A stretch of 64,000 bases of DNA from Candidatus Krumholzibacteriia bacterium. Lineage in GTDB: Bacteria; Krumholzibacteriota; Krumholzibacteriia; JAJRXK01. Positions 1-64,000 of this stretch are shown piece after piece. The DNA lies in the NCBI GenBank assembly GCA_041484665.1, contig JBGPIA010000009.1:64001-128000 (forward strand), given 5' to 3'. Numbering within the stretch: the first letter of the stretch is position 1; every line of letters begins with the position of its first letter. The translations under genes and the position numbers were made by a program. Below the pieces are notes generated by a model, which did no database searches, was not told where the DNA came from, and saw nothing but the letters and a program-made list of their open reading frames with translations.

Positions 1-72
1 GGCAAGCACCGGGATCCACCACCAAGGGCGGTCGGACGGGCGTGGCGCTGCGGCGTGCTCGCTGCGGGACAT
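1..72 (-). CDS. 5' part of a hypothetical (probably membrane) protein running off the window edge
   Basis: Minus-strand ATG at 72 reads MSRSEHAAAPRPSDRPWWWIPVLA, open to position 1, and lies 6 nt downstream of an extended -10 (TGgTAGCGT, 87-79). Confidence 0.45.
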   Translation of the reverse strand, partial: MSRSEHAAAPRPSDRPWWWIPVLA

Positions 73-127
73 GCCCCAACGCTACCACGCGGCCGCGCGT
101 CGCAGGAAGCAAACGCGCTGGAACGGG

Positions 128-1618
128 TCAGCGACCGGGCGGAGCGCCGGGGCCGGCCCCCGCGGCCGCGCTGCCGGGCTCGCTCTCGAACGCGTCCAAC
201 GGCCGCCCGAAGCGCCGGCTCTGATCCCATTGTGCGTCGTGGCTCTGGATCACCCGCGGTGTGTTCACGGCGAGGAACTCCGGCGTGAGGGCGTCCTGCA
301 GGACGCGTCCGTCCATGTCGCTGGCCGTGGCGCAACCGGTCAGCGCCAGCAGCGTGGGCGTGACGTCGGTCAGCATCGCAGACGTCAGGCGCACGCCGTT
401 GCGGATCCCCTGCCCATAGAGGATGAGCGCCGCATCGGCGCTGGGCTCGGGAACCGGCACCGGCGTCGTCCCATCGCTGCCGATGCGCGTGCCCGTTGTA
501 AAGCCGTAACCGCCCACCACGATCAGCGTGGAGTGGTCGGTCATTTCCGCGAGCAGGCGGCCCAACTCCGCATCCACGAAGCGGTAGCCGGCGTCGACGG
601 CGCCCCCGGCCCGGCGTGCGTCCTCGGGGGAGATCCCAAACGTCTCTGGGTAAGTGTAGATCCAGTAGACCGGCTGCAGCGCCGCCAGCAGCTCGATGTA
701 CGTTCCCAGCACCCGCGGCCGGTACGTCTTCAGCAGGTAGTGCGCGATGTCCAGGTGCGTCAGATCGGCTTGATAGGTGATCGCGAACTCCTTGAGCGGA
801 TTGGTGTGTTGGAAGACCGAGCCGAGCGGCTCATCGTAGATCATGCGGTACTCGTCCTCCTTCAACGTGAAGAAGGGCGTGACCTCCTCGCGGCGGATCC
901 CGTTGGGGTCGCGCAGCAGGGGCGCCAGCTCCCTCTGGAGCACCGGCGGGTAGGTGTCCAGCTCGCCCGGCGCGCGGGAGAAGGTGCACTCGCGCGTGGC
1001 AAACCAGCGCGTGGTCGTGATCCCGTTGGAGGCCACGAAGCCGTTGACGGTCTCCGCCGGCCAGGTGCCCGGCAGGCCAGAAGTGGCCACGAGCACCTTC
1101 GCGGCGCTGAGGATCTGCCAGACGCTCTTGTTGCGGCGCACGACGCTGGGCATGGGCGCGCGCAGCCCGTTGGGCAGCTGCGACAGCATGCCAGCCACGC
1201 CGTGCTTGGCGGGAAGCTTGCCCGTCTGGATCGTGGCCCACACCCCCGGACCGTCCAGCGGGTAGGGGGCCTGCGCGACCGCCCGTACGCCGCCGTCGAT
1301 GATGCGCTTGAAGTTGGGGAGCTGGTTGCGGGACAGCAGCAGGTCGACGCGCTCCCAGCTCAGGCCGTCGACCCCCAGCACGATGATGCGGTCGGGCAGC
1401 GCGCGGTCGTCGTGGCGGCCGCAGCCGGAGAGCCCCACGGCGACCCCCATGCCGGCGGCGAGCAGCAGCATCCCCAGCGCGCTCGCACGCAACGAGCGGG
1501 GCCCGGCCCGCGGGTCCCTGCACCCCGTGGGCCGAGCGGTCGGGTGCTGTCGTTCACCTGCGGCGTGCAGGCCGTCGCCGGCTGCGCGCAGGCTCTGGGC
1601 GAGAGCCGACGGGGACAT
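128..1618 (-). CDS. Alkaline phosphatase superfamily (type I phosphodiesterase/nucleotide pyrophosphatase-like) lipoprotein, probably catalytically degenerate
   Basis: C-terminal part of ORF 128..2848. Lipobox-like GLSG/C; IIVLGVDGLSW; W-x-TIxTGKLPxxHG; Y-x-FVDAELG; DVTPTLL-x-L-x-G...DMDGRVL. Start chosen at MSPS (SD-like AGGTGAG); alternative start 1471. Confidence 0.8.
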   Translation of the reverse strand: MSPSALAQSLRAAGDGLHAAGERQHPTARPTGCRDPRAGPRSLRASALGMLLLAAGMGVAVGLSGCGRHDDRALPDRIIVLGVDGLSWERVDLLLSRNQLPNFKRIIDGGVRAVAQAPYPLDGPGVWATIQTGKLPAKHGVAGMLSQLPNGLRAPMPSVVRRNKSVWQILSAAKVLVATSGLPGTWPAETVNGFVASNGITTTRWFATRECTFSRAPGELDTYPPVLQRELAPLLRDPNGIRREEVTPFFTLKEDEYRMIYDEPLGSVFQHTNPLKEFAITYQADLTHLDIAHYLLKTYRPRVLGTYIELLAALQPVYWIYTYPETFGISPEDARRAGGAVDAGYRFVDAELGRLLAEMTDHSTLIVVGGYGFTTGTRIGSDGTTPVPVPEPSADAALILYGQGIRNGVRLTSAMLTDVTPTLLALTGCATASDMDGRVLQDALTPEFLAVNTPRVIQSHDAQWDQSRRFGRPLDAFESEPGSAAAGAGPGAPPGR

Positions 1619-1790
1619 CGACTCACCTGGTCGATCGGTACGCGGAGAAAGCAAGTGGTGTTGCATGCCCGTTGTGACGTCCTTGTAAACGGTCGACCAG
1701 CCGTCCAGCCGATTCTGGCCGCGGTCGAGATCGCGACACGCACGCGACGCCATGCGCGCCGTGGCACTCACCCTAGCAGCAGCGCCCAGC

Positions 1791-1819
1791 TTGAGGCGAG
1801 CCTCCCGTTGCCGTAACGT
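1791..1819 (+). promoter_or_regulatory. Putative sigma70-type promoter for the moxR operon
   Basis: TTGAGG-N17-TAACGT about 105 nt upstream of the moxR ATG. Confidence 0.4.
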
Positions 1820-1924
1820 GGGGGCACGCGATGCGCGCGCAGCACCCGTCGCCGCAGGCGGCGGGCCGTTTCGATCCCGGCGCGAGCCCTGGGCGGCGCG
1901 GGGACAGGCCCTGACGGAGGAGGC

Positions 1925-2914
1925 ATGGTGAGCGGCGACGTGGAGAGGATGGAGAAGCTCTTGGCGCTTCGCGAGGCGCTGTACGCGGAGATCGGCAAGC
2001 AGATCGTCGGGCAGCGACAGGTCGTCGACGAGCTCATGCTCACGCTGTTCGCGGGCGGGCACGCGTTGCTGGAGGGCGTGCCGGGATTGGCGAAGACCCT
2101 GCTCATCTCGACGGTCGCCCACGCGCTGGACCTGGAGTTCCGCCGCATCCAGTTCACCCCCGACCTGATGCCGTCGGACATCACCGGCAGCGAGGTGCTC
2201 GAGGAGGATGCTTCTACGGGCCAGCGCGTGTTCCGCTTCGTGCGCGGCCCGATCTTCGCCAACATCATCCTGGCAGACGAGATCAACCGCACCCCGCCCA
2301 AGACGCAGTCGGCGCTGCTGCAGGCCATGCAGGAGCGCCAGGTCACCGCCGGTGGCGTCACGCATTCGCTCTCGCCCCCTTTCTTCGTGCTGGCCACGCA
2401 GAACCCCATCGAGCAGGAGGGCACCTATCCGCTCCCGGAGGCCCAGCTCGACCGCTTCATGCTCAACATCAAGATCGACTACCCGGCCTACGACGAGGAG
2501 CTGCAGGTGGTGCGCCGCACCACGGGCAAGCTGGGGGAGCAACCGCGGCCCATCCTGCGCGCCCACGACATCCTGGAATACCAGGAACTGGTGCGCGCGG
2601 TTCCCGTGGCCGAGAACATCGTCGAGTACGCCGTCAAGCTGGCGCGGCTCACCCGTAATGGGACGCCCGAGGCGCACCCCATGGCCACCGAGTTCCTGAG
2701 CTGGGGGGCGGGGCCGCGCGCGGCGCAGTTCCTGGTGCTGGGCGCCAAGGCGCGGGCGGCGCTCGACGGCCGTCCCACCCCCAGCCTCGACGACGTGCGC
2801 TCCATCGCCGCGCCGGTCCTGCGGCACCGCCTCGTCACCAACTTCCACGCCGAGGCCGAGGGGATGAGCAAGGACGCTCTCATCGCTGCGCTCCTCGAAT
2901 CGCTTCCGGGCTGA
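1925..2914 (+). CDS. moxR: MoxR-family AAA+ ATPase
   Basis: Walker A GVPGLAKT, RIQFTPDLMPSDITG, Walker B LADEINR, ATQNPIEQEGTYPLPEAQLDRF; SD GGAGGAGG. Confidence 0.95.
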   Translation: MVSGDVERMEKLLALREALYAEIGKQIVGQRQVVDELMLTLFAGGHALLEGVPGLAKTLLISTVAHALDLEFRRIQFTPDLMPSDITGSEVLEEDASTGQRVFRFVRGPIFANIILADEINRTPPKTQSALLQAMQERQVTAGGVTHSLSPPFFVLATQNPIEQEGTYPLPEAQLDRFMLNIKIDYPAYDEELQVVRRTTGKLGEQPRPILRAHDILEYQELVRAVPVAENIVEYAVKLARLTRNGTPEAHPMATEFLSWGAGPRAAQFLVLGAKARAALDGRPTPSLDDVRSIAAPVLRHRLVTNFHAEAEGMSKDALIAALLESLPG

Positions 2915-2925
2915 ACGGAGCCGAC

Positions 2926-3837
2926 GTGGCCGGTCCGCGCACGGGGCTGCTCGACCCCCTGATCATCAGCCGGCTGGGCTCGCTGGATCTCATCGCGCGC
3001 ACGCTGGTGGAGGGCTTCCTGGTGGGATTGCACCGCAGCCCCTACCACGGCTTCTCGGTGGAGTTCGCCGAGTACCGCCAGTACATCCCCGGCGAGCCCA
3101 CCGCGCACATCGACTGGCGCGTCTACGCGAAGACCGACCGCCACTACATCCGCGTCTTCCACCAGGAGACCAATCTCCACGCCCGGCTCTTGCTGGATGT
3201 CTCGGCCTCGATGGCGCAGGCCGCCCACGGCGGCAAGGACCATCTCACCAAGCTGGAGTACGCCAAGCTGCTCACCGCCGCGCTGTGCTATCTGCTCATC
3301 AAGCAGAATGACGCCACTGGGCTGGTGACCTTCGACCGCCGTCCGCTGCAGATCGTGCCGCCGCGCAGCAGCCGCCGGCAGCTGATGCACCTGCTCAGCC
3401 TGTTGGAGCGGGTGCAGCCCGGCGAGCAGACCGACGTGGGGGAGGTGCTGGGGACGCTCGCCGAGCGGATGTGGCGCCGCGGCCTGGTGGTCGTGATCAG
3501 CGATCTGATCGACGACCCCGACCGCGTGCTCACCGGGCTGAAGCACTTCCGCCATCGGGAGCACGAGGTGATCGTCTTCCACGTGCTGGACCCGCGCGAG
3601 GTGGACCTGCGCTTCAGCCAGGAGGCGCGCTTCATCGATCCGGAGCAGCAGCTCGATCCCATCCGCGCGCAGCCCTGGCACCTGCGGGAGGCCTACGTAG
3701 CCGAGGTCGAGGCGTGGCGCGGGCGCCTGGCGCGGGAGTGCCAGCAGCACCAGATCGACTACGTGCCGCTGACCACCGATACCGCGTTCGATCGGGCCCT
3801 GCTGGCGTATCTCAACAAGCGCGCCAAGCTGGGCTAG
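2926..3837 (+). CDS. DUF58 domain protein (VWA-like partner of MoxR)
   Basis: GLHRSPYHGFSVEFAEYRQY, IDWRVYAKTD, LDVSASM, VISD; typical position directly after moxR. Confidence 0.92.
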   Translation: MAGPRTGLLDPLIISRLGSLDLIARTLVEGFLVGLHRSPYHGFSVEFAEYRQYIPGEPTAHIDWRVYAKTDRHYIRVFHQETNLHARLLLDVSASMAQAAHGGKDHLTKLEYAKLLTAALCYLLIKQNDATGLVTFDRRPLQIVPPRSSRRQLMHLLSLLERVQPGEQTDVGEVLGTLAERMWRRGLVVVISDLIDDPDRVLTGLKHFRHREHEVIVFHVLDPREVDLRFSQEARFIDPEQQLDPIRAQPWHLREAYVAEVEAWRGRLARECQQHQIDYVPLTTDTAFDRALLAYLNKRAKLG

Positions 3838-3846
3838 GGACGCAGC

Positions 3847-5994
3847 ATGCAGTTCCTCAGCCCCATGTACCTGTTCGGGCTGCTGGCGGCTGGCATTCCC
3901 ATCCTGTTGCACTTCCTCAGCCGCCGTCGCCCGGTCGACATCCAGTTCGGGCCGCTGCGCTTCCTGCGCCCCACCCAGGAGCGGCAGATGCGCCGGCTGA
4001 GCCTGCGCCGGCTGCTGCTGCTGCTGCTGCGCGTGACGATCATCTGCCTGGTGGTGATGGCGGCCGCCCGGCCCACCCTCACCGGCGGGTTGGCGCGCCT
4101 GGCCCCCACCGGGCATGCGACCAGCGTGGTGGTCCTGGTGGACGCCAGCGCGAGCATGCAGGCGCAGCTCCAGAGGGGCACGATGTTCGATCGGGCGCGC
4201 ACCGAGGTCGCCGCGATCGTCGGCCAGCTGAGCGGCCAGGACGAGGTGGCGGTGGCGTTGTTCAGCGACGTGGTGCGGCCCTTATTCAGCGAGTTCGTCC
4301 GCGACGGCCAGCTGGTGCTGGCGCAGCTGCAGGAGGCCCGCCCCGACGACCGCGCCACCGACTACGTCACCGCGCTGTCCGGTGCCCTCGATCTGCTGGA
4401 GAAGGCCGGCTCGCCCTACCGCGAGATCTTCGTGGTCAGTGATTTCCAGGAGGCGGCGGCCGACAGCGTGCGGCTGGCTCGCCTGCACGAGCGGCTGCGC
4501 CAATCGCCGGGAACGACCGTGCTCCTGCGGGCCGTCAAGCCCGAGCCCTTCGTCAACCGCCAGGTCGCCGACGTGGAGCGGCCGGCCACCCTGCTGCGCG
4601 CCGGCGAGACCGCCGAGGTCGCCGTGCAGGTGCGCCAGGACGGCGACGCCGATCTCCCTGTGCAGCTCTTCCTGCAGGTGGGCGACGCCACCGTGGGCGA
4701 GACCGAGCTGCAGCTGGCTGCCCACGGCACGCGCCGCCACGGCTTCCCGCTCACGCTGCCCGCCGCGGGCGACCTGGCCGGATCGGCGCGATTGCGCCCC
4801 GACCGCTACCCACCCGACGACGAGCGGTTCTTCGTGCTGCCGGTCAGCCAACGGGTGAACGTCATGGTGCTGGCGGGGCTGGGGGCCGGTGACGGTGAGC
4901 GCGATCCGCTGCTGTTCCTGCGCGCGGGTCTAGACCCGGGGGAGAGCGGCGAAGGGGATTTCGCTCTGGAGGTCGTCCCGGCCGAGCGCATGGACGTCAC
5001 CCACCTGCAGCAGACCCGCGTGGTGGTTGGCACCGACATCATCGATCTGGGCGCGGCCCGCCTCGCGGCGCTGACGGACTACCTCAAGGCCGGTGGCACG
5101 ATGCTGTTGTTGTGCGGCGATCCGGGCGTGCGTGCCTACACCAACGAGAAGTTGCTGCCGTCGTGGACGGCGGCACGGCTGGGCCCGTTCCGCAACGGGC
5201 GGGAGGGGACGCAGCGGCTGATCGTCTCGGCGCGCGACCACCCCGTCTTCACCGGTTTCGAGGATGACGAGCTGGCAACCCTTGAGGAGGTCGAGCTGCG
5301 CAACTACTACCCGCTGCCCGAGACCGTGGGCCGCTCGCTGGTGCGCTTCGCCGACGGCGGAGCCGCGATCCTGGAGGTGGAGGTGGGGCTGGGTCGGGTG
5401 ATCCTGTGCGGCTTCCACACAGCGGCGACCGCGGGCAACCTGCCATACTCGCCGATGTTCCTGCCGCTGATGCAGCGACTGGCAGGCTACCTCGCGACGG
5501 CGGGCTGGTCACGTTACGGCCGGCAGGCCGAGGTCGGCTCGAGCCTGGCCGCGGAGGCTCCGCCCGGCATGAACCCCGGCGCCGTGTTGGAGGTCCGGCT
5601 GCCCGACGGCGCGACCGTTCCGGCCACCCTCAATGCCACGGTCACGCCGCCGCGCCTCGAGCTCGCCCTGGCCGAGGTGCCCGGGGCCTACACCTTCCTG
5701 GTGGACCACAAGCCGTGGGCCCTGTGCGCGGTCAACGTGCCCGGCAGCGAATCGGTGCGCCGCTTCCAGGAGCCCGAGGCGTTCCGCAAGCAGTACGGCG
5801 GCGGCGACGCCGCGCGGGTCACGGCGCTGGCGGGCGACTCGGCAGCAGAGGCGGTGCGGCAGGCGCGCCGCGGCTACGGCATCCATCGCTGGCTGCTCGC
5901 GCTGGCGGGGATTCTGCTCGTGATCGAGAGCCTGGTGGCGCGCCGCGTGGGCGCTGCGAACGCGGCGGCCGTGCTGCTGCTGGTCCTGCGCTGA
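3847..5994 (+). CDS. BatA N-terminal / VWA domain membrane protein
   Basis: BatA-type N-terminus (FLSPxxLxGLL..IPILLH..LLLLLR..AARP), MIDAS DASASM, VSDFQ, and a C-terminal TM ending LLVIESL. Confidence 0.88.
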   Translation: MQFLSPMYLFGLLAAGIPILLHFLSRRRPVDIQFGPLRFLRPTQERQMRRLSLRRLLLLLLRVTIICLVVMAAARPTLTGGLARLAPTGHATSVVVLVDASASMQAQLQRGTMFDRARTEVAAIVGQLSGQDEVAVALFSDVVRPLFSEFVRDGQLVLAQLQEARPDDRATDYVTALSGALDLLEKAGSPYREIFVVSDFQEAAADSVRLARLHERLRQSPGTTVLLRAVKPEPFVNRQVADVERPATLLRAGETAEVAVQVRQDGDADLPVQLFLQVGDATVGETELQLAAHGTRRHGFPLTLPAAGDLAGSARLRPDRYPPDDERFFVLPVSQRVNVMVLAGLGAGDGERDPLLFLRAGLDPGESGEGDFALEVVPAERMDVTHLQQTRVVVGTDIIDLGAARLAALTDYLKAGGTMLLLCGDPGVRAYTNEKLLPSWTAARLGPFRNGREGTQRLIVSARDHPVFTGFEDDELATLEEVELRNYYPLPETVGRSLVRFADGGAAILEVEVGLGRVILCGFHTAATAGNLPYSPMFLPLMQRLAGYLATAGWSRYGRQAEVGSSLAAEAPPGMNPGAVLEVRLPDGATVPATLNATVTPPRLELALAEVPGAYTFLVDHKPWALCAVNVPGSESVRRFQEPEAFRKQYGGGDAARVTALAGDSAAEAVRQARRGYGIHRWLLALAGILLVIESLVARRVGAANAAAVLLLVLR

Positions 5995-6004
5995 GCGGGC
6001 CCCT

Positions 6005-7504
6005 GTGACCGTGCGGCGCCCGCGCACGCTGCTACTGCTCGCTCTCCCGGCGCTCGCCGCGCTGCCCGCGGCGTGGATGGGCTACACGCGCGAGGACTGG
6101 CTGCTCTTGTGGTCGGCCATGGACCCGCGCAGCGCGCCGCCGGGCGCCGCGGGTGTCTTCGCGCGGCCGCTAGCCGCGCTCGCCTGGCGCGCGGCCGTGG
6201 GCCTGGGCGGAGACCAACCGCGCGCCATGCACCTGCTGGCCTTCCTGCTGTCGCTGCTGCTGGCGCTAGCAGCCGCGTGGCTGGCGCGCCTGGTGCTGCC
6301 GCGCGCCCCGCGCGCGCCCTGGATCGCGGCGGCGGTGGTGGGAGTCCACGCCGCGCTGCTGGAGTGCCGGTTGTGGGCGGCCGCCTGCAACGGCCTGCTC
6401 GCCGCCGCGCTGGCGACGCTTGGCGCTTGCACCGCGGTGGCCGCGCTGCAGCCCGCTCGAGCGGGCGGTGCGCGCGCGGCGCTGCAGGCAGGCGCTGGCG
6501 TCGTGCTCGTGGCGCTGGGTGGGCTCGCCCGCGCGGATGCGTGGGGCGCGGCGTTGTGGATCGGCGCGGCGCTGCTGGCACGCGCGGCAAAAGCGCGGAG
6601 CGCCGACCTGACTCTCGCCGTGGACAGCACGGGGCATGCGCGAGGCGCGCTGCGCGTGGAGGGCCCGCGCAGGCGCGCGGCGCCGGCGGTGGCGGCGACC
6701 CTGGCGCTAACCGCGCTCGCGGCGACGGCGGCAGTGCTGCTGACCGCGCGCAGCCGCTTGTCCGGTGCGACGGAGCCGGCGCACCCGCTCGCGCATCCGT
6801 CCATGCCCGAGCTGGCGCACGCCGGGCAGCTCGCGCGGCTGCTGCTGGTCCCCTGGGGTGCGCCCCTGAACGCGGCTGCGGCGGCGGTGCTGGGGGCGAT
6901 CGCGATCGTGGCGCTGCCAGGCCTCGCCTGGCGACAGCGGTCGCAGCCGCTGCGGTCCGCGGGTCACATGCTGATCGCCGGCGTGCTGGGCGCCAGCTGC
7001 CTGCTCCCGATGCAGCCCGCCGGACGCTACGTGATCCTGCCGGCGGTCGCCTTGGGGCTCGCCGCCGCGGCGCTCGACGCCCGCGTGCAGGCCTGGCCGC
7101 GTGCGCTGCCGCGCGCGGGCTTCGCGCTCGCGCTAGGCGCGTGGCTGCTGTTGCACGTGGCCACCCCGTGGCTGGGCAGTTCGGCACACGAGCTCGCCGC
7201 GCGCGCCCAGGCCGAGACCGCGCTCTACCGGATGGTCCGCGCCGAGGGCACCGCGCGCGGCGTCGCCGAGCGCTTGGCGCTGATCGACGCCCCGCCCATG
7301 GGCTGGCGCTCCAGCGCCGGCGACGCCGAGAATGTCGTGAGCGCAGCACTTCGCCATCGTGTGGCGGTCGTGTTGCTGGACGCGAGCCAGCCTTTGGCAG
7401 CCGCGTTGCCGGCGCTGCGTTGGACGGCCGGGAGATGGGTCTGGCTGCGGACGCCCTCCGCGGACCCGCTGGCGCCGGCGGCCCGGGACAGGCTGACGAC
7501 GTGA
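6005..7504 (+). CDS. Polytopic membrane protein, possible GT-C (PMT/ArnT/TMTC-like) glycosyltransferase
   Basis: Many hydrophobic segments; N-terminal GYTRED...ARPL...GDQPRAMHL resembles the GT-C loop pattern DD...RPL...G..p..H. Tightly coupled to its neighbours. Confidence 0.55.
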   Translation: MTVRRPRTLLLLALPALAALPAAWMGYTREDWLLLWSAMDPRSAPPGAAGVFARPLAALAWRAAVGLGGDQPRAMHLLAFLLSLLLALAAAWLARLVLPRAPRAPWIAAAVVGVHAALLECRLWAAACNGLLAAALATLGACTAVAALQPARAGGARAALQAGAGVVLVALGGLARADAWGAALWIGAALLARAAKARSADLTLAVDSTGHARGALRVEGPRRRAAPAVAATLALTALAATAAVLLTARSRLSGATEPAHPLAHPSMPELAHAGQLARLLLVPWGAPLNAAAAAVLGAIAIVALPGLAWRQRSQPLRSAGHMLIAGVLGASCLLPMQPAGRYVILPAVALGLAAAALDARVQAWPRALPRAGFALALGAWLLLHVATPWLGSSAHELAARAQAETALYRMVRAEGTARGVAERLALIDAPPMGWRSSAGDAENVVSAALRHRVAVVLLDASQPLAAALPALRWTAGRWVWLRTPSADPLAPAARDRLTT

Positions 7505-7971
7505 GCGCGCCGCCCGTGTCCAGCGCCACCGCGCTCCTGTTGCGCGACGGGCAAGTGCTGTTGCTGCGCCGCTCCGCCCACGTGGTAAGCCATGCCGGTC
7601 GCTGGTCGGCCGTCAGCGGCAAGCTGGAGGCTGGGGAGTCGCCGCTGGCGGCGGCATGGCGCGAGATCGCCGAGGAGACCGGGTTTGGCCAGGCAGAGCT
7701 CATCCTGCTCGCAGAGGGCACACCACGGCTGGTCGATGAGGCCCGCTGCGGGATCACCTGGCGGGTCCATCCGTTCCTGTTCGCGCTGCGCAGCGCACGG
7801 GCCCCGCGGCTCTGCGCCGAGCACGTGGAGGCGCGCTGGTGCCTGCCGCACGAGCTGGCGGCGCTGGACCCGGTGCCCGGTCTGGCCGCCGCGCTTGCGG
7901 AGCTGCTGCAGCGCGCCGGCCCGGCGGCGCGGGCGCGCCATGAACCGCTGCCGCCCGGTCCCTTGCGGTAG
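7501..7971 (+). CDS. NUDIX hydrolase
   Basis: Nudix box GKLEAGESPLAAAWREIAEETG; GTG start overlaps the upstream stop (GTGA). Confidence 0.88.
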   Translation: MSAPPVSSATALLLRDGQVLLLRRSAHVVSHAGRWSAVSGKLEAGESPLAAAWREIAEETGFGQAELILLAEGTPRLVDEARCGITWRVHPFLFALRSARAPRLCAEHVEARWCLPHELAALDPVPGLAAALAELLQRAGPAARARHEPLPPGPLR

Positions 7972-8237
7972 AGGCCCTCGACCGCGTCGATGCGGCGGCC
8001 GCTCTTCAGCACCGCGTCCACGGGGGCGTCTTGAGTCGCACTACGCGGAGCACACCAGCGCGCCCGGCTCTTCCAGGGGAATCGGTCGAGGGGGGCTGGG
8101 AGCCAAGGCGCAGCTGCGCTATCATCGGGTCCGGCGGGCCGCCCGTGGCCCAACGATCGGCCCGTCAACCCGCGACGGCCCCACCCATGTCGTGGCCGGC
8201 CGCCTCCATCCCCCACGGACGCGCGAGCGCGACGCCC

Positions 8238-9413
8238 ATGGCAACGCCGACCATCTACCTCGACAACAATGCGACGACCCGTCTGGATCCCCAGGTGCTC
8301 GACGCCATGCTTCCCTTCCTGCGCGAGCACTTCGGCAATGCCAGCAGCCGTCACCACGTGGGGGCTGCGGCCGCGGCGGCCGTCTCGGCCGCGCGGCGCG
8401 CCGTGGCGCAAGTGCTGGGGGCGCAGCCAGGCGAAGTGGTGTTCACCAGCGGAGGCACGGAGGCGGACAACCTCGCCATCCGCGGCGCCGTGCGCGCCGC
8501 CCCACGCCCGCGCCACGTCGTGACCACGGCCGTGGAGCATCCGGCGGTGCTGGAGACCTGCGAGGACCTGGCGCACCAGGGTGACTGCGAGCTCACCGTG
8601 CTGGGAGTCGACGCGCAGGGCGGGCTGGACCTCGAGGCGCTGCAGGCCGCGCTGCGTCCCGGCCGGACCTGCCTGGTCAGCGCGATGTGGGCCAACAACG
8701 AGACCGGGGTGTTGTTCCCGATCGGGGAGATCGGCGCGCGCGCGCGCGCCGCTGGGGCGCTCTTCCACGTCGATGCGGTGCAGGCGGCGGGCAAGCTGCC
8801 CATCGACTTCGCGAGCCTGCCCGTCGATCTGCTCAGCGTGGCGGCGCACAAGCTCCACGGTCCCAAGGGCAGCGGCGCCTTGCTGGTGCGGCGTGGCGTA
8901 ACGCTGGCTCCCATGGTCACCGGCGGCGGGCAGGAGCAGGGCCGCCGCTCGGGCACGCTGCACCCCGCGGCCGCCGTCGGGCTTGCCCGCGCGCTGGAGC
9001 TGGCGGTCGCCGTGCTGCCGCAGGCGAGCCGCCGTATGGCGGAGCTGCGAGACCTGCTGCAGCAGCAGCTCGCGCAGCGCGTCCCGGGGCTGCAGGTCAC
9101 CGGCGAGGGCGCGCAGCGCCTGCCCACCACCCTGCACGTCACCCTCGAGGTGGAGGCGGAGGCCCTGCTGCTGCTCCTGGACCGCGAAGGCGTCGCGGCC
9201 TCGGCGGGCTCGGCCTGCAGCTCGGGGGCGCATCTGCCCAGCCCCGTGCTGACGGCCATGGGTGTCGCGCCTTCGCGCGCGCACGGCGGCGTGCGCTTCT
9301 CCCTCTCGCGCGAGACCACGCGCGATGAGATCGAGCGCGTGGTGCGGGTCATGCCGCCGCTGGTGGAGCGGTTGGCGGCCTTGGCGCGGACGGCCGGGGC
9401 GTCGAGCGCCTAG
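8238..9413 (+). CDS. iscS: Cysteine desulfurase (IscS/NifS, class V PLP enzyme)
   Basis: IYLDNNATT, FTSGGTEADN, VEHPAV, MWANNETG, PLP-lysine AHKLHGPKG, catalytic SAGSACSSG. Confidence 0.92.
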   Translation: MATPTIYLDNNATTRLDPQVLDAMLPFLREHFGNASSRHHVGAAAAAAVSAARRAVAQVLGAQPGEVVFTSGGTEADNLAIRGAVRAAPRPRHVVTTAVEHPAVLETCEDLAHQGDCELTVLGVDAQGGLDLEALQAALRPGRTCLVSAMWANNETGVLFPIGEIGARARAAGALFHVDAVQAAGKLPIDFASLPVDLLSVAAHKLHGPKGSGALLVRRGVTLAPMVTGGGQEQGRRSGTLHPAAAVGLARALELAVAVLPQASRRMAELRDLLQQQLAQRVPGLQVTGEGAQRLPTTLHVTLEVEAEALLLLLDREGVAASAGSACSSGAHLPSPVLTAMGVAPSRAHGGVRFSLSRETTRDEIERVVRVMPPLVERLAALARTAGASSA

Positions 9414-9575
9414 GGCGCCGCCCAAAACCACCCCACGCTGCGCGCTGAGAGGGCGCCGACCACGCCCTCGGCGGTGCCGGGCCCGCGCGCCGGCTGCGCG
9501 TCCCTGGTTGTCGCGCGGGCGAGCTGCATCTACCTTCCTGCGGTTGGTCCTGCGGATGGGGGACCGGCCATTGCC

Positions 9576-12500
9576 ATGCGCGACACCACGGCGCCCGCAC
9601 ATCCTATCGCCGCCACGTCTGCGCCGGCTCCTGGCGATGCGGCGGTCTCCGCGCAGGAGTTGCAGCAAGCGCTGGACGGCGTCCGCGCGGTCGAGCCGCT
9701 CTGGCCGCTCCTGCTCCAGGAACAACCGCTGGCGGTCTCCGGACTGCGCGGGAGCGCCGCCGCGTACCTGATCGCGGCGCTGTACCGGGAGCGTCCCGAC
9801 ACCTGGCTGCTGGTGGCGCCCGACCTGCAATCGGCCGAAGCGCTGTGCGACGACCTCGAGACCTGGGGTGTGGGCGCGGTCCACTACCTGTCCGAGCTTG
9901 AGATCCTCCCGTTCGACCGCAAGTCGCCCACCCGCGAGCTCACCGCCACGATCCAGGCCGGGTTGGACCGCCTCGACCGCGGTGAGCCGGGGCTCTACGT
10001 CACGACCGTCTACGGGCTGCGGCACAAGGTCATGGGACGCGACGTGATGCGCCGCAACCGCATCGCGCTGCGGGCCGGCCAGACCCTGCGCACCGAGGAG
10101 CTCGCGCAGCAGCTGGCCCACCTGGGCTACCGTCCCTGCGGCCTGGTGGAGATCCCCGGCGACTTCGCCCTGCGCGGCGGGCTGATCGACGTGTACTCGC
10201 CCAGCCACGAGCTGCCCCTGCGCATCGAGCTGCTCGGCGACCAGGTCGAGTCGATCCGCACCTTCGAGCCGATCGACCAGCGCAGCCGCCAGCTGCTGAC
10301 CGCGGCGACGATCATCCCGGCCGCGCCGCTGGTGGCCGACGACGACACGCTGCTCAACGCGCTGGCGCGCGTGGAGAGCATGGCCGAGATCCCGCCCGAC
10401 GACCGCACGCACCTGCTGGACCGGTTGCAGGACAGGTTGCACTTCACGGGCATCGAGGGGCTCGCCCCCTTCTTCCATCCGCAGGAGACCTATCTCGACT
10501 ACCTGCCCGACGGAGCGACGCTGGTCTGGCTCGCCCCCGACGACCTGGCGCGGCGCAGCGAGGAGCTCGACCTGGAGACCGCCCGCGTGCGCGCCGACCG
10601 CATCCGGCGCGGCGATCCCGTGCCGAGGGCGGAGGAGCTCATGGCACCGGCCGAGGAGCTGGCGCGCCATGCCCTGCGCCTGCGGCCGCTCTGGCTGGCA
10701 GAGGTCGTGCTGCCAGGCGCAGCGCCCACGCCGCTGGGTCCGGGGGCGCACGACGCGCTGGTGCGAGTGCAGACGCACGGGCAGGAGCGGGGCAACGGAG
10801 ACGTCGCGGCGCTGCTGGCCACGGCCGCGCGCTGCATCCAGGAACGATCACGAGCGCTGTTGTTCTGCGACAACCGCGGCCAGGTGCAGCGCCTGGGCGA
10901 GCTGATCGAGGAGCAGGACCCCGCCCTCTCCACCGCGCGTCCCAGCCTGCGCGTCGGCCTGCTGACGGGGGGCTTCGTGTGGACGCAGGCGCGGCTCGCC
11001 TGCTTCACCGATCACGAGCTGTTCGACCGCTACCACCGCCGCGCCCGCAAGCCGCGCTTCCGCGGCGCGGGGCGCGTCTGTGATCCGACGGCGCTGCGCC
11101 CCGCAGACTACGTCGTGCACGTCGACCACGGCATCGGGCGCTTTCTGGGACTGCGCGTCATCACCGCCGAGGGGATCCGCAGCGAGTGCCTGCTGCTGGA
11201 GTACGCCGACGGCGACCGACTCTACCTGCCGACGGCCAACCTGCTGCTCCTGGAGCGCTACGAGGTGAGCGAGGGGCAAGAGCCCCAGCTGCACAAGCTG
11301 GGCAGCGGGCAGTGGGAGCGGACCAAGACCCGCGCCCGCAAGGCGATCGCCGCCACCGCCCAGGAGCTGCTCGCGCTCTACGCCGCGCGGGCCCTGCTGC
11401 CGGGCGTCGCCTTCCCACACGACGACCACCTGCAGCAGGAGATGGAGAGCTCGTTCATCCACGAGGAGACGCCCGACCAGCTCGCGGCCGTGGGCGCCGT
11501 CAAGGGCGACATGGAGCAGCCGCGCCCGATGGACCGCCTGCTGTGCGGCGACGTGGGCTTCGGCAAGACCGAGGTGGCGATCCGTGCGGCGTTCAAGGCG
11601 GTCATGGCCGGCCACCAGGTGGCGCTGTTGTGCCCCACGACCATCCTGGCCGAGCAGCACGGAACCACCTTCACCGAGCGCCTGCGCGACTACCCCGTGA
11701 ACCTGGCGGTGATCAGCCGCTTCCGCTCGCCCAAGGAGCAGAAGGCGATCCTGCAGCGCTTGCGCGAGGGCTGCATCGACATCCTGATTGGAACCCATCG
11801 CTTGCTGCAACGCGACGTCGAGTTCCGCAAGCTCGGTCTGCTCGTGATCGACGAGGAGCACCGCTTCGGCGTGCGCGCCAAGGAGCGCCTCAAGGCGATG
11901 CGCAAGGAGGTGGACGTGCTGTCCATGACCGCCACCCCCATCCCGCGCACGCTGCACCTGGCGTTGATGGGGGCGCGGGACATGTCCATCATCGCCACGC
12001 CGCCCCGCGATCGCCTTCCCATCCACACCGAGGTGGTGCCCTTCTCCGAGGAGATGATCGAGGAGGCGATCCTGCGCGAGATGCACCGCGGCGGGCAGGT
12101 CTTCTTCGTGCACAACCGGGTCGAGACCATCGACGCCATGGCCGGGATCGTCGGCCGCATCGTGCCCACCGCCCGCATCGCGGTGGCCCACGGTCAGATG
12201 GTCGAGGCGCAGCTCGAGACGATCATGCGCGACTTCCTGAGCCGAGCGCACGACGTGCTGGTCTCGACCATGATCATCGAGAGCGGGCTGGACATGCCCA
12301 ACGTGAACACCATCCTGATCGACCGCGCCGACCGCCTGGGGTTGAGCCAGCTCCACCAGCTGCGCGGCCGCGTCGGGCGCAGCCGCCACCGGGCCTACGC
12401 GTACCTGATGGTGCCGTCGGGGGAGACGCTGGCCCAGGACGCCCGGCGGCGCCTGGCCGCCATCGAGGAGTTCACCGACCTGGGCAGCGGCTACCACGTC

Positions 12501-13103
12501 GCGATGCGCGACCTGGAGATCCGCGGCGCCGGGAACATCCTGGGCGAGGCCCAGCACGGCCACATCACTGCGATCGGCTTCGATCTCTACTGCAAGCTGC
12601 TCGAGGAGGAGATCCTCGAGCTGAAAGGGGAGGGCCGGCCCAAGCTGCACGAGGTCCAGGTCGACCTGAAGGTTCCGGCATTCTTGCCCGACGAGTACGT
12701 GGCCGACCCGCAGGAGAAGATACGCTGCTACCGCGAGCTGTCCCGGGTGGAGGACGAACGTGCCCTCGACGGGCTGGTGGAGGAGCTGCGGGACCGTTTC
12801 GGGCGGCCTCCCGCCGAGGCGCGCAATCTGGCGGACGTCACCCGCATCAAGCTGCGGGCGCTGGCCACCGGCGTGGCGGACGTGCGCGGCGGGCGCAAGG
12901 GCGTGCGGATGCTTTTCAGTAGCGACCGCCAGCCCGGCTCCTCTATCCTCAGACGCTTGATCGGAACCGGAGTGCCGAGGCTGACGTTCAACGCAGTCGA
13001 CCGACTGACGATGACCGTGGAGGCGCCTCGGGAGGAATGGATCGCGGCCGTCCTCGCCGTGCTCGGGCAGCTCGCGGACCTGATGGCCGGAGCCGCAGCC
13101 TAG
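9576..13103 (+). CDS. mfd: Transcription-repair coupling factor
   Basis: UvrB-like module (GDFALRGGLIDVY), RID VVHVDHGIG, CGDVGFGKTEVA, DEEHRFGV, TATPIPRTL, QLRGRVGR, DLEIRGAGNILG, C-terminal TRCF domain. Confidence 0.97.
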   Translation: MRDTTAPAHPIAATSAPAPGDAAVSAQELQQALDGVRAVEPLWPLLLQEQPLAVSGLRGSAAAYLIAALYRERPDTWLLVAPDLQSAEALCDDLETWGVGAVHYLSELEILPFDRKSPTRELTATIQAGLDRLDRGEPGLYVTTVYGLRHKVMGRDVMRRNRIALRAGQTLRTEELAQQLAHLGYRPCGLVEIPGDFALRGGLIDVYSPSHELPLRIELLGDQVESIRTFEPIDQRSRQLLTAATIIPAAPLVADDDTLLNALARVESMAEIPPDDRTHLLDRLQDRLHFTGIEGLAPFFHPQETYLDYLPDGATLVWLAPDDLARRSEELDLETARVRADRIRRGDPVPRAEELMAPAEELARHALRLRPLWLAEVVLPGAAPTPLGPGAHDALVRVQTHGQERGNGDVAALLATAARCIQERSRALLFCDNRGQVQRLGELIEEQDPALSTARPSLRVGLLTGGFVWTQARLACFTDHELFDRYHRRARKPRFRGAGRVCDPTALRPADYVVHVDHGIGRFLGLRVITAEGIRSECLLLEYADGDRLYLPTANLLLLERYEVSEGQEPQLHKLGSGQWERTKTRARKAIAATAQELLALYAARALLPGVAFPHDDHLQQEMESSFIHEETPDQLAAVGAVKGDMEQPRPMDRLLCGDVGFGKTEVAIRAAFKAVMAGHQVALLCPTTILAEQHGTTFTERLRDYPVNLAVISRFRSPKEQKAILQRLREGCIDILIGTHRLLQRDVEFRKLGLLVIDEEHRFGVRAKERLKAMRKEVDVLSMTATPIPRTLHLALMGARDMSIIATPPRDRLPIHTEVVPFSEEMIEEAILREMHRGGQVFFVHNRVETIDAMAGIVGRIVPTARIAVAHGQMVEAQLETIMRDFLSRAHDVLVSTMIIESGLDMPNVNTILIDRADRLGLSQLHQLRGRVGRSRHRAYAYLMVPSGETLAQDARRRLAAIEEFTDLGSGYHVAMRDLEIRGAGNILGEAQHGHITAIGFDLYCKLLEEEILELKGEGRPKLHEVQVDLKVPAFLPDEYVADPQEKIRCYRELSRVEDERALDGLVEELRDRFGRPPAEARNLADVTRIKLRALATGVADVRGGRKGVRMLFSSDRQPGSSILRRLIGTGVPRLTFNAVDRLTMTVEAPREEWIAAVLAVLGQLADLMAGAAA

Positions 13104-13197
13104 TCCGGCGGGGGCCTCCCGTGCGCCGCCACCCGGCTTGCGACACTTCGAGTGTCCCAGCGTGGATCGGCGCCCACCCACCATCCCAGGAGTTGAC

Positions 13198-15129
13198 ATG
13201 CTCGTGGATCGCCATCTGACGGCTCGGCCCGCGTTGTCCTGCGATCGGCTGCAGCGCGTGGCGCGCAGCGCGGGGGCTGTGGCCGTCGGCCGCCTGGCGC
13301 TCGCTCTGGCGCTCTTCGTCGCCGCCTTGGCGCTGCTGGCCGGCTGCGCGAAGAAGGACAAGAACGAGATCCCCGTGGCCAAGATCCAGGACCGGGTGGT
13401 CTCGCTGGCCTACTACGAGCGCAAGCTCAACGGGATCGACCAACGATTCCTGCCGTCGGACATCCAGACCCACGAGGGTCGGATGAAGTTCCTCGACACC
13501 ATCGTCGAGAAGGAGGTGATGGCGATCAAGGCGGAGGAGCTGGGGTTCGCCGCGAACCCAAAGGTCCAGCAGACGGCGAGCGCCGTCAGCCAGCTCAAGA
13601 GCGTGACGCTCATGAAGGAGGATGTGGTCAAGCCGGCACAGGACGTCACGGAGCAGGAGACCCAGGAGTACTACGAGAACTTCGGGCGCAACCTCCGTGT
13701 CAGCTGCATGGTGTTCGACCACCTCGAGCAGGCGCAGAAGGCCAAGAAGCTGGTGGAGGGTGGGGAGGACTGGTTAACGGTGGCGCGCCGCATGAGCGTC
13801 GGTCCCGTGGGCCCCAACAATAACTACACCATGACCATGAAGTACGGGACCGTCGCCGACGATCTGGAGAAGGCTGTCTTCGCCCTAGACGTCGACCAGG
13901 TCTCCGATCCGATCCCGTCCTACTACGGCTTCTTCCTCGTCCGCCTCGACGGCCAGGTGATGGAGCGCGTGGAGCCGCTGGACAAGCTGCGGGACACGAT
14001 CGTCGCCAGCGTGCGCAAGTCGAAGGCCGAGCTGCTGACCCTCGACTTCATCCACAAGGTCTTCGACGAGTACCGCTTCACCATCGACGAGGCGGTGCTG
14101 GACACGCTGTTCGCCATGCTGCCCCAGGACGTCGAGCTAATCCCGCCGAAGAAGCCCGAGGAGATGGAGCCGTTGCACATCCCGCCCGACCTGCTGGACA
14201 AGGTGCTCATGAGCTATGCCGACCAGACCTGGACTCTGGAGCGCTACCAGCAGTTGTACTCCACGATGAGCAGCCTCGGACGGCCGCGCCGGGAGCACCG
14301 CCTGGGCGGACTGCGCCGCTCCCTGCAGGAGATCGCCATCCGCGAGCTGATGCCGATGGCGGCCAAGGGGCGCGGCTACCTGGAGCGCGCCGAGGTCCAG
14401 GACGAGCTGAAGCTGCGCCGCGAGCAGAACATGGTCACGCTGCTGCACGACGAGCTGATCATGAAGGAGGTCAAGGTCCAGCCCAGCGACGTCGACACCT
14501 TCTGGGCCAAGCATAGCGCGGAGTTCCGCCGGCCCGAAACGCGCGAGCTGTATCTGCTGGCCGCCGACACCGAGGACCAGGCGCGCGCGGCGGTGGTCAA
14601 AGCGCGCCAGGGGCAGGAGTGGTCGAAGCTGGTCGAGGAGTACGTCCCAGCGCCGCTGCGCCAGCAGAGCGCCCAGGCCATCACCTACCGCAAGACCGAC
14701 AGAGGGATCCTCCCGGAGATGGCGTTCTCCGTCCCGAACGAAGGCGGCGTGAGCGAGCCGCGCGAGACGCTCGACCATCGCTGGGCGGTGGTGAAGGTCC
14801 TCCACATCACCTCCGAGCACGACCCCACCTTGGAGGAGGCCCGCGAATCTGTAGGCAAAGTGGTGGAGGCGCGCATGGCCGATGCCCTCTTCCAGCAGAA
14901 AGTCTCCGAGTGGAAGGCCGGCATGAAGATCAAGCTCTACCCGCGCAACGTGGACAAGGCCGTGCTGTCACGCACGGAAGGGGCGGCCACCTCCGGCGCC
15001 GCCAGCGGTGCGGCCGGCCCGGCCGCGGCCGGCAGCTCCACGGGGGCCCCGGGCGGCGCCGCGCCGGCGCGCGGCGCGCGAGGAAGCAGCGCGGCCAGCA
15101 CGCCGCTGCAGGGATCCTCCATTCCATGA
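13198..15129 (+). CDS. Parvulin/PpiC-type peptidyl-prolyl isomerase lipoprotein with two rotamase-like repeats
   Basis: Lipobox LLAG/C; SurA-like N-terminal helices (FLDTIVEKEVMAIKAEELG); EKAVFAL..DQVSDPI.SYYGFFLV; second repeat VSEP...WAVVKV. SD CAGGAG. Confidence 0.8.
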   Translation: MLVDRHLTARPALSCDRLQRVARSAGAVAVGRLALALALFVAALALLAGCAKKDKNEIPVAKIQDRVVSLAYYERKLNGIDQRFLPSDIQTHEGRMKFLDTIVEKEVMAIKAEELGFAANPKVQQTASAVSQLKSVTLMKEDVVKPAQDVTEQETQEYYENFGRNLRVSCMVFDHLEQAQKAKKLVEGGEDWLTVARRMSVGPVGPNNNYTMTMKYGTVADDLEKAVFALDVDQVSDPIPSYYGFFLVRLDGQVMERVEPLDKLRDTIVASVRKSKAELLTLDFIHKVFDEYRFTIDEAVLDTLFAMLPQDVELIPPKKPEEMEPLHIPPDLLDKVLMSYADQTWTLERYQQLYSTMSSLGRPRREHRLGGLRRSLQEIAIRELMPMAAKGRGYLERAEVQDELKLRREQNMVTLLHDELIMKEVKVQPSDVDTFWAKHSAEFRRPETRELYLLAADTEDQARAAVVKARQGQEWSKLVEEYVPAPLRQQSAQAITYRKTDRGILPEMAFSVPNEGGVSEPRETLDHRWAVVKVLHITSEHDPTLEEARESVGKVVEARMADALFQQKVSEWKAGMKIKLYPRNVDKAVLSRTEGAATSGAASGAAGPAAAGSSTGAPGGAAPARGARGSSAASTPLQGSSIP

Positions 15130-16601
15130 GTCTGCGTCGCGGTGGCCGGGTCAGCGGGCCGGGCGCGGCGATCGCCATGGCGGTCGCCGTGGCGGTGGCC
15201 GCGGCGATCGCGGCGCTCGCCGCGCCCGGGAGCGCTCCCGTCGAGTCCCACCCAGAGCCGCCGCAGGCGACCCCGCCGGCGGGCTCCCCTGCGGCCCCGG
15301 CCGCGCGTTCCGCCGCGGATTCGGCAGCGGCCCAACCCGCGCCGCCGTCAACCGAGGGGCCAGTCGGGAGCAGCCCCCAGCTCGTCGACCGCGTGGTGGC
15401 GATGGTCGACGAGGAGCCGATCCTGCTCAGCGACCTGGAGCGCGAGGTCGAGAGCTACAAGTTCGACGCGGAGGCGTCCGGGCAGAAGGTCGACGCGGAC
15501 CCCGCGCAGCTGCGCAAGCAGATGCTCGACCGCCTGATCGAGGTCAAGCTGCTGGTGGCCCAGGCGAAGCTCGACGGGATCACACTGGGCGACCAGGAGC
15601 TGGAGCAGGCGGTCTCCCGCTCCATGGACGACATGATCACCCGCTTCGGCAGCCGCCGGAACCTCGAGCGCGAGCTGGAGCGCAGCAGGATGACCTACGG
15701 TGATCTCGAGGCGCGCAACCGCGAGCTGATCCGCAACCGCCTGTACACCTCGCGCATCGTCGCGACCCACATCCGCCCTCTGGTGGAGGTGCGCGCGGAC
15801 GAAGTGCGCAAGTACTACGAGGATCACAAGGACCAGGTCCCGCGCCGCCCCGCGAGGGTGAAGCTCGCGAACGTCCTGGTGGTGCCGCAGCCCTCCGAGC
15901 AGGCGCAGGTGGTGATCAAGGACGCGCTGGCGAAGATCCAGGCGGATCTCGGCAAGGGGGTAGCCTTCGAGGACGTCGCGCGCAGCTACTCGCAGGACGC
16001 CAACGCCACAGGCGGCGGCCACCTGGGGACCTTCGCCAAGGGAGACCTCTTCAACGGGTTGCTGGAGGATGCCGCTTGGAGCCAGCCGGTGGGCGTGGTG
16101 GGTCAACCCATCACCACCGAGATCGGCGTCCACCTACTGCGCGTGGACTCGCGCACCAACGATGAGGTAACGCTGTCGCAGATCATGCTGCGTCTGACCA
16201 TCACCGACCCCGAGCGGGAGCGGGCGGCGGCGCGGGCCAAGGAGGTCGCGGCGCTGGCGGCGCAAGGCCGGGATTTTGCCGAGCTGGCTAGAATGTATTC
16301 GGACGATCCCACCAGCCGGGAGAAGGGAGGCGAGCTGGGGGAGTTCGCCGTTGACCAGCTTACCCCGCAGTTCCGCGAAGCCCTGCGCGACCTGCCGGTG
16401 GGGGGCGTGGCCGATCCGGTGAAGGGGGCAGCCGGCTACTTCGTGCTGAAGCTGCTCGATCGCACGGAGGCGCGCACGCCTTCCTTCGAGGAAGTGGCGC
16501 CCCAGCTGCACGACGTCGTCCAGGACCAGAAGATCGAGGCGGAGCTGCAGAAGTTCCTGGCGGGGCTGCGCAGCAAGTTCTACATCGACGTCAAGAGCTG
16601 A
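15126..16601 (+). CDS. surA: SurA-like periplasmic chaperone/PPIase
   Basis: LVDRVVAMVDEEPILLSD (SurA N domain); two PpiC domains (FEDVARSYSQD..GGHLG; FAELARMYSDDP.S.EKGGELG). Confidence 0.85.
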   Translation: MSLRRGGRVSGPGAAIAMAVAVAVAAAIAALAAPGSAPVESHPEPPQATPPAGSPAAPAARSAADSAAAQPAPPSTEGPVGSSPQLVDRVVAMVDEEPILLSDLEREVESYKFDAEASGQKVDADPAQLRKQMLDRLIEVKLLVAQAKLDGITLGDQELEQAVSRSMDDMITRFGSRRNLERELERSRMTYGDLEARNRELIRNRLYTSRIVATHIRPLVEVRADEVRKYYEDHKDQVPRRPARVKLANVLVVPQPSEQAQVVIKDALAKIQADLGKGVAFEDVARSYSQDANATGGGHLGTFAKGDLFNGLLEDAAWSQPVGVVGQPITTEIGVHLLRVDSRTNDEVTLSQIMLRLTITDPERERAAARAKEVAALAAQGRDFAELARMYSDDPTSREKGGELGEFAVDQLTPQFREALRDLPVGGVADPVKGAAGYFVLKLLDRTEARTPSFEEVAPQLHDVVQDQKIEAELQKFLAGLRSKFYIDVKS

Positions 16602-16608
16602 GGCGTCC

Positions 16609-16625
16609 GTGGCCTCATGATTGCA
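16609..16625 (+). promoter_or_regulatory. Putative sigma54 (-24/-12) promoter upstream of ftsE
   Basis: GTGGCCTCATGATTGCA: GG-N10-GC with TGGC...TTGCA. Confidence 0.5.
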
Positions 16626-16687
16626 AGCAGGGTCGAGGAAGGGCCCGCCGCCGGGCGCGCGACCCACTGCGGCCCCCAAGCGACGAC

Positions 16688-17605
16688 ATGGCCTCCAACC
16701 GCCAGGCAGATCCCGCTCCCGCGCCGCAGTCCGGCCCGCTCCCGCCGCCGGCCCTGGACCCGCGTACGATCATCTCCTTCTATCACGTGGACGTCGAGTA
16801 CGGCGGCCACTACGCCCTGCGCGACGTCACGCTGCCGGTGGCCAACGGCGAGTTTCTGTTCGTGGTCGGGCCCTCGGGCGCCGGCAAGTCGACGCTGCTG
16901 CGGCTGATCATGATGGACGAGCTGCCCACCGCAGGGCAGGTCGTCGTCGGCACCTATCTCAGCACCCGCATCCGCCGCGCGCAGATCCCGGTGCTGCGGC
17001 GCTCGATCGGCGTGGTGTTCCAGGACTTCCGCCTGTTGGAAGACCGCAACGTCCAGGACAACGTGGCCTTCGCCCAGATGGTGACCGGCGTCTGCGGCGC
17101 CGAGTCCAAGCGCAATGTCGCCCGCGTGCTCAACTGGGTCGGGCTGTACCACAAGCGCCACCAGAGCGTGCGCACGCTGTCCGGCGGCGAGCAGCAACGC
17201 GTAGCCATCGCGCGCGCCATCGTCAACAGCCCCAAGATCCTGCTGGCCGACGAGCCCACCGGCAACCTCGACCCGGAGATCGCCCGGGAGATCCTCGACC
17301 TGCTGTTCAAGATCAACGCCGGCGGCGCGGCGGTGATCATGGCCACCCACGACCACGCGCTGGTGCGGAAGTTCGGCCGGCGCGTCGTCAGCCTGCAGGA
17401 CGGACAGATCACCGCCGACGTCGAGCGGCCCCGCGCCGATCGGCCCGCGGACGAGCAACGCTCGCCGGCGCGGTCAACGGCGAGCCCGCTGCCGGGGGCA
17501 CAGCCGCGGGAGGCGCCCCAGCGCTGGGACGCGGGAGTGCTGGAAGTCGTCGACCCCGCGGGGCCGGCCTCCTCCCTGCGCGAGCAGCAAGATGGGGGGC
17601 GCTGA
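16688..17605 (+). CDS. ftsE: Cell division ABC ATPase FtsE
   Basis: GPSGAGKS, LRRSIGVVFQDFRLL, LSGGEQQRVAIARA, LLADEPTGNLD, MATHD; precedes ftsX. Confidence 0.93.
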   Translation: MASNRQADPAPAPQSGPLPPPALDPRTIISFYHVDVEYGGHYALRDVTLPVANGEFLFVVGPSGAGKSTLLRLIMMDELPTAGQVVVGTYLSTRIRRAQIPVLRRSIGVVFQDFRLLEDRNVQDNVAFAQMVTGVCGAESKRNVARVLNWVGLYHKRHQSVRTLSGGEQQRVAIARAIVNSPKILLADEPTGNLDPEIAREILDLLFKINAGGAAVIMATHDHALVRKFGRRVVSLQDGQITADVERPRADRPADEQRSPARSTASPLPGAQPREAPQRWDAGVLEVVDPAGPASSLREQQDGGR

Positions 17606-18477
17606 TGTACAACGCCACGCAGGTGCGCTTCCTGCTGGGCGAGTCGGCCGCTGGGCTGCTGCGCCGGCGGATCAGCGGCACGGTCGCGATCCTGATCATG
17701 GGTAGCTCGCTGCTGATGCTGGCGATCTTCAGTCTGTTCACCATCAATCTCGACCGCCTGCTGCAGTCGGTGCGCAGCGGCATCGACATCACCGTATACC
17801 TGAGCGACGACGTGACCGAGGAGCAGCGCCAGTCCCTCCACGACGATCTGCTGCACATCGATGGCGTGCTGGGCGTGAGCTACGCCAGCCGCGAGCAGGC
17901 GCTGGAGGGTTTCCGCCAGGATCTGGGTGACGACGCCGATCTGCTGGATGCCCTGGCCGTCAACCCCCTGCCCGCAAGTTTCCGTCTGCGCCTGGCGCCG
18001 CGCCTGCAGAGCTCGGGCAAGGTGGCCGACCTCTGCCACACGCTCGGGCAGTACCCCGGCGTGGAGGAGGCCGCGGCCCAGGTGGAGTGGATCCGCCGCC
18101 TCGACCGTCTGGCCGCGGCATTCGCGGTGGTGACCGTCATCATCGGCGTGCTGGTCCTGCTCTCGGCGCTGTTCGTCGTGAGCAACACCGTCAAGCTCAC
18201 CATCGAGGAGGGCGCCCGCCGCATGGAGATCATGAAGCTCGTGGGCGCCACCAACTGGTTCATCCGCACTCCGTACCTGCTCAGCGGAGCGCTGCAGGGC
18301 GCGGCGGCGGGAGTCCTGGCCATGGGGATCCTGTTGCTCGCGCACCGGGTGCTGGCCCGCCAGGTGCAGGGCGTCTTCTTCTTCGCGCTGGGCCAGATCC
18401 TCGGCTTCGTGGCCCTCAGCACCCTGCTGGGCATGGCCGGCAGCTACACGGCGCTGCGGCGCCACCTGCGCCTGTAG
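17605..18477 (+). CDS. ftsX: Cell division permease FtsX
   Basis: Four TM segments, NPLPASF, VSNTVKLTI...EIMKLVGATNWFIRTPY; start overlaps the ftsE stop (TGATG). Confidence 0.92.
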   Translation: MYNATQVRFLLGESAAGLLRRRISGTVAILIMGSSLLMLAIFSLFTINLDRLLQSVRSGIDITVYLSDDVTEEQRQSLHDDLLHIDGVLGVSYASREQALEGFRQDLGDDADLLDALAVNPLPASFRLRLAPRLQSSGKVADLCHTLGQYPGVEEAAAQVEWIRRLDRLAAAFAVVTVIIGVLVLLSALFVVSNTVKLTIEEGARRMEIMKLVGATNWFIRTPYLLSGALQGAAAGVLAMGILLLAHRVLARQVQGVFFFALGQILGFVALSTLLGMAGSYTALRRHLRL

Positions 18478-18487
18478 GAGTGCAACC

Positions 18488-19927
18488 GTGCGCCGGTGCG
18501 CCGCTCGCTTTCGCCCCGCGTCGCTGGCGCAGTTGCCAGCGTCGAGGGCGAGCAGGCCGCTGCCGCCGCGGGTGAGGCTGCTCGTGGTGCTGCTTCTTTC
18601 GCCGTCCCTGCCGGCATTCCCTGCTTCGGGGCTGCTGCCGCTCGTTTCCGCCGCGCGCGCGCAGGCCCCTGGCACGCCGCCTGGGTCCCGCGTGACTTCG
18701 GCCACCGTGCCCTGGCCCGCCGAGCCGAACAGTTTGCCGAGCTCCGAGCGCCCGGTTGACTCCATCGGCCAAGTCGACTCCGCCAGCGCGCAGCGCGCAG
18801 CGGGCCCGGCCGCGCTCTCTCCCGCCGCGGCGGAGAAGGAGCGCGAGCTGCGCGAGCTGCGCGCTCGGATCGCCGAGACGCGCGCCCGCGCCACGGCGCT
18901 GGCCGACGACGAGAAGGGGCAGGTGGCGCGGTTGCACGCCCTGGAGCGCGAGGCCGACTACACCGCGACGCTCTTGGGCAAGCTGGCCGACAAGCAGTCG
19001 TCGCTGGAGACGCGCGCCGACTCGCTGCAGGGGGAGATCGGCGTCACGCAGTCGCGCCTGGCCGATCGGCGCGCGCACCTGGCGCAGCGCCTGCGGCAGA
19101 TGTACAAGCAGGGCCGCCACCACACCCTGGCGCTGATGCTCACCAGCGCGACGCTCGACGAGCTGGCGGCGCGCATGAAGGCCCAGACCGAGATCGCCCG
19201 CGCCGAGCAGCGCCTCATCGACGACGTGGTGCATACGCAATGGCAGCTGCGCGACCGGCGCTTGCAGCTCGACCGCAGTCTGGCGGAGGTCTACCGCACC
19301 CGCAGCGAGGTGGAGGACCGCAAGCTGGAGCTGCAGGGATTGCAGGACGAGCGCCGCGAGGCGGTGGAGTTGGTGCGGCGCGAGCGGCAGCACTTCGAGA
19401 GCAGTGTCACGGAGCTGGAGGAGGCCGCCCGCGCCATGGAATCGCTGGTGTCCGAGCTGCAGCGCCGGCGCGAGGAGAGCGGCACGCCCGCCCCGTCTAC
19501 CCACTTTTCCGTCCAGCAGGGGCGTCTGCCGTGGCCCGTCCTGGGGAAGATCATCAAGCCCTTCGGGAAGTCGGTGCACCCTCAGTTCAAGACGGTGGTG
19601 ATGAACAAGGGGATCAACATCTCGTCCGCCGCGGGCACCCCCATCACCGCCGTGGCCCAAGGCGTGGTGGAGTACGTGGACTGGCTTCCCGGCTACGGAA
19701 AGTGCATCATCGTGAACCACGGCGACGGCTACTACACGCTGTACGCCCACGCGAGCAACATCTTCTTCAGCCCGGGAGCCCAAGTGCAGCGCGGCGAGGT
19801 CATTGGCGAGGTCGGCGACACCGGCTCGCTCAACGGCAGCCAGCTCTACTTCGAGATCCGTCAGGGCAAGCAGGCGCTCGACCCGGCCGCATGGCTGCTC
19901 GGCACGGGTCAGGCCCGCACTCCCTGA
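18488..19927 (+). CDS. envC: EnvC-like murein hydrolase activator (coiled coil + M23)
   Basis: Long coiled coil, then GRLPWPVxG, NKGINI, YGKCIIVNHGDGYYTLYAH, LYFEIR (degenerate M23 as in EnvC); follows ftsEX. Start uncertain. Confidence 0.88.
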   Translation: MRRCAARFRPASLAQLPASRASRPLPPRVRLLVVLLLSPSLPAFPASGLLPLVSAARAQAPGTPPGSRVTSATVPWPAEPNSLPSSERPVDSIGQVDSASAQRAAGPAALSPAAAEKERELRELRARIAETRARATALADDEKGQVARLHALEREADYTATLLGKLADKQSSLETRADSLQGEIGVTQSRLADRRAHLAQRLRQMYKQGRHHTLALMLTSATLDELAARMKAQTEIARAEQRLIDDVVHTQWQLRDRRLQLDRSLAEVYRTRSEVEDRKLELQGLQDERREAVELVRRERQHFESSVTELEEAARAMESLVSELQRRREESGTPAPSTHFSVQQGRLPWPVLGKIIKPFGKSVHPQFKTVVMNKGINISSAAGTPITAVAQGVVEYVDWLPGYGKCIIVNHGDGYYTLYAHASNIFFSPGAQVQRGEVIGEVGDTGSLNGSQLYFEIRQGKQALDPAAWLLGTGQARTP

Positions 19928-19928
19928 G

Positions 19929-21161
19929 ATGGCCCAGCGCCTGTCACCGCTGACGCGAGCGCCGGGGCTGCGGCGCCTGGGCGATCTCGCACGCCAGGGC
20001 GCGCTGCCGCAGTCGCTGCTGCTGGAGGGCCCCGAGGGCAGCGGCAAGGAGGCCGCCGCGATCGAGTTGGCCTGCCTGCTGTTGTGCGCTCCAGCGCTCG
20101 ACGCCAACTGTGGCCGCACCGCGCGGGCGTTGCTGCACCCCGACCTGCGCTTCGCGTTCCCAGTGGAGGCCTCCCTCAGCGATCTCGGGCTCCGCGAGCT
20201 GCTCGACGCCAAGGCCCGCGAGCCCCTCTCTCGCATCCGCCAGCCGGGGAGCGCCATCCTCCCCATCGGCGAGCCCGACGACCCCAGCCCCTGCTCGATC
20301 CGCGAGCTGCGCCGCTTCGTGTCCATGAAGCCATTCTCGGCCGAGAAGCGCGTGGTCATCGTGGCCGATGCCCACCGCATGAACCGCTCTGCCGCCAACG
20401 CGCTCTTGAAGACGCTCGAGGAGCCTCCGCCTTGCGCGCAGCTGATCTTGTGCACCCACCAGCCACGTCTGCTGCCAGCGACGGTGCGCTCGCGCTGCAC
20501 GCGCGTGCGCGTGCCGGGCCTGCGCGAGGACGAGCTCGCCAATCACCTGGAGGCGGCGCACGGCCTGGACGCTGCGCAGGCCGCCCAGCTGGCTGCGGCC
20601 TGCGGCGGCAACGCCCGCCGGGCGCTGGATCTGGTCGATCCGCAGGCGCGGCGTCTGGCCGGATGGGCAGCGGCCTTGCTGGAGCGGCTGCTGCAGCGGC
20701 GCGTCCACGAGCTTTTGCGCGGGGCCGAGCTGCTGGCCAAGGGCCAGGATCCCACCGGCGCGCAGCCGCTCGCGGGCAAGCTCGCCGACGCGAGCCTCTC
20801 CACCGGCCGCGATCTGGGAATGCGGACGCTGGACTTCATGGTGGCCGACCTGGTGGCCCTGGCCCGACTGCGCGCGGGGGCGACGGTGGCGGCCGCGCGC
20901 CAGCCGTGGCTCGCGCCGATGGTGGCGTCGCTGGGGGACCGCGATCCCGCGGCGATGGCCGACGTGCTGCTGCGGGCCCGCGACGATCTGGCGCGCAACG
21001 TCAACGTGAGCCTCGTGCTCACCCACGCTTTCTGCGAGGCACTGCGCGCCCGGGGGAGCAGCGACCGCACCCTCGCCGCCGCGGCCGCCCCAGGCGATGG
21101 CGATGCCGCGCAGGCCGCGGTGGAGGCGCCAGCCGCCGAGCCGGATCCGTGGCAGGGCTGA
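19929..21161 (+). CDS. holB: DNA polymerase III delta' subunit
   Basis: LLLEGPEGSGK, HPDL, AANALLKTLEEPP, LLPATVRSRC. Confidence 0.88.
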   Translation: MAQRLSPLTRAPGLRRLGDLARQGALPQSLLLEGPEGSGKEAAAIELACLLLCAPALDANCGRTARALLHPDLRFAFPVEASLSDLGLRELLDAKAREPLSRIRQPGSAILPIGEPDDPSPCSIRELRRFVSMKPFSAEKRVVIVADAHRMNRSAANALLKTLEEPPPCAQLILCTHQPRLLPATVRSRCTRVRVPGLREDELANHLEAAHGLDAAQAAQLAAACGGNARRALDLVDPQARRLAGWAAALLERLLQRRVHELLRGAELLAKGQDPTGAQPLAGKLADASLSTGRDLGMRTLDFMVADLVALARLRAGATVAAARQPWLAPMVASLGDRDPAAMADVLLRARDDLARNVNVSLVLTHAFCEALRARGSSDRTLAAAAAPGDGDAAQAAVEAPAAEPDPWQG

Positions 21162-21988
21162 TCGACACCCACCTGCACCTGGCGCGCCCCGAGTTCGACG
21201 CCGACCGCGACCCGGTGCGCGCCCGCGCGTACGCCGCCGGTGTGGCCGCCTTCCTGCAGGTGGGGTTCGACCGCTTGTCGATCGAGGCGGCTCTGCAGAT
21301 GGCCGCGGGTGAGCGGGCCAGCTGGTGCACGGCTGGCATCCATCCCCACGAAGCGCGCAGCTACGACGATACGACGCAGGCGCTGCTGAAAACCCTGGCA
21401 CAGGAGCAGCGCATCGTGGCGATCGGCGAGTGCGGATTGGACTACTTCCGCGATCTCAGCCCCCGCGATGTCCAGCGCGATGCCTTCCGACGCCAGATCC
21501 GCCTGGCTGCCGACGTCGGCCTCCCGCTGGTGCTCCACGTGCGCGACGCCTACGACGACGCGCGGCGGATCCTGCAGGAGGAGGGGCTGCCGCCGCGGCG
21601 CGGGATCTTCCACGCCTTCGCCGGTACTCCGGCCTTCGCTCGCTGGGCCGTCGGCGAGGGGTTCCTGCTGGGAATCGGGGGCCCGCTCACGTATCCCACT
21701 TCGGGCCTGCCCTTGGTGATCGAGGGGCTGCCGGCTTCGGTGTTCCTGCTGGAGACCGACGCCCCATGGCTTCCGCCGCAGCCCTGGCGGGGCCAGCGAA
21801 ACGAGCCCGCGTATCTGCGCGTCACCGCGCAGCGCCTGGCTGCGTTGTGCGGCACGCCGCTGGACGACCTGGCGGAGATCACCGCGCGCAACTTCGAACG
21901 CCTGCTGCAGGTGGCTCTGCCGGCGGAGTTCTGGGCCATCGTGCCCTCGCAGCTTGCGGCGCCGCTGCCGCAGCGCCGCCACGGGTGA
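21149..21988 (+). CDS. tatD: TatD family deoxyribonuclease
   Basis: IDTHLHL, GIHPH, AIGECGLDY, HVRDA, FHAF, LETDAPW, RNEPA. Confidence 0.93.
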   Translation: MAGLIDTHLHLARPEFDADRDPVRARAYAAGVAAFLQVGFDRLSIEAALQMAAGERASWCTAGIHPHEARSYDDTTQALLKTLAQEQRIVAIGECGLDYFRDLSPRDVQRDAFRRQIRLAADVGLPLVLHVRDAYDDARRILQEEGLPPRRGIFHAFAGTPAFARWAVGEGFLLGIGGPLTYPTSGLPLVIEGLPASVFLLETDAPWLPPQPWRGQRNEPAYLRVTAQRLAALCGTPLDDLAEITARNFERLLQVALPAEFWAIVPSQLAAPLPQRRHG

Positions 21989-22020
21989 GCGGCCGACCCC
22001 GCAGCGCAGGGTGCTGCGCG

Positions 22021-22090
22021 GTGGCGCGCGCTGGCGAGCGGTAGCGCGCAACGGCGCGCCATGGCGCGCCATGGCGCGGCACGGCGGGGC
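22021..22090. repeat. Imperfect 10-bp tandem repeat (~7 units), partly palindromic
   Basis: gtggcgcgcg/ctggcgagcg/gtagcgcgca/acggcgcgcc/atggcgcgcc/atggcgcggc/acggcggggc. Confidence 0.6.
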
Positions 22091-22191
22091 ATGCCCGGAT
22101 CTTCCGTGGCGCTTCGGCTGGCGTCGCTCCACCACCACCCCGCCCGGGATCGCGCCGCGGTCGCTCCTGCGGCTCCCGCGGCGCCGGCTCG

Positions 22192-22220
22192 TTGACACCC
22201 CACGGGGCGGGTGGTAGAGT
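22192..22220 (+). promoter_or_regulatory. Strong sigma70-type promoter upstream of rsmA
   Basis: TTGACA-N17-TAGAGT with extended -10 TG. Confidence 0.75.
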
Positions 22221-22226
22221 CAAGCT

Positions 22227-22433
22227 TCCTCGCTGATCGGACCTTCCCTGAGTGGTTCGCATCGATCTTGCATCGTTCCTTCCGGAGGTCCTTCGTCCGC
22301 ACCTGTGCTAATGCTCGCGCTCCGTTGAGGTTTCTGGAGTGTTGCGAGACGGGCATCCGCCCGCGGGACGGGGGCTTTCCCCCCTCGACATAGTGGATTC
22401 CGAGCCGTCCCCCGGGGCGACATCGGCACGACC
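22227..22433 (+). ncRNA. Candidate structured 5' leader or small RNA of unknown family
   Basis: Stems GGACCT/AGGTCC (22239-44/22286-91), CTCGC-GCTCC/GGAGT-GCGAG (22314-23/22336-48) and GGGACGG/CCGTCCC (22365-71/22405-11) downstream of a consensus promoter. Confidence 0.35.
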
Positions 22434-22445
22434 GTGACCCGGCCC

Positions 22446-23291
22446 ATGACCCAGGCGGCGCTGCTGCGCCGGCATGGCCTGCGGCCCAAGAAACGGCTCG
22501 GCCAGCACTTCCTGACCGACCGGCGGGTTCTGGCACGCATCGTGGATGCTGTCGTCGCCAGGGGCGTGTCGCGCGTGGTCGAGCTCGGCTCTGGGGCCGG
22601 GGCATTGACCTTTGCGCTGCTGGCGGCAGGCTTGGAAGTCGAGGCCATCGAGTTGGACCCCCGGCTGGTCGAGCTCCTCACCGAGGAGATCGGCCTGATG
22701 GACCTGCCGCCCGGGCGCGCCCGGGTGGTGCGGGCGGACCTGGCCCAGCTGGACTACCTGGCCCTGGTGGGGCGGCAGCCGATGCTGTTCGTCGGCAATC
22801 TCCCCTACCAGGTGACCAGCCTGGTGCTGCTGGGGATCCTGCCCGCGCTCGTGCTGCCGCAGGCCCGGGGGGCGCTGCTGATGATGCAGGCCGAGGTCGC
22901 CGCCCGTCTGACCGCACGGCCCGGCGGCAAGGAGTACGGCGTGCTCACGGTGCTGACGGCCGCGCAGGCCACCTCGACGCGACTGCTGCGCGTGTCGCCT
23001 GGAGCGTTCCTGCCGCCGCCGCAGGTGGAGTCGGCGGTGGTGGAGCTGCGGCCACGGCCGGACCGGCTCGAGCTGGCGCCCTCGTGCGTGGCCCTGGTCA
23101 AGGAGCTCTTCGGACAGCGGCGCAAGCAGATCGGCGGGCTGTTGCGGCGCGCCAGTGGGCTGGGAGAGACGCGACTCGCACAGCTCGCGGCGGAGTTGGG
23201 GATCGACCCGCACCGGCGGGCGGAGACGCTCTCGCTCGCGGATTTCGTGGCGCTGGATCGGTGGCTGGGCGGTGGGGAACGGCGCGGATGA
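22446..23291 (+). CDS. rsmA: 16S rRNA adenine dimethyltransferase RsmA/KsgA
   Basis: PKKRLGQHFL, VELGSGAGALT, IELD, GNLPY, MMQAEVA, F.PPPQVESAVV, RAETLS. Confidence 0.95.
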   Translation: MTQAALLRRHGLRPKKRLGQHFLTDRRVLARIVDAVVARGVSRVVELGSGAGALTFALLAAGLEVEAIELDPRLVELLTEEIGLMDLPPGRARVVRADLAQLDYLALVGRQPMLFVGNLPYQVTSLVLLGILPALVLPQARGALLMMQAEVAARLTARPGGKEYGVLTVLTAAQATSTRLLRVSPGAFLPPPQVESAVVELRPRPDRLELAPSCVALVKELFGQRRKQIGGLLRRASGLGETRLAQLAAELGIDPHRRAETLSLADFVALDRWLGGGERRG

Positions 23292-25426
23292 GCAGGGAGC
23301 GAGGAAGGGTTGTCATGGCGGCGACGATGCTGGCTCTGCTGGGCGTGTGTACGCGATCCGCGGCGGCGCAGTGGCTGGGGTCCACGACGCAGTCGCAAAC
23401 CTCTGCGTCGCAGGACAGCACCGCCCAGGGTGGCCAGAGCGGCCAGGGCAGCCAAAGTAGCGCGACCACGCCGGGCGGGCCGACGGCACCGACGGGCGCC
23501 CCGCCCGGCCTGGGCGAGGTCGGCCGCATGTCCCAAGCGCGCAACGACAGCAGCGCCGCCGACTCCCTCAAGGGGCAGATCGCGTTCCCCCACAGCTTCC
23601 CCTGGATCGGGCCCGTACATCCGACCGTCACCCTCTCGGTGGGAAGTGGTGTCTCCGACGTGACCCTCCACGGGACCTCCACCCTGCCCTTGCTGGTGGA
23701 CGGCTTCCGCACCAACTCGACCTACACCCACGAGTACAAGGACTACCGTCAGGTAGACCGCACCTCGCAGACCGAGGCCGTCGACACGGCGTGGAACCGG
23801 CTGTTCGGCAAGTGGGGCCAGCTCAACGTGGGTTTCAACCGCAACTCGTTCCACGATTCGCAGGTGAGCAGCGTTGGCACGTTCGTGGTGGAGAATCGCG
23901 ACTCCCGAGGCGACGCAAAGCTCGCGGGCAAGGCCGAGCTGCCCGCCGGGCTGCTCTCCACCTGGAACCTCGGGGGTGACATCCAGGACTCGCGCGGGAG
24001 CACCCGCGGGACGAACAGCGACAAGACGCTGACCAGCAGCGACGCCGGCGCCAGCCTGGCCTACGACGGTGGCAGCTGGAGCGCCAGCGCCCGGGCCGGC
24101 GGGGACCGCGCCCGCGGCGATCGCAGCCTGCGCGGCAAGACCGCTCCGGCGACCACGACGACCGACACGCTGCGCACTGGCCTGTCGCTGTCGCGCGGGT
24201 CACGGCTCTCGCTGCAGTTCGACGCGCGCCGGATGCTGTTCGAGGAGAAGCGGCTGGATTTCCCCCGCGACAACCTGGGGCGCGTGGACACCCTGCGCAT
24301 CGACGTTGGCGACCGCGATTCGCTCGCAGTGCAGGAGGAAAAAGAGATCCGCAACGGCAACGCCCTCGGTGCCACGGTGCGATCGCAGCCTCTGCCCTGC
24401 GTGCAGACCACGGGGAGCTACCGCTACGAGTCCACCGAGACGACCTACCGCATCAACCAGCAGGGGCTGCTGCAGCGTCGTCTCGAGGCGCTCGACCTGG
24501 GCGCCTCCTACTCCCATGCGGAGGCCAGCAGCCTGTCCGTCCGTTACTCGACCTCGACCTCCTGGACCAACCAGCTCAACATCGGCAGCAGCACGTTTCG
24601 CGGCCGTGAGACCCAGGACACCAAGGAGGCCTCCATTACGCTGGATCAAGCCATCGTCTCGGCCACCAGCCTCAAGGCCACCGTCGGCGAGCGTCTGGTC
24701 CAGAACGTCTTCGAGGATCCCACCAACTCCAACGATCGCGACGAGCTCTACGATTTCTTGACCGCCAACCTCACCAGCGCGGCCATCACCAACCTGCGGA
24801 CCAACCTCAGCGGCACGCTGCACCTGACCGACTACATCAACATCGACCAGGCGATCGTGCCCAACAACCGGCAGGAGCGCTTCTACGAGCTGCACGGCGA
24901 CTACTCGTGGACGGGGCTGCCGGGGGTCCATCTCAACCAGAACTACACGCTCAACATCGTCTACCGCGATTTCACCCAGTCCGACGACAAGGACGAGTTC
25001 AACAAGCAGGGCAGGTTCGATACCGCAATCGACGTCGATCTGCCGCGCAGGGCCTCCTTGCACTTGGGGTACACGCTCGATGTCCACAAGAACGGCGTAC
25101 GCGATGTGGAGACGCCGGGGGTCTATATCCCTACCGAGCGGCGTTTCGATCACATCGTGGTTACGGGCGTCAGGATCCCGGTGAAGGATTACTCCCTCGG
25201 CGTCCAGGCCACGCGCGGCTTCCTGGACGACGAGAAGCCCAATGTCGGCACCCGCCAGCGGGAGAATCGTGGCGAACTCCACTCCGGGGTGACCGGAAAG
25301 CACAAGCTGCGCGGCAACATGGACCTGGACCTGGCCATCGAGTACGTGCTGGCCTACGGGCCGCGCGTTCGCGAAGAGAGCCGACGCTACTACGTGGCGA
25401 ACACCACGGTCACGATGAGGTTCTGA
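23288..25426 (+). CDS. Hypothetical outer-membrane beta-barrel protein
   Basis: Signal peptide (..RSAAA/QW), S/T/Q/G-rich linker, many alternating amphipathic beta-strand-like segments, C-terminal YVANTTVTMRF ending in Phe (BAM-type signal). Confidence 0.7.
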   Translation: MSRERGRVVMAATMLALLGVCTRSAAAQWLGSTTQSQTSASQDSTAQGGQSGQGSQSSATTPGGPTAPTGAPPGLGEVGRMSQARNDSSAADSLKGQIAFPHSFPWIGPVHPTVTLSVGSGVSDVTLHGTSTLPLLVDGFRTNSTYTHEYKDYRQVDRTSQTEAVDTAWNRLFGKWGQLNVGFNRNSFHDSQVSSVGTFVVENRDSRGDAKLAGKAELPAGLLSTWNLGGDIQDSRGSTRGTNSDKTLTSSDAGASLAYDGGSWSASARAGGDRARGDRSLRGKTAPATTTTDTLRTGLSLSRGSRLSLQFDARRMLFEEKRLDFPRDNLGRVDTLRIDVGDRDSLAVQEEKEIRNGNALGATVRSQPLPCVQTTGSYRYESTETTYRINQQGLLQRRLEALDLGASYSHAEASSLSVRYSTSTSWTNQLNIGSSTFRGRETQDTKEASITLDQAIVSATSLKATVGERLVQNVFEDPTNSNDRDELYDFLTANLTSAAITNLRTNLSGTLHLTDYINIDQAIVPNNRQERFYELHGDYSWTGLPGVHLNQNYTLNIVYRDFTQSDDKDEFNKQGRFDTAIDVDLPRRASLHLGYTLDVHKNGVRDVETPGVYIPTERRFDHIVVTGVRIPVKDYSLGVQATRGFLDDEKPNVGTRQRENRGELHSGVTGKHKLRGNMDLDLAIEYVLAYGPRVREESRRYYVANTTVTMRF

Positions 25427-26019
25427 TGGACGCTCGTCTGCGCGCAGTTCTGACGTTGGCGGCGGCTCTGGCTGCGGCGCTCGTATGCAGCGGTGCGGGA
25501 TGCTTGTTCGAGCCGCGCACCCCCGAAAGCGGGGGCGGCACGGACATCTGCTTCCAGCCGATCCCGGCCAACGTGGAGAAGGACGTGTTCGTCAACCTGA
25601 ACGGCTCGCTCAAGTGCAAGCTGAGCGCCAGCTACCAGGTCCAGTTCGCCGACAATTTCGTGTTCATTCCGGCGCCCAGCGTGGCGGCGTCGTTTCCCCA
25701 GGCGTTCCTGGACCCCTGGACGCTCGCCAGCGAGAAGACGTTCAGCGACCGGCTGTTCTCCCAGGCGGACTCCATCGTCGTGGACCTGCGCCAGACGGTC
25801 GACGCCAGCACGCTCAACGGGACCGACCCCGTGAGCTACGAGGCGACCTACTTCCTGCGCTACAAGCCGCGGGGTGGGCTCGCCACCGTGTACCGGGCGC
25901 GGGCCCGCTACACGCTGCGGACCGTCGGCGGGACGTTCCGCCTGACGCAGTGGGAAGATTTCGAGCCGGGTCCCGGGCTGCTGACCCTGGGCCAGCTCAG
26001 AGGGGAGCTGTTCCAGTAG
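25426..26019 (+). CDS. Hypothetical lipoprotein, NTF2/SnoaL-like
   Basis: Hydrophobic leader ending GAG/C-LFEPRTPE; pattern N..Y...F.F...W...E...F and C-terminal LTQWED; translationally coupled (TGATG) to the barrel gene. Confidence 0.7.
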   Translation: MDARLRAVLTLAAALAAALVCSGAGCLFEPRTPESGGGTDICFQPIPANVEKDVFVNLNGSLKCKLSASYQVQFADNFVFIPAPSVAASFPQAFLDPWTLASEKTFSDRLFSQADSIVVDLRQTVDASTLNGTDPVSYEATYFLRYKPRGGLATVYRARARYTLRTVGGTFRLTQWEDFEPGPGLLTLGQLRGELFQ

Positions 26020-26066
26020 TCAATTTTGTGACCGGGCCAGTTTGACCCACGCGCGGGGCTGGCTTT

Positions 26067-26083
26067 GCGGCCCCCAATTTGCT
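26067..26083 (+). promoter_or_regulatory. Putative sigma54-type promoter
   Basis: GCGGCCCCCAATTTGCT: GG-N10-GC with TTTGCT, about 47 nt before the ATG at 26130. Confidence 0.4.
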
Positions 26084-26129
26084 ACGTTTGTTCCCGGAAT
26101 ACGGATTCGATTGTGGAGGTATCCGCACC

Positions 26130-26738
26130 ATGCATCCGAGCCGACCGACCCTTCGCACCAGCCTCCTTCTGCTCTGCGCGCTTCTCGCCGCGCAGTTGCT
26201 CCTGTCCGGCTGCGGCATCTTCTCGCCGCAGGAGCCCAAGGACAAGAAATCAACCACACCCCCCGACGAATTGGCGACCACGCCGGACATCCTCGTGAAG
26301 AACTTCACGAAGTGCTACACGGGGAAGAACATCGATCTGTACGAGAAGGTCCTCCATCCACAGTTCCAGTTCTTCTTCGCCCAGCAGGACGTCAGCGTGC
26401 TGGGCGTCGCGTCGTGGGACCGCGAGCACGAGATCCGCAGCACGACCAACATGTTCACGGGAGTCACCGGGACCAAGCCGGATGGCTCGCAGCAGCCGGG
26501 GATCCAGTCCATCACGCTGACGCTGTCGCCCATCGGCGAGTGGACGACCAACGTGGACGCCCAGTACCTCGGTACGCAGAAGCACAGCTACACCGTCGAC
26601 ATGGCTGTCACCTACAAGGGCGACAGCATCGACCAGGTGGGCGGAATCCAGGATCTCTACGTCGCTCCCGTCATCCAGAACGGCCAGACGATCTACCAGC
26701 TCAAGTTCTGGGTCGACGACGGCGTCACGGTCCACTAG
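26130..26738 (+). CDS. Hypothetical lipoprotein, NTF2/SnoaL-like, paralogue of the upstream gene
   Basis: Lipobox LLSG/C-GIFSP; LVKNF..Y..KNIDLYEKVL..FQFFF...W...E...MF, C-terminal LKFWVD; SD GGAGGT. Confidence 0.78.
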   Translation: MHPSRPTLRTSLLLLCALLAAQLLLSGCGIFSPQEPKDKKSTTPPDELATTPDILVKNFTKCYTGKNIDLYEKVLHPQFQFFFAQQDVSVLGVASWDREHEIRSTTNMFTGVTGTKPDGSQQPGIQSITLTLSPIGEWTTNVDAQYLGTQKHSYTVDMAVTYKGDSIDQVGGIQDLYVAPVIQNGQTIYQLKFWVDDGVTVH

Positions 26739-26823
26739 GTCCCGCGGGAGCTTCGCCTCCGGGAAGCACTGCCCTCCCGGTGCCTGCCCGACCGACGCGC
26801 TCGCGCACGGACTTTCTGCAGCG

Positions 26824-26858
26824 ATCGCCCCCGCCTCTAGCGGGGGCGATTCTTGTTT
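26824..26858 (+). terminator. Putative intrinsic terminator
   Basis: 11-bp stem ATCGCCCCCGC/GCGGGGGCGAT with a 5-nt loop, followed by TCTTGTTT. Confidence 0.6.
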
Positions 26859-26891
26859 CGCCGCAGGCCATCGCCTACGCTGCGCGCCACC

Positions 26892-28118
26892 ATGAGCGCC
26901 GCCCGCCGCGCCTCTTCCATTGGCCACCGCAGCTCCGCCAGCAAGGGCCGCAACTCCCGCGGCCGCAACCGGATCCCGCGCGCCTGGCGCGTGCTGGCGG
27001 CGTGCCTGGCGATCCTCGCCGGAGCGGGCCTCTTGACCCTGCGCTGGTGGCACTCCGACGCGGGACGCATGTGGTTGGCCGACCGCGGCGCGCGCGAAGC
27101 GCAAGCCTGGGCCCAGCAGCGCCTGGAGCAGGCGGTGCTCTCCGCACTGCGCACGGCCGGCGTCGCTGCGGACAGCCTGCGTGTCCTGCCGCGCCACGAC
27201 GGCCAGCTGGCGTGCGTGCAGGCGCGCAGCGGCGCGCCGCTGCTGGACCTGGACATCGCCGTGACCGCCGCGGTGGAGAGCGCCGCAGGCCGCGTCCACA
27301 GCGGCCGGCGGCGCGACGGCGAGCAGGGCGTCACCCTCGATCTTACCGTGGGGACGCCGGCGCGTCCGACGCTCCGCGTGCTGGTGCAGCGCAGCGCAGC
27401 GCTCCCGCAGCCAGCCCCGCCCTCCACGGCGTCGCCCGCGGGCCTGTTGGCTATCGTCGTCGACGACTGGGGATACAATCTGGGCCCCCTCGCCATGCGC
27501 CTGCTGCAGCTGGACGTCCCGCTGACGATGGCGATCCTGCCGGAGCTCGCGTATTCCAAGCGGGCCCTCGCGGAGGTCCTGGGCCACGGCAAGGTGCCAC
27601 TGCTGCACCTGCCCATGCAGCCCGAGCGGGTCGAGGAGTTGGGGGCGGGCACTCCCGCGGTCATGGTGGGAATGCCTGCGGCGGAGATCCGGACACTGGT
27701 CTTGCGCCTGCTCGATGGGCTGCCGGGCGTGGTGGGGGTGAACAACCACATGGGCAGCGAAGCCACGCGCCACGGCCCCGAGATGCTCGCGGTGATGCGG
27801 GCGCTGGACGAACGCGGCCTGTTCTTCCTCGACAGCCTGACCACGCCCGCATCGGTGGCCTACGACGCGGCGCGGCAGGCCGCGATCCCCGCCCTGCGCA
27901 ACGACATCTTCCTGGACCGCGAGACGCAGGACCCCCAGGTCGTCGAGCAGCGCCTGCGCTGGCTGATCGAGCGGGCGCGCGAGCGCGGCCAGGCCATCGG
28001 GATCTGCCATGTGAACGCCGCCAGCGTCCAGATCCTCGAGCAGGTGCTGCCGCAACTGCGCGATGGAGAGGTCCGGGCGGTGACGCTCACCGACCTCCTC
28101 CACCGCCTTCCGGGCTGA
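26892..28118 (+). CDS. Divergent polysaccharide deacetylase family protein (YibQ/DUF610-like) with N-terminal TM anchor
   Basis: LAIVVDDWG, LTMAILP, LLHLPMQP, GVNNHMGS, FFLDSLT, DIFLD, AIGICH. Confidence 0.88.
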   Translation: MSAARRASSIGHRSSASKGRNSRGRNRIPRAWRVLAACLAILAGAGLLTLRWWHSDAGRMWLADRGAREAQAWAQQRLEQAVLSALRTAGVAADSLRVLPRHDGQLACVQARSGAPLLDLDIAVTAAVESAAGRVHSGRRRDGEQGVTLDLTVGTPARPTLRVLVQRSAALPQPAPPSTASPAGLLAIVVDDWGYNLGPLAMRLLQLDVPLTMAILPELAYSKRALAEVLGHGKVPLLHLPMQPERVEELGAGTPAVMVGMPAAEIRTLVLRLLDGLPGVVGVNNHMGSEATRHGPEMLAVMRALDERGLFFLDSLTTPASVAYDAARQAAIPALRNDIFLDRETQDPQVVEQRLRWLIERARERGQAIGICHVNAASVQILEQVLPQLRDGEVRAVTLTDLLHRLPG

Positions 28119-28125
28119 GGCGACC

Positions 28126-28911
28126 ATGCGATCCTGGCGTCCCGCCTATCACCAGGGTGTCGGCCGGCGCGTCGCGGTGGCTCTCGTGCTGAGCTGCCTC
28201 GTGCACGCCGGCCTCGCGCCCCTGCTCATGCGCGCCCTGAGCAGGCCGGGGCGGGCAGCCCGCTCAGAGCGAGTCCACTTCTGGGAGGGGCACACCGGAG
28301 CGTACGGACCCATCCAGCTCATGCCGGAGATCAACCTCGCGCACGGCGACGACCCGCTGACGCGTCCCGCGCGGGCGCCCAGCGCAGCAGCGACACCGCG
28401 CCCACGCGGCGCTCACTCGAGCCCGCAGCCTGCGGGCCCGCCGGCTGCACCTCCCTCCTCGGGGCCCGTCCTCCCGGAGCCCGTGTCCGCCGACGAGTCG
28501 CGCAGCGATCGCCCAGAGACCGAGCAGCCTTTCGCGACCGGTGTGGCCGGACCCCCAACGCTTGGGCAGGTGGAGCTCAATCGCGCCAGCCAGACGACGC
28601 TCGATTTCGTGCTCACGCACTTCGTCCGTCCGTCCTACCCGGCCGGCGTTCCCGCCGCGCTGCTGGGACGGGCGATCGTGGTCCATGTGGCGATGTACGT
28701 CGACCCCGGCGGAAGCGTCGCCCAGGCGTATGTGGTGAGCAGCGAGGGAGGGCCGCTGTTCGACGAGGCCGTGCTCGCCGCCGTCCGGCAATGGAAGTAC
28801 CGCCCCGTGGTGGTCGGCCGTGAGCCGCGACCCTTCTGGGATCAAGTCAAGGTCACGTTTGTCGGCGCGCAGAGCGGCACTCCCGGCTCGGTGCGCGTCA
28901 ACGGCGGCTGA
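28126..28911 (+). CDS. TonB family protein
   Basis: TM with S-x3-H (LSCLVH), Pro-rich linker, TonB_C (PSYP...YVDPGGSV...SSEG..FDEAVLAAVRQWKYRP). Confidence 0.82.
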   Translation: MRSWRPAYHQGVGRRVAVALVLSCLVHAGLAPLLMRALSRPGRAARSERVHFWEGHTGAYGPIQLMPEINLAHGDDPLTRPARAPSAAATPRPRGAHSSPQPAGPPAAPPSSGPVLPEPVSADESRSDRPETEQPFATGVAGPPTLGQVELNRASQTTLDFVLTHFVRPSYPAGVPAALLGRAIVVHVAMYVDPGGSVAQAYVVSSEGGPLFDEAVLAAVRQWKYRPVVVGREPRPFWDQVKVTFVGAQSGTPGSVRVNGG

Positions 28912-28928
28912 GAGCCGCAGCGGTCCCG

Positions 28929-28956
28929 TTGACACCCGGTGGCCCCCCGCTATACT
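28929..28956 (+). promoter_or_regulatory. sigma70-type promoter upstream of secD
   Basis: TTGACA-N16-TATACT. Confidence 0.7.
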
Positions 28957-29186
28957 CATTCGGTTGCCCAAGCCCCGGTCCCCAGGTCCGCGTGCGGCTT
29001 CGCTGCGCGCGGGTGCGCGGAGCGGGGGAACCGATGGCTCTCGGTGGAATCGGGGCATCGGCCGCGGCGCGCGGCCGGCCGCAGGACGAGGGCCTGCTCA
29101 CAGCCGCTTCTGCTTCTCCTGCCGCAGGCGACCCGGCCCACCAGGGCCCGCGTGCCTCGCCGCGCCAGGGGATGGGTGGGGATGGA

Positions 29187-30920
29187 ATGAAACGGTCGTT
29201 GCTCGTCAAAGTGATCCTGATCGCCCTGATCCTGGGCTGGTCGTTGTTCAGCCTGATCCCCACCGTGCGCCTGATGCGCCTGCCGGCCGACGAGAAGGCC
29301 AAGCTGGACGCCACGGTCGAGGGTCGCGAGAAGCTCGACAAGCTCCACGACAAGGGGATCAAGCTGGGGCTCGACCTGCAGGGCGGCATGTACCTGGTGC
29401 TGGACATCGACCGCAGCCAGCTCGACCAGAAGGCTGCCGCCGACGCCCTGGACCGTGTCGTGGAGATCCTGCGCAACCGCGTGGACCAATTCGGCGTGTC
29501 CGAGCCGGTGATCCAGAAGCAGGGCGACGCGCGCATCATCGTACAGCTGCCCGGCCTGCAGGACGCCGAGCGCGCCAAGCGCCTGATCGGCCGCACGGCG
29601 CGCCTGGAGTTCCGTATGGTGCGGGAGGCGGCCGACGTGAACACGCTGCTGCCGCGCCTGGACCGGATCCTGGCCGCCGCGCTGCGCGGAAGCTCCGCCG
29701 ACAGCACGCTGTCCGGCGGCAAGGCCGCCGTGGACACCGTGGCCCAACACGGCGCCAAGCCCGCCGTCGCCGCGGGCGACTCCGCGGTCAATCCCTTCAC
29801 CGCCACCGACGACGTCGCCAAGCATGCGGCCGCGGCGGGCGAGAGCGCCGACGAGATGGATCCCGAGCATCCGCTCTCGTCGCTGCTGGGCCCGTTCGTC
29901 GCCGGCTACGGCGGTATCCCGGTGGCCGACCGCAATCGCGCCAAGGTCGACGAGTTCCTGGCGCGCCCGGACGTCAAACGCGCCATCCCGCGCGAGCTGG
30001 ATTTCCTGTGGGGCGCCGAGCCGTACGCCGCCCAGGGCGGGGGCAGGGCGCACCTGCTGTTCCTGGTCGACCGGGACGTCAAGCTGGACGGCGGTGAGAT
30101 CCAGAACGCCGAGGTCTCGCCCGATCCCGAGCGCCCGCCGACCATGGTGGTCAACCTGGAGCTTTCGCGCCGCGGCGGCCTCAAGTTCGCCAGCGTGACG
30201 GGCGCCAACGTCGGGCGCAAGCTGGCCATCGTGCTGGACAACGTCGTCAACAGCGCTCCCGTCATCCACGACAAGATCACCGGCGGCCGCGCCCGCATCA
30301 CCGGCAACTTCAACAACCAGGACGCCCACGACCTCAAGGTCGTGCTGCGCGCGGGGGCGCTGCCCGCCGACGTGCGCATCCAGGAGGAGCGCACCATCGG
30401 CCCCAGCCTCGGGCGCGACTCCATCCACTCGGGCGTCTCGGCCGCGCTGTGGGGGGGGCTGCTGGTGGTGGTGTTCATGGTCTTCTACTACCGGATGGCG
30501 GGTCTGATCGCTACGGCCGGGCTGCTGCTCACCATGGTGTCGCTCTTGGCGATCCTCGCGCAGCTGCACCTCACACTGACCTTGCCCGGCATCGCCGGCA
30601 TGGTGCTGACCCTGGGCATGGCGGTGGATGCCAACGTGCTCATCTACGAGCGCATCCGCGAGGAGCTGCGCAAGGAGAAATCCGTGCGTGCCTCCGTCGA
30701 GGCGGGCTTCCACCAGGCGGCCCGTACGATCATCGACTCCAACCTCACGACGCTGGCGGCGGGGGTCGTGCTCTACATTTTTGGCACCGGTCCCATCAAG
30801 GGCTTCGCCGTGACGCTGAACATCGGGCTGATCACCAGCATGTTCTCGGCGCTCGTGTTCACGAAGGTCGTCTACGACGTCTGGCTGGGCGAGCGCCAGC
30901 CCAAGAGCCTCAGCATCTAG
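29187..30920 (+). CDS. secD: Protein translocase subunit SecD
   Basis: KLGLDLQGG, RNRVDQFGVSEP, LRAGALPA, IGPSLG, LTLPGIAG, MAVDANVLIYERIREE, GPIKGFAVTL. Confidence 0.97.
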   Translation: MKRSLLVKVILIALILGWSLFSLIPTVRLMRLPADEKAKLDATVEGREKLDKLHDKGIKLGLDLQGGMYLVLDIDRSQLDQKAAADALDRVVEILRNRVDQFGVSEPVIQKQGDARIIVQLPGLQDAERAKRLIGRTARLEFRMVREAADVNTLLPRLDRILAAALRGSSADSTLSGGKAAVDTVAQHGAKPAVAAGDSAVNPFTATDDVAKHAAAAGESADEMDPEHPLSSLLGPFVAGYGGIPVADRNRAKVDEFLARPDVKRAIPRELDFLWGAEPYAAQGGGRAHLLFLVDRDVKLDGGEIQNAEVSPDPERPPTMVVNLELSRRGGLKFASVTGANVGRKLAIVLDNVVNSAPVIHDKITGGRARITGNFNNQDAHDLKVVLRAGALPADVRIQEERTIGPSLGRDSIHSGVSAALWGGLLVVVFMVFYYRMAGLIATAGLLLTMVSLLAILAQLHLTLTLPGIAGMVLTLGMAVDANVLIYERIREELRKEKSVRASVEAGFHQAARTIIDSNLTTLAAGVVLYIFGTGPIKGFAVTLNIGLITSMFSALVFTKVVYDVWLGERQPKSLSI

Positions 30921-30945
30921 CCCCTGGCGCAACGGACGAGGAGCC

Positions 30946-31887
30946 ATGGAATTCTTCAGGGAAACCCACATCGATTTCATCAGCCGCTGGAAGCTGTGGG
31001 TGGGGATCTCGTGGACGCTGATCCTCGCCGGGGTCATCTCCTTCGCCGTGCGCGGCGGCCCGCGCTACTCCGTGGATTTCACCGGCGGGACCGTCGTCGA
31101 GCTGCGGATCATCCCGGGAGCGGACGTGGCCGCCGTCCGCGCCGCCCTGGACAACGCCGGTGTCAAGGCCGACCAGGTCACCACCCTGGGCACCAACCAG
31201 CAGTTCCTGGTCAGTCTCCCAGCGGCCGAAGCGCAGTCGGGTCAGGCCGCTGCGGAGGCCGTGAGCGTGCGCGACGCGGTGGCCAAGGCGATGCCCGACA
31301 AGAACGTGGAGCTGCGCCGCCAGGAGACGGTCGGTCCCAAGATCGGCAAGGAGTTGCGGACCGCGGCCGTCAACTCCATCGTCGTGGCCTTGCTGGTCAT
31401 CATGGTCTACGTCTGGGTGCGGTTCCCCTCGTTCCAATACGCTCTGGGTGCCGTGGTGGCGACATTGCACGACGTGCTGATCACGGCCGGTATCTTCTCG
31501 CTGTTGAACAAGGAGTTCACCCTGGCCATCGTGGCGGCCCTGCTCACGATCGTCGGATTCTCGGTCAACGACACGATCGTGGTGTTCGACCGCGTGCGCG
31601 AGAACATGAAGCTCCGGCGCAAGGAGACCTTCGAGGAGATCGCCAACCGAAGCGTGAACGAGACCCTCAGCCGCACCATCATCACCAGCGGCACCGTGCT
31701 CATCACGTCGCTGATCCTGATGGTCATGGGCGGTTCGGTAATCCACGACTTTGCGCTCGCCATGTCCATCGGGATCATCGTCGGTACCTACTCGTCGATC
31801 TACGTCGCCAGCCCGATCGTGATCCAGTGGTATAGGTGGCGCGCTGGCGCGGCCAAGCGCGTCAAGAAGGCGGCGGCGACCGCCTGA
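30946..31887 (+). CDS. secF: Protein translocase subunit SecF
   Basis: VDFTGG, VGPKIGKEL, LHDV, GFSVNDTIVVFDRVREN, ETLSRTIITS, GTYSSIYVASP. Confidence 0.97.
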   Translation: MEFFRETHIDFISRWKLWVGISWTLILAGVISFAVRGGPRYSVDFTGGTVVELRIIPGADVAAVRAALDNAGVKADQVTTLGTNQQFLVSLPAAEAQSGQAAAEAVSVRDAVAKAMPDKNVELRRQETVGPKIGKELRTAAVNSIVVALLVIMVYVWVRFPSFQYALGAVVATLHDVLITAGIFSLLNKEFTLAIVAALLTIVGFSVNDTIVVFDRVRENMKLRRKETFEEIANRSVNETLSRTIITSGTVLITSLILMVMGGSVIHDFALAMSIGIIVGTYSSIYVASPIVIQWYRWRAGAAKRVKKAAATA

Positions 31888-32112
31888 GGCGCGGCGCGCC
31901 TGCGGCGCTCCTGCGGGCGCGGCCGGCGCGCGCTTGCGTCGGGGCGGCGCCGGATCTGGCCCGCGCCGCTTCCCCTCCAAGAGACGCCCTTGTCCCCGCC
32001 GGGAGACGTCCGGGGCCGCGCGCAGCTCCCTGGGCTTGGCACGGCGAACCGCTCGCCGCGTTCGCCCGCTGTCTCCCTTGCGCTTGGCGTGCTACGCTTG
32101 CGCGGCCGCTGC

Positions 32113-32129
32113 CTGGCACACCCGATGCT
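32113..32129 (+). promoter_or_regulatory. Putative sigma54-type promoter
   Basis: CTGGCACACCCGATGCT: TGGCAC core with GG-N10-GC, about 57 nt before the ATG at 32186. Confidence 0.5.
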
Positions 32130-32185
32130 CGGCAAGCGGAGTCCCGCCCCGAGCTTGCCGCTGCCCTCCGGAGGCCGCCCGTTCC

Positions 32186-32833
32186 ATGGAGTCACGCCTA
32201 GATACGGCTTCGCATCCGCACGGGCGGCGTGCCGAGCTGCGCCGGCCAGCAGCCCTCGTCCGACGGGCCGTGCGTGCTAAGCCGGCTGGTTTGGCGCTGC
32301 CGCTTCGGCTGGCCCTGCTGGCGCTGCCGGCGGCGCTCTCGTCGCTCGTCCCGCTGTCGCTCTCGTCGCTCCATCGGGGCGCTGCGGTGGCGGGCGCCCT
32401 GGCCGTCGCGGTGGGTGCCACCGTCGGTGAGGCGACCGCGGGTCCACCCTCGGCCGCCGATCTGCTCGAGACCTTCGCCGCGGGCTGGAAGGCGGAGGAT
32501 GCCGCGTCGATCAAGCTGCTGTTGGCAGCCGGAGAGACGCGCTTTCGCCTTGAGCCCCCGGGCGCGGCGGACGCCGACGGGCCTGTCGACGCCGCCCTCT
32601 GCAGCCCGGCGCAGATCTTCTATATATTACAGAAGCTGTTCGCCCAGGTCCGCGTGCTCGATGCGCGGCGCGATCGCAAGCTCGTCAGCCCTCGCGCCGA
32701 TCAGGCCCACGGCGTCGTCGAGGTGCAGTGGCGCGCCGCGGCGAGCGACGAGCCGGTGCGGCGGCGGCTGTTCATCGAGATGCGCCATCAGTCGGAGGGA
32801 TGGCGCGTGGTCGAGGTGAGGGCTCTGCCCTGA
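32186..32833 (+). CDS. Hypothetical exported protein, DUF4783/NTF2-like
   Basis: Hydrophobic N-terminal region, then F..GW...DA..I...SPAQIFYILQKLF...GWRVVEVR; SD GGAGG. Confidence 0.6.
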   Translation: MESRLDTASHPHGRRAELRRPAALVRRAVRAKPAGLALPLRLALLALPAALSSLVPLSLSSLHRGAAVAGALAVAVGATVGEATAGPPSAADLLETFAAGWKAEDAASIKLLLAAGETRFRLEPPGAADADGPVDAALCSPAQIFYILQKLFAQVRVLDARRDRKLVSPRADQAHGVVEVQWRAAASDEPVRRRLFIEMRHQSEGWRVVEVRALP

Positions 32834-32850
32834 GCGCCCACGCGCATGCC

Positions 32851-35800
32851 ATGAAGGACGGCTTCCCCGGCCGCCTGATTCGCTCCTCGCTCCCGTACTC
32901 CCTGCTCTCGCTCGGAGCGCTGTTGGCCTGCCTCGCGCAGGCGCGGCTGCCGTGGGCGGTGGTCGCGGCCGCGAGCGCCGCGGCCGCGGTGGCGGCAACC
33001 TGGCGCGGCGTGCGCTCGCGCAGCTTGCGCGCGGCCGCGGTGCGGGGCGTGCTCGCGCTGGCGCTCGCAGCCGGCGGTCTCGCGGCGGTCTCCATGGCGC
33101 GGCTGGCCGCCGTCGACGAGGAGGGCTGGACGCTGCGCTCGCGGGCGCGCCTCGCGCGCGGAGAGCGCACTGCGGGTGACCTGTTGTTGCAGCTGGAGGC
33201 CGCGGCCCGCGCGCGCGCCGCGAGCGCGCTGCGAGCGCAGACGGCCGGCGAGCTGGAGCCCCTGGCCGTCCCCCTGGTCGTCGCAGGCACCGCGCTGCCG
33301 GTGGGTGTCTCGGTCTGGCGCGGCGGGGAGCTGCTGCGCTGGGCCGGCGAGGTCCCGGGCCCCGACCGCCCGCAACCCACGCGCCGTCCCCTCATCGTCG
33401 ACCGCGGGTTCCGTCGCTACCTGAGCCTGGCGGCCCGCGACAGCCAGGGCGTCGCGACCCCCGGCACCAGCGGCCCCGCCAATACCGAGGTCGGCACCGC
33501 GGTGCACGGGATCCGCGCTGCGGCGCCCCTCGACGCGACCCGCGCTGCCGGCTCCGCCGCCGCCGGCAGCGCCTCAGCGGGCAGCGACAGTGCGGCTGCG
33601 GGCATCAACAGCTCCGCCGGCTCGACGGCTCCTGCCGACTCCACGCGGCTTGCGGCGTTCGTCGACGTCAGCTTGGGGATCACCCGCGAGCTGTTCCCGC
33701 GGCTGGGGGTCGGCGCCGACCCGGGGCAGCCGCTCTCGCGCGCCACCGGCCTGCGCGTTCGCCTGCTGCCCGAGCGCCCCGCGACCGATTCGCCCGCCAG
33801 CGAACTCGAGCGCGTGGCCGGCATCCCGCAGAGCGACCCCTGGGTCTGGCTGGCGCTCACGTCGCCGGGCCCGCGGGAGGAGCGGCGGCTGGCGCTGCAG
33901 CGCAGCGGCCAGCGGGTGGCGCTCATGGCACTCGCCGCCCTCGCACTCCTGGCGTTGGCCGCGTGGCAGGCATGGCCGCGCGTCGCCTCGGGGCGAGGCC
34001 GCCGCATCGCCACGGCAGCCGCAGTGGTGGCGGTGGTCGCCACGCGCCTGGCCCTGGATCGCGCCGGCGTCCTGGCGGTGGCCTCGACGGGCGCCGGCGG
34101 CTCGCTGCGCTACTTGCTGGAGCCAGCCTACTTCGCCACGACCTGGGGTCTCGGGCTGCTGCGCAGTGTGCTCGACTTCCTCGTCACCGCGCTGAGCCTC
34201 GCGCTGTTGGCGGTGCTGCTGCGGCCGGGCTGGCTGGCGTGGTGCGGGGGAACGCGCGGCCGCCGCGCCGCCACCCTGGTCCGCCTGCTCACGCTGCTGC
34301 TGGCCGCCGGTGGCGCGCTGGCGCTGGGGCGCGCGCTGCAGCAGGTCGTGGCGCAGAACGCCAACCCCAAGCTCATCGGGCCGGACGCTCCGTTCTTCAC
34401 CTTGCCATTCCTCGCCCTGCACGTGGCGCTGCTCCTGTGCTTCCTCGCGCCGGCGGCGCTGGCGTTGTTGGGGCTGCAGCGCTGGCTGCAGCAGCGGCGC
34501 GCCCCGGCACTGTGGGCAGCGGGATGCGCGGCGCTCTTGGGAGCGGGCGCGCTGGCCGCGCGCTGGCCCCCCGCGCCCGCTCTGTGGGCGGCGGCACTGC
34601 CGCTGCTGGCCCTGGCGATGTCGCCAGCCGTGGCCCATCCGGCGCCGGCGACACGGTCGGTCGCGGCGCTCCTGGCGGTGCTGTGGGCGGCCGGCTTCCA
34701 GGCCGAGGGCCTGCGCACGGTATACACGACCCTCAAGGAAGGGGTGGCGTTGGAGCGCGCCCAGGAGCGCCTGCGCCCGGGCGACAACTGGCGCCGCTTC
34801 CTGTTGGAGGACCTGCTGGCGGAGATCACCCACGACCCGGACGCGCTGCAGCGCCTGACCGATCCCGCCCTGGACCGCAGCAGCGCCGCATTCGAGCTGT
34901 GGGCCGGCAGCAGCTTGAGCGCGCTGGGCTACGGATCGCGCGTCGAGCTCCTGGGGCGCGGCGGCGCGCTGCTCTCCGAGTTCGATCTCAACTTGCCCTA
35001 CGAGCCCACGCCCACGGAGAGTTGGCGCCTGCAGCCCCTGGACTTGGACCCGCCGTGGGCCGTGGAGGCCCTCGAGGTCGGGACCGAGGAGGGTCCGTTC
35101 CTGGTCTATCGCGGCCGGCTCTGGCTGCCGCCGCTGCGGCCCGAGGGCGACGCGAGCTGGCTGGTGGTCGAGCTCCCCTACGCGGCGGTCGATCCGGCGG
35201 CGGCCATGGACCTGCAGGCCAGCGGACCCGCCGCGCTGGGCTTTCCCGCCGGGCGCGAGCTGACGCCGCGCAAGGAGTTCGAGGAGCCCGTGCTCATCGG
35301 ACGCTTGGGGGATGGGGTGGTGACCGCAGCGACCGATCCCGCGCTGATCGGACTGCCGTGCGCAGGGTTGGCCCAGGATGGCAGCTGGAGCGTGGTGCGC
35401 CTGCCCGGTGGGCCGCACCGGGCGCGCCTGGTGCGTGGCGACGCCGGCACGGATCTGGTGGTGGCGTTCGCCGAGCCCACCGTCGTCGAGCGGATGCTCG
35501 ACGCCAGCCGCCTCACCGCGCTGTACGTGCTCGCCGCCGTGCTGGCCGTCGCCGCGCTCGCGGCGCTGCTGCTGCTGCGCCCGCCCGCGGAGCGCGGCTT
35601 CCCGGGCCTGTTCGGCGCGCCGGGCTTCCAGGGGAAGCTCGTAGCGGCGCTGGTGCTGGTGGTGTTGCTGCCGGTGCTGGTCTCGGGCGCGTTCCACGAG
35701 CGGCAGCTGGCGAGCCGCTTGCGCCGCGAGAACCTCCAGGAGGTCGCCCGGCGCCTGGACACCGCGCTGCGCCTGCTGACGGGCACGCTGGATGATACCG

Positions 35801-37641
35801 CTGCCGGCCTGATCGGCAGCGAGTACATCCAGGACGTGCTGCAGCGCGGAACCACCGCCGCGCGGCGCGTGGTCGGCCCCTTCGAGCGCAGCCAAGCCAT
35901 GGTCTTCGCGCCCGGCGGGGAGCTGCTGCTGGACGAGACGCTGCGCAATCTGGACGCGCGTCACGCCGCGGCATTCCTCCAGTCGGTGCAGAGCGGCGAG
36001 GTCGTGCTTGAGGAGCAGGAAGGGGACTGGTTCCTTGGGCGCCTCTACACCGAGCCCGGCGCGCGCGGCCAGCCCTACCACGTCTACGTGCGCCGCCGAC
36101 TCACCGACGAGGACCTCGGCCGGCTGGCGCGCACGGTGGGCGCCGACCTCACGCTCTACGACGGACCCTGGGCGGTGGTCAGCAGCCAGGACGATCTCTA
36201 CAAGGCGGGGTTGATCACACCCGTGCTCCCCGCGCGCGCCAGTCAGGCCGTGCTCAGCGGCGGCAGCCGGCGCTACGTGCAGGCCGATCCGCGCGAGGGG
36301 CTCGTGGTCGCGGCGGGCTACGCGCCGGTGGGCGGTCCCGGCGGCGTGCGCCGCGGCGTGCTGGCCGCCAGCCTCTTCGCCCGCGCCACCGAGAGCGCGC
36401 AGGAGCGCCAGCGCACCGACCTGTTCCTGTTCGGCTTGTCGTCCCTGGCGTTCCTGCTGGCCGTCACGGTGGGACTGTGGGCCGCGGGGCGCATCGCCGA
36501 GCCGCTGCGCTCGCTGGCGGCTGCCGCGCGGCGCATCGGCGCCGGCGAGCTGAGCCTGCGCATGCCCGGTGGAGGGCGCGACGAGATCGGCCAGCTCATC
36601 GGCGCGTTCAATCGCATGGCCAGCGACCTGCAGAGCACCCAGGCCTCCCTCGCCGCGCGGCGCGCGTTCCTGGAGGCGATGCTGGGCAACCTGAGCGCCG
36701 GAGTGCTGGTGCTCGATGAGTCGCGCGCCGTCCGCGAGATGAACGCCGCGGGCCGCCGGCTCCTCTCGGGCTGCGAGCCGGAGATGCTCGCGCGCATCCG
36801 GGAGCTGGGGCCGCCGGCGGAGGTGGCCTCCACCGAGGTCGCGCTGCGCGGGGAGACCGGGCCGCGCACGCTGCGTCTGATCGTGACGCCGATCGCGCTC
36901 GAGGGCGGCACTCGCGGGTGGCTCGCGCTGTTCGATGATGTCACCGAGCTGTTGGCCACGCGCCAACTGGCGCTCTACGCCGAGATGGCGCGGCAGGTCG
37001 CCCACGAGGTGAAGAACCCGCTCACGCCGATCCTGCTCGCCGCCCAGATGGTCCGCCAGGCCTGCGCCGACCGGCACCCGGACCTGCAGGAGATCGTCGA
37101 CGACAACGTGCGACAGATCGAGACGCAGGTGCAGCGCCTGCGCTGGATCGCCTCGGAGTTCAGCCTGTTGGGGCGCTCGCAGCTGCCTGCCGCCGAGCCG
37201 GTCGGCGTCGCGGAGCTCCTGCGTCAGGTGCGCGCCCTGTACCCCTCGCCCGATGGCAGCCTGGAGCTGCGGTGCGAGGCGCCCGAGGACCTGGTCGCCC
37301 TGGCGTCGCGGGAGGCCCTGCTGAAGGTGCTGACCAACCTCGTCGAGAATGCCATGCAGGCCATGGGGGGACAGGGCCGCATCGTGCTGGGCGCGACCGC
37401 CCGCGGCGACCGCGTCGAGCTGCGAGTCGAGGACGAGGGCCCGGGCATTCCCCAGGACGTGCAGGACCGGCTGTTCGAACCCTACTTTTCCACCAAAAGC
37501 ACCGGGACGGGGCTGGGACTGGTGATTTGCCGTAATTTGATGGAGAAGATGGGCGGCGCAATCCGCCTGCAGAGCCGCGCGGACGCTCGCGGCGCCATGG
37601 CGCTCCTGGACCTGCCCGGCAGCCGTGCGAGGGACTTGTGA
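32851..37641 (+). CDS. Very large polytopic sensor histidine kinase, NtrY-like (HAMP-PAS-HisKA-HATPase)
   Basis: Many TM segments; HAMP (IAEPLRSL...RDEIGQL..AFNRM); H-box ARQVAHEVKNPLTPI; N-box NLVENA; DEGPG; FEPYFSTK; GTGLGL. Confidence 0.9.
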   Translation: MKDGFPGRLIRSSLPYSLLSLGALLACLAQARLPWAVVAAASAAAAVAATWRGVRSRSLRAAAVRGVLALALAAGGLAAVSMARLAAVDEEGWTLRSRARLARGERTAGDLLLQLEAAARARAASALRAQTAGELEPLAVPLVVAGTALPVGVSVWRGGELLRWAGEVPGPDRPQPTRRPLIVDRGFRRYLSLAARDSQGVATPGTSGPANTEVGTAVHGIRAAAPLDATRAAGSAAAGSASAGSDSAAAGINSSAGSTAPADSTRLAAFVDVSLGITRELFPRLGVGADPGQPLSRATGLRVRLLPERPATDSPASELERVAGIPQSDPWVWLALTSPGPREERRLALQRSGQRVALMALAALALLALAAWQAWPRVASGRGRRIATAAAVVAVVATRLALDRAGVLAVASTGAGGSLRYLLEPAYFATTWGLGLLRSVLDFLVTALSLALLAVLLRPGWLAWCGGTRGRRAATLVRLLTLLLAAGGALALGRALQQVVAQNANPKLIGPDAPFFTLPFLALHVALLLCFLAPAALALLGLQRWLQQRRAPALWAAGCAALLGAGALAARWPPAPALWAAALPLLALAMSPAVAHPAPATRSVAALLAVLWAAGFQAEGLRTVYTTLKEGVALERAQERLRPGDNWRRFLLEDLLAEITHDPDALQRLTDPALDRSSAAFELWAGSSLSALGYGSRVELLGRGGALLSEFDLNLPYEPTPTESWRLQPLDLDPPWAVEALEVGTEEGPFLVYRGRLWLPPLRPEGDASWLVVELPYAAVDPAAAMDLQASGPAALGFPAGRELTPRKEFEEPVLIGRLGDGVVTAATDPALIGLPCAGLAQDGSWSVVRLPGGPHRARLVRGDAGTDLVVAFAEPTVVERMLDASRLTALYVLAAVLAVAALAALLLLRPPAERGFPGLFGAPGFQGKLVAALVLVVLLPVLVSGAFHERQLASRLRRENLQEVARRLDTALRLLTGTLDDTAAGLIGSEYIQDVLQRGTTAARRVVGPFERSQAMVFAPGGELLLDETLRNLDARHAAAFLQSVQSGEVVLEEQEGDWFLGRLYTEPGARGQPYHVYVRRRLTDEDLGRLARTVGADLTLYDGPWAVVSSQDDLYKAGLITPVLPARASQAVLSGGSRRYVQADPREGLVVAAGYAPVGGPGGVRRGVLAASLFARATESAQERQRTDLFLFGLSSLAFLLAVTVGLWAAGRIAEPLRSLAAAARRIGAGELSLRMPGGGRDEIGQLIGAFNRMASDLQSTQASLAARRAFLEAMLGNLSAGVLVLDESRAVREMNAAGRRLLSGCEPEMLARIRELGPPAEVASTEVALRGETGPRTLRLIVTPIALEGGTRGWLALFDDVTELLATRQLALYAEMARQVAHEVKNPLTPILLAAQMVRQACADRHPDLQEIVDDNVRQIETQVQRLRWIASEFSLLGRSQLPAAEPVGVAELLRQVRALYPSPDGSLELRCEAPEDLVALASREALLKVLTNLVENAMQAMGGQGRIVLGATARGDRVELRVEDEGPGIPQDVQDRLFEPYFSTKSTGTGLGLVICRNLMEKMGGAIRLQSRADARGAMALLDLPGSRARDL

Positions 37642-37674
37642 AATCCACCCGGGCGCGGCCGCCGGCGGGGAACG

Positions 37675-37683
37675 TGGTAGGCT
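37675..37683 (+). promoter_or_regulatory. Extended -10 element upstream of the DUF4159 gene
   Basis: TGgTAGGCT, no recognisable -35. Confidence 0.3.
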
Positions 37684-37769
37684 TGCTGGGCGTAGGACGC
37701 GTAGTGGCGCCGCAGGACAACGTAGGCCTCCCCTGCGGCCGGCGCGGCCGTTGCTCACGGAGACGAGGC

Positions 37770-38555
37770 ATGGGAATGCGCAGCTTGCCATCGCGTCTGG
37801 CGACGCGCGGGGTCGCGGTGTGCCGCGCGCCGATCGCCGCCGCGCGCCACGCGCGCATCGCGCGGGCCACCCTGGCCGTGCTCTGCGCCGTGCTCTCCGC
37901 CGGGGTTTCCGCCCCGGGCGGGGCGCCAGCGGCGTGGGCGCAGGAGGTGCCCGAGAACCTCGGCCGCTTCCAGGTCGCGCGCTTGCACTATATGGGGGGC
38001 GGCGACTGGTACGCGAATCCCAGCAGTCTACCCAACCTGCTGCGCGAGCTGCAGGCCCGCACCGGCGCCCCCACCACGCCACGCGAGGCCACGGTCAAGC
38101 TCGACGACGAGCGGCTCTACGCCTACCCAATGCTCTATGTCACCGGACATGGCACGATCCGTCCCTCGCCGGCCGACATGGCCCGGTTGCGCCGCTACCT
38201 GGACGCGGGGGGCTTTCTCTGGGTGGACGACAACTACGGCATCGACAAGTCGTTTCGCGCCATGGCGGCCGACCTCTACCCCGACGAGAAGCTGGTCCCC
38301 ATCGGCAATGACCACCCCATGTACCGGACGTTCTATCGGCTGCCCGGGCTGCCGAAGATCCACTATCACGATGGCGACCCCGCGCAGGGGTTCGCCATCT
38401 ACCACGAGGGGCGCATGGCCCTGTACTACACCTGGAGCTGCGATATCGGCGACGGGCTGGAGGACCCGGAGGTCCACGGGGACTCTGCTGAGAAACGCGA
38501 GGCGGCCATGCGCATGGCGATCAACGTCTGCACCTTCGTCATGACACAGCCGTAG
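37770..38555 (+). CDS. DUF4159 domain exported protein
   Basis: ARLHY.GGGDWYANP.SLPNL, YPMLYVTGHG, YL.AGGFL.VDDNYG, LPKIH.HDG, DIGDGLEDPEVH.D; signal-like AWA/QE. Start uncertain. Confidence 0.85.
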   Translation: MGMRSLPSRLATRGVAVCRAPIAAARHARIARATLAVLCAVLSAGVSAPGGAPAAWAQEVPENLGRFQVARLHYMGGGDWYANPSSLPNLLRELQARTGAPTTPREATVKLDDERLYAYPMLYVTGHGTIRPSPADMARLRRYLDAGGFLWVDDNYGIDKSFRAMAADLYPDEKLVPIGNDHPMYRTFYRLPGLPKIHYHDGDPAQGFAIYHEGRMALYYTWSCDIGDGLEDPEVHGDSAEKREAAMRMAINVCTFVMTQP

Positions 38556-38616
38556 CTGGGCAGCGCCACCACGGGCGCGCCCGGCGGCCGGGCCGGCAAC
38601 CGCAGCGGAGGACATC

Positions 38617-41600
38617 TTGAGCACAGCCACTGCACACAGCGCCGACGCGCGCAGCCTCAAGCAGCGCTTGCGCGGCGAGCTGCGCTGGCTGCGCCTGCGC
38701 TTGATCGCCCACGTGGGGCTCATGCTGCTGGGCGGCGTCGGACTGCTGGCGGCAGTGGCCGTCATCGCGGCACCCGCCTGGAGGCTGCGCGGGCCGGCGG
38801 GGGCGTGGGCGGTGCTGGCGACGGTCGCGCTGTTGGGAGGCTGGCTGATCGGGCTGGAGCTCGTGGCGCCGCTGCGCCGCATCGCCAGCCTGAAGGGCTT
38901 CACGCGCGAGCTGGAGCGTCACGGCGATTTCCAGAACCTGCTGGAGGCCGCCACGCAGTTCACCTCGCCGCGCCGGACCGATCCGCTGGTGTACGGCGCG
39001 TCGGCGGACCTGGTCGCCGAAGTGTTGCGCCGGGCCAGCCACGAGGCGCAGAGCACCGCGCTCGCGCGCCGCATCCCGCTGCCGGGTGTCGCCGCCCACG
39101 TCGGGCTGGCGCTGCTGTCGATGGCGGTCTGGCTGGTGCTCGGCGTGAGCGCGCCCGGACGCATCGCCGAGTCGCTGACGGCCCTGGCGCGGCCGTGGTC
39201 GCTGGCGACGCCGGCGCCCGTGGGCGGGCTGCACCCGCTCACGCAGAACCTGCGCGTGCCGGTCGGCGCGGATGCCACGCTGAAGGCGCGCGATTTCGTC
39301 GGCGGTTCCGCAGCCGTGGTGCTGGAGATCAATCGTACGGGCGACTTCTGGCAGCAGGGGCCCGTCCAGATGCAGCCGCCCTTCGCAGGACCGACACCCT
39401 ACCGCGACGCCGTCGCCCGCGTGGAGCACGTCGAGGACCCATTCCGTTACCGCTTCCGCAAGGGCGATCTGGTCACACCCGCCTTCGCGGTCGATGTCCG
39501 GGAGCGGCCCGTGCTCCGCAGCCTCGCGGCGCGCCTGCTCCCGCCCGCCTACACCGGCCAACCCGCCAGCGACCGGCCCGAGCTGGGCGGGGTGGTCTCC
39601 GTGCTGGAGGGAACGCGGGTCGAGCTGCGCGGGACGGCCAGCGTGCCCCTGCAGTCGGCGCAGCGGCTCGTGGAGGGCGCGCCGCCCGTGCCGCTGGCCG
39701 TCAATGGAGACGCGTTCGCCGACACGCTGGTGGTGCGGCGCGACCTGGCCTTCCGCATCGGGCTCACGGATCGCGAGGGGCTCACCGGCGAGGCGGCGAC
39801 GGTCTACCGCTTCAGCGCCATCGCCGACGATCCGCCCACCGTGAAGATCACCGCGCCTGCGCAGGACCGCGTGCTCGACCGTGACCTGCGGGTCGCGATC
39901 GCGGGCGTGGCCGCCGATGATGCCGGCCTCACGCGCGTCGAGCTCCTGTACAAGCGGGCCGATGCCAGCGACTGGACGCGCCGACGCCTGTACCGCGGCG
40001 GGCAGAGCGCCGAGGCGACGCCGGAGATCTCGGACCTCAAGGTGGATGCCGCGCCCAAGGAAGTCGCGCTGGAGTTCACGTGGGGCCTGGGCGAGGAGAC
40101 GCTGCAACCCGGGGACGAATTGTCGTATTGCCTGGAGGCCACCGACAACAACGCGCTCAAGGGGGGCCAGCGCTCCCGCAGCGCGGTGTTCCGGCTGCGC
40201 CTGCCCACGGTGGCCGAGGTGTTCGAGGGCCAGCGCGACCAGCGCACCGAGCAGACGGAGGATCTCCAGTCGGTGCTGCAGGAGGGCCAGGAGCTCCAGC
40301 AGACCTTTGAGCGGCTGGACCGCGAGTTGAAGAAGAACCCCAACCCCGACTGGGCCAAGCAGCAGGAGATCCAGGACGCGCTGCGCCGGCAGGAGGCCCT
40401 CAGCAAGAAGGTGCAGGACACCTCGCAAGACCTGCAGCGCACGCTGGAGCGCTTCCAGCGCGACAACGCTGGCAGCGTCGAGACCTTGGAGAAGATGCAG
40501 AAGATCCAGGAGCTGATCGAGGGGCTCAAGGACCAGAACCTGCAGAACTATCTGCAGACGCTCAAGCAGGCGATGGATCAGCTCTCGCCCCAGGAGATCC
40601 AGCACGCGATGGCGGAGGCCAAGCTCACCCAGGAGGAGTACAACCGCCGCCTCGACCGCACGGTCGAGCTGCTGCAGCAGCTCGAGCGCGAGCGCACCAT
40701 GAGCGACCTGGTAGAGGAGGTCAGCGAGTTCGTGCGCCGGCAGCAGGAGCTCAAGGAGCAGACGCAGCGCCATGCCAGTGAGCCACAGAAGCCCAAGGAC
40801 AAAGCGGGCAAGCCGGCGGACCAGGATCGAACTGGCAAGGACGCGCAGCAGCAGGGCAAGGAGCCAACGCAGGGCAAGGACGGGCAACAGCAGGGCACCG
40901 AGCCGCAGAAGGGCGCGCAGCCCAACGCGCCGCCGCCGCTGAGCCCGCAGGAGCTGGCCCGCGCGCAGCAGCAGCTCGCCTTGGAGACCCAGGCACTCGA
41001 AGAGCGGCTGCGCGCTGAGCTCGAGCGCCTGAAGCAGCAGCAGGGGTCTGCGCAGGACAGCCAGAAGGAACAGCCAGACCAAGAGGGGTCTCAAGAGAAA
41101 CCGGATCAACAGCAGCAGGGACCGGAGCATCAGGGCTCTCAGTCGCCGTCGGCCGGCGACGAGCAGAAGCCTGGTTCCCCGCAGCAGAACGAGCAGCAAC
41201 CCAACAGCCCGTCCGCCCAGAAGATGAAGGAAGCGCTCGAGCAGGCGCTGCAGAAGCTGCGCACTCAGGGCAAGCCGTCGCAACCCATGCAGGACGCGGC
41301 CAAGCAGCTGCAGAAGAACCAGCCGCAAGATGCCATGGACCCGCAGGACCAGGCCTCCGCGCGCCTGGCGTTCCTCTATCAGGTGTTGGCCAGCGGCATG
41401 CAGGGCATGCAGATGGCTAGCGCCAAGTCGGCCACCGAGAAGTTGCAGAAGACGGCCTACGACCTGCTCAACGTGAGCTTCGGCGAGGAGGGGGTCATCC
41501 ATATGCTGGGGGGTGGCGTGCGCGGCCAGCGCATGACGCCGGTGGCGCGCGACCAGGCGCGGCTGTTGCGCTCGGCCACCCGGCTGTCCGAGGAGCTGCA

Positions 41601-42450
41601 GCAGCTCGCTCGCAGCAATTTCGCCATCCCCGAGCAACTGCTCGCTAGCATGCGCCAGCTCGTGTCGGCGCTGCAGAACACGGTGGACCAACTCGAGCTC
41701 ACCCGCATGAGCCCGGCAGCGGACGAAGCCACGGCCTCGATGGGCATGACGAACCAGATCGTGATGAACCTGCTCACGGCGGCCCAGTCGTCGGGCGGGC
41801 AGGGCGGTGGTTCGACGTCCGAGCAAATGGAGCAGCTCTCCATGGACCAGTCGCGCCTCAACGGCATGACCCAGGACCTGCGCCAGCACATGCAGGATGG
41901 GCTCAGCGAGCAGGAGCGCCACCAGCTCGCCGAGCTGCGCGGCCGCCAGGAGGCCCTGCGCCAGCAGCTCGACGAGATCCGCGCAAAGGTCCAGGACCAG
42001 CGCCGCGTCCTGGGCGACCTCCACGAGATCGGCCGCCAGATGGAGGAGGTCACCAACGAACTGGACGCCGGGCGCCTCAGCGACGAGACCCAGCGCAAGC
42101 AGGATCAGATCCTGTCGCGGCTGCTCGACGCGCAGCGCTCGGTGCGCGAGCGCGACTTCGCCAAGCGGCGCGAATCGCGCGAGGCCGACCAGCTCTACAG
42201 CGAGCAAACCGGAGCTGTGGCGCCGCAGAGCCGCGAGGACCAGCAAGCCCAGATCCGCCGCTGGCTGGCGCCGGAGCGCGCGCCGCACGCTTACCAGGAC
42301 GACGTGCGCCGCTACTTCCGGCGCATCCAGGGCGAGCTGGAGGGCAAGCCGGACGCCACGCCAAGCACCACGCCACCCGCCCCGCAACGCGCTACGCCTG
42401 GCGTCACGCCTGGCGTCAAGCCCGAGGTCAAGTCGAAGGGGCGGCCGTGA
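38617..42450 (+). CDS. DUF4175-like membrane protein (TMs, Ig-like repeats, long Q/E coiled coils)
   Basis: Three N-terminal TMs, PPAYTG, DDPPTV..P, DDAGL, Y.LEATDNN..G...RS, C-terminal QILSRLLDA.RS.RERD...KRES; SD GGAGGA before the TTG start. Confidence 0.8.
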   Translation: MSTATAHSADARSLKQRLRGELRWLRLRLIAHVGLMLLGGVGLLAAVAVIAAPAWRLRGPAGAWAVLATVALLGGWLIGLELVAPLRRIASLKGFTRELERHGDFQNLLEAATQFTSPRRTDPLVYGASADLVAEVLRRASHEAQSTALARRIPLPGVAAHVGLALLSMAVWLVLGVSAPGRIAESLTALARPWSLATPAPVGGLHPLTQNLRVPVGADATLKARDFVGGSAAVVLEINRTGDFWQQGPVQMQPPFAGPTPYRDAVARVEHVEDPFRYRFRKGDLVTPAFAVDVRERPVLRSLAARLLPPAYTGQPASDRPELGGVVSVLEGTRVELRGTASVPLQSAQRLVEGAPPVPLAVNGDAFADTLVVRRDLAFRIGLTDREGLTGEAATVYRFSAIADDPPTVKITAPAQDRVLDRDLRVAIAGVAADDAGLTRVELLYKRADASDWTRRRLYRGGQSAEATPEISDLKVDAAPKEVALEFTWGLGEETLQPGDELSYCLEATDNNALKGGQRSRSAVFRLRLPTVAEVFEGQRDQRTEQTEDLQSVLQEGQELQQTFERLDRELKKNPNPDWAKQQEIQDALRRQEALSKKVQDTSQDLQRTLERFQRDNAGSVETLEKMQKIQELIEGLKDQNLQNYLQTLKQAMDQLSPQEIQHAMAEAKLTQEEYNRRLDRTVELLQQLERERTMSDLVEEVSEFVRRQQELKEQTQRHASEPQKPKDKAGKPADQDRTGKDAQQQGKEPTQGKDGQQQGTEPQKGAQPNAPPPLSPQELARAQQQLALETQALEERLRAELERLKQQQGSAQDSQKEQPDQEGSQEKPDQQQQGPEHQGSQSPSAGDEQKPGSPQQNEQQPNSPSAQKMKEALEQALQKLRTQGKPSQPMQDAAKQLQKNQPQDAMDPQDQASARLAFLYQVLASGMQGMQMASAKSATEKLQKTAYDLLNVSFGEEGVIHMLGGGVRGQRMTPVARDQARLLRSATRLSEELQQLARSNFAIPEQLLASMRQLVSALQNTVDQLELTRMSPAADEATASMGMTNQIVMNLLTAAQSSGGQGGGSTSEQMEQLSMDQSRLNGMTQDLRQHMQDGLSEQERHQLAELRGRQEALRQQLDEIRAKVQDQRRVLGDLHEIGRQMEEVTNELDAGRLSDETQRKQDQILSRLLDAQRSVRERDFAKRRESREADQLYSEQTGAVAPQSREDQQAQIRRWLAPERAPHAYQDDVRRYFRRIQGELEGKPDATPSTTPPAPQRATPGVTPGVKPEVKSKGRP

Positions 42451-44540
42451 CCGGTGCCGTCCCCGGTCGCTGCCCGGCGCTGCCGCAGCCGGCCGTGCTG
42501 CGGCGCGCGCTCGCCGCGCGTGCCCGCGCGCCCCGGCGCACGCTTGCGCTCGTGCTGGCCGTAGCGCTCAGCGCCGTGCTGCCCTGGGGCGCCTCCACGC
42601 CGGCCCGGGCCCAGGACCGGGTCACGCCACCGCTGATCCATCCGCCACCCGACACTGCCCCAGATCCGGCCGTGCGCGACAAGTTCATGCTGCTGCGGCG
42701 CGTCGAGGGTCTGGTGGGGCAGGGACGGCTGGACGAGGCCGTGGCGCTGCTGGAGGGCGAGCGCGCCAAGGGACCGCTCGACGAGGTGCTCGAGCGCCGG
42801 CTGATCAACCTCTACCGTGACGCCGGGCGCAACGCACAGCTGGAGGCGCTGCTCGGCGAGCGCATCCAGCGCGTCGGCAAGACCCCCGAGCTGCGCGATC
42901 TGCGGCTGTTGGCCGAGTCGCGCTTCGATCTGGGCAAGACGCAGGACGCCATCAAGACGCTCACGCGCATCGTGGACCTCGCGCCCGAGGATCCGGGGGT
43001 GCTGGAGTTGGTGGCCAAGGCGCTCGCCGAGCACGGCGAGCAGCAGCGCGCTGTGCAGCTGTTGCTGGACGCGCGCAAGCGGATCAAGCGCCCTGCAGAG
43101 TTCGCCCAGCAGCTCGGGTCGCTCTACGCACAGTTGGGACGACCGCAGGAGGCCATCAAGGAGTTGCTGGCGGTGGTTGTGGAGTCGCCGGCCAACGTGC
43201 TGCTGCTGCGCGGCCAGATCCTGGAGCTGGCCGACCACAGCATCGAACAGGGTCCGGCGCTGCTGCAGGCGGTGGAGTCCGCCGCCACCCGCCATCCCGA
43301 GGTGAAGCAGCTGGCACTGCTGGTCGCCGAGCTGCGGCTGCGCAGCGCCAACGAGGAGGGCGCCTGGAACGCGCTGGCGCCGCTGGTGCGTGACGGAACG
43401 TTCGCGCCCGAGCTGCTGCAGCTGTCGCTGGCGGCCTTGGGTGACAGCCGGCTAGCCGAGTTGGACCCCGCCCAGCGACTGCGGTCGCTCACCCTGTGCG
43501 AGCGCGTGTTGCGCGGGATGCTCGACACCCAGAAGCTCGGGCCCGGCATCGAGCCGCGCGCGTTCGACGCCCTCAACCGGGTCTACCTGTCGATCCTGGA
43601 GAACGCGGCCTTCCAGGATCTGCCGGCGGTGCGCCAGCAGGCGATGCTCGACGCCGCGCACGCGACGCTGCTGCGCATGGCCAAGCGCAGTCCCGACAAC
43701 CCGATGACCAACGCCGCGCTGCTGCGCCTGGCCCAGTTCTACGTCTCGACGCTGCACCGGCCGCAGGAGGCGATCGAGCTCTACTTGCGCCTGAGCGTCA
43801 GCCCCAACGCCGGGCGCGAGGAGCTCCAGCTCGCCCGCGTGGGGCTGGGCACGGCCTACATGGCCGCGGGCGACACCGCGCGCACGCGGGAGCTGTTCAC
43901 AGCCATGGGCAGGGACATGAGCTTCATGCCGGGACAGGGGCGTGCCCATTACTACCTGGGCATGCTCGACTTCATGGGCGGCCAGTTCAAGACCGCACAG
44001 GACCGGCTGGCCTCGGTCGCGCTGGAGGCCGCCAGCGCCGACTACACCAACGATGCCCTCGACCTGGCGCTGATCCTGGCCGAGGAGCTGCTCGATCATT
44101 CGAGGACCGAGCATCCGGCGCTGACTGCCTACGGGCAGTCCCTCTATTTCAGCGTCGTGGCCCGCCCCGACTCGCTGGAGGCGCGCCTGCGGCAGACCAT
44201 GGCCGCCTCGGCTGGCAACCTGCACGACCGGGCGCGCCTGGATCTCGCCCGGCTGCTCGCGCGCCAAGGGCAGGTGGACAAGGGCCTGGCGGAGATCGAC
44301 GCCCTCGTGAAGGACACTCCGCGGGCGCGCGTCGCCCCCGCTGCCCTGGAGCTCAAGGGAGACCTGCTGCAGAAACGCGGGGACACGGCCGGGGCGCTGG
44401 CGGCGTACGAAGCGGTGCTCACCGGACACGAGGATTATGTCTTCGCGGAAGCCGTACGGGACAAGGCGCGCACGCTGCGCCCGGGAGCCAAGCCCGGGAC
44501 GCCGCCCCCGCCGGCCGCGGTGAAGGGCGAGCTGCCGTGA
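42447..44540 (+). CDS. Exported tetratricopeptide-repeat protein
   Basis: Signal-like ARA/QD; repeated TPR-type helices (A..LG..Y..LG..EAI.EL; AHYYLG; YTNDAL.L). Confidence 0.8.
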   Translation: MTGAVPGRCPALPQPAVLRRALAARARAPRRTLALVLAVALSAVLPWGASTPARAQDRVTPPLIHPPPDTAPDPAVRDKFMLLRRVEGLVGQGRLDEAVALLEGERAKGPLDEVLERRLINLYRDAGRNAQLEALLGERIQRVGKTPELRDLRLLAESRFDLGKTQDAIKTLTRIVDLAPEDPGVLELVAKALAEHGEQQRAVQLLLDARKRIKRPAEFAQQLGSLYAQLGRPQEAIKELLAVVVESPANVLLLRGQILELADHSIEQGPALLQAVESAATRHPEVKQLALLVAELRLRSANEEGAWNALAPLVRDGTFAPELLQLSLAALGDSRLAELDPAQRLRSLTLCERVLRGMLDTQKLGPGIEPRAFDALNRVYLSILENAAFQDLPAVRQQAMLDAAHATLLRMAKRSPDNPMTNAALLRLAQFYVSTLHRPQEAIELYLRLSVSPNAGREELQLARVGLGTAYMAAGDTARTRELFTAMGRDMSFMPGQGRAHYYLGMLDFMGGQFKTAQDRLASVALEAASADYTNDALDLALILAEELLDHSRTEHPALTAYGQSLYFSVVARPDSLEARLRQTMAASAGNLHDRARLDLARLLARQGQVDKGLAEIDALVKDTPRARVAPAALELKGDLLQKRGDTAGALAAYEAVLTGHEDYVFAEAVRDKARTLRPGAKPGTPPPPAAVKGELP

Positions 44541-45913
44541 TCGCTGGCCACTCCATTCCGTCCGCGGGCTCTCGGGCGCAGAGCACGCTGGCCGTGCAGA
44601 GCACGCTGGCCGTACAGAGCAGGCTGGCCGCGCAGAGCACGCTGAGCGCGCGGAGCATGCTGGGTGCACTGGCGCTGTGCCTGCTGCTGGCCGCGGTGGG
44701 CTCGCCAGCGCTCGCGCAACAGGTGCTGGTGCCCATGGATAGCGCGCAAACCAATCACCTCAAGGCCTACGGGCTGGCGTTCAAGGCGCTCAAGATGGGG
44801 CAGCGCGTGAGCTGGCTGCTCAACTACCGCGGCGGCAGCTTCCTCATGCCCAGCTCCACGGCCCTCGATCTGGAAGCGCGCCTGATGGGTGTGACCACGC
44901 AATCCGCGTCCGCGGGCGACCTCGCGAAGATCCGCGAGACGATCGCGCACGAGAACATGGAGGAGGTCCTGCTGGAGGTGCCTCCACGCGTCGCCATCTA
45001 CGCGCCGCCTGAGTTCCAGCCCTGGGACGACGCGGTGGCGCTGGCGCTCACCTACGCCGAGATCGCCTACGACACCGTCTACGATCAGGATGTGCTGGCA
45101 GGCCGGTTGCAGGACTACGACTGGCTCCACCTGCACCACGAGGACTTCACGGGCCAGTACGGGAAGTTCTACGCCCACTTCCGCAACTTCGACTGGTACA
45201 TCCAGCAGCAGAAGATGGAGGAGGCGCTGGCGGCCTCGCTGGGCTTCCCCACGGTCCGCCAGCTGAAGGGCGCCGTCGCGCTGACCATCAAGGAGTTCGT
45301 GCTGGGCGGCGGCTTCCTGTTCGCCATGTGCTCGGCCACCGACACGTTCGACATCGCCCTCGCCGGACTCGGCGTCGACTTCGTCGAGCGGGAGTTCGAC
45401 GGCAGCCCAGCCGATCCCCAGGCACAGGAAAAACTCGACTTCTCCAAGTGCCTCGCATTCAAGGACTTCAAGATCCTCGTCGATCCCATGGCCTATGAAT
45501 TCTCCGACATCGACACCAGCGACTACGCACGCCTGCGGGGTCCGGAAGCCGACTACTTCACGCTGTTCGAGTTCTCCGCCAAGATCGATCCCGTGCCCAC
45601 CATGCTGGTGCAGTGCCATCGCAACGTGATCAACGGCTTCATGGGGCAGACCACCGGCTTCTACAAACGCGTGTTGAAGGACTACGTGGTGATCCTGGCG
45701 CAGGTGGAAGGGACCGATGAGATCAAGTATCTCCACGGCAGCGCCGGGCGCGGCACGTTCACCTTCTACGGCGGCCACGACCCCGAGGACTACACGCACG
45801 CCGTGGGGGACCCCCCGACCGATCTTGAGCTCCATCCGAACAGCCCTGGCTACCGTCTGATCCTCAACAACGTGCTGTTCCCGGCGGCCAAGAAGAAGCC
45901 CCAGAAGACCTGA
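44537..45913 (+). CDS. Exported class I glutamine-amidotransferase-like protein (family often labelled 'asparagine synthetase B' in Bacteroidota)
   Basis: PMD..Q.NHLKAYG, WLLNYRGGSF, WDDAV, YDWLHLHHEDFTGQYGKFY, GGFLFAMCSATD, GGHDPED, SPGYRLILNN.LFPAA; signal peptide ALA/QQ. Alternative start ATG 44657. Confidence 0.8.
   Translation: MIAGHSIPSAGSRAQSTLAVQSTLAVQSRLAAQSTLSARSMLGALALCLLLAAVGSPALAQQVLVPMDSAQTNHLKAYGLAFKALKMGQRVSWLLNYRGGSFLMPSSTALDLEARLMGVTTQSASAGDLAKIRETIAHENMEEVLLEVPPRVAIYAPPEFQPWDDAVALALTYAEIAYDTVYDQDVLAGRLQDYDWLHLHHEDFTGQYGKFYAHFRNFDWYIQQQKMEEALAASLGFPTVRQLKGAVALTIKEFVLGGGFLFAMCSATDTFDIALAGLGVDFVEREFDGSPADPQAQEKLDFSKCLAFKDFKILVDPMAYEFSDIDTSDYARLRGPEADYFTLFEFSAKIDPVPTMLVQCHRNVINGFMGQTTGFYKRVLKDYVVILAQVEGTDEIKYLHGSAGRGTFTFYGGHDPEDYTHAVGDPPTDLELHPNSPGYRLILNNVLFPAAKKKPQKT
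44578..44667 (+). repeat. 18-bp tandem repeat x5
   Basis: gcagagcacgctggccgt x2, acagagcaggctggccgc, gcagagcacgctgagcgc, gcggagcatgctgggtgc. Confidence 0.85.
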
Positions 45914-45971
45914 GTGCGCCCGCGGCGCCCAACCGCTGCGGCCGGGGCGGCGTGCGCCGCTCCCGCAGGGC

Positions 45972-46000
45972 TTGACCCCTCCTGGGCGCCTCCCGATAAT
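45972..46000 (+). promoter_or_regulatory. sigma70-type promoter for the small Zn-ribbon gene
   Basis: TTGACC-N17-GATAAT. Confidence 0.6.
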
Positions 46001-46172
46001 CGACAGCGTGGAGTGATGCGCGGCGCGCCAGCCGGGCGCGGACGCGCGGGGGCTTCGATCGCCTGCCGTGGCCTTCTATTGCAGTCGTGCGATGGGGAGG
46101 TGGGTCGTGGCGGGGTTCGGTCGGTACGGGAGGAGGTGACCGGCCCGGGAGCGCGCGCTCCCGGACCCTGGC

Positions 46173-46367
46173 ATGACCCCGAGTTCATTTCCCGCCTGCC
46201 TGAAGTGCAACGTCGGAGTGCTGCTGCCGCTCTCGGACTACGGACGGGACGGCGCTCCGATCCAGTGGAAGGCGTGGGTCTGCAGCAACCCGAATTGCGG
46301 ATTCAACATCCGGATCGACAACGGCGAGATCAGCCTGGGCCGTACCATCGCCCAGTCCTCGAAGTAG
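46173..46367 (+). CDS. Small (64 aa) Cys-rich zinc-ribbon-like protein
   Basis: CLKC...WVCSNPNC; protein-like composition (aromatic and Asn residues) unlike the GC-driven shadow ORFs; own promoter. Confidence 0.75.
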   Translation: MTPSSFPACLKCNVGVLLPLSDYGRDGAPIQWKAWVCSNPNCGFNIRIDNGEISLGRTIAQSSK

Positions 46368-46431
46368 GACGGCGCGCCCGGAATCGGACCGTGCACTGCA
46401 GCCGCGACCCGCAAGCCACCCCGGGGCGCCA

Positions 46432-47322
46432 TCACCACGCGTCGTGCGCCTGCGTGTCACCGTCGGGATCCTCGCCCGCGTCGTCCTCCCAGGGATGGCA
46501 CCGGCGCAGGCGCAGCCACGCCAAGGTCGCCACCGCGACGCTCACGACCAGCAGCAGCAGACCCCGGTGCCCGTCGGTGAGCGGCTTTCCCTGCCCCCGC
46601 GGGTCCACCGCGAGCGCAACCACCACCACCGCGTTGTAGATCGCATGCACCCACAAGGACGCGAGCAGGCTGCCGGTGATCTCCAACGTCAGCCCCAGCG
46701 CGATGCCCAGGAGCACCAGCCCGCCCAGGAACCACGGCTGAAAGTGCAGCCCGGCGAACAGCAACCCGCACAGCAGCGCCGCGAGCCCACCACCCAGCGG
46801 CCCCCGCGCCGCCTGCTGGATGAGACCACGGAAGACGGTCTCCTCGCCGAGGGGGACCGCGACGCACAGCGCGATCACGGCGAGCACCCATTCCAGGGCG
46901 CTGCGGGGCACCAGCTCAGCGCGCAGCTTCTCGAAGGCCTCCGGCACGGGGATCAGGCGGGCGGTCAGACCGCCGAGGAACTCCACGGGCAGCACCAGCG
47001 CCAGCGCCAGGAGCGTCAGCCAAAGCAGCTGGCTCGCCGGCACGGGCAGCAGCCGGAAGGTCGACCGGGCTCCCTGCCCGGCCACCCTCGCCATGCGCCA
47101 GGGAATGGCGATCAGCGCCACCACGCACGACACGAGCACCGCGCCGTAGAACGAGCCGATCAAGCGGTCCGCCAGGTCCTGGAGCAGGTAGTAGAGCACG
47201 ACCAGCCCCAGCCCCAGCGTCATCAGGCGCAGGGCGTCGACGACCTCGAACAGCCCGCGCGGCGGCGGCGCGGCGGGGGCCGAGCTTGGCTCGTCGGGCA
47301 GCATTGGAGGCGGGCCGTTCAT
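46432..47322 (-). CDS. CPBP/Abi (CAAX-type) intramembrane metalloprotease
   Basis: EETVFRG, FAGLH and HAIYN motifs within multiple TMs. Confidence 0.9.
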   Translation of the reverse strand: MNGPPPMLPDEPSSAPAAPPPRGLFEVVDALRLMTLGLGLVVLYYLLQDLADRLIGSFYGAVLVSCVVALIAIPWRMARVAGQGARSTFRLLPVPASQLLWLTLLALALVLPVEFLGGLTARLIPVPEAFEKLRAELVPRSALEWVLAVIALCVAVPLGEETVFRGLIQQAARGPLGGGLAALLCGLLFAGLHFQPWFLGGLVLLGIALGLTLEITGSLLASLWVHAIYNAVVVVALAVDPRGQGKPLTDGHRGLLLLVVSVAVATLAWLRLRRCHPWEDDAGEDPDGDTQAHDAW

Positions 47323-47402
47323 CGCGCTTAGACTGTAGCATGGGCGCCGCGGCCGGCCATCGCAGCGGCGCGCCCGTCGCCTTGACCCCCGGAGCCACCG
47401 CC

Positions 47403-48971
47403 ATGTTCATCGTGGACAGCGAGACGATGCGGCGCGTCGACGCCGCCGCCATCGCCGCGGGCACGCCCTCGCTCACGCTCATGGAGCGCGCCGGGGCGGG
47501 CGCGACGCGCGCGATCCTGCGCCACCCTGCGTGGCTGACCGGTACGACGCTGATCGTGTGCGGCAAGGGCAACAACGGCGGCGACGGGCTGGTGGTGGCG
47601 CGCCTGCTCCAGACCCAAGGGCGGCGGGCGCAGGCCCTGCTCCTGGGCGCGCCGGACCAGCTGTCGCCCGATGCCTTGGTGAACCTGCAACGCGCGCGCG
47701 AGGCGGGGGTCGAGGTCGTGGAGATCGCGGCCGACCCGGCGGCCGGGTTGCGCGCACGGGATGCCGCCGAGCCGGGGCGGCTGCTGGTGGACGCGGTGTT
47801 GGGCACCGGCTTCAAGCCTCCGCTACACGGCGCGCTCTCGCCGCTGGTGGCGGCGATCAACGACCTGGGGCGCCGCGTGGTGGCACTGGACGTGCCCAGC
47901 GGGCTAGATGCGACCACGGGCGCGGCCGACCCTGCGGCCGTGCGCGCCGATTTCACGGTCACCTTTGGCTACGCGAAGTGGGGACTCGTGCTGCCGGTGG
48001 GACGCCGGTTCTGCGGCCGCATCGAGCGTGTCGACCTCGAGCTCCCGCGCGACGTCGTCGTGCAGGAGATCGCCGCAAGCGCGGGCCACACGGCCCTCTA
48101 CGTCGACGCGCTGCTGGCGGCGGGCTGGTGGCGCGAGCGAGCGGTGGACGTCCACAAGTACTCCGTGGGAACGGTGCTGGTGGTGGGCGGATCGGCTACC
48201 ATGTCGGGCGCGGTCAGCCTGGCCTGCCTCGCCGCGCTGCGCGCCGGCGCCGGGCTCACGGTGGCGGCGGTGCCGGGCAGCCAGCGCCTGGCGGTGGACC
48301 TGACCTGCACCGAGGTGCTCGTGCACGGCCTCGCCGAGACCGAAGCGGGCGGCATCTCGCCGTCCGAGCAGGGGCGCATCCTCGCACTGGCGCAACGTCA
48401 CGACGCGGTGCTGGTCGGGCCCGGCGCGGGCGCCGACCTGGCGACCGCGGCCATGCTCGTGGAGCTGTTGGCAGCCCTCGACCGCCCCGCGGTGGTCGAC
48501 GCGGACGCGCTCAACGCCTTCTCGCGCCTGCAGCGCGAGCCGCGCCTCCCGGCGCGCTGTGTGGTCACGCCGCACACCATGGAGCTCTCGCGGCTTTTGA
48601 ACATCGACCGCGCCCGCATCGAGGGCGACCGGGTCGAGGTCGTGCGCGCCGCCGCGCGCGAGCTGCGCGCGGTCGTACTGCACAAGGGCGCGCCGACCAT
48701 GGTCGCCGCGCCCGAAGGCGCTTTCGCCGTGATCGGGGCGGGGGGGCCGGAGCTGGCCTCCCCCGGCACCGGCGACGTGCTCGCGGGGGTGATCACCGCG
48801 CTGTTGGCGGGTGGGCACGATCCGTTCGAGGCCGCGTGCTTGGGCGCCTGGCTACACGGGCGCGCCGGCGAGCGCGTGGCGCAGCGCCTGGGCGACGCGG
48901 GCCTGCTCGCGCGCGATCTGCTCCCGGCAGTGGCGGCCGCGGCGCGCGAGGCGCAGGAGTCCCACCGGTGA
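47403..48971 (+). CDS. nnr: Bifunctional NAD(P)H-hydrate epimerase/dehydratase
   Basis: LMERAG, CGKGNNGGDG, DAVLGTG, LDVPSG; HKYSVG, GPGAG, VVDADALN, TPH, GTGDVLAG; SD GGAG. Confidence 0.93.
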   Translation: MFIVDSETMRRVDAAAIAAGTPSLTLMERAGAGATRAILRHPAWLTGTTLIVCGKGNNGGDGLVVARLLQTQGRRAQALLLGAPDQLSPDALVNLQRAREAGVEVVEIAADPAAGLRARDAAEPGRLLVDAVLGTGFKPPLHGALSPLVAAINDLGRRVVALDVPSGLDATTGAADPAAVRADFTVTFGYAKWGLVLPVGRRFCGRIERVDLELPRDVVVQEIAASAGHTALYVDALLAAGWWRERAVDVHKYSVGTVLVVGGSATMSGAVSLACLAALRAGAGLTVAAVPGSQRLAVDLTCTEVLVHGLAETEAGGISPSEQGRILALAQRHDAVLVGPGAGADLATAAMLVELLAALDRPAVVDADALNAFSRLQREPRLPARCVVTPHTMELSRLLNIDRARIEGDRVEVVRAAARELRAVVLHKGAPTMVAAPEGAFAVIGAGGPELASPGTGDVLAGVITALLAGGHDPFEAACLGAWLHGRAGERVAQRLGDAGLLARDLLPAVAAAAREAQESHR

Positions 48972-50011
48972 GGGTGCTGGGACTGGAGACCAGCTGCGAC
49001 GAGACGAGCGTCGCGTGCGTGGACGGTGACGGCGTGCGCGCCAACCTCGTGAGCAGCCAGGTCGACCTCCACGCGCGCTTCGGGGGCGTCGTCCCCGAGC
49101 TGGCGTCCCGGGCACACCTGACGAACCTGCTGCCGGTGCTCGACGCGGCGCTGCGGGCCGCGGGCTGGACCCTGGCCGACGTCGAGGGGATCGCGGCCAC
49201 CGCGGGCCCCGGCTTGATCGGCGCGGTGCTCATGGGCCTGTCCTGCGGCAAGGCGTTGGCGTGGTCGCTGGGCGTGCCGCTGGCGGGCGTGCACCACATC
49301 GAGGGGCATATCCTGGCCAACGACATCGAGACGCCGCTGGCGCTGCCGGCGTTGGTGCTGGTCGTCAGCGGCGGGCACACCGAGACGGTGCTCGTGACGC
49401 GCGTCGGAAGCTACCAGCGATTGGGCACGACGCTGGACGATGCCGCCGGAGAGACGTTTGACAAGACGGCCAAGCTCATGGGGCTGCCGTATCCGGGCGG
49501 CCCGGCCATCGAGCATCTGGCGCGCGAAGGGCGTGCGGGCGCCGTGGAGCTGCCCCGTGCGCTGCGCCAGAGCGGCAACCTGGATTTCAGCTTCAGCGGT
49601 CTGAAAACCGCGGTGCGCCTCAAGCTCGCCGCGCTGGGCGCGGCGCCCCAGCGCGCCCAGCTGGCGGATGTGGCGCGCGGTCTGCAGGACGCCGTGATCG
49701 ACACGCTGCTGGACAAGACGCGGCGGGCGCTTGCGGCGTGCGCGGATCCCAGGCTGTGCCCGCAACCGCTGCGGGGGCTCTACCTGGCGGGCGGGGTGGC
49801 GGCGAACGGGCCGCTGCGCGAGACCATGGCGCAGCTGGCGGGCGAGCGGGACCTCGTGTTCGTCCCGCCGCCGTTGGCCTACTGCACGGACAACGCGGCC
49901 ATGATCGCCTGGGCCGGCCGACGCCGGCTGCTGCTTTGCGGCGGGGACCCCCTGGACCTGCCGGCCTTCGCGCGCGCCGGCCTGGTTTCCTGGGCGGCGC
50001 AGACGCCCTAG
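48968..50011 (+). CDS. tsaD: tRNA threonylcarbamoyltransferase TsaD
   Basis: LGLETSCDET, GGVVPELASR, HHIEGH, VSGGHT, DDAAGETFDK, FSFSGLKT, GGVAAN, TDNAAMI. Confidence 0.96.
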   Translation: MRVLGLETSCDETSVACVDGDGVRANLVSSQVDLHARFGGVVPELASRAHLTNLLPVLDAALRAAGWTLADVEGIAATAGPGLIGAVLMGLSCGKALAWSLGVPLAGVHHIEGHILANDIETPLALPALVLVVSGGHTETVLVTRVGSYQRLGTTLDDAAGETFDKTAKLMGLPYPGGPAIEHLAREGRAGAVELPRALRQSGNLDFSFSGLKTAVRLKLAALGAAPQRAQLADVARGLQDAVIDTLLDKTRRALAACADPRLCPQPLRGLYLAGGVAANGPLRETMAQLAGERDLVFVPPPLAYCTDNAAMIAWAGRRRLLLCGGDPLDLPAFARAGLVSWAAQTP

Positions 50012-50049
50012 CCCTCCCCCCCCGCTCGCCGCCGGCAGCGCATCGCCGC

Positions 50050-50066
50050 CTGGCAAGCAACCTGCT
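50050..50066 (+). promoter_or_regulatory. Putative sigma54-type promoter upstream of the signalling operon
   Basis: CTGGCAAGCAACCTGCT: GG-N10-GC. Confidence 0.45.
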
Positions 50067-50269
50067 TCCCATCCTCCCCGGCAGTTCCTCCCGCGGGCGC
50101 GGCGGGCCTCCCCAGAGCCGCCCGTCCCCCGGGCCGGGGAATGGTCAGAGCGCTAAGTCGTGATAGTCCAACTATATACGTTTCAAGCAGCGTGCCGACC
50201 CTCCCGGGCGGCGGCGGCGGCGCACCCTGCGGTCCCGCCTCAACCTGCACGGCCAACCGAGGACCGGCC

Positions 50270-51247
50270 TTGAAAGAAACCATTCTCGTCGTCGACGACG
50301 AGCCCCACATCCGGAAGATCCTGAAGTTCCTGCTGGAGCAGAACGACTTCCAGGTGATCACCGCCGCCAATGGCGAGGAGGCCCTGGCCGCAGCCCGCGG
50401 CAACCTGCCCGAGCTGGTGCTGCTGGACCTCATGATGCCCAAGATGGACGGCTTTGAGGTCTGCCGGCGGCTGCGCTCCGATTACCGCACGAGCCAGATC
50501 CCCATCATCATCGTGACGGCCAAGGGTGAGGTCACCGAGCGCGTGCGCGGCCTCAAGGGCGGGGCCAACGACTACCTGACCAAGCCCTACGACCACAACG
50601 AGCTGATCGCGCGCGTGCGCAACATGCTCGATTGGAGCCGGGTGCAGCGGCAGGCCAATCCGCTCACCGGGCTACCGGGCAACCAGGCGATCGAGACCGA
50701 GCTGCAGCGGCGGATCGACAACGGCGAGCCGTTCGCCTTCATGTACATCGACGTCGACAACTTCAAGGGCTACAACGACAACTACGGCTACTCCAAAGGC
50801 GACGAGGCGATCCGCTTCGTGGCCGGCCTGCTGCGCGAGTGCTCCGTGGCCCTGGGCGGCGTCGACACCGACTTCATCGGGCACATCGGCGGCGATGACT
50901 TCGTGGTGATCAGCTCGCCGGCGCACGCCGACGTGCTGGCCCAGAGCATCGTCGACCGCTTCGACCGCGAGTCCTACCGGCTGTTCGAGGCGCACGACCT
51001 CGAGCGCGGTTACCTCGAGGTCCGCAACCGATTCGGCGGGACCAACACGGTCCCATTTATCACCCTCACCATCGCCGTGGTGACCGACCGGGGTGGCACC
51101 TTCCGCCATTGGGCCAAGGTGAGCGACGTTGCCGCGGAGCTGAAGGCCTACGGCAAGTCGCTGAAGGGCTCGGTCGTGGTGAAGGAGCGCCGCAGCCACG
51201 ACGCCACCGACCAGCCGGTCGGCAGTTCGGGAACCGCGGCTTCCTGA
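50270..51247 (+). CDS. Response regulator with REC + GGDEF-family (GGDDF) domain
   Basis: ILVVDDE...LLDLMMP..TAK..YLTKPY; ANPLTGLPGN, YIDVDNFKGYNDNYG, GHIGGDDF. TTG start after GAGGA. Confidence 0.92.
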   Translation: MKETILVVDDEPHIRKILKFLLEQNDFQVITAANGEEALAAARGNLPELVLLDLMMPKMDGFEVCRRLRSDYRTSQIPIIIVTAKGEVTERVRGLKGGANDYLTKPYDHNELIARVRNMLDWSRVQRQANPLTGLPGNQAIETELQRRIDNGEPFAFMYIDVDNFKGYNDNYGYSKGDEAIRFVAGLLRECSVALGGVDTDFIGHIGGDDFVVISSPAHADVLAQSIVDRFDRESYRLFEAHDLERGYLEVRNRFGGTNTVPFITLTIAVVTDRGGTFRHWAKVSDVAAELKAYGKSLKGSVVVKERRSHDATDQPVGSSGTAAS

Positions 51248-51278
51248 GCGCGCCGCGCCTTGGGGTGGGAGGAGATCC

Positions 51279-54200
51279 GTGACGAACGTTGGGCAGACCT
51301 TCACGAGCTTCCGATTCCTCGTGCGCAGCGTGCGCTGGGTCGAGCTCGCGATCAGCTGCCTGATCGTGTTCTTCGCCCGGGCCGTCAGCCACCTGGAGTT
51401 CCAGGTTCTGCCGGTGGCCTTGATCTTCGGACTGGGCTTCCTGTGGAACGTGGCTTTCTGGTACGCCGGCCGCCGCCACCTGCTCGAGGAGCGCGGCCTG
51501 GCCGGGGCGCGCCTCTTGATGTGGAGCTGGGTGGTGGCCGACGTCGTCACCAACCTGCTCATCATCGCCTTCACGGGCGTCACCAGCAGCCCGTTCCTGT
51601 TCTTCCTCGTGTTCCCGGTGATCCTCAGCACGGTCGCCCTGGGGCGGCCGGCCAGCTGCTACGGGGTTGCGATTGGCTCGACGTTGGGGCTGGCGGCCAT
51701 CTGGGCCATGGACCGAGCCGGGAGCATCCCGCACTTCCGCAGCTACCCGGCGCTGTCGGGGCAGATCTTCTTCCAGCCCGACGTGGCCGCGGGGATCTTC
51801 CTGATGGCGGGCGCGGTGCTGTCGCTGCTCGTCCACATGGTTTTCCGCTTCCGGCCGAACTTCTTCATCTTCCAGGAGAGCTTCCGCGAGGGGCGGTTCC
51901 GCATCCACAGCTTCCGCGCCGGCGACATCCAGGAGCTGCGCCTGGAAGAGGTGGAGGCGATCGGTCCCGAGGACCTGCTGGAGGAGGTGGTGCAGAACCT
52001 CACCACCAACCCGGCGGTGGTCTTCGCTGCGGCAGTGGTCTTTCCCGCAGGCGACGACACCGTGGGCGGCGCGGGCGCGGAATGGCACGCCGGGCTGACG
52101 CGCCAGCGCATCGTGTGCGTCACGCGCCGCCAGGTGTTGGCCACCTGGAGCGAATTCCACTCCGACCGCAGCGAACTGTTCCGGCACATGCGCTACGCCG
52201 AGACGGGCGATCTGTGGGAGGGACCCTTCTCGCTCCTGCAGCGCGACGGCCTCTTCACCCAGTTCGACGACGCGGAGAGCTACCTGGCCACCCCCATCGC
52301 GCAGGACGGACGCAGCGTGGTGGTGCTCATCGCCGGGCTGCGTCATCCGGTGCAGAGCCGCAACGAGGTGGTGTTGCACCTGCTGAACGTGGCGGCCCAG
52401 CTCAAGCCCTTGCTGGTGGCCGAGACGCGCTTGTCGAGCCTGCGCGGTGAGCTGTCGTCGCTCCACGACCAGAACGACTCGCTCACCCGCCTGAACAAGA
52501 TGCAGAACGATTTCGTGAGCATCGCCAGCCACGAGCTGAAGACGCCGCTGACCTCCATCATGGCGTACACCGACGCGCTGATCATGAACGTGGACAACCC
52601 GGCATTCAACGAGCGGCGGGAGTTCCTCCAGGTGGTGCGCGACGAGACCAACCGGCTGCTGCGCATGGTGAACCGCATCCTCGACTTCTCCCAGATCGAG
52701 TTCGGCCAGCGCAGTCTCAAGCGCAGCCGTCTGCAGCTCAAGGCGCTCATCGACGACAGCCTCACCACCATGCGCCACGAGCTCGACCGCAAGCAGATCG
52801 CGGTCGATGTCAAACTGCCGGCGGTGCTCCCCCGCGTGGACGCCGATCCTGACCTCATGAAGCAGGTGCTGCTCAACCTGCTGAACAACGCCTGGAAATT
52901 CAGTCCGCAGGGCGGGACGATCACGATCGCGGCGCGGGAGGGCTCCACCGCCCTGGAGGTCGCAATCAAGGACGAGGGCCCCGGGATCCCCGATGACGAG
53001 GTGGAGAACATCTTCAAGCAGTTCTACCGCGTGCGCCGCAAGGACGGCGAGACGCCCGAGGGGAGCGGCCTGGGGCTGACCATCGTCCGCAACATCGTCG
53101 AGCTGCACGGGGGCTGCGTCCGGGTCGACGGGGGGCACGGGCGCGGCGCCACGTTCACCTTCACGATCCCCAAGGAGCAGTGCCTCAACGATCGGCCCGA
53201 GACGGTGCTGGGCGAGCTGACCAAGCGGCCCGAGTTCGCCCACATGATGAAACTGCTCGTGCGCATGGTCGCCGACTACATGGACTGCAAGATCGTGTCG
53301 GTGATGCTCGTGTCGTCCGACCGCAAGCAGCTCTACGTCCAGGTCGCCTACGGGCTGGACGAGGAGATCGTGCGCGACACCCGGGTGACCATGGGCGAGG
53401 GGATCGCGGGGCGCGTGGCCGCCAACGGTCGCCCGCTGCTCATCGAGAACGTGGAGGACCTCGACGGGCGCCCCGGTGGCAACAAGTCGCAGTACGAGAC
53501 GAGCTCGCTGATCAGCGTCCCGCTCGTCATGAACGACGAGATCGTGGGCGTGATCAACTGCAACAACAAGGTGACCGGCGAGCCGTTCTACGCCGACGAT
53601 CTGAGCCTGCTGGTGACCCTCACCGAGAAGGTGACGTTGGCCCTGTCGCGTGCCCTGGAGTTCGAGGACTCGCGCGAGACACTGCAACGCACCGTGCGCG
53701 CCCTGCAAGCCCTGGTGGATCTGCACGGCACCGACGCGCGGGCCACCCGCCGCGCCGTGCGGTACGCCATGGAGTTGGGCCGGCGCATGGGACTCACGCG
53801 GCACCAGATCCTGGCGCTGCAGTACGCCTTCGTGATCCACGACGTAGGGATGATCCGCCAGGACCGCGAGCTACTGCGCAAGCGCGGCACGCTTTCGCCC
53901 GAGGAGCGCAAGCTGGTGCGCAACCATCCTGTCGACGGGGTGGAGCTCGTGGAGCCGTTCCTCTCGGCCGACGAGCTCGAGGAGGTCATCCGCTATCACC
54001 ACGAGCGCATCGACGGGACCGGATACCCGCAGGGCCTGATCGGGGAGCACATCCCACTTGCGGCGCGCATCGTCTCGGCGGTGGATGCCTACGACTCCAT
54101 GACGTCGCCCCGGCCCTACCGCCGCACGCTGCGCCCGCACGAGGCGGCCGAGGAGCTGGCGGAGAACGCGGGCTCGCAGTTCGATCCGGAAGTCGTCCGC

Positions 54201-54302
54201 CTGTTCCTGGACGTGCTGGCGGAGAACGGTGAGCTGTCGCGCGATGAGTACCAACGTCTCAAGGACGGTGAACGGTGGCTACGCCCGGCGTCCTTATCGT
54301 AG
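51279..54302 (+). CDS. Membrane hybrid: TMs-GAF-like-HisKA-HATPase-GAF-HD-GYP
   Basis: About five TMs; SHELKTPL, NLLNNAWKF, DEGPG, GSGLGL; GAF GEGIAGRV..VPL..GVINCNNK..F..DD; HDVG..HP..HHER.DG.GYP..D.YD..RPY. Confidence 0.92.
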   Translation: MTNVGQTFTSFRFLVRSVRWVELAISCLIVFFARAVSHLEFQVLPVALIFGLGFLWNVAFWYAGRRHLLEERGLAGARLLMWSWVVADVVTNLLIIAFTGVTSSPFLFFLVFPVILSTVALGRPASCYGVAIGSTLGLAAIWAMDRAGSIPHFRSYPALSGQIFFQPDVAAGIFLMAGAVLSLLVHMVFRFRPNFFIFQESFREGRFRIHSFRAGDIQELRLEEVEAIGPEDLLEEVVQNLTTNPAVVFAAAVVFPAGDDTVGGAGAEWHAGLTRQRIVCVTRRQVLATWSEFHSDRSELFRHMRYAETGDLWEGPFSLLQRDGLFTQFDDAESYLATPIAQDGRSVVVLIAGLRHPVQSRNEVVLHLLNVAAQLKPLLVAETRLSSLRGELSSLHDQNDSLTRLNKMQNDFVSIASHELKTPLTSIMAYTDALIMNVDNPAFNERREFLQVVRDETNRLLRMVNRILDFSQIEFGQRSLKRSRLQLKALIDDSLTTMRHELDRKQIAVDVKLPAVLPRVDADPDLMKQVLLNLLNNAWKFSPQGGTITIAAREGSTALEVAIKDEGPGIPDDEVENIFKQFYRVRRKDGETPEGSGLGLTIVRNIVELHGGCVRVDGGHGRGATFTFTIPKEQCLNDRPETVLGELTKRPEFAHMMKLLVRMVADYMDCKIVSVMLVSSDRKQLYVQVAYGLDEEIVRDTRVTMGEGIAGRVAANGRPLLIENVEDLDGRPGGNKSQYETSSLISVPLVMNDEIVGVINCNNKVTGEPFYADDLSLLVTLTEKVTLALSRALEFEDSRETLQRTVRALQALVDLHGTDARATRRAVRYAMELGRRMGLTRHQILALQYAFVIHDVGMIRQDRELLRKRGTLSPEERKLVRNHPVDGVELVEPFLSADELEEVIRYHHERIDGTGYPQGLIGEHIPLAARIVSAVDAYDSMTSPRPYRRTLRPHEAAEELAENAGSQFDPEVVRLFLDVLAENGELSRDEYQRLKDGERWLRPASLS

Positions 54303-54658
54303 AGGACGAGCAGCCGCTGGCCCGCGTCCTCGCCTATGCCTTCAACAACGAGGGCTATCGCGTCGAGCTCGCCAGCGACGGCATCGAGTGCATGAATAAG
54401 ATCGCGACCTTCGTGCCCGACGTGGTCGTGATGGATATCATGATGCCCAAGCTTGATGGCATCGAGACCATGAAGCTGCTGCGTCAGAACCAGCTGCAGC
54501 GCGATCTAGTCATCGTGGCGCTGTCGGCGCGCTCCTCGCGCAGCGACCGGGAAACCGCTCTGGCGGCCGGCGCGAACATCTTCATGAAGAAGCCGTTCGC
54601 CATCGCCCGCCTGATGGAGAGCGTCGAGCAGCTGCTGGCCAGCGAGCGCAGCCCCTGA
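54275..54658 (+). CDS. Single-domain response regulator (REC)
   Basis: VLIVEDE, VMDIMMPKLDG, ALSA, KKPF; overlaps the 3' end of the upstream kinase by 28 nt. Confidence 0.88.
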   Translation: MATPGVLIVEDEQPLARVLAYAFNNEGYRVELASDGIECMNKIATFVPDVVVMDIMMPKLDGIETMKLLRQNQLQRDLVIVALSARSSRSDRETALAAGANIFMKKPFAIARLMESVEQLLASERSP

Positions 54659-54676
54659 GCGGCCAGGCGGACGAAC

Positions 54677-57600
54677 GTGCACCCCTCCCTCCCCCCGACG
54701 TTCCCCGGAGCGACTCCGCTCGTCGTGCGGCTGCTGGTGGCCGCCCTCGCATTGGGTGTTGCGCTGGCCGGCGGGCGCGCCTGGCGCGCGACGCGGCGTG
54801 CGTGCCTGGGTGCCCTCGCAGTGGGGGCGGCGCTGCTCCTTCTGGACGATGCGGTGGGCGCGGTGCTGTCCCACGGGCAGCTCGCGTTCCAAGGCACCGG
54901 CTGGCTGATCGCCTCGGCGCTGGTGCAGGCTGCCGGCCTTAGCCTGTTGGCCTGGGGAGCGGGCCACGCCGGGCAGGCCGAGAACTCCACGTGGCTGTTG
55001 GGCTGGCTCACCATTGCGTCCTGCGCGTTCGGCCTGCTGTTGGGTGTCCTGCCGTCGATCGCCTGGCAGCTGTTGGGCGCGCGCGCGCCCGGCGAGCCCG
55101 CTCCGCAGCCGGAGTGGACGCTGTTGCTCGGCCTGGGCTGCACGGCCGCGCTCTTGTCCAGCCTGCGTCACCGCGCGCTCGCGCGCAGCGGCCACGCGCT
55201 GCAGGAGCGCGTGCACGAGCTCGGGGCCGCCCAGGAGCAGTCGCAGCAGCGCGAGACCGCGCTGCAGCAGCAGTACGAGCAGGCCGCGCAGGGGCGCCGT
55301 CAGCAGCAGGACAGCGTCGAGCAGCTCGCGCGCCGGGCGGCCAACCTCCAGGCCGTGCTGCAGAGCTCGCTCTCGCTGAATCGCCGCCAGGAGCTGGGCC
55401 AGGTGTTGGAGGCGGTGGTGGAGTCCGCGCACGAGCGCCTCGGCCAACCGCGCGTGCTGCTGCGGCTGTACAACTCGCGCACCCATCTGTTCGAGGCGCG
55501 GGCCTTCGCCGGCCTGCCGGAGAACGAGGTCCGCGAGCTGAGGAACCGCGACGTGACGATGGAGGACTTCCTGTCGGCGGCCCGCGCCGGCGCCGGCTTG
55601 GGGGGGTGCGCGGTGGTCGATCCTTGGGCGCCGCCGCCGCCGTCCAGCTCGCCGTTGGGCTGGCGGGCGGGGCGCCAGCTGGTCGTGCCCATTCGCGGCG
55701 ACGACGGCGCGGTGCTGGGGTATCTGGGCGTGGACGAGCCCAACGGCGTCCAGGTGCCCGCCGCCGAGACGGCCGAGCTGCTGGAGGCGCTTGCCAGCCA
55801 GGCCGCCATCGCCATCCAGAACGCCCAGCTCCACGGCCAGCTCGAGCGCAAGAACCTCGAGGTCTCCATGGCCAACGAGAAGCTGCGGGACCTCAATCGC
55901 CTCAAGAGCAACTTCGTCGCCACCGTCAGCCATGAGCTGCGCACGCCGTTGACCTCCATCAAGGCGTACAGCGACACCCTGCAGGCGGCGCTGGATGACA
56001 TGGAGCCGCAGACGGTGCGGGAGTTCGTCTCGGTGATCTCGGCGGAGAGCGAGCGCCTCACCGGCGTGATCGACGACATCCTCGACGTCAGCCGCCTGGA
56101 GAGCGGCCGCGCCCCCATGGTCAAGGAGAGCTTCAACTTCAGCGCGCTCTGCCAGGAGGCGGGCGTCCGCATGGACGCACAGTTCAAGGCCAAGGGGCTG
56201 CGCCTGCGCCTGGAGTGCCCGCCGTCGGAGGTGGTGCTGTCGGCCGACCGTTCCGCCATCGAGCAGCTGCTGGTCAACCTGCTGGACAACGCCCTCAAAT
56301 TCACCCCGGAGGGGGGCGAGGTGCGCCTGCACCTCGAGGAGGAAGTGAGCCTGGCGCGTCTGGTGGTGGAGGACTCGGGGATCGGCATTCCCGAAGAGGA
56401 GATGGAGCGCATCTTCGATCGCTTCTACCAGGTGGACGGCTCGACCACGCGCGCCTACGGCGGGCAGGGGCTGGGCCTGGCCATCTGCCGCGACATCGTC
56501 GAGTGGCACGACGGCCGGATCTGGGTGGAGCGAGCCGGTGGCCGCGGCACGCGCTTCGTCGTGCTGCTGCCCCGCAAGGAGCTCGTGATCCACAGCAACC
56601 GCGAGGACAGCTCGGACGTCTCGGAGCGGATGCAGCGCGAGGAGTTCCTGCAGCTGCTCACCACGCTCACGGCGGAGCTGATGGGCACGCGAATCGCCTC
56701 GATCATGCTCGTGGATCCGGCCTCCGACGCCCTGCGCATCGAGGCGGCGGTGGGGCTGGAGGAGGAGGTCGTCCACGGCGCGCGCCTGCGCAAGGGCGAG
56801 GGGATCGCCGGGCGTGTCTGGAGCGAGGGGCGGTCGATCCTGGTGCACGACCTGCGCGGCGACGCGCGCTTCGCCGGCCGCATGAACGACGTGCAGTACA
56901 GCACGCGCAGCCTGCTGTCCGCCCCGCTGCGGCGTGGCACCCACGTGTTCGGCGTCGTAAACGTGAATAACAAGATCAACGGCCAGGTATTCGACGAGGA
57001 CGACCGGCTGCTGCTGGAGGCGCTCGGCGAGCGCCTGGTGAAGGCCTTCGACAGCCTGGAGGCCTACCGCGTCGGCCACCACCGCCTGGTGGCGGCCCGT
57101 TCCGCCCTGCGCGCGATCCTCGACGTGAGTCGCGACCGTTGGTCGTCGCTGCGCGAGCTGGTGGCGCGCAGCGGCCTGGACGCGGCGCGCCGCCTCGGCA
57201 TGCACGAGGACGACCTGCGGGCGCTGGCCTACGTGCTCAAGACCTACGACCTCGGTCTGGCGCGGGTGGGAGAGCAGATCCTGCGCAAGATCTCGCCCTT
57301 GTCGGCCGAGGACCGCGAGCGCATCAACGACCACGTGCGAGCGGGGGCGGAGCTGGCCACCGAGGTGGAGCCGCTGGCCAAGGTGCGCCAGATCCTCTAC
57401 CACCATCACGAGAACGTGGACGGCAGCGGCTATCCTGACGGCCTGGCGGGAGAGGCGATCCCGGTGGGCGCGCGCCTGGTTCGCCTGACCGACGTCTTCG
57501 GCGCCCTGCTGCACGACCGGCCCTTCCGCCGAGCGCTCTCGTTGGACGAGGCGGTTGCGCTCATCCGCGAAGGGGTCGGCCGGCGATTCTGCCCGCGCGT

Positions 57601-57778
57601 CTCGTCGGCCTTCCTGGCCGCCGTGGAGGGCAAGCGCCGGGAGTTCCACACCGCGCTCACCGTGCTGGGCGGCCGGTCCGCGACAGCGGCCCCTTCCACG
57701 GCGTCCGCGCTGCCCGGTGCGCCCACGCCGCCAAGCGGTCCCCCGGTGCCGGCCGGCACCGGGGGAGGAGCCAGCTGA
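54677..57778 (+). CDS. Membrane hybrid: TMs-coiled coil-GAF-HisKA-HATPase-GAF-degenerate HD-GYP
   Basis: SHELRTPL, NLLDNALKF, DSGIG, GQGLGL; GAF GEGIAGRV..NVNNK..FDEDD; YDLG in place of HDIG, HHE.VDGSGYP. Confidence 0.92.
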   Translation: MHPSLPPTFPGATPLVVRLLVAALALGVALAGGRAWRATRRACLGALAVGAALLLLDDAVGAVLSHGQLAFQGTGWLIASALVQAAGLSLLAWGAGHAGQAENSTWLLGWLTIASCAFGLLLGVLPSIAWQLLGARAPGEPAPQPEWTLLLGLGCTAALLSSLRHRALARSGHALQERVHELGAAQEQSQQRETALQQQYEQAAQGRRQQQDSVEQLARRAANLQAVLQSSLSLNRRQELGQVLEAVVESAHERLGQPRVLLRLYNSRTHLFEARAFAGLPENEVRELRNRDVTMEDFLSAARAGAGLGGCAVVDPWAPPPPSSSPLGWRAGRQLVVPIRGDDGAVLGYLGVDEPNGVQVPAAETAELLEALASQAAIAIQNAQLHGQLERKNLEVSMANEKLRDLNRLKSNFVATVSHELRTPLTSIKAYSDTLQAALDDMEPQTVREFVSVISAESERLTGVIDDILDVSRLESGRAPMVKESFNFSALCQEAGVRMDAQFKAKGLRLRLECPPSEVVLSADRSAIEQLLVNLLDNALKFTPEGGEVRLHLEEEVSLARLVVEDSGIGIPEEEMERIFDRFYQVDGSTTRAYGGQGLGLAICRDIVEWHDGRIWVERAGGRGTRFVVLLPRKELVIHSNREDSSDVSERMQREEFLQLLTTLTAELMGTRIASIMLVDPASDALRIEAAVGLEEEVVHGARLRKGEGIAGRVWSEGRSILVHDLRGDARFAGRMNDVQYSTRSLLSAPLRRGTHVFGVVNVNNKINGQVFDEDDRLLLEALGERLVKAFDSLEAYRVGHHRLVAARSALRAILDVSRDRWSSLRELVARSGLDAARRLGMHEDDLRALAYVLKTYDLGLARVGEQILRKISPLSAEDRERINDHVRAGAELATEVEPLAKVRQILYHHHENVDGSGYPDGLAGEAIPVGARLVRLTDVFGALLHDRPFRRALSLDEAVALIREGVGRRFCPRVSSAFLAAVEGKRREFHTALTVLGGRSATAAPSTASALPGAPTPPSGPPVPAGTGGGAS

Positions 57779-57852
57779 CGGTCCCGTCACGCCCCAACCA
57801 CGACCCACGCCGTGCATCGGAAGGACGCGCAGGACAACAGGAGTGAAGGGAC

Positions 57853-58233
57853 ATGAGCCGCAAGCTGCTCGTCGTGGACGACGAGATGTACATCCTCAAT
57901 ATCCTGGATTTCACCCTCGGCAGCGAAGGCTTCGAGGTCATCACGGCTGCCAACGGCGAGGAGGCGCTGCGCAAGGTGAACCAGCTGCGACCCGACCTGG
58001 TCGTGCTGGACGTCATGATGCCCAAAGTGGACGGCTTCGAGGTCTGCCGGGCCATCAAGTCGAAGACCGAGACCTCCCACATCCCCGTGATCCTGCTCAC
58101 GGCACGTGACCGTGCCGCCGATCGAAAGAAGGGCGAGGAGGTCCGGTGCGATGCGTACATGACCAAGCCCTTCAATCCCCAGAAGCTCGTCGAGCGCATC
58201 CGCGAGCTGATCGGATCGCCCGCCAGCGACTGA
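57853..58233 (+). CDS. Single-domain response regulator (REC)
   Basis: LLVVDDE, VLDVMMPKVDG, LLTAR, MTKPF. Confidence 0.92.
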   Translation: MSRKLLVVDDEMYILNILDFTLGSEGFEVITAANGEEALRKVNQLRPDLVVLDVMMPKVDGFEVCRAIKSKTETSHIPVILLTARDRAADRKKGEEVRCDAYMTKPFNPQKLVERIRELIGSPASD

Positions 58234-58258
58234 CACGCGCGGCCGGGGTGTGCTGGGC

Positions 58259-58264
58259 TATACT
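58259..58264 (+). promoter_or_regulatory. -10 element positioned for a leaderless priA transcript
   Basis: TATACT followed 6 nt later by ATG 58271; no SD. Confidence 0.5.
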
Positions 58265-58270
58265 GCGCCC

Positions 58271-60517
58271 ATGCGCGCGCAGCGGCAGGCCGCCCAAGCC
58301 AAGGCGAGCAGTCCCCTCGGGCAGGGCACCCACGTCGAGGTGGTCCTGCCCGTTCCCGTTTTCCATCCCTTTACCTACCGGGTCCCGCCCGGGCTGCTGG
58401 CCGCGCCGACGGACGCCGCGGCAGCGGAAGATCCGCCCCGCGCGCCCGACCCAATTGCGGCACCCCGGTCGGCGGCGTCGCGCGCGCCCGCGGAATCGGC
58501 CCGGCTCGAATCGGCCCCGCCGCTGCCGACGCTCGTGCCCGGCACCGTGGTCCGCGTGCCGCTGGGGCGCCGCACGTTGACAGGGGTCGTGCTGCGCCTC
58601 GTCCCACCGTCGCAGCGGCGCGGCCTGCGCGACGTGCATGCGATCCTGCCGGCGCCCTACCGGCTGGGTGCCCCCGCGCTGCAGCTGGCCGCCTGGATCG
58701 CCGACTACTACGCCTGCGCGCTCGGCGAGGCGGTCGCGCTCTTGCTGCCTCCCATGCCCGCCACCGCCGCTCGCCGCTCGCCGCTCCTGCCGGCGCAGGG
58801 TCAAGCCGAGGCCGGCCCGTCCCTCAGCGCGGCGCAGGAGCAGGCGGTGCACGCGATCTGCGCGTCCGTGAGCGCCCACCGGTACGCGAGCTTCCTACTG
58901 CACGGCGTCACCGGGAGTGGCAAGACCGAGGTCTACCTGCGCGCGATCGAGGCGGCGATGGCGCACGGGCGCGGCGCGATCGTGCTCCTGCCGGAGATCT
59001 CGCTCACGCCCCAGACCATGGCGCGCATCGCGGCGCGCTTCCCCGGACGCGTCGCGCCCTACCACAGTCGCCTCAGCCACGGTGAGCGCTGCGCGGTGTG
59101 GGAGGCCGCCGCGCGCGGCGAGATCTCGGTGGTGGTGGGGGCGCGCAGCGCGGTGTTCGTGCCGGTGCGGGAGCTGGGCCTGATCGTCGTCGACGAGGAG
59201 CACGAGGGTAGCTACAAGGCCGACGACCGGCCGCGCGCCCACGCGCGTGACGTCGCGCTGATGCGCGGGTCCCTGGAGGGCGCCCCGGTCGTGCTGGGAT
59301 CGGCCACGCCCAGCCTGGAGAGTTGGCACAACGCGCGCCGGGGCAAGCACCAGCTGCTCTCCCTGCCGCAGCGGCTGGTCGCCGAGGCGATGCCATGCGT
59401 GGAGGTGATCGACCGGCGCACCGGGCGCGCGGGCCACGTTGGCGCGGAGGGTCCCTCCGGCGCGGACGGTTCCTCCGACGCGTCCCGCGCGGACGGCGCG
59501 GGGAACGACCAGGACGAGCTCGGCCTGATCGGCCCGCGGCTGGGCGCGGCCCTGGAGGAGGCGCTCGCCCGTGGCGAGCAGTCCATCGTCTTGCACAACC
59601 GCCGCGGCTTCGCCCGCTACCTCCAGTGCCGCGCGTGCGGGTACGTGCTGCAGTGCGCGCACTGCGATATCAGCCTCACCTGGCACCTGCGCGACGACCG
59701 CATGCACTGCCACTACTGCGGCTACCGCGCCGCGCGCCCGGCCGCCTGCGGTGGCTGCGGCGCCACGCCGATGCGTCCGCGCGGTGTGGGAACGCAGCGC
59801 GTAGAGGTGGCGTTGCAAGCACGCCTGCCACAGGCTCGCATCCTGCGCCTGGACCAGGACACGACGGCGGGGAAGCGCGGCCACCAGCGCCTGCTCGACC
59901 AGTTCGCGGCTGGGGAGGCCGACCTGCTGGTGGGGACGCAGATGGTGGCCAAGGGGCTGCATTTCCCGAGGGTCACCGTCGTGGGAGTCGTGGACGCCGA
60001 CGCGGGTCTGCACTTTCCCGATTTCCGCGCCCACGAGCGCGCGTTCCAGCTGCTGGCGCAGGTGGCCGGGCGCAGTGGCCGGGTCGGGCCCGGGCGCGTC
60101 GTCCTGCAAACCTGGGACCCCGACCACCGCGTCCTGGGCTACGCCCGCGGCCACGACGTGATCGGCTTCCTGGAGGAGGAGCTCTCGCAACGGCGCGCTC
60201 TGGGCTATCCGCCGTGGCGGCGCCTGGCAGCCATCCTGGCCACCGCGCCGCAGGAGGAGGTGCTCGACGCGCTGCTGGCGGCCCTGGGGCATCGGCTTCC
60301 CGGGGTGCTCCCACCCGCAGTCCAGCTGCTGGGGCCGGCGCGGGCGGTGCTGGCGCGGATCAATCGCCGTTACCGGGGACAGATCCTGCTCAAGGGCAAC
60401 CTGGGGACGGCGGGCAAGCGCGCTGTGCTGGACCTTCTCGAGCAGGTGCGCGAGCGGACGCCCGGGGGGTGGCGCGCCGACCTGGCGCTGGACGTGGACC
60501 CCCAGCAGCTGCTCTGA
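58271..60517 (+). CDS. priA: Primosomal protein N' (replication restart helicase)
   Basis: FTYRVP..VRVPLG, HGVTGSGKTEVY, PEISLTPQ, DEEHE.SYK, GSATP, four CxxC pairs, GTQMVAKG, QVAGRSGR, LDVDP. Confidence 0.96.
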   Translation: MRAQRQAAQAKASSPLGQGTHVEVVLPVPVFHPFTYRVPPGLLAAPTDAAAAEDPPRAPDPIAAPRSAASRAPAESARLESAPPLPTLVPGTVVRVPLGRRTLTGVVLRLVPPSQRRGLRDVHAILPAPYRLGAPALQLAAWIADYYACALGEAVALLLPPMPATAARRSPLLPAQGQAEAGPSLSAAQEQAVHAICASVSAHRYASFLLHGVTGSGKTEVYLRAIEAAMAHGRGAIVLLPEISLTPQTMARIAARFPGRVAPYHSRLSHGERCAVWEAAARGEISVVVGARSAVFVPVRELGLIVVDEEHEGSYKADDRPRAHARDVALMRGSLEGAPVVLGSATPSLESWHNARRGKHQLLSLPQRLVAEAMPCVEVIDRRTGRAGHVGAEGPSGADGSSDASRADGAGNDQDELGLIGPRLGAALEEALARGEQSIVLHNRRGFARYLQCRACGYVLQCAHCDISLTWHLRDDRMHCHYCGYRAARPAACGGCGATPMRPRGVGTQRVEVALQARLPQARILRLDQDTTAGKRGHQRLLDQFAAGEADLLVGTQMVAKGLHFPRVTVVGVVDADAGLHFPDFRAHERAFQLLAQVAGRSGRVGPGRVVLQTWDPDHRVLGYARGHDVIGFLEEELSQRRALGYPPWRRLAAILATAPQEEVLDALLAALGHRLPGVLPPAVQLLGPARAVLARINRRYRGQILLKGNLGTAGKRAVLDLLEQVRERTPGGWRADLALDVDPQQLL

Positions 60518-60587
60518 CCGTGGGGGCGGTCCCAAAGGCGACGCGGGAGCATCGGGACCGGAACCGGTCGAACCTCGTGCGGGAGTG

Positions 60588-60617
60588 TTGACACAGGCGC
60601 CGGCCGAGCCTTATATA
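60588..60617 (+). promoter_or_regulatory. sigma70-type promoter upstream of the TPR lipoprotein gene
   Basis: TTGACA followed after 17-18 nt by an AT-rich TTATATA. Confidence 0.55.
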
Positions 60618-60836
60618 GAACGCAGACAGGGCGCGGCTGCTGGCCGCGCAGGGACGTGGGGATCCCGGCCGAGAGTTCGCCTCACCTCTTCTCCATCCTT
60701 CAGCTCCCACCCGAAGACGTCGCAGGCGGCCAGAGACCGCCCTCGGGCTTCCTCGCGGGGATGGACGCGCCGGCGAGACCGTCGCAACCCTGGAACCTCC
60801 CGGAAGCTGCTCGACCATCGCCCAAGGGGGCGCTTC

Positions 60837-62129
60837 ATGCGCAAGTCGGATCGGATGGTGGCCGTCGTCGTGGCCGCGGTCGCGGGCCTCTCAGCGTGCA
60901 AGAACCCGTTCACCACTTCGGGGCTCCTGTACAACGACCTGCAACAGTACCGCAAGGCCGAGGCCGCGTTCCGGCGCGCTCTCGAGGACAACCCCAAGGA
61001 CAGCGAGGCGCTGTTCAACCTGGCCCGCACGGTGGCGTTCCGGGCCGAGGAAGACCTCAAGAACAGTGCCCGCACCGACGACGAGATCCGCCGGGACCGC
61101 AATCTACAGAAGGACAAGAATCTGGTCGGCCGGCTGGACGACCCGGCTGCCTTCCGGGCCGCCTGCTTCGACTCGGCGAAGGTCCTCTACTCCATGGCCA
61201 CCGAGTTCTACAACAAGGCGGCGGTCGTCGACAGCCTGACCTACGGCAAGCTCGCCCACGACAACATCCAGAGCAACTACTCCCACGCCTTCAACCGCGC
61301 CGTGGCGCTCAAGGACCAGGATCGCTGGGACGAGTCCGCCCGCTACTTCGAGCTGGCGTATGCCGTGGACTCGAGCGGAGAGAACGGCCTGCGCGCTCGC
61401 CGGCCCATCGTCCAGGTGCAGCTCAAGCTGGCCCAGAACGAGCTGCAGGCGGCCAAGACCGACACCGACAACGCGGCACAGGCCCGGGCCGAGGCGCGGG
61501 TCGACGGCGCGGTCAAGATTCTCGACGACATGATCGCCCATTCCTCCGATCCGAAGGCGAAACGCTCGCTGGTCGACGACAAGATCAAGGCGCTGCGGAT
61601 GGTGGGACGCACCGCCGAGGCCGAGGCGCTACGCGAGGGGTTGTTGGCCGAGAACCCCGACGACCTCGAGTTGATCTACGCGATCGCCAACGAGCGCATG
61701 AGCGCCAACAAGTTCGCCGAGGCCGCCGACCTCTACCAGCGCGGGGTGGTGCAGATCGAGAAGGACCCCGGGCTCAATGAGAGCGGGCTGTACGACGACC
61801 TGTACTACCTGCTGGGCCTCTCCCGCTTCCAGACCGGGACACCCGATGGGTATCGGGCTGCCATTCCCGCGTGCGAAAAGGCGCTCGCATTGGCCAAGAC
61901 GAAGGACACCAAGACCGACGTCGTGGAGACATTGGCGCTGAGCAACTTCGAGCTGGAGCAATATGCGCCGGCGATCGAGTACGCCAAGCAGTTGGTGGAG
62001 CTCGTGCCGGCCAACCAACGCGCCTGGGCGGTCCTCTGCCGCGCCTATACGCGCAACAACCAGCCGAAGGAGGCTGAGGAGGCCTGCAAGCGCTACGAGG
62101 AGCTGAAGGGCAGCCAACCGGGCTCATAA
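60837..62129 (+). CDS. TPR-repeat lipoprotein
   Basis: Lipobox LSA/C; repeated TPR helices ([43 protein letters not shown]). Confidence 0.85.
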
Positions 62130-62146
62130 GCCCCTCCCGGGGCCGG

Positions 62147-62163
62147 TTGGCAAGTGGTTTGCA
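62147..62163 (+). promoter_or_regulatory. Putative sigma54 (-24/-12) promoter upstream of rho
   Basis: TTGGCAAGTGGTTTGCA, near-consensus TGGCA-N6-TTGCA. Confidence 0.6.
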
Positions 62164-62436
62164 AGGGGTGGGGAGGAGGCCACCCCGCGCGCGCCGCCCC
62201 CGTGGCGGCTTCAAGACGAGCACGGGACAGGATCTTCGTTCCAGGGCCAACCGCCTGGCACCCGCCGGCGGCACGCCCCTCCCATCATCGAGAACGCAAC
62301 CGATAAGAAGCGGTCCTCCCGCCGGAGGACCTCGGCTCTCAGCCGGGCCGCCCGTGCGGCCCAGGCGGCGGAGCCGGAGACGGTGCCCGAGCTCGAGCCC
62401 GTCGTCGAGGCCGCGCTGTCTCCTCCACCCCCTCCC

Positions 62437-63786
62437 ATGTCGGAAGACACGATTATGTCCACGGTGAATACCATCGGCAGCTCCGGTACCGGCCAGGACC
62501 TCAACATCGGCGAGCTGAAGCAGAAGAACATCCAGGAGCTGATGCTGATCGCCGAGCAGCACGGCATCGAGGGCGTCGCCCACCTGCGCAAGCAGGAGCT
62601 GATCTTCAAGGTGCTGGAGTCGCAGGCGCAGCACGGCGGGATCATCTACGCCGACGGCGTCTTGCAGGTGCTGGCGGAGGGCTACGGGTTCCTGCGCTCG
62701 CCCGACTACAACTACCTCCCGGGGCCCGATGACATCTATCTGTCGCCCTCGCAGATCAAGAAGTTCGATCTGCGCACCGGCGACACCATCAGTGGCCAGG
62801 TTCGCCCGCCCAAGGAGGGGGAGCGCTACTTCGCGCTTTTGAAGGTCGAGGCGGTCAATTTCGAGAGTCCCGACATCGCCAAGAGCAAGCCGCTGTTCGA
62901 CAACCTCACGGCGCTCTATCCCGACGACCGGTTCTGGCTGGCCGACCGCAATGGCGGCGTCAACGGCAGCGGCAAGGAGGCGGCCGGGCGCAGCGACCTG
63001 AGCATGCGCGTGATCGACCTGCTGTGCCCCATTGGCAAGGGGCAGCGCGGACTGATCGTCTCGCCGCCGCGCGCGGGCAAGACGGTCCTGCTGCAGAAGA
63101 TCGCCAACTCGATCACCAAGAACCATCCCGAGGTGATCCTCATCGTGCTGCTCATCGACGAGCGCCCCGAGGAGGTCACCGACATGGCTCGCACGGTGCG
63201 CGGCGAGGTGGTCAGCTCCACATTCGACGAGCCGGCCGAGCGTCACGTGCAGGTGGCGGGCATGGTGATCAAGAAGGCCAAGCGCCTGGTCGAGCACGGC
63301 CACGACGTGGTGATCCTGCTGGACTCCATCACCCGTCTGGCCCGCGCCCACAACACGGTGGTGCCCCACAGCGGCAAGATCCTCTCCGGCGGCGTGGACG
63401 CCAACGCCTTGCAGCGGCCCAAGCGCTTCTTCGGGGCGGCTCGCAATGTGGAAGAGGGGGGCAGCCTCAGCATCGTCGCCACCGCGCTCATCGACACCGG
63501 CAGCCGCATGGACGAGGTGATCTTCGAGGAGTTCAAGGGCACGGGGAACATGGAGCTGGTGCTCGACCGCAAGCTGGCCGACCGGCGCATCTTCCCGGCG
63601 ATCGACATCTTCAAGAGCGGCACGCGCAAGGAAGAACTCCTGATCGATCCCAAGGAGCTCAACAAGATCTGGATCCTGCGGAAGTTCCTCAACGACCGCA
63701 GCCCGCAGGAGGCCATGGAGTTCCTCCTGGACAAGTTCACCAAGACCGAGAACAACCGGCAGTTTCTCGACTCGATGAACGCCTGA
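62437..63786 (+). CDS. rho: Transcription termination factor Rho
   Basis: [75 protein letters not shown]. Start 62437 or 62455. Confidence 0.98.
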
Positions 63787-64000
63787 GCTCGCGCAACGCC
63801 CGAGGATCGCGAGCGCACCAGGTGGCGGCCCGGCCGGGGCCGCGGCCGCGCCGCGCGGCGCCCTGGAAGCGGCCGGCCGCCCGGCCGGGATGGCGCAGCC
63901 GGGATGGCGCCACCTGGCGGGGGTGCGGTGGGTGTGCTAGCCTTGTCCGTCCGGCCACTGGCGGCCGGGATCCCGGGGGCACCGCTAATGGCGCCCCGTT

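Follow-up and report, generated by a model that had tools for sequence, protein, structure and literature searches.

What does a bacterium gain from an HD-GYP domain fused to the C-terminus of a histidine kinase, and does such a tail degrade a cyclic dinucleotide or read it? The question is raised by a locus within the window, i.e. the 64,000-nucleotide stretch of a Candidatus Krumholzibacteriia genome (contig JBGPIA010000009.1) that was analysed here. Five linked genes, all ORFs lying on the forward strand, were confirmed in the order and span given by the initial annotation (Table 1), with intergenic gaps of 31, −28, 18 and 74 nt. Pfam matches, all above curated cut-offs, comprised REC plus GGDEF once, HisKA, HATPase_c, GAF and HD_5 together twice, and REC twice. 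No DNA-binding domain was matched by Pfam among the five proteins, in keeping with the proposed absence of a DNA-binding output. Literature searches found no paper on a HisKA-HATPase-GAF-HD-GYP architecture, and within these searches the suggestion that this design is undescribed has held.

Table 1. Features of the kinase-HD-GYP locus. Positions refer to the window; HD-GYP residue numbers are those of PmGH.
Feature	Position	Strand	Length or evidence	Remarks
tsaD, conserved upstream flank	48968..50011	+		23/25 loci; contig edge in the other two
REC-GGDDF protein (receiver plus atypical GGDEF-fold cyclase)	50270..51247	+	325 aa; Pfam, 23 orthologues, AlphaFold/Foldseek	
GGDDF motif	50888			
Kinase A	51279..54302	+	1007 aa	Membrane bundle-GAF-like-HisKA-HATPase_c-GAF-degenerate HD-GYP (HDVGM)
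Kinase A catalytic core	52503..53177	+	Pfam	H418, E419, T422; N, G1, F, G2 boxes intact
Kinase A second GAF (NNK...F..DD)	53235..53651	+		Intact alongside a Hypr cyclase; eroded in the majority of genomes without a Hypr hit
Kinase A HD-GYP tail	53742..54194	+		H221, D222, H250, H276, H277, D305, GYP, RPYR kept; D183/E185/H189 loop absent; K225→M
Middle single-domain receiver	54275..54658	+	127 aa; Pfam	
Kinase B	54677..57778	+	1033 aa	Membrane segments-GAF-HisKA-HATPase_c-GAF-degenerate HD-GYP (YDLGL)
Kinase B HD-GYP tail	57116..57598	+		HD→YD, K225→L, D308→G; D222, H250, H276, H277, D305, GYP, RPFR kept
Last single-domain receiver	57853..58233	+	126 aa; Pfam	
priA, conserved downstream flank	58250..60517	+		25/25 loci

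Since the assembly is of metagenome type, in 54 contigs, the fusions might have arisen through faulty assembly or gene calling, or represent a decaying local accident. This reading was refuted, and we give it practically no credence. Of 181 genomes from the uncultured phylum Krumholzibacteriota, 164 encode a kinase-HD-GYP fusion (E ≤ 1e-70), which is therefore neither chance nor artefact; the fusion ORFs are open, without internal stops, throughout the phylum, and the gene order is the same in 25 loci. The region is also covered by contigs of three runs not marked as the possible source, pieces of such contigs run across the joins of HATPase to GAF and of GAF to HD in each kinase, and the kinase A and kinase B subtrees mirror each other. 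Sequence comparison indicates vertical inheritance of the operon at tsaD-priA, and the kinase-HD-GYP design has been retained at this housekeeping locus over most of the phylum. Rfam gave no match within the window, a promoter and terminator scan of it stayed at chance level, and a search for the RF01051 riboswitch returned no match in five genomes and none in the controls either.

Both kinases possess the features of the HisKA class, i.e. the phospho-accepting His, an acidic residue (Glu or Asp) at H+1, and the N, G1, F and G2 boxes. The phospho-His is present in all 22 kinase A and all 22 kinase B sequences, no variation occurs at the N, G1 and G2 residues, and with these boxes intact both proteins are predicted to be active kinases. 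They align at 34% identity from residue 344 (A) or 332 (B) to ∼980 (E = 1e-109), while their N-termini do not align, which bears out the description of C-terminal paralogues with unlike N-termini. The N-terminal GAF assigned to kinase A was not matched by Pfam but gains support from the AlphaFold model, which places a GAF-like alpha/beta fold at residues ∼230–380, after a helical bundle. As a separate lead only, the Atlas feature neighbours of this domain are GAF proteins. By a crude hydropathy count, the membrane N-termini differ among relatives, with 0 segments in kinase B of loci L021 and L022 and 0 in kinase A of three of the four derived-f2 loci. Kinase B is the paralogue retained more stably. 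Since some loci (L039, L040 and L057) encode only one kinase, the heterodimer that had been proposed cannot be obligatory. In the kinase-core tree, from which a motif filter excluded three intact fusions, descent of the family f6 and f3 kinases from A was not resolved.

As to the partners of these kinases, the receivers appear phosphorylatable by their sequence. The last receiver occurs in 25 of 25 loci and shares a helix-1 pattern (xIxxILxFxL) with the cyclase receiver. The middle receiver, found in 15 of 25 loci and absent from the nine that bear a small extra kinase, has a helix-1 surface that differs from the other two and lacks the pattern. Because the H-box helices (TPLTSIxAY in both) are nearly identical, kinases A and B are likely to share two receivers as targets of phosphorylation and dephosphorylation, namely that of the cyclase and the last free one. 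The similarity of specificity helices thus supports the earlier idea that the kinases act on the cyclase and receivers, and we consider it likely that they feed the receivers of their own operon. A comparable circuit operates in Caulobacter, where two kinases, PleC and DivJ, share the single-domain receiver DivK and the receiver-cyclase PleD; the likeness is an analogy of wiring only. Membership in these families was rejected, as NCBIfam scores fell far below cut-off (PleD, 179 versus 474; DivJ, 133 versus 1000; DVU0259/DivK, 75 versus 160).

The fate of the messenger at the tails can be judged against PmGH of Persephonella marina (PDB 4MCW/4MDZ), a protein without a kinase whose GAF-stalk-HD-GYP matches the tails by sequence and fold. 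PmGH keeps D183, E185, H189 and K225, which are lost in the operon tails, and its D183A, H189A, H221A and K225A variants are essentially inactive (PMC4159591). The K225 position is Met in 22/22 kinase A tails and Leu (17) or Met (5) in kinase B; the D183/E185/H189 loop is unconserved in both, D183 and H189 being lost with it in 22/22 A and 22/22 B. Among the best 150 representatives used as a control, 76 of 79 kinase-HD fusions lacked K225, whereas 19 of 20 kinase-free GAF-HD-GYP proteins had the D/H/H/D/K set (the twentieth being a kinase-A fragment) and 19 of 20 the loop. What the tails do retain is the second set of metal ligands, GYP and the majority of the guanine contacts. Specifically, no exchange occurs at D222, H250, H276, H277, E278, G284, P286 or D305 among 22 A, 22 B and 120 cousin proteins; Y285 is present in 21/22 kinase A and 22/22 kinase B tails, R314 in 18/22 A and 19/22 B, and R/K317 in 22/22 A and 16/22 B. 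PmGH with only its G-site iron bound uncleaved c-di-GMP via Y285, R314 and K317 (PMC4159591). Because the catalytic residues are lost and this second set is kept, the tails are likely to be dinucleotide receptors rather than phosphodiesterases; of the initial alternatives, sensing or degrading, the former is favoured and the latter is unlikely. We lean, with modest confidence, towards working kinases whose HD-GYP tails would read the messenger instead of destroying it.

The tail of kinase A could alternatively be a slow two-metal phosphodiesterase, such that the kinase would turn on the cyclase and also remove its product locally. All six of H221, D222, H250, H276, H277 and D305 are kept in 22/22 kinase A tails (H221 is Tyr in 21/22 B), this genome retains D308 as well, a Lysobacter RpfG has been reported active despite lacking the H189 equivalent, and no EAL domain was found in this genome (93.65% complete) nor in 23 of 30 relatives. 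However, D308 is retained in only 5/22 kinase A tails, the uniform K225→M exchange and missing D183 correspond to changes that abolish PmGH activity, and this genome has canonical-looking HD-GYPs at other sites, with HD_5 matches outside the operon in 30/30 relatives (Pfam matches alone). Judged on these residues, hydrolysis by kinase A is very unlikely.

Other observations weigh against the receptor reading itself. Five to six metal ligands are invariant, beyond the need of a pure receptor; indeed, DvhD binds c-di-GMP without metal (PMC13090378, partial text), and its contacts Y523 and E668 have no conserved equivalents in the tails. Moreover, the cyclase and last receiver persist without both kinases (L058) or without the tail (family f3), and the tail is therefore dispensable for the core pathway. 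Several families have also altered or lost the kinase B RxxR, which reads GPYR in f4/f7 and, in some f1 members, RxGR. The tails could alternatively be nucleotide-independent docking or localisation modules, with a metal-stabilised fold that tethers the partner kinase, the cyclase or further GGDEF proteins; in favour of this, metal ligands and GYP are more invariant than the guanine contacts. The inactive HD-GYPs HnoD and RpfG work through protein contact (bioRxiv 2021.11.05.467447), and the dependence of the kinase A GAF on an unlinked Hypr cyclase, described below, could reflect direct GAF-GAF binding. Yet the base-reading position is Gln, a known cGAMP-type state, in 6/6 f5/f8 kinase B loci and Arg or Lys in all 22 kinase A proteins, a pattern that points to a ligand pocket under selection; a purely docking role is judged unlikely. 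Within the family, the tail is conserved to about the same degree as the kinase core (63–68% versus 58–68%).

A precedent for a receptor of this kind is DvhD of Desulfovibrio vulgaris (PDB 9RBZ/9RC0), whose catalytically deficient HD-GYP lies behind a helical stalk, binds c-di-GMP and splays the stalks (PMC13090378, partial text). Equivalents of DvhD Y621, M646, R650, Y652, K582 and L577, in alignment-mapped numbering, are kept in kinase A of the window, whereas B is more variable. DvhD has lost the metal ligands and kept the post-HD lysine, whereas the operon tails show the reverse, and, in the same partial text, it controls a periplasmic protease rather than a kinase. SgmT of Myxococcus xanthus (GAF-HK-REC-degenerate GGDEF) is likewise an N-terminal GAF kinase with a C-terminal c-di-GMP-enzyme domain as receptor (PMC3509222, partial text). 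In contrast to SgmT, the operon kinases are two paralogues with a GAF-HD-GYP tail instead of GGDEF and no internal receiver, and the operon lacks a DNA-binding regulator like the DigR described there. In CckA, ShkA and RavS a second messenger controls the kinase/phosphatase balance, but c-di-GMP binds at CA/PAS or pseudo-receiver domains and not at an appended HD-GYP, according to the partial text of PMC8534201. By analogy, the operon kinases may be kin to these c-di-GMP-receptor kinases, joining SgmT/CckA logic to a DvhD-like domain.

Does the operon make the messenger that it would read? The feedback module initially envisaged is partly borne out: a receiver-cyclase is present, and its activity is uncertain. 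In 23/23 orthologues, the general-base Glu at the fourth motif position is Asp (E371→D) and the cross-dimer Arg is Asn (R300→N), along with R366→H and H340→Y. In GGDEF cyclases a Glu at this fourth position serves as general base, and 94% of them conserve the Arg (PMC6456294, partial text). Both being missing, cyclase activity is in question and the feedback step may fail. The RxxD inhibitory site retains its Arg in 1/23, so there is no I-site. The GGDDF protein could instead be a phosphorylation-controlled nucleotide-binding effector, with no feedback and with kinases that read the dinucleotide of unlinked cyclases; the GGDDF/EAL protein PA3258 gave no c-di-GMP phenotype (PMC8835794), and other canonical cyclases exist in 30/30 genomes checked. 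We regard this as a real, if lesser, possibility. Against it, D327, K332, N335, D344, D370 and K442 are invariant in 23/23, the GGDEF fold is complete (pLDDT 92.6) and in vivo activity is on record for one GGDDF enzyme, GSU1937. Activity would also follow if certain genomes had no cyclase but the GGDDF protein, an idea rejected because all 30 have others. A cGAMP synthase like GSU1937 was also rejected, the guanine-specificity (Watson-Crick) site being Asp, not Ser, in 23/23.

The claim of a self-contained circuit did not survive: full-length GGDEF proteins and HD_5 matches lie outside the operon in 30/30 genomes checked, and the second GAF of kinase A follows an unlinked cyclase. This GAF-GGDEF gene, outside the window (G000:C2:196292-196762), bears the GacA-type (Hypr) signature, i.e. 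Ser348, Tyr304 and GGDEF (in YNYRY, GHLAGS and GGDEF), and is predicted to encode a cGAMP synthase. Its best PDB match is 6D9M, GacA, the Geobacter 3'3'-cGAMP synthase, with the same specificity Ser, cross-dimer Tyr and GGDEF (PMC6456294, partial text); the unlinked gene differs in having GAF instead of REC, and the operon cyclase, with its Asp, is not Hypr. The kinase A GAF is intact in 18/18 Hypr-positive loci and eroded in 12/15 without Hypr, counts that leave out three f2 kinase-A regions (G109, G105 and G093) and rest on about two independent lineage-level events. Hypr absences were scored by protein search, a strict DNA pattern having missed f3 and two f5 copies. Family f3 disagrees with the link, with Hypr in 4/5 genomes yet no tail. 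The association hints at a possible second-messenger input not described before. It is conceivable, although improbable, that the two kinases together compare two messengers: their degenerate HD-GYP pockets would read c-di-GMP, and the kinase A GAF (joined in two families by the RxYQ pocket of kinase B) would read 3'3'-cGAMP made by the GacA-type synthase of the phylum.

On the receptor reading, the GGDDF protein would be switched on by phosphorylation; provided that it is active at all, its predicted product is c-di-GMP, because Asp rather than Ser occupies its specificity site, and no I-site feedback would limit it. By analogy with DvhD, a dinucleotide bound in the HD-GYP pocket, which is one-metal or metal-poor, would push the stalk helices apart, and this would shift the kinase/phosphatase balance or localisation via the adjacent GAF. 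In kinase A, the GAF is likely to supply a further input that depends on the Hypr cyclase, be it 3'3'-cGAMP or the protein itself. Output probably consists of protein-protein action of the free receivers together with the dinucleotide pool.

A retired HD-GYP on a working kinase would add to the known means by which cyclic dinucleotides feed into two-component signalling, and its retained one-metal pocket allows a direct test of the residues that separate hydrolysis from binding. In Geobacter the characterised 3'3'-cGAMP effectors are riboswitches (PMC6456294, partial text); a true Hypr link would point to a protein receptor. Were the comparator real, protein receptors for cGAMP would operate in ordinary bacterial signalling, and these would be the first histidine kinases to weigh c-di-GMP against cGAMP, in a vertically inherited core circuit. 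A cousin family occurs in Geobacter, Geotalea and Desulfuromonas, with cousins in Nitrospirota as well; an adjoining GGDDF gene was rejected at the four loci seen, and no named Geobacter homologue turned up among the papers listed. These genera are culturable, and the cousins make the receptor idea testable in tractable organisms.

The five open reading frames of the operon were confirmed at their predicted positions, all on the forward strand and closely spaced, and Pfam returned the domain order proposed in the initial annotation, i.e. REC-GGDEF, HisKA-HATPase_c-GAF-HD_5 in both large proteins (kinases A and B) and two single receivers. From about residue 340 the two kinases shared 34% identity; before it they could not be aligned, as expected of C-terminal paralogues with unlike N-termini. 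The objection that the fusions are assembly artefacts was checked as well: contigs from three other runs bridged the domain junctions. In the AlphaFold model of kinase A (64 homologues, mean pLDDT 80), a helical bundle and then a GAF-like fold preceded the kinase core. Foldseek matched this model to solved kinase cores and to PmGH, the Persephonella marina GAF-HD-GYP phosphodiesterase, and to no single solved structure spanning the whole protein (best TMq 0.23).

The operon is real and conserved. Of 181 phylum genomes, 164 were matched at E ≤ 1e-70 by a query with the GAF-HD-GYP tail of kinase A and 163 by the kinase B query; the four closest named loci were from Candidatus Krumholzibacteriota. 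Among 25 loci (window counted), priA lay 3′ of the operon in all and tsaD 5′ in 23; 23 loci held both kinases, 25 the last receiver and 15 the middle one. A small extra HisKA-type kinase occurred in nine, all without the middle receiver. Reduced operons had one kinase (L039, L040, L057), none (L058) or, in family f3 (L059-L061), a tail-less kinase with both receivers kept. In the GAF-HD tree, kinase B (20 rows) and a family of cousin proteins (8 rows) each formed one supported group, canonical GAF-HD-GYPs were split off by a 99/97 branch, and the order of families in the A and B subtrees was largely mirrored. These supported groups and mirrored subtrees indicate an old duplication of the kinase, inherited vertically.

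Several neighbouring arrangements were also seen. A sensor-less kinase of ∼270–290 aa without ExxT, located between cyclase and kinase A in L026-L034, coincided exactly with absence of the middle receiver. In family f3 (L059-L061, L063-L065), the priA-linked cyclase had an eroded N-terminal motif beside the tail-less kinase; this family also has another REC-GGDDF operon elsewhere, with different kinases. The window also encodes, 5′ to the CAAX protease, nnr and tsaD genes, a TPR protein and a 457-aa protein that is conserved (64–77% identity in relatives) and matched no NCBIfam family.

The appended domains had been proposed to sense or degrade the cyclic dinucleotide. Using PmGH numbering, transferred via a canonical HD-GYP protein from this genome, we found D222, H250, H276, H277, E278, G284, P286 and D305 invariant in 22 A tails, 22 B tails and 120 cousins (residue counts leave out L042 and L044, likely duplicates among the 25 loci). 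K225 was replaced by M in kinase A and by L/M in kinase B, the D183/E185/H189 loop was lost in both, and H221 was Y in 21/22 kinase B. Degradation is thus disfavoured, since the D183A, H189A, H221A and K225A mutants of PmGH are essentially inactive; in the same report, PmGH holding only the G-site iron binds intact c-di-GMP through Y285, R314 and K317 (PMC4159591). R314 was kept in 18/22 A and 19/22 B, and R/K317 in 22/22 and 16/22. A proven inactive HD-GYP receptor is DvhD, whose stalks splay upon binding (PMC13090378, in part). Against the receptor reading, the tails retain more metal ligands than DvhD needs, the base contacts of kinase B vary, and an RpfG without H189 has been reported active (bioRxiv 2021.11.05.467447, in part).

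Among the 150 best representatives from 1.84 billion searched, 79 were kinase-HD fusions, 76 of them without K225; 19 of 20 kinase-free controls kept the full signature. A Geoalkalibacter query gave 781 matches at E ≤ 1e-30; the 120 listed were GAF-HisKA-GAF-HD proteins with no HATPase_c match, with Geobacter, Geotalea, Desulfuromonas and Nitrospirota among the named sources. This cousin family (GAF-HisKA-GAF-degenerate HD-GYP; e.g. P0121, P0133, P0142) carries the same YDLGL degeneration, and in 2/4 loci its gene was convergent to a sigma-54 regulator/kinase pair, presumably PrsR/PrsK-like as in PEP-CTERM systems. Three independent HisKA-HATPase-PocR-GAF-GAF-HD-GYP fusions (P0276, P0286, P0343), nested among canonical enzymes, retained all or nearly all of the phosphodiesterase signature and are candidates for a true kinase-phosphodiesterase.

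The phospho-His, N, G1 and G2 residues were invariant in all 22 A and 22 B cores, and the ExxT phosphatase motif was present in 21/22 and 22/22 respectively. The helix following the phospho-His reads TPLT(S/A)IxAY in both kinases, and the cyclase and last receivers share xIxxILxFxL in helix 1, from which the middle receiver differs; by established rules of two-component specificity we infer that the cyclase receiver and the last receiver are partners of both kinases. We liken this wiring to Caulobacter PleC/DivJ-DivK-PleD. The operon proteins scored below the PleD, DivJ and DivK family cut-offs; membership in the active HD-GYP, PleD or Hypr (GGDEF-type 3′3′-cGAMP synthase) families was rejected on these scores, the lost HD-GYP catalytic residues and the Asp at the cyclase specificity site.

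The cyclase domain adopts a full GGDEF fold (AlphaFold/Foldseek) and keeps D327, K332, N335, D344, D370 and K442 in 23/23; D stands in the fourth motif position, N replaces the cross-dimer Arg, and the I-site is absent. The fourth-position Glu serves as general base (PMC6456294, in part). Of two described GGDDF proteins, one is enzymatically active and the other gave no phenotype (PMC8835794, in part), and the accessible portions of two further papers name GGDDF proteins, giving no activity data. If active, the cyclase should make c-di-GMP, because the Asp at its specificity site drives GTP specificity.

A literature search, with subscription papers outside it, found no published account of a kinase fused to GAF-HD-GYP, nor of signalling in this phylum, as the initial annotation had held for the fusion. 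'HisKA' and 'HATPase' are absent from the running text of the HD-GYP survey, Table 3 and supplements aside (bioRxiv 2021.11.05.467447), and the available part of PMC1183210 contains no such fusion. The operon is apparently undescribed. Functional precedents are SgmT and, from parts of a review, CckA, ShkA and RavS. With somewhat better than even confidence, we read from the sequence that the two kinases sense dinucleotides and share one set of receivers, and that the cyclase is of doubtful activity.

An unlinked GAF-GGDEF protein carries YNYRY, GHLAGS and GGDEF, the signature (Ser, cross-dimer Tyr, GGDEF) of the Geobacter Hypr enzyme GacA, also its best PDB match (6D9M). Its gene, which most of the phylum's families have conserved, adjoins nucleotide-sugar genes in this genome and suggests 3′3′-cGAMP signalling in Krumholzibacteriota. 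A strict DNA pattern detected it in 83/181 genomes (f1 10/10, own genome counted; f4 33/35; f5 16/21; f7 8/8; f8 11/12; f9 1/1; f2 4/78; f3 0/5; f6 0/11); protein search of 80 chosen genomes gave f6 0/11, f2 3/56 and f3 4/5. In 18/18 Hypr-positive loci the second GAF of kinase A kept NNK and shared 45–71% identity with that of the window; in 12/15 loci where no Hypr gene was found, NNK was lost and identity was 15–32% (counts leave out three unparsed kinase-A regions). Kinase core (39–50%) and HD (35–43%) of the same proteins were not eroded, nor was the kinase B GAF (34–47%). The three intact exceptions were 80–91% complete genomes from Hypr-rich families, and two apparent f2 exceptions (G100, G101) had a partly eroded second GAF. 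The correlation reflects no more than about two independent events (derived f2, and f6, whose kinases are possible A orthologues in the kinase-core tree), and is limited by f3, which retains Hypr without any tail. The base-reading motif of kinase B was RxYQ in 6/6 f5/f8 loci, and in this genome kinase A has RPYR and kinase B RPFR; such a change to Q is reported to move HD-GYP specificity to cGAMP (bioRxiv 2021.11.05.467447, in part). As these observations concern different kinases, a cGAMP tie of the pair is a lead, not a result, and a c-di-GMP/cGAMP comparator seems unlikely.

The circuit had been called self-contained, which did not hold. This genome has three other GGDEF, three MshEN, one PilZ and flagellin matches, with no EAL match, and in each of the 30 relatives checked, further cyclases and HD_5 matches lay away from the operon. 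The module is thus part of a wider network. A degenerate (RDIGM) HD-GYP protein in tandem with a canonical REC-GAF-HD-GYP is possibly an inhibitor/enzyme pair; many relatives likewise have HD_5 matches in close tandem.

Coordinates of features (G000, own genome; L, compared loci)
Feature	Location	Strand	Remark
Predicted Hypr GAF-GGDEF protein	G000:C2:196292-196762; locus L111:6284-7264	-	GacA signature
Sensor-less kinase	L029:12262-13137	-	example from L026-L034
Conserved 457-aa protein	window 44540-45913		
TPR protein	window 42447-44540		
Cousin gene	L067, match 6001-8250		
Cousin gene	L068, match 6001-8226		
HD-GYP tandem	G000:C22:55503-59664		degenerate and canonical
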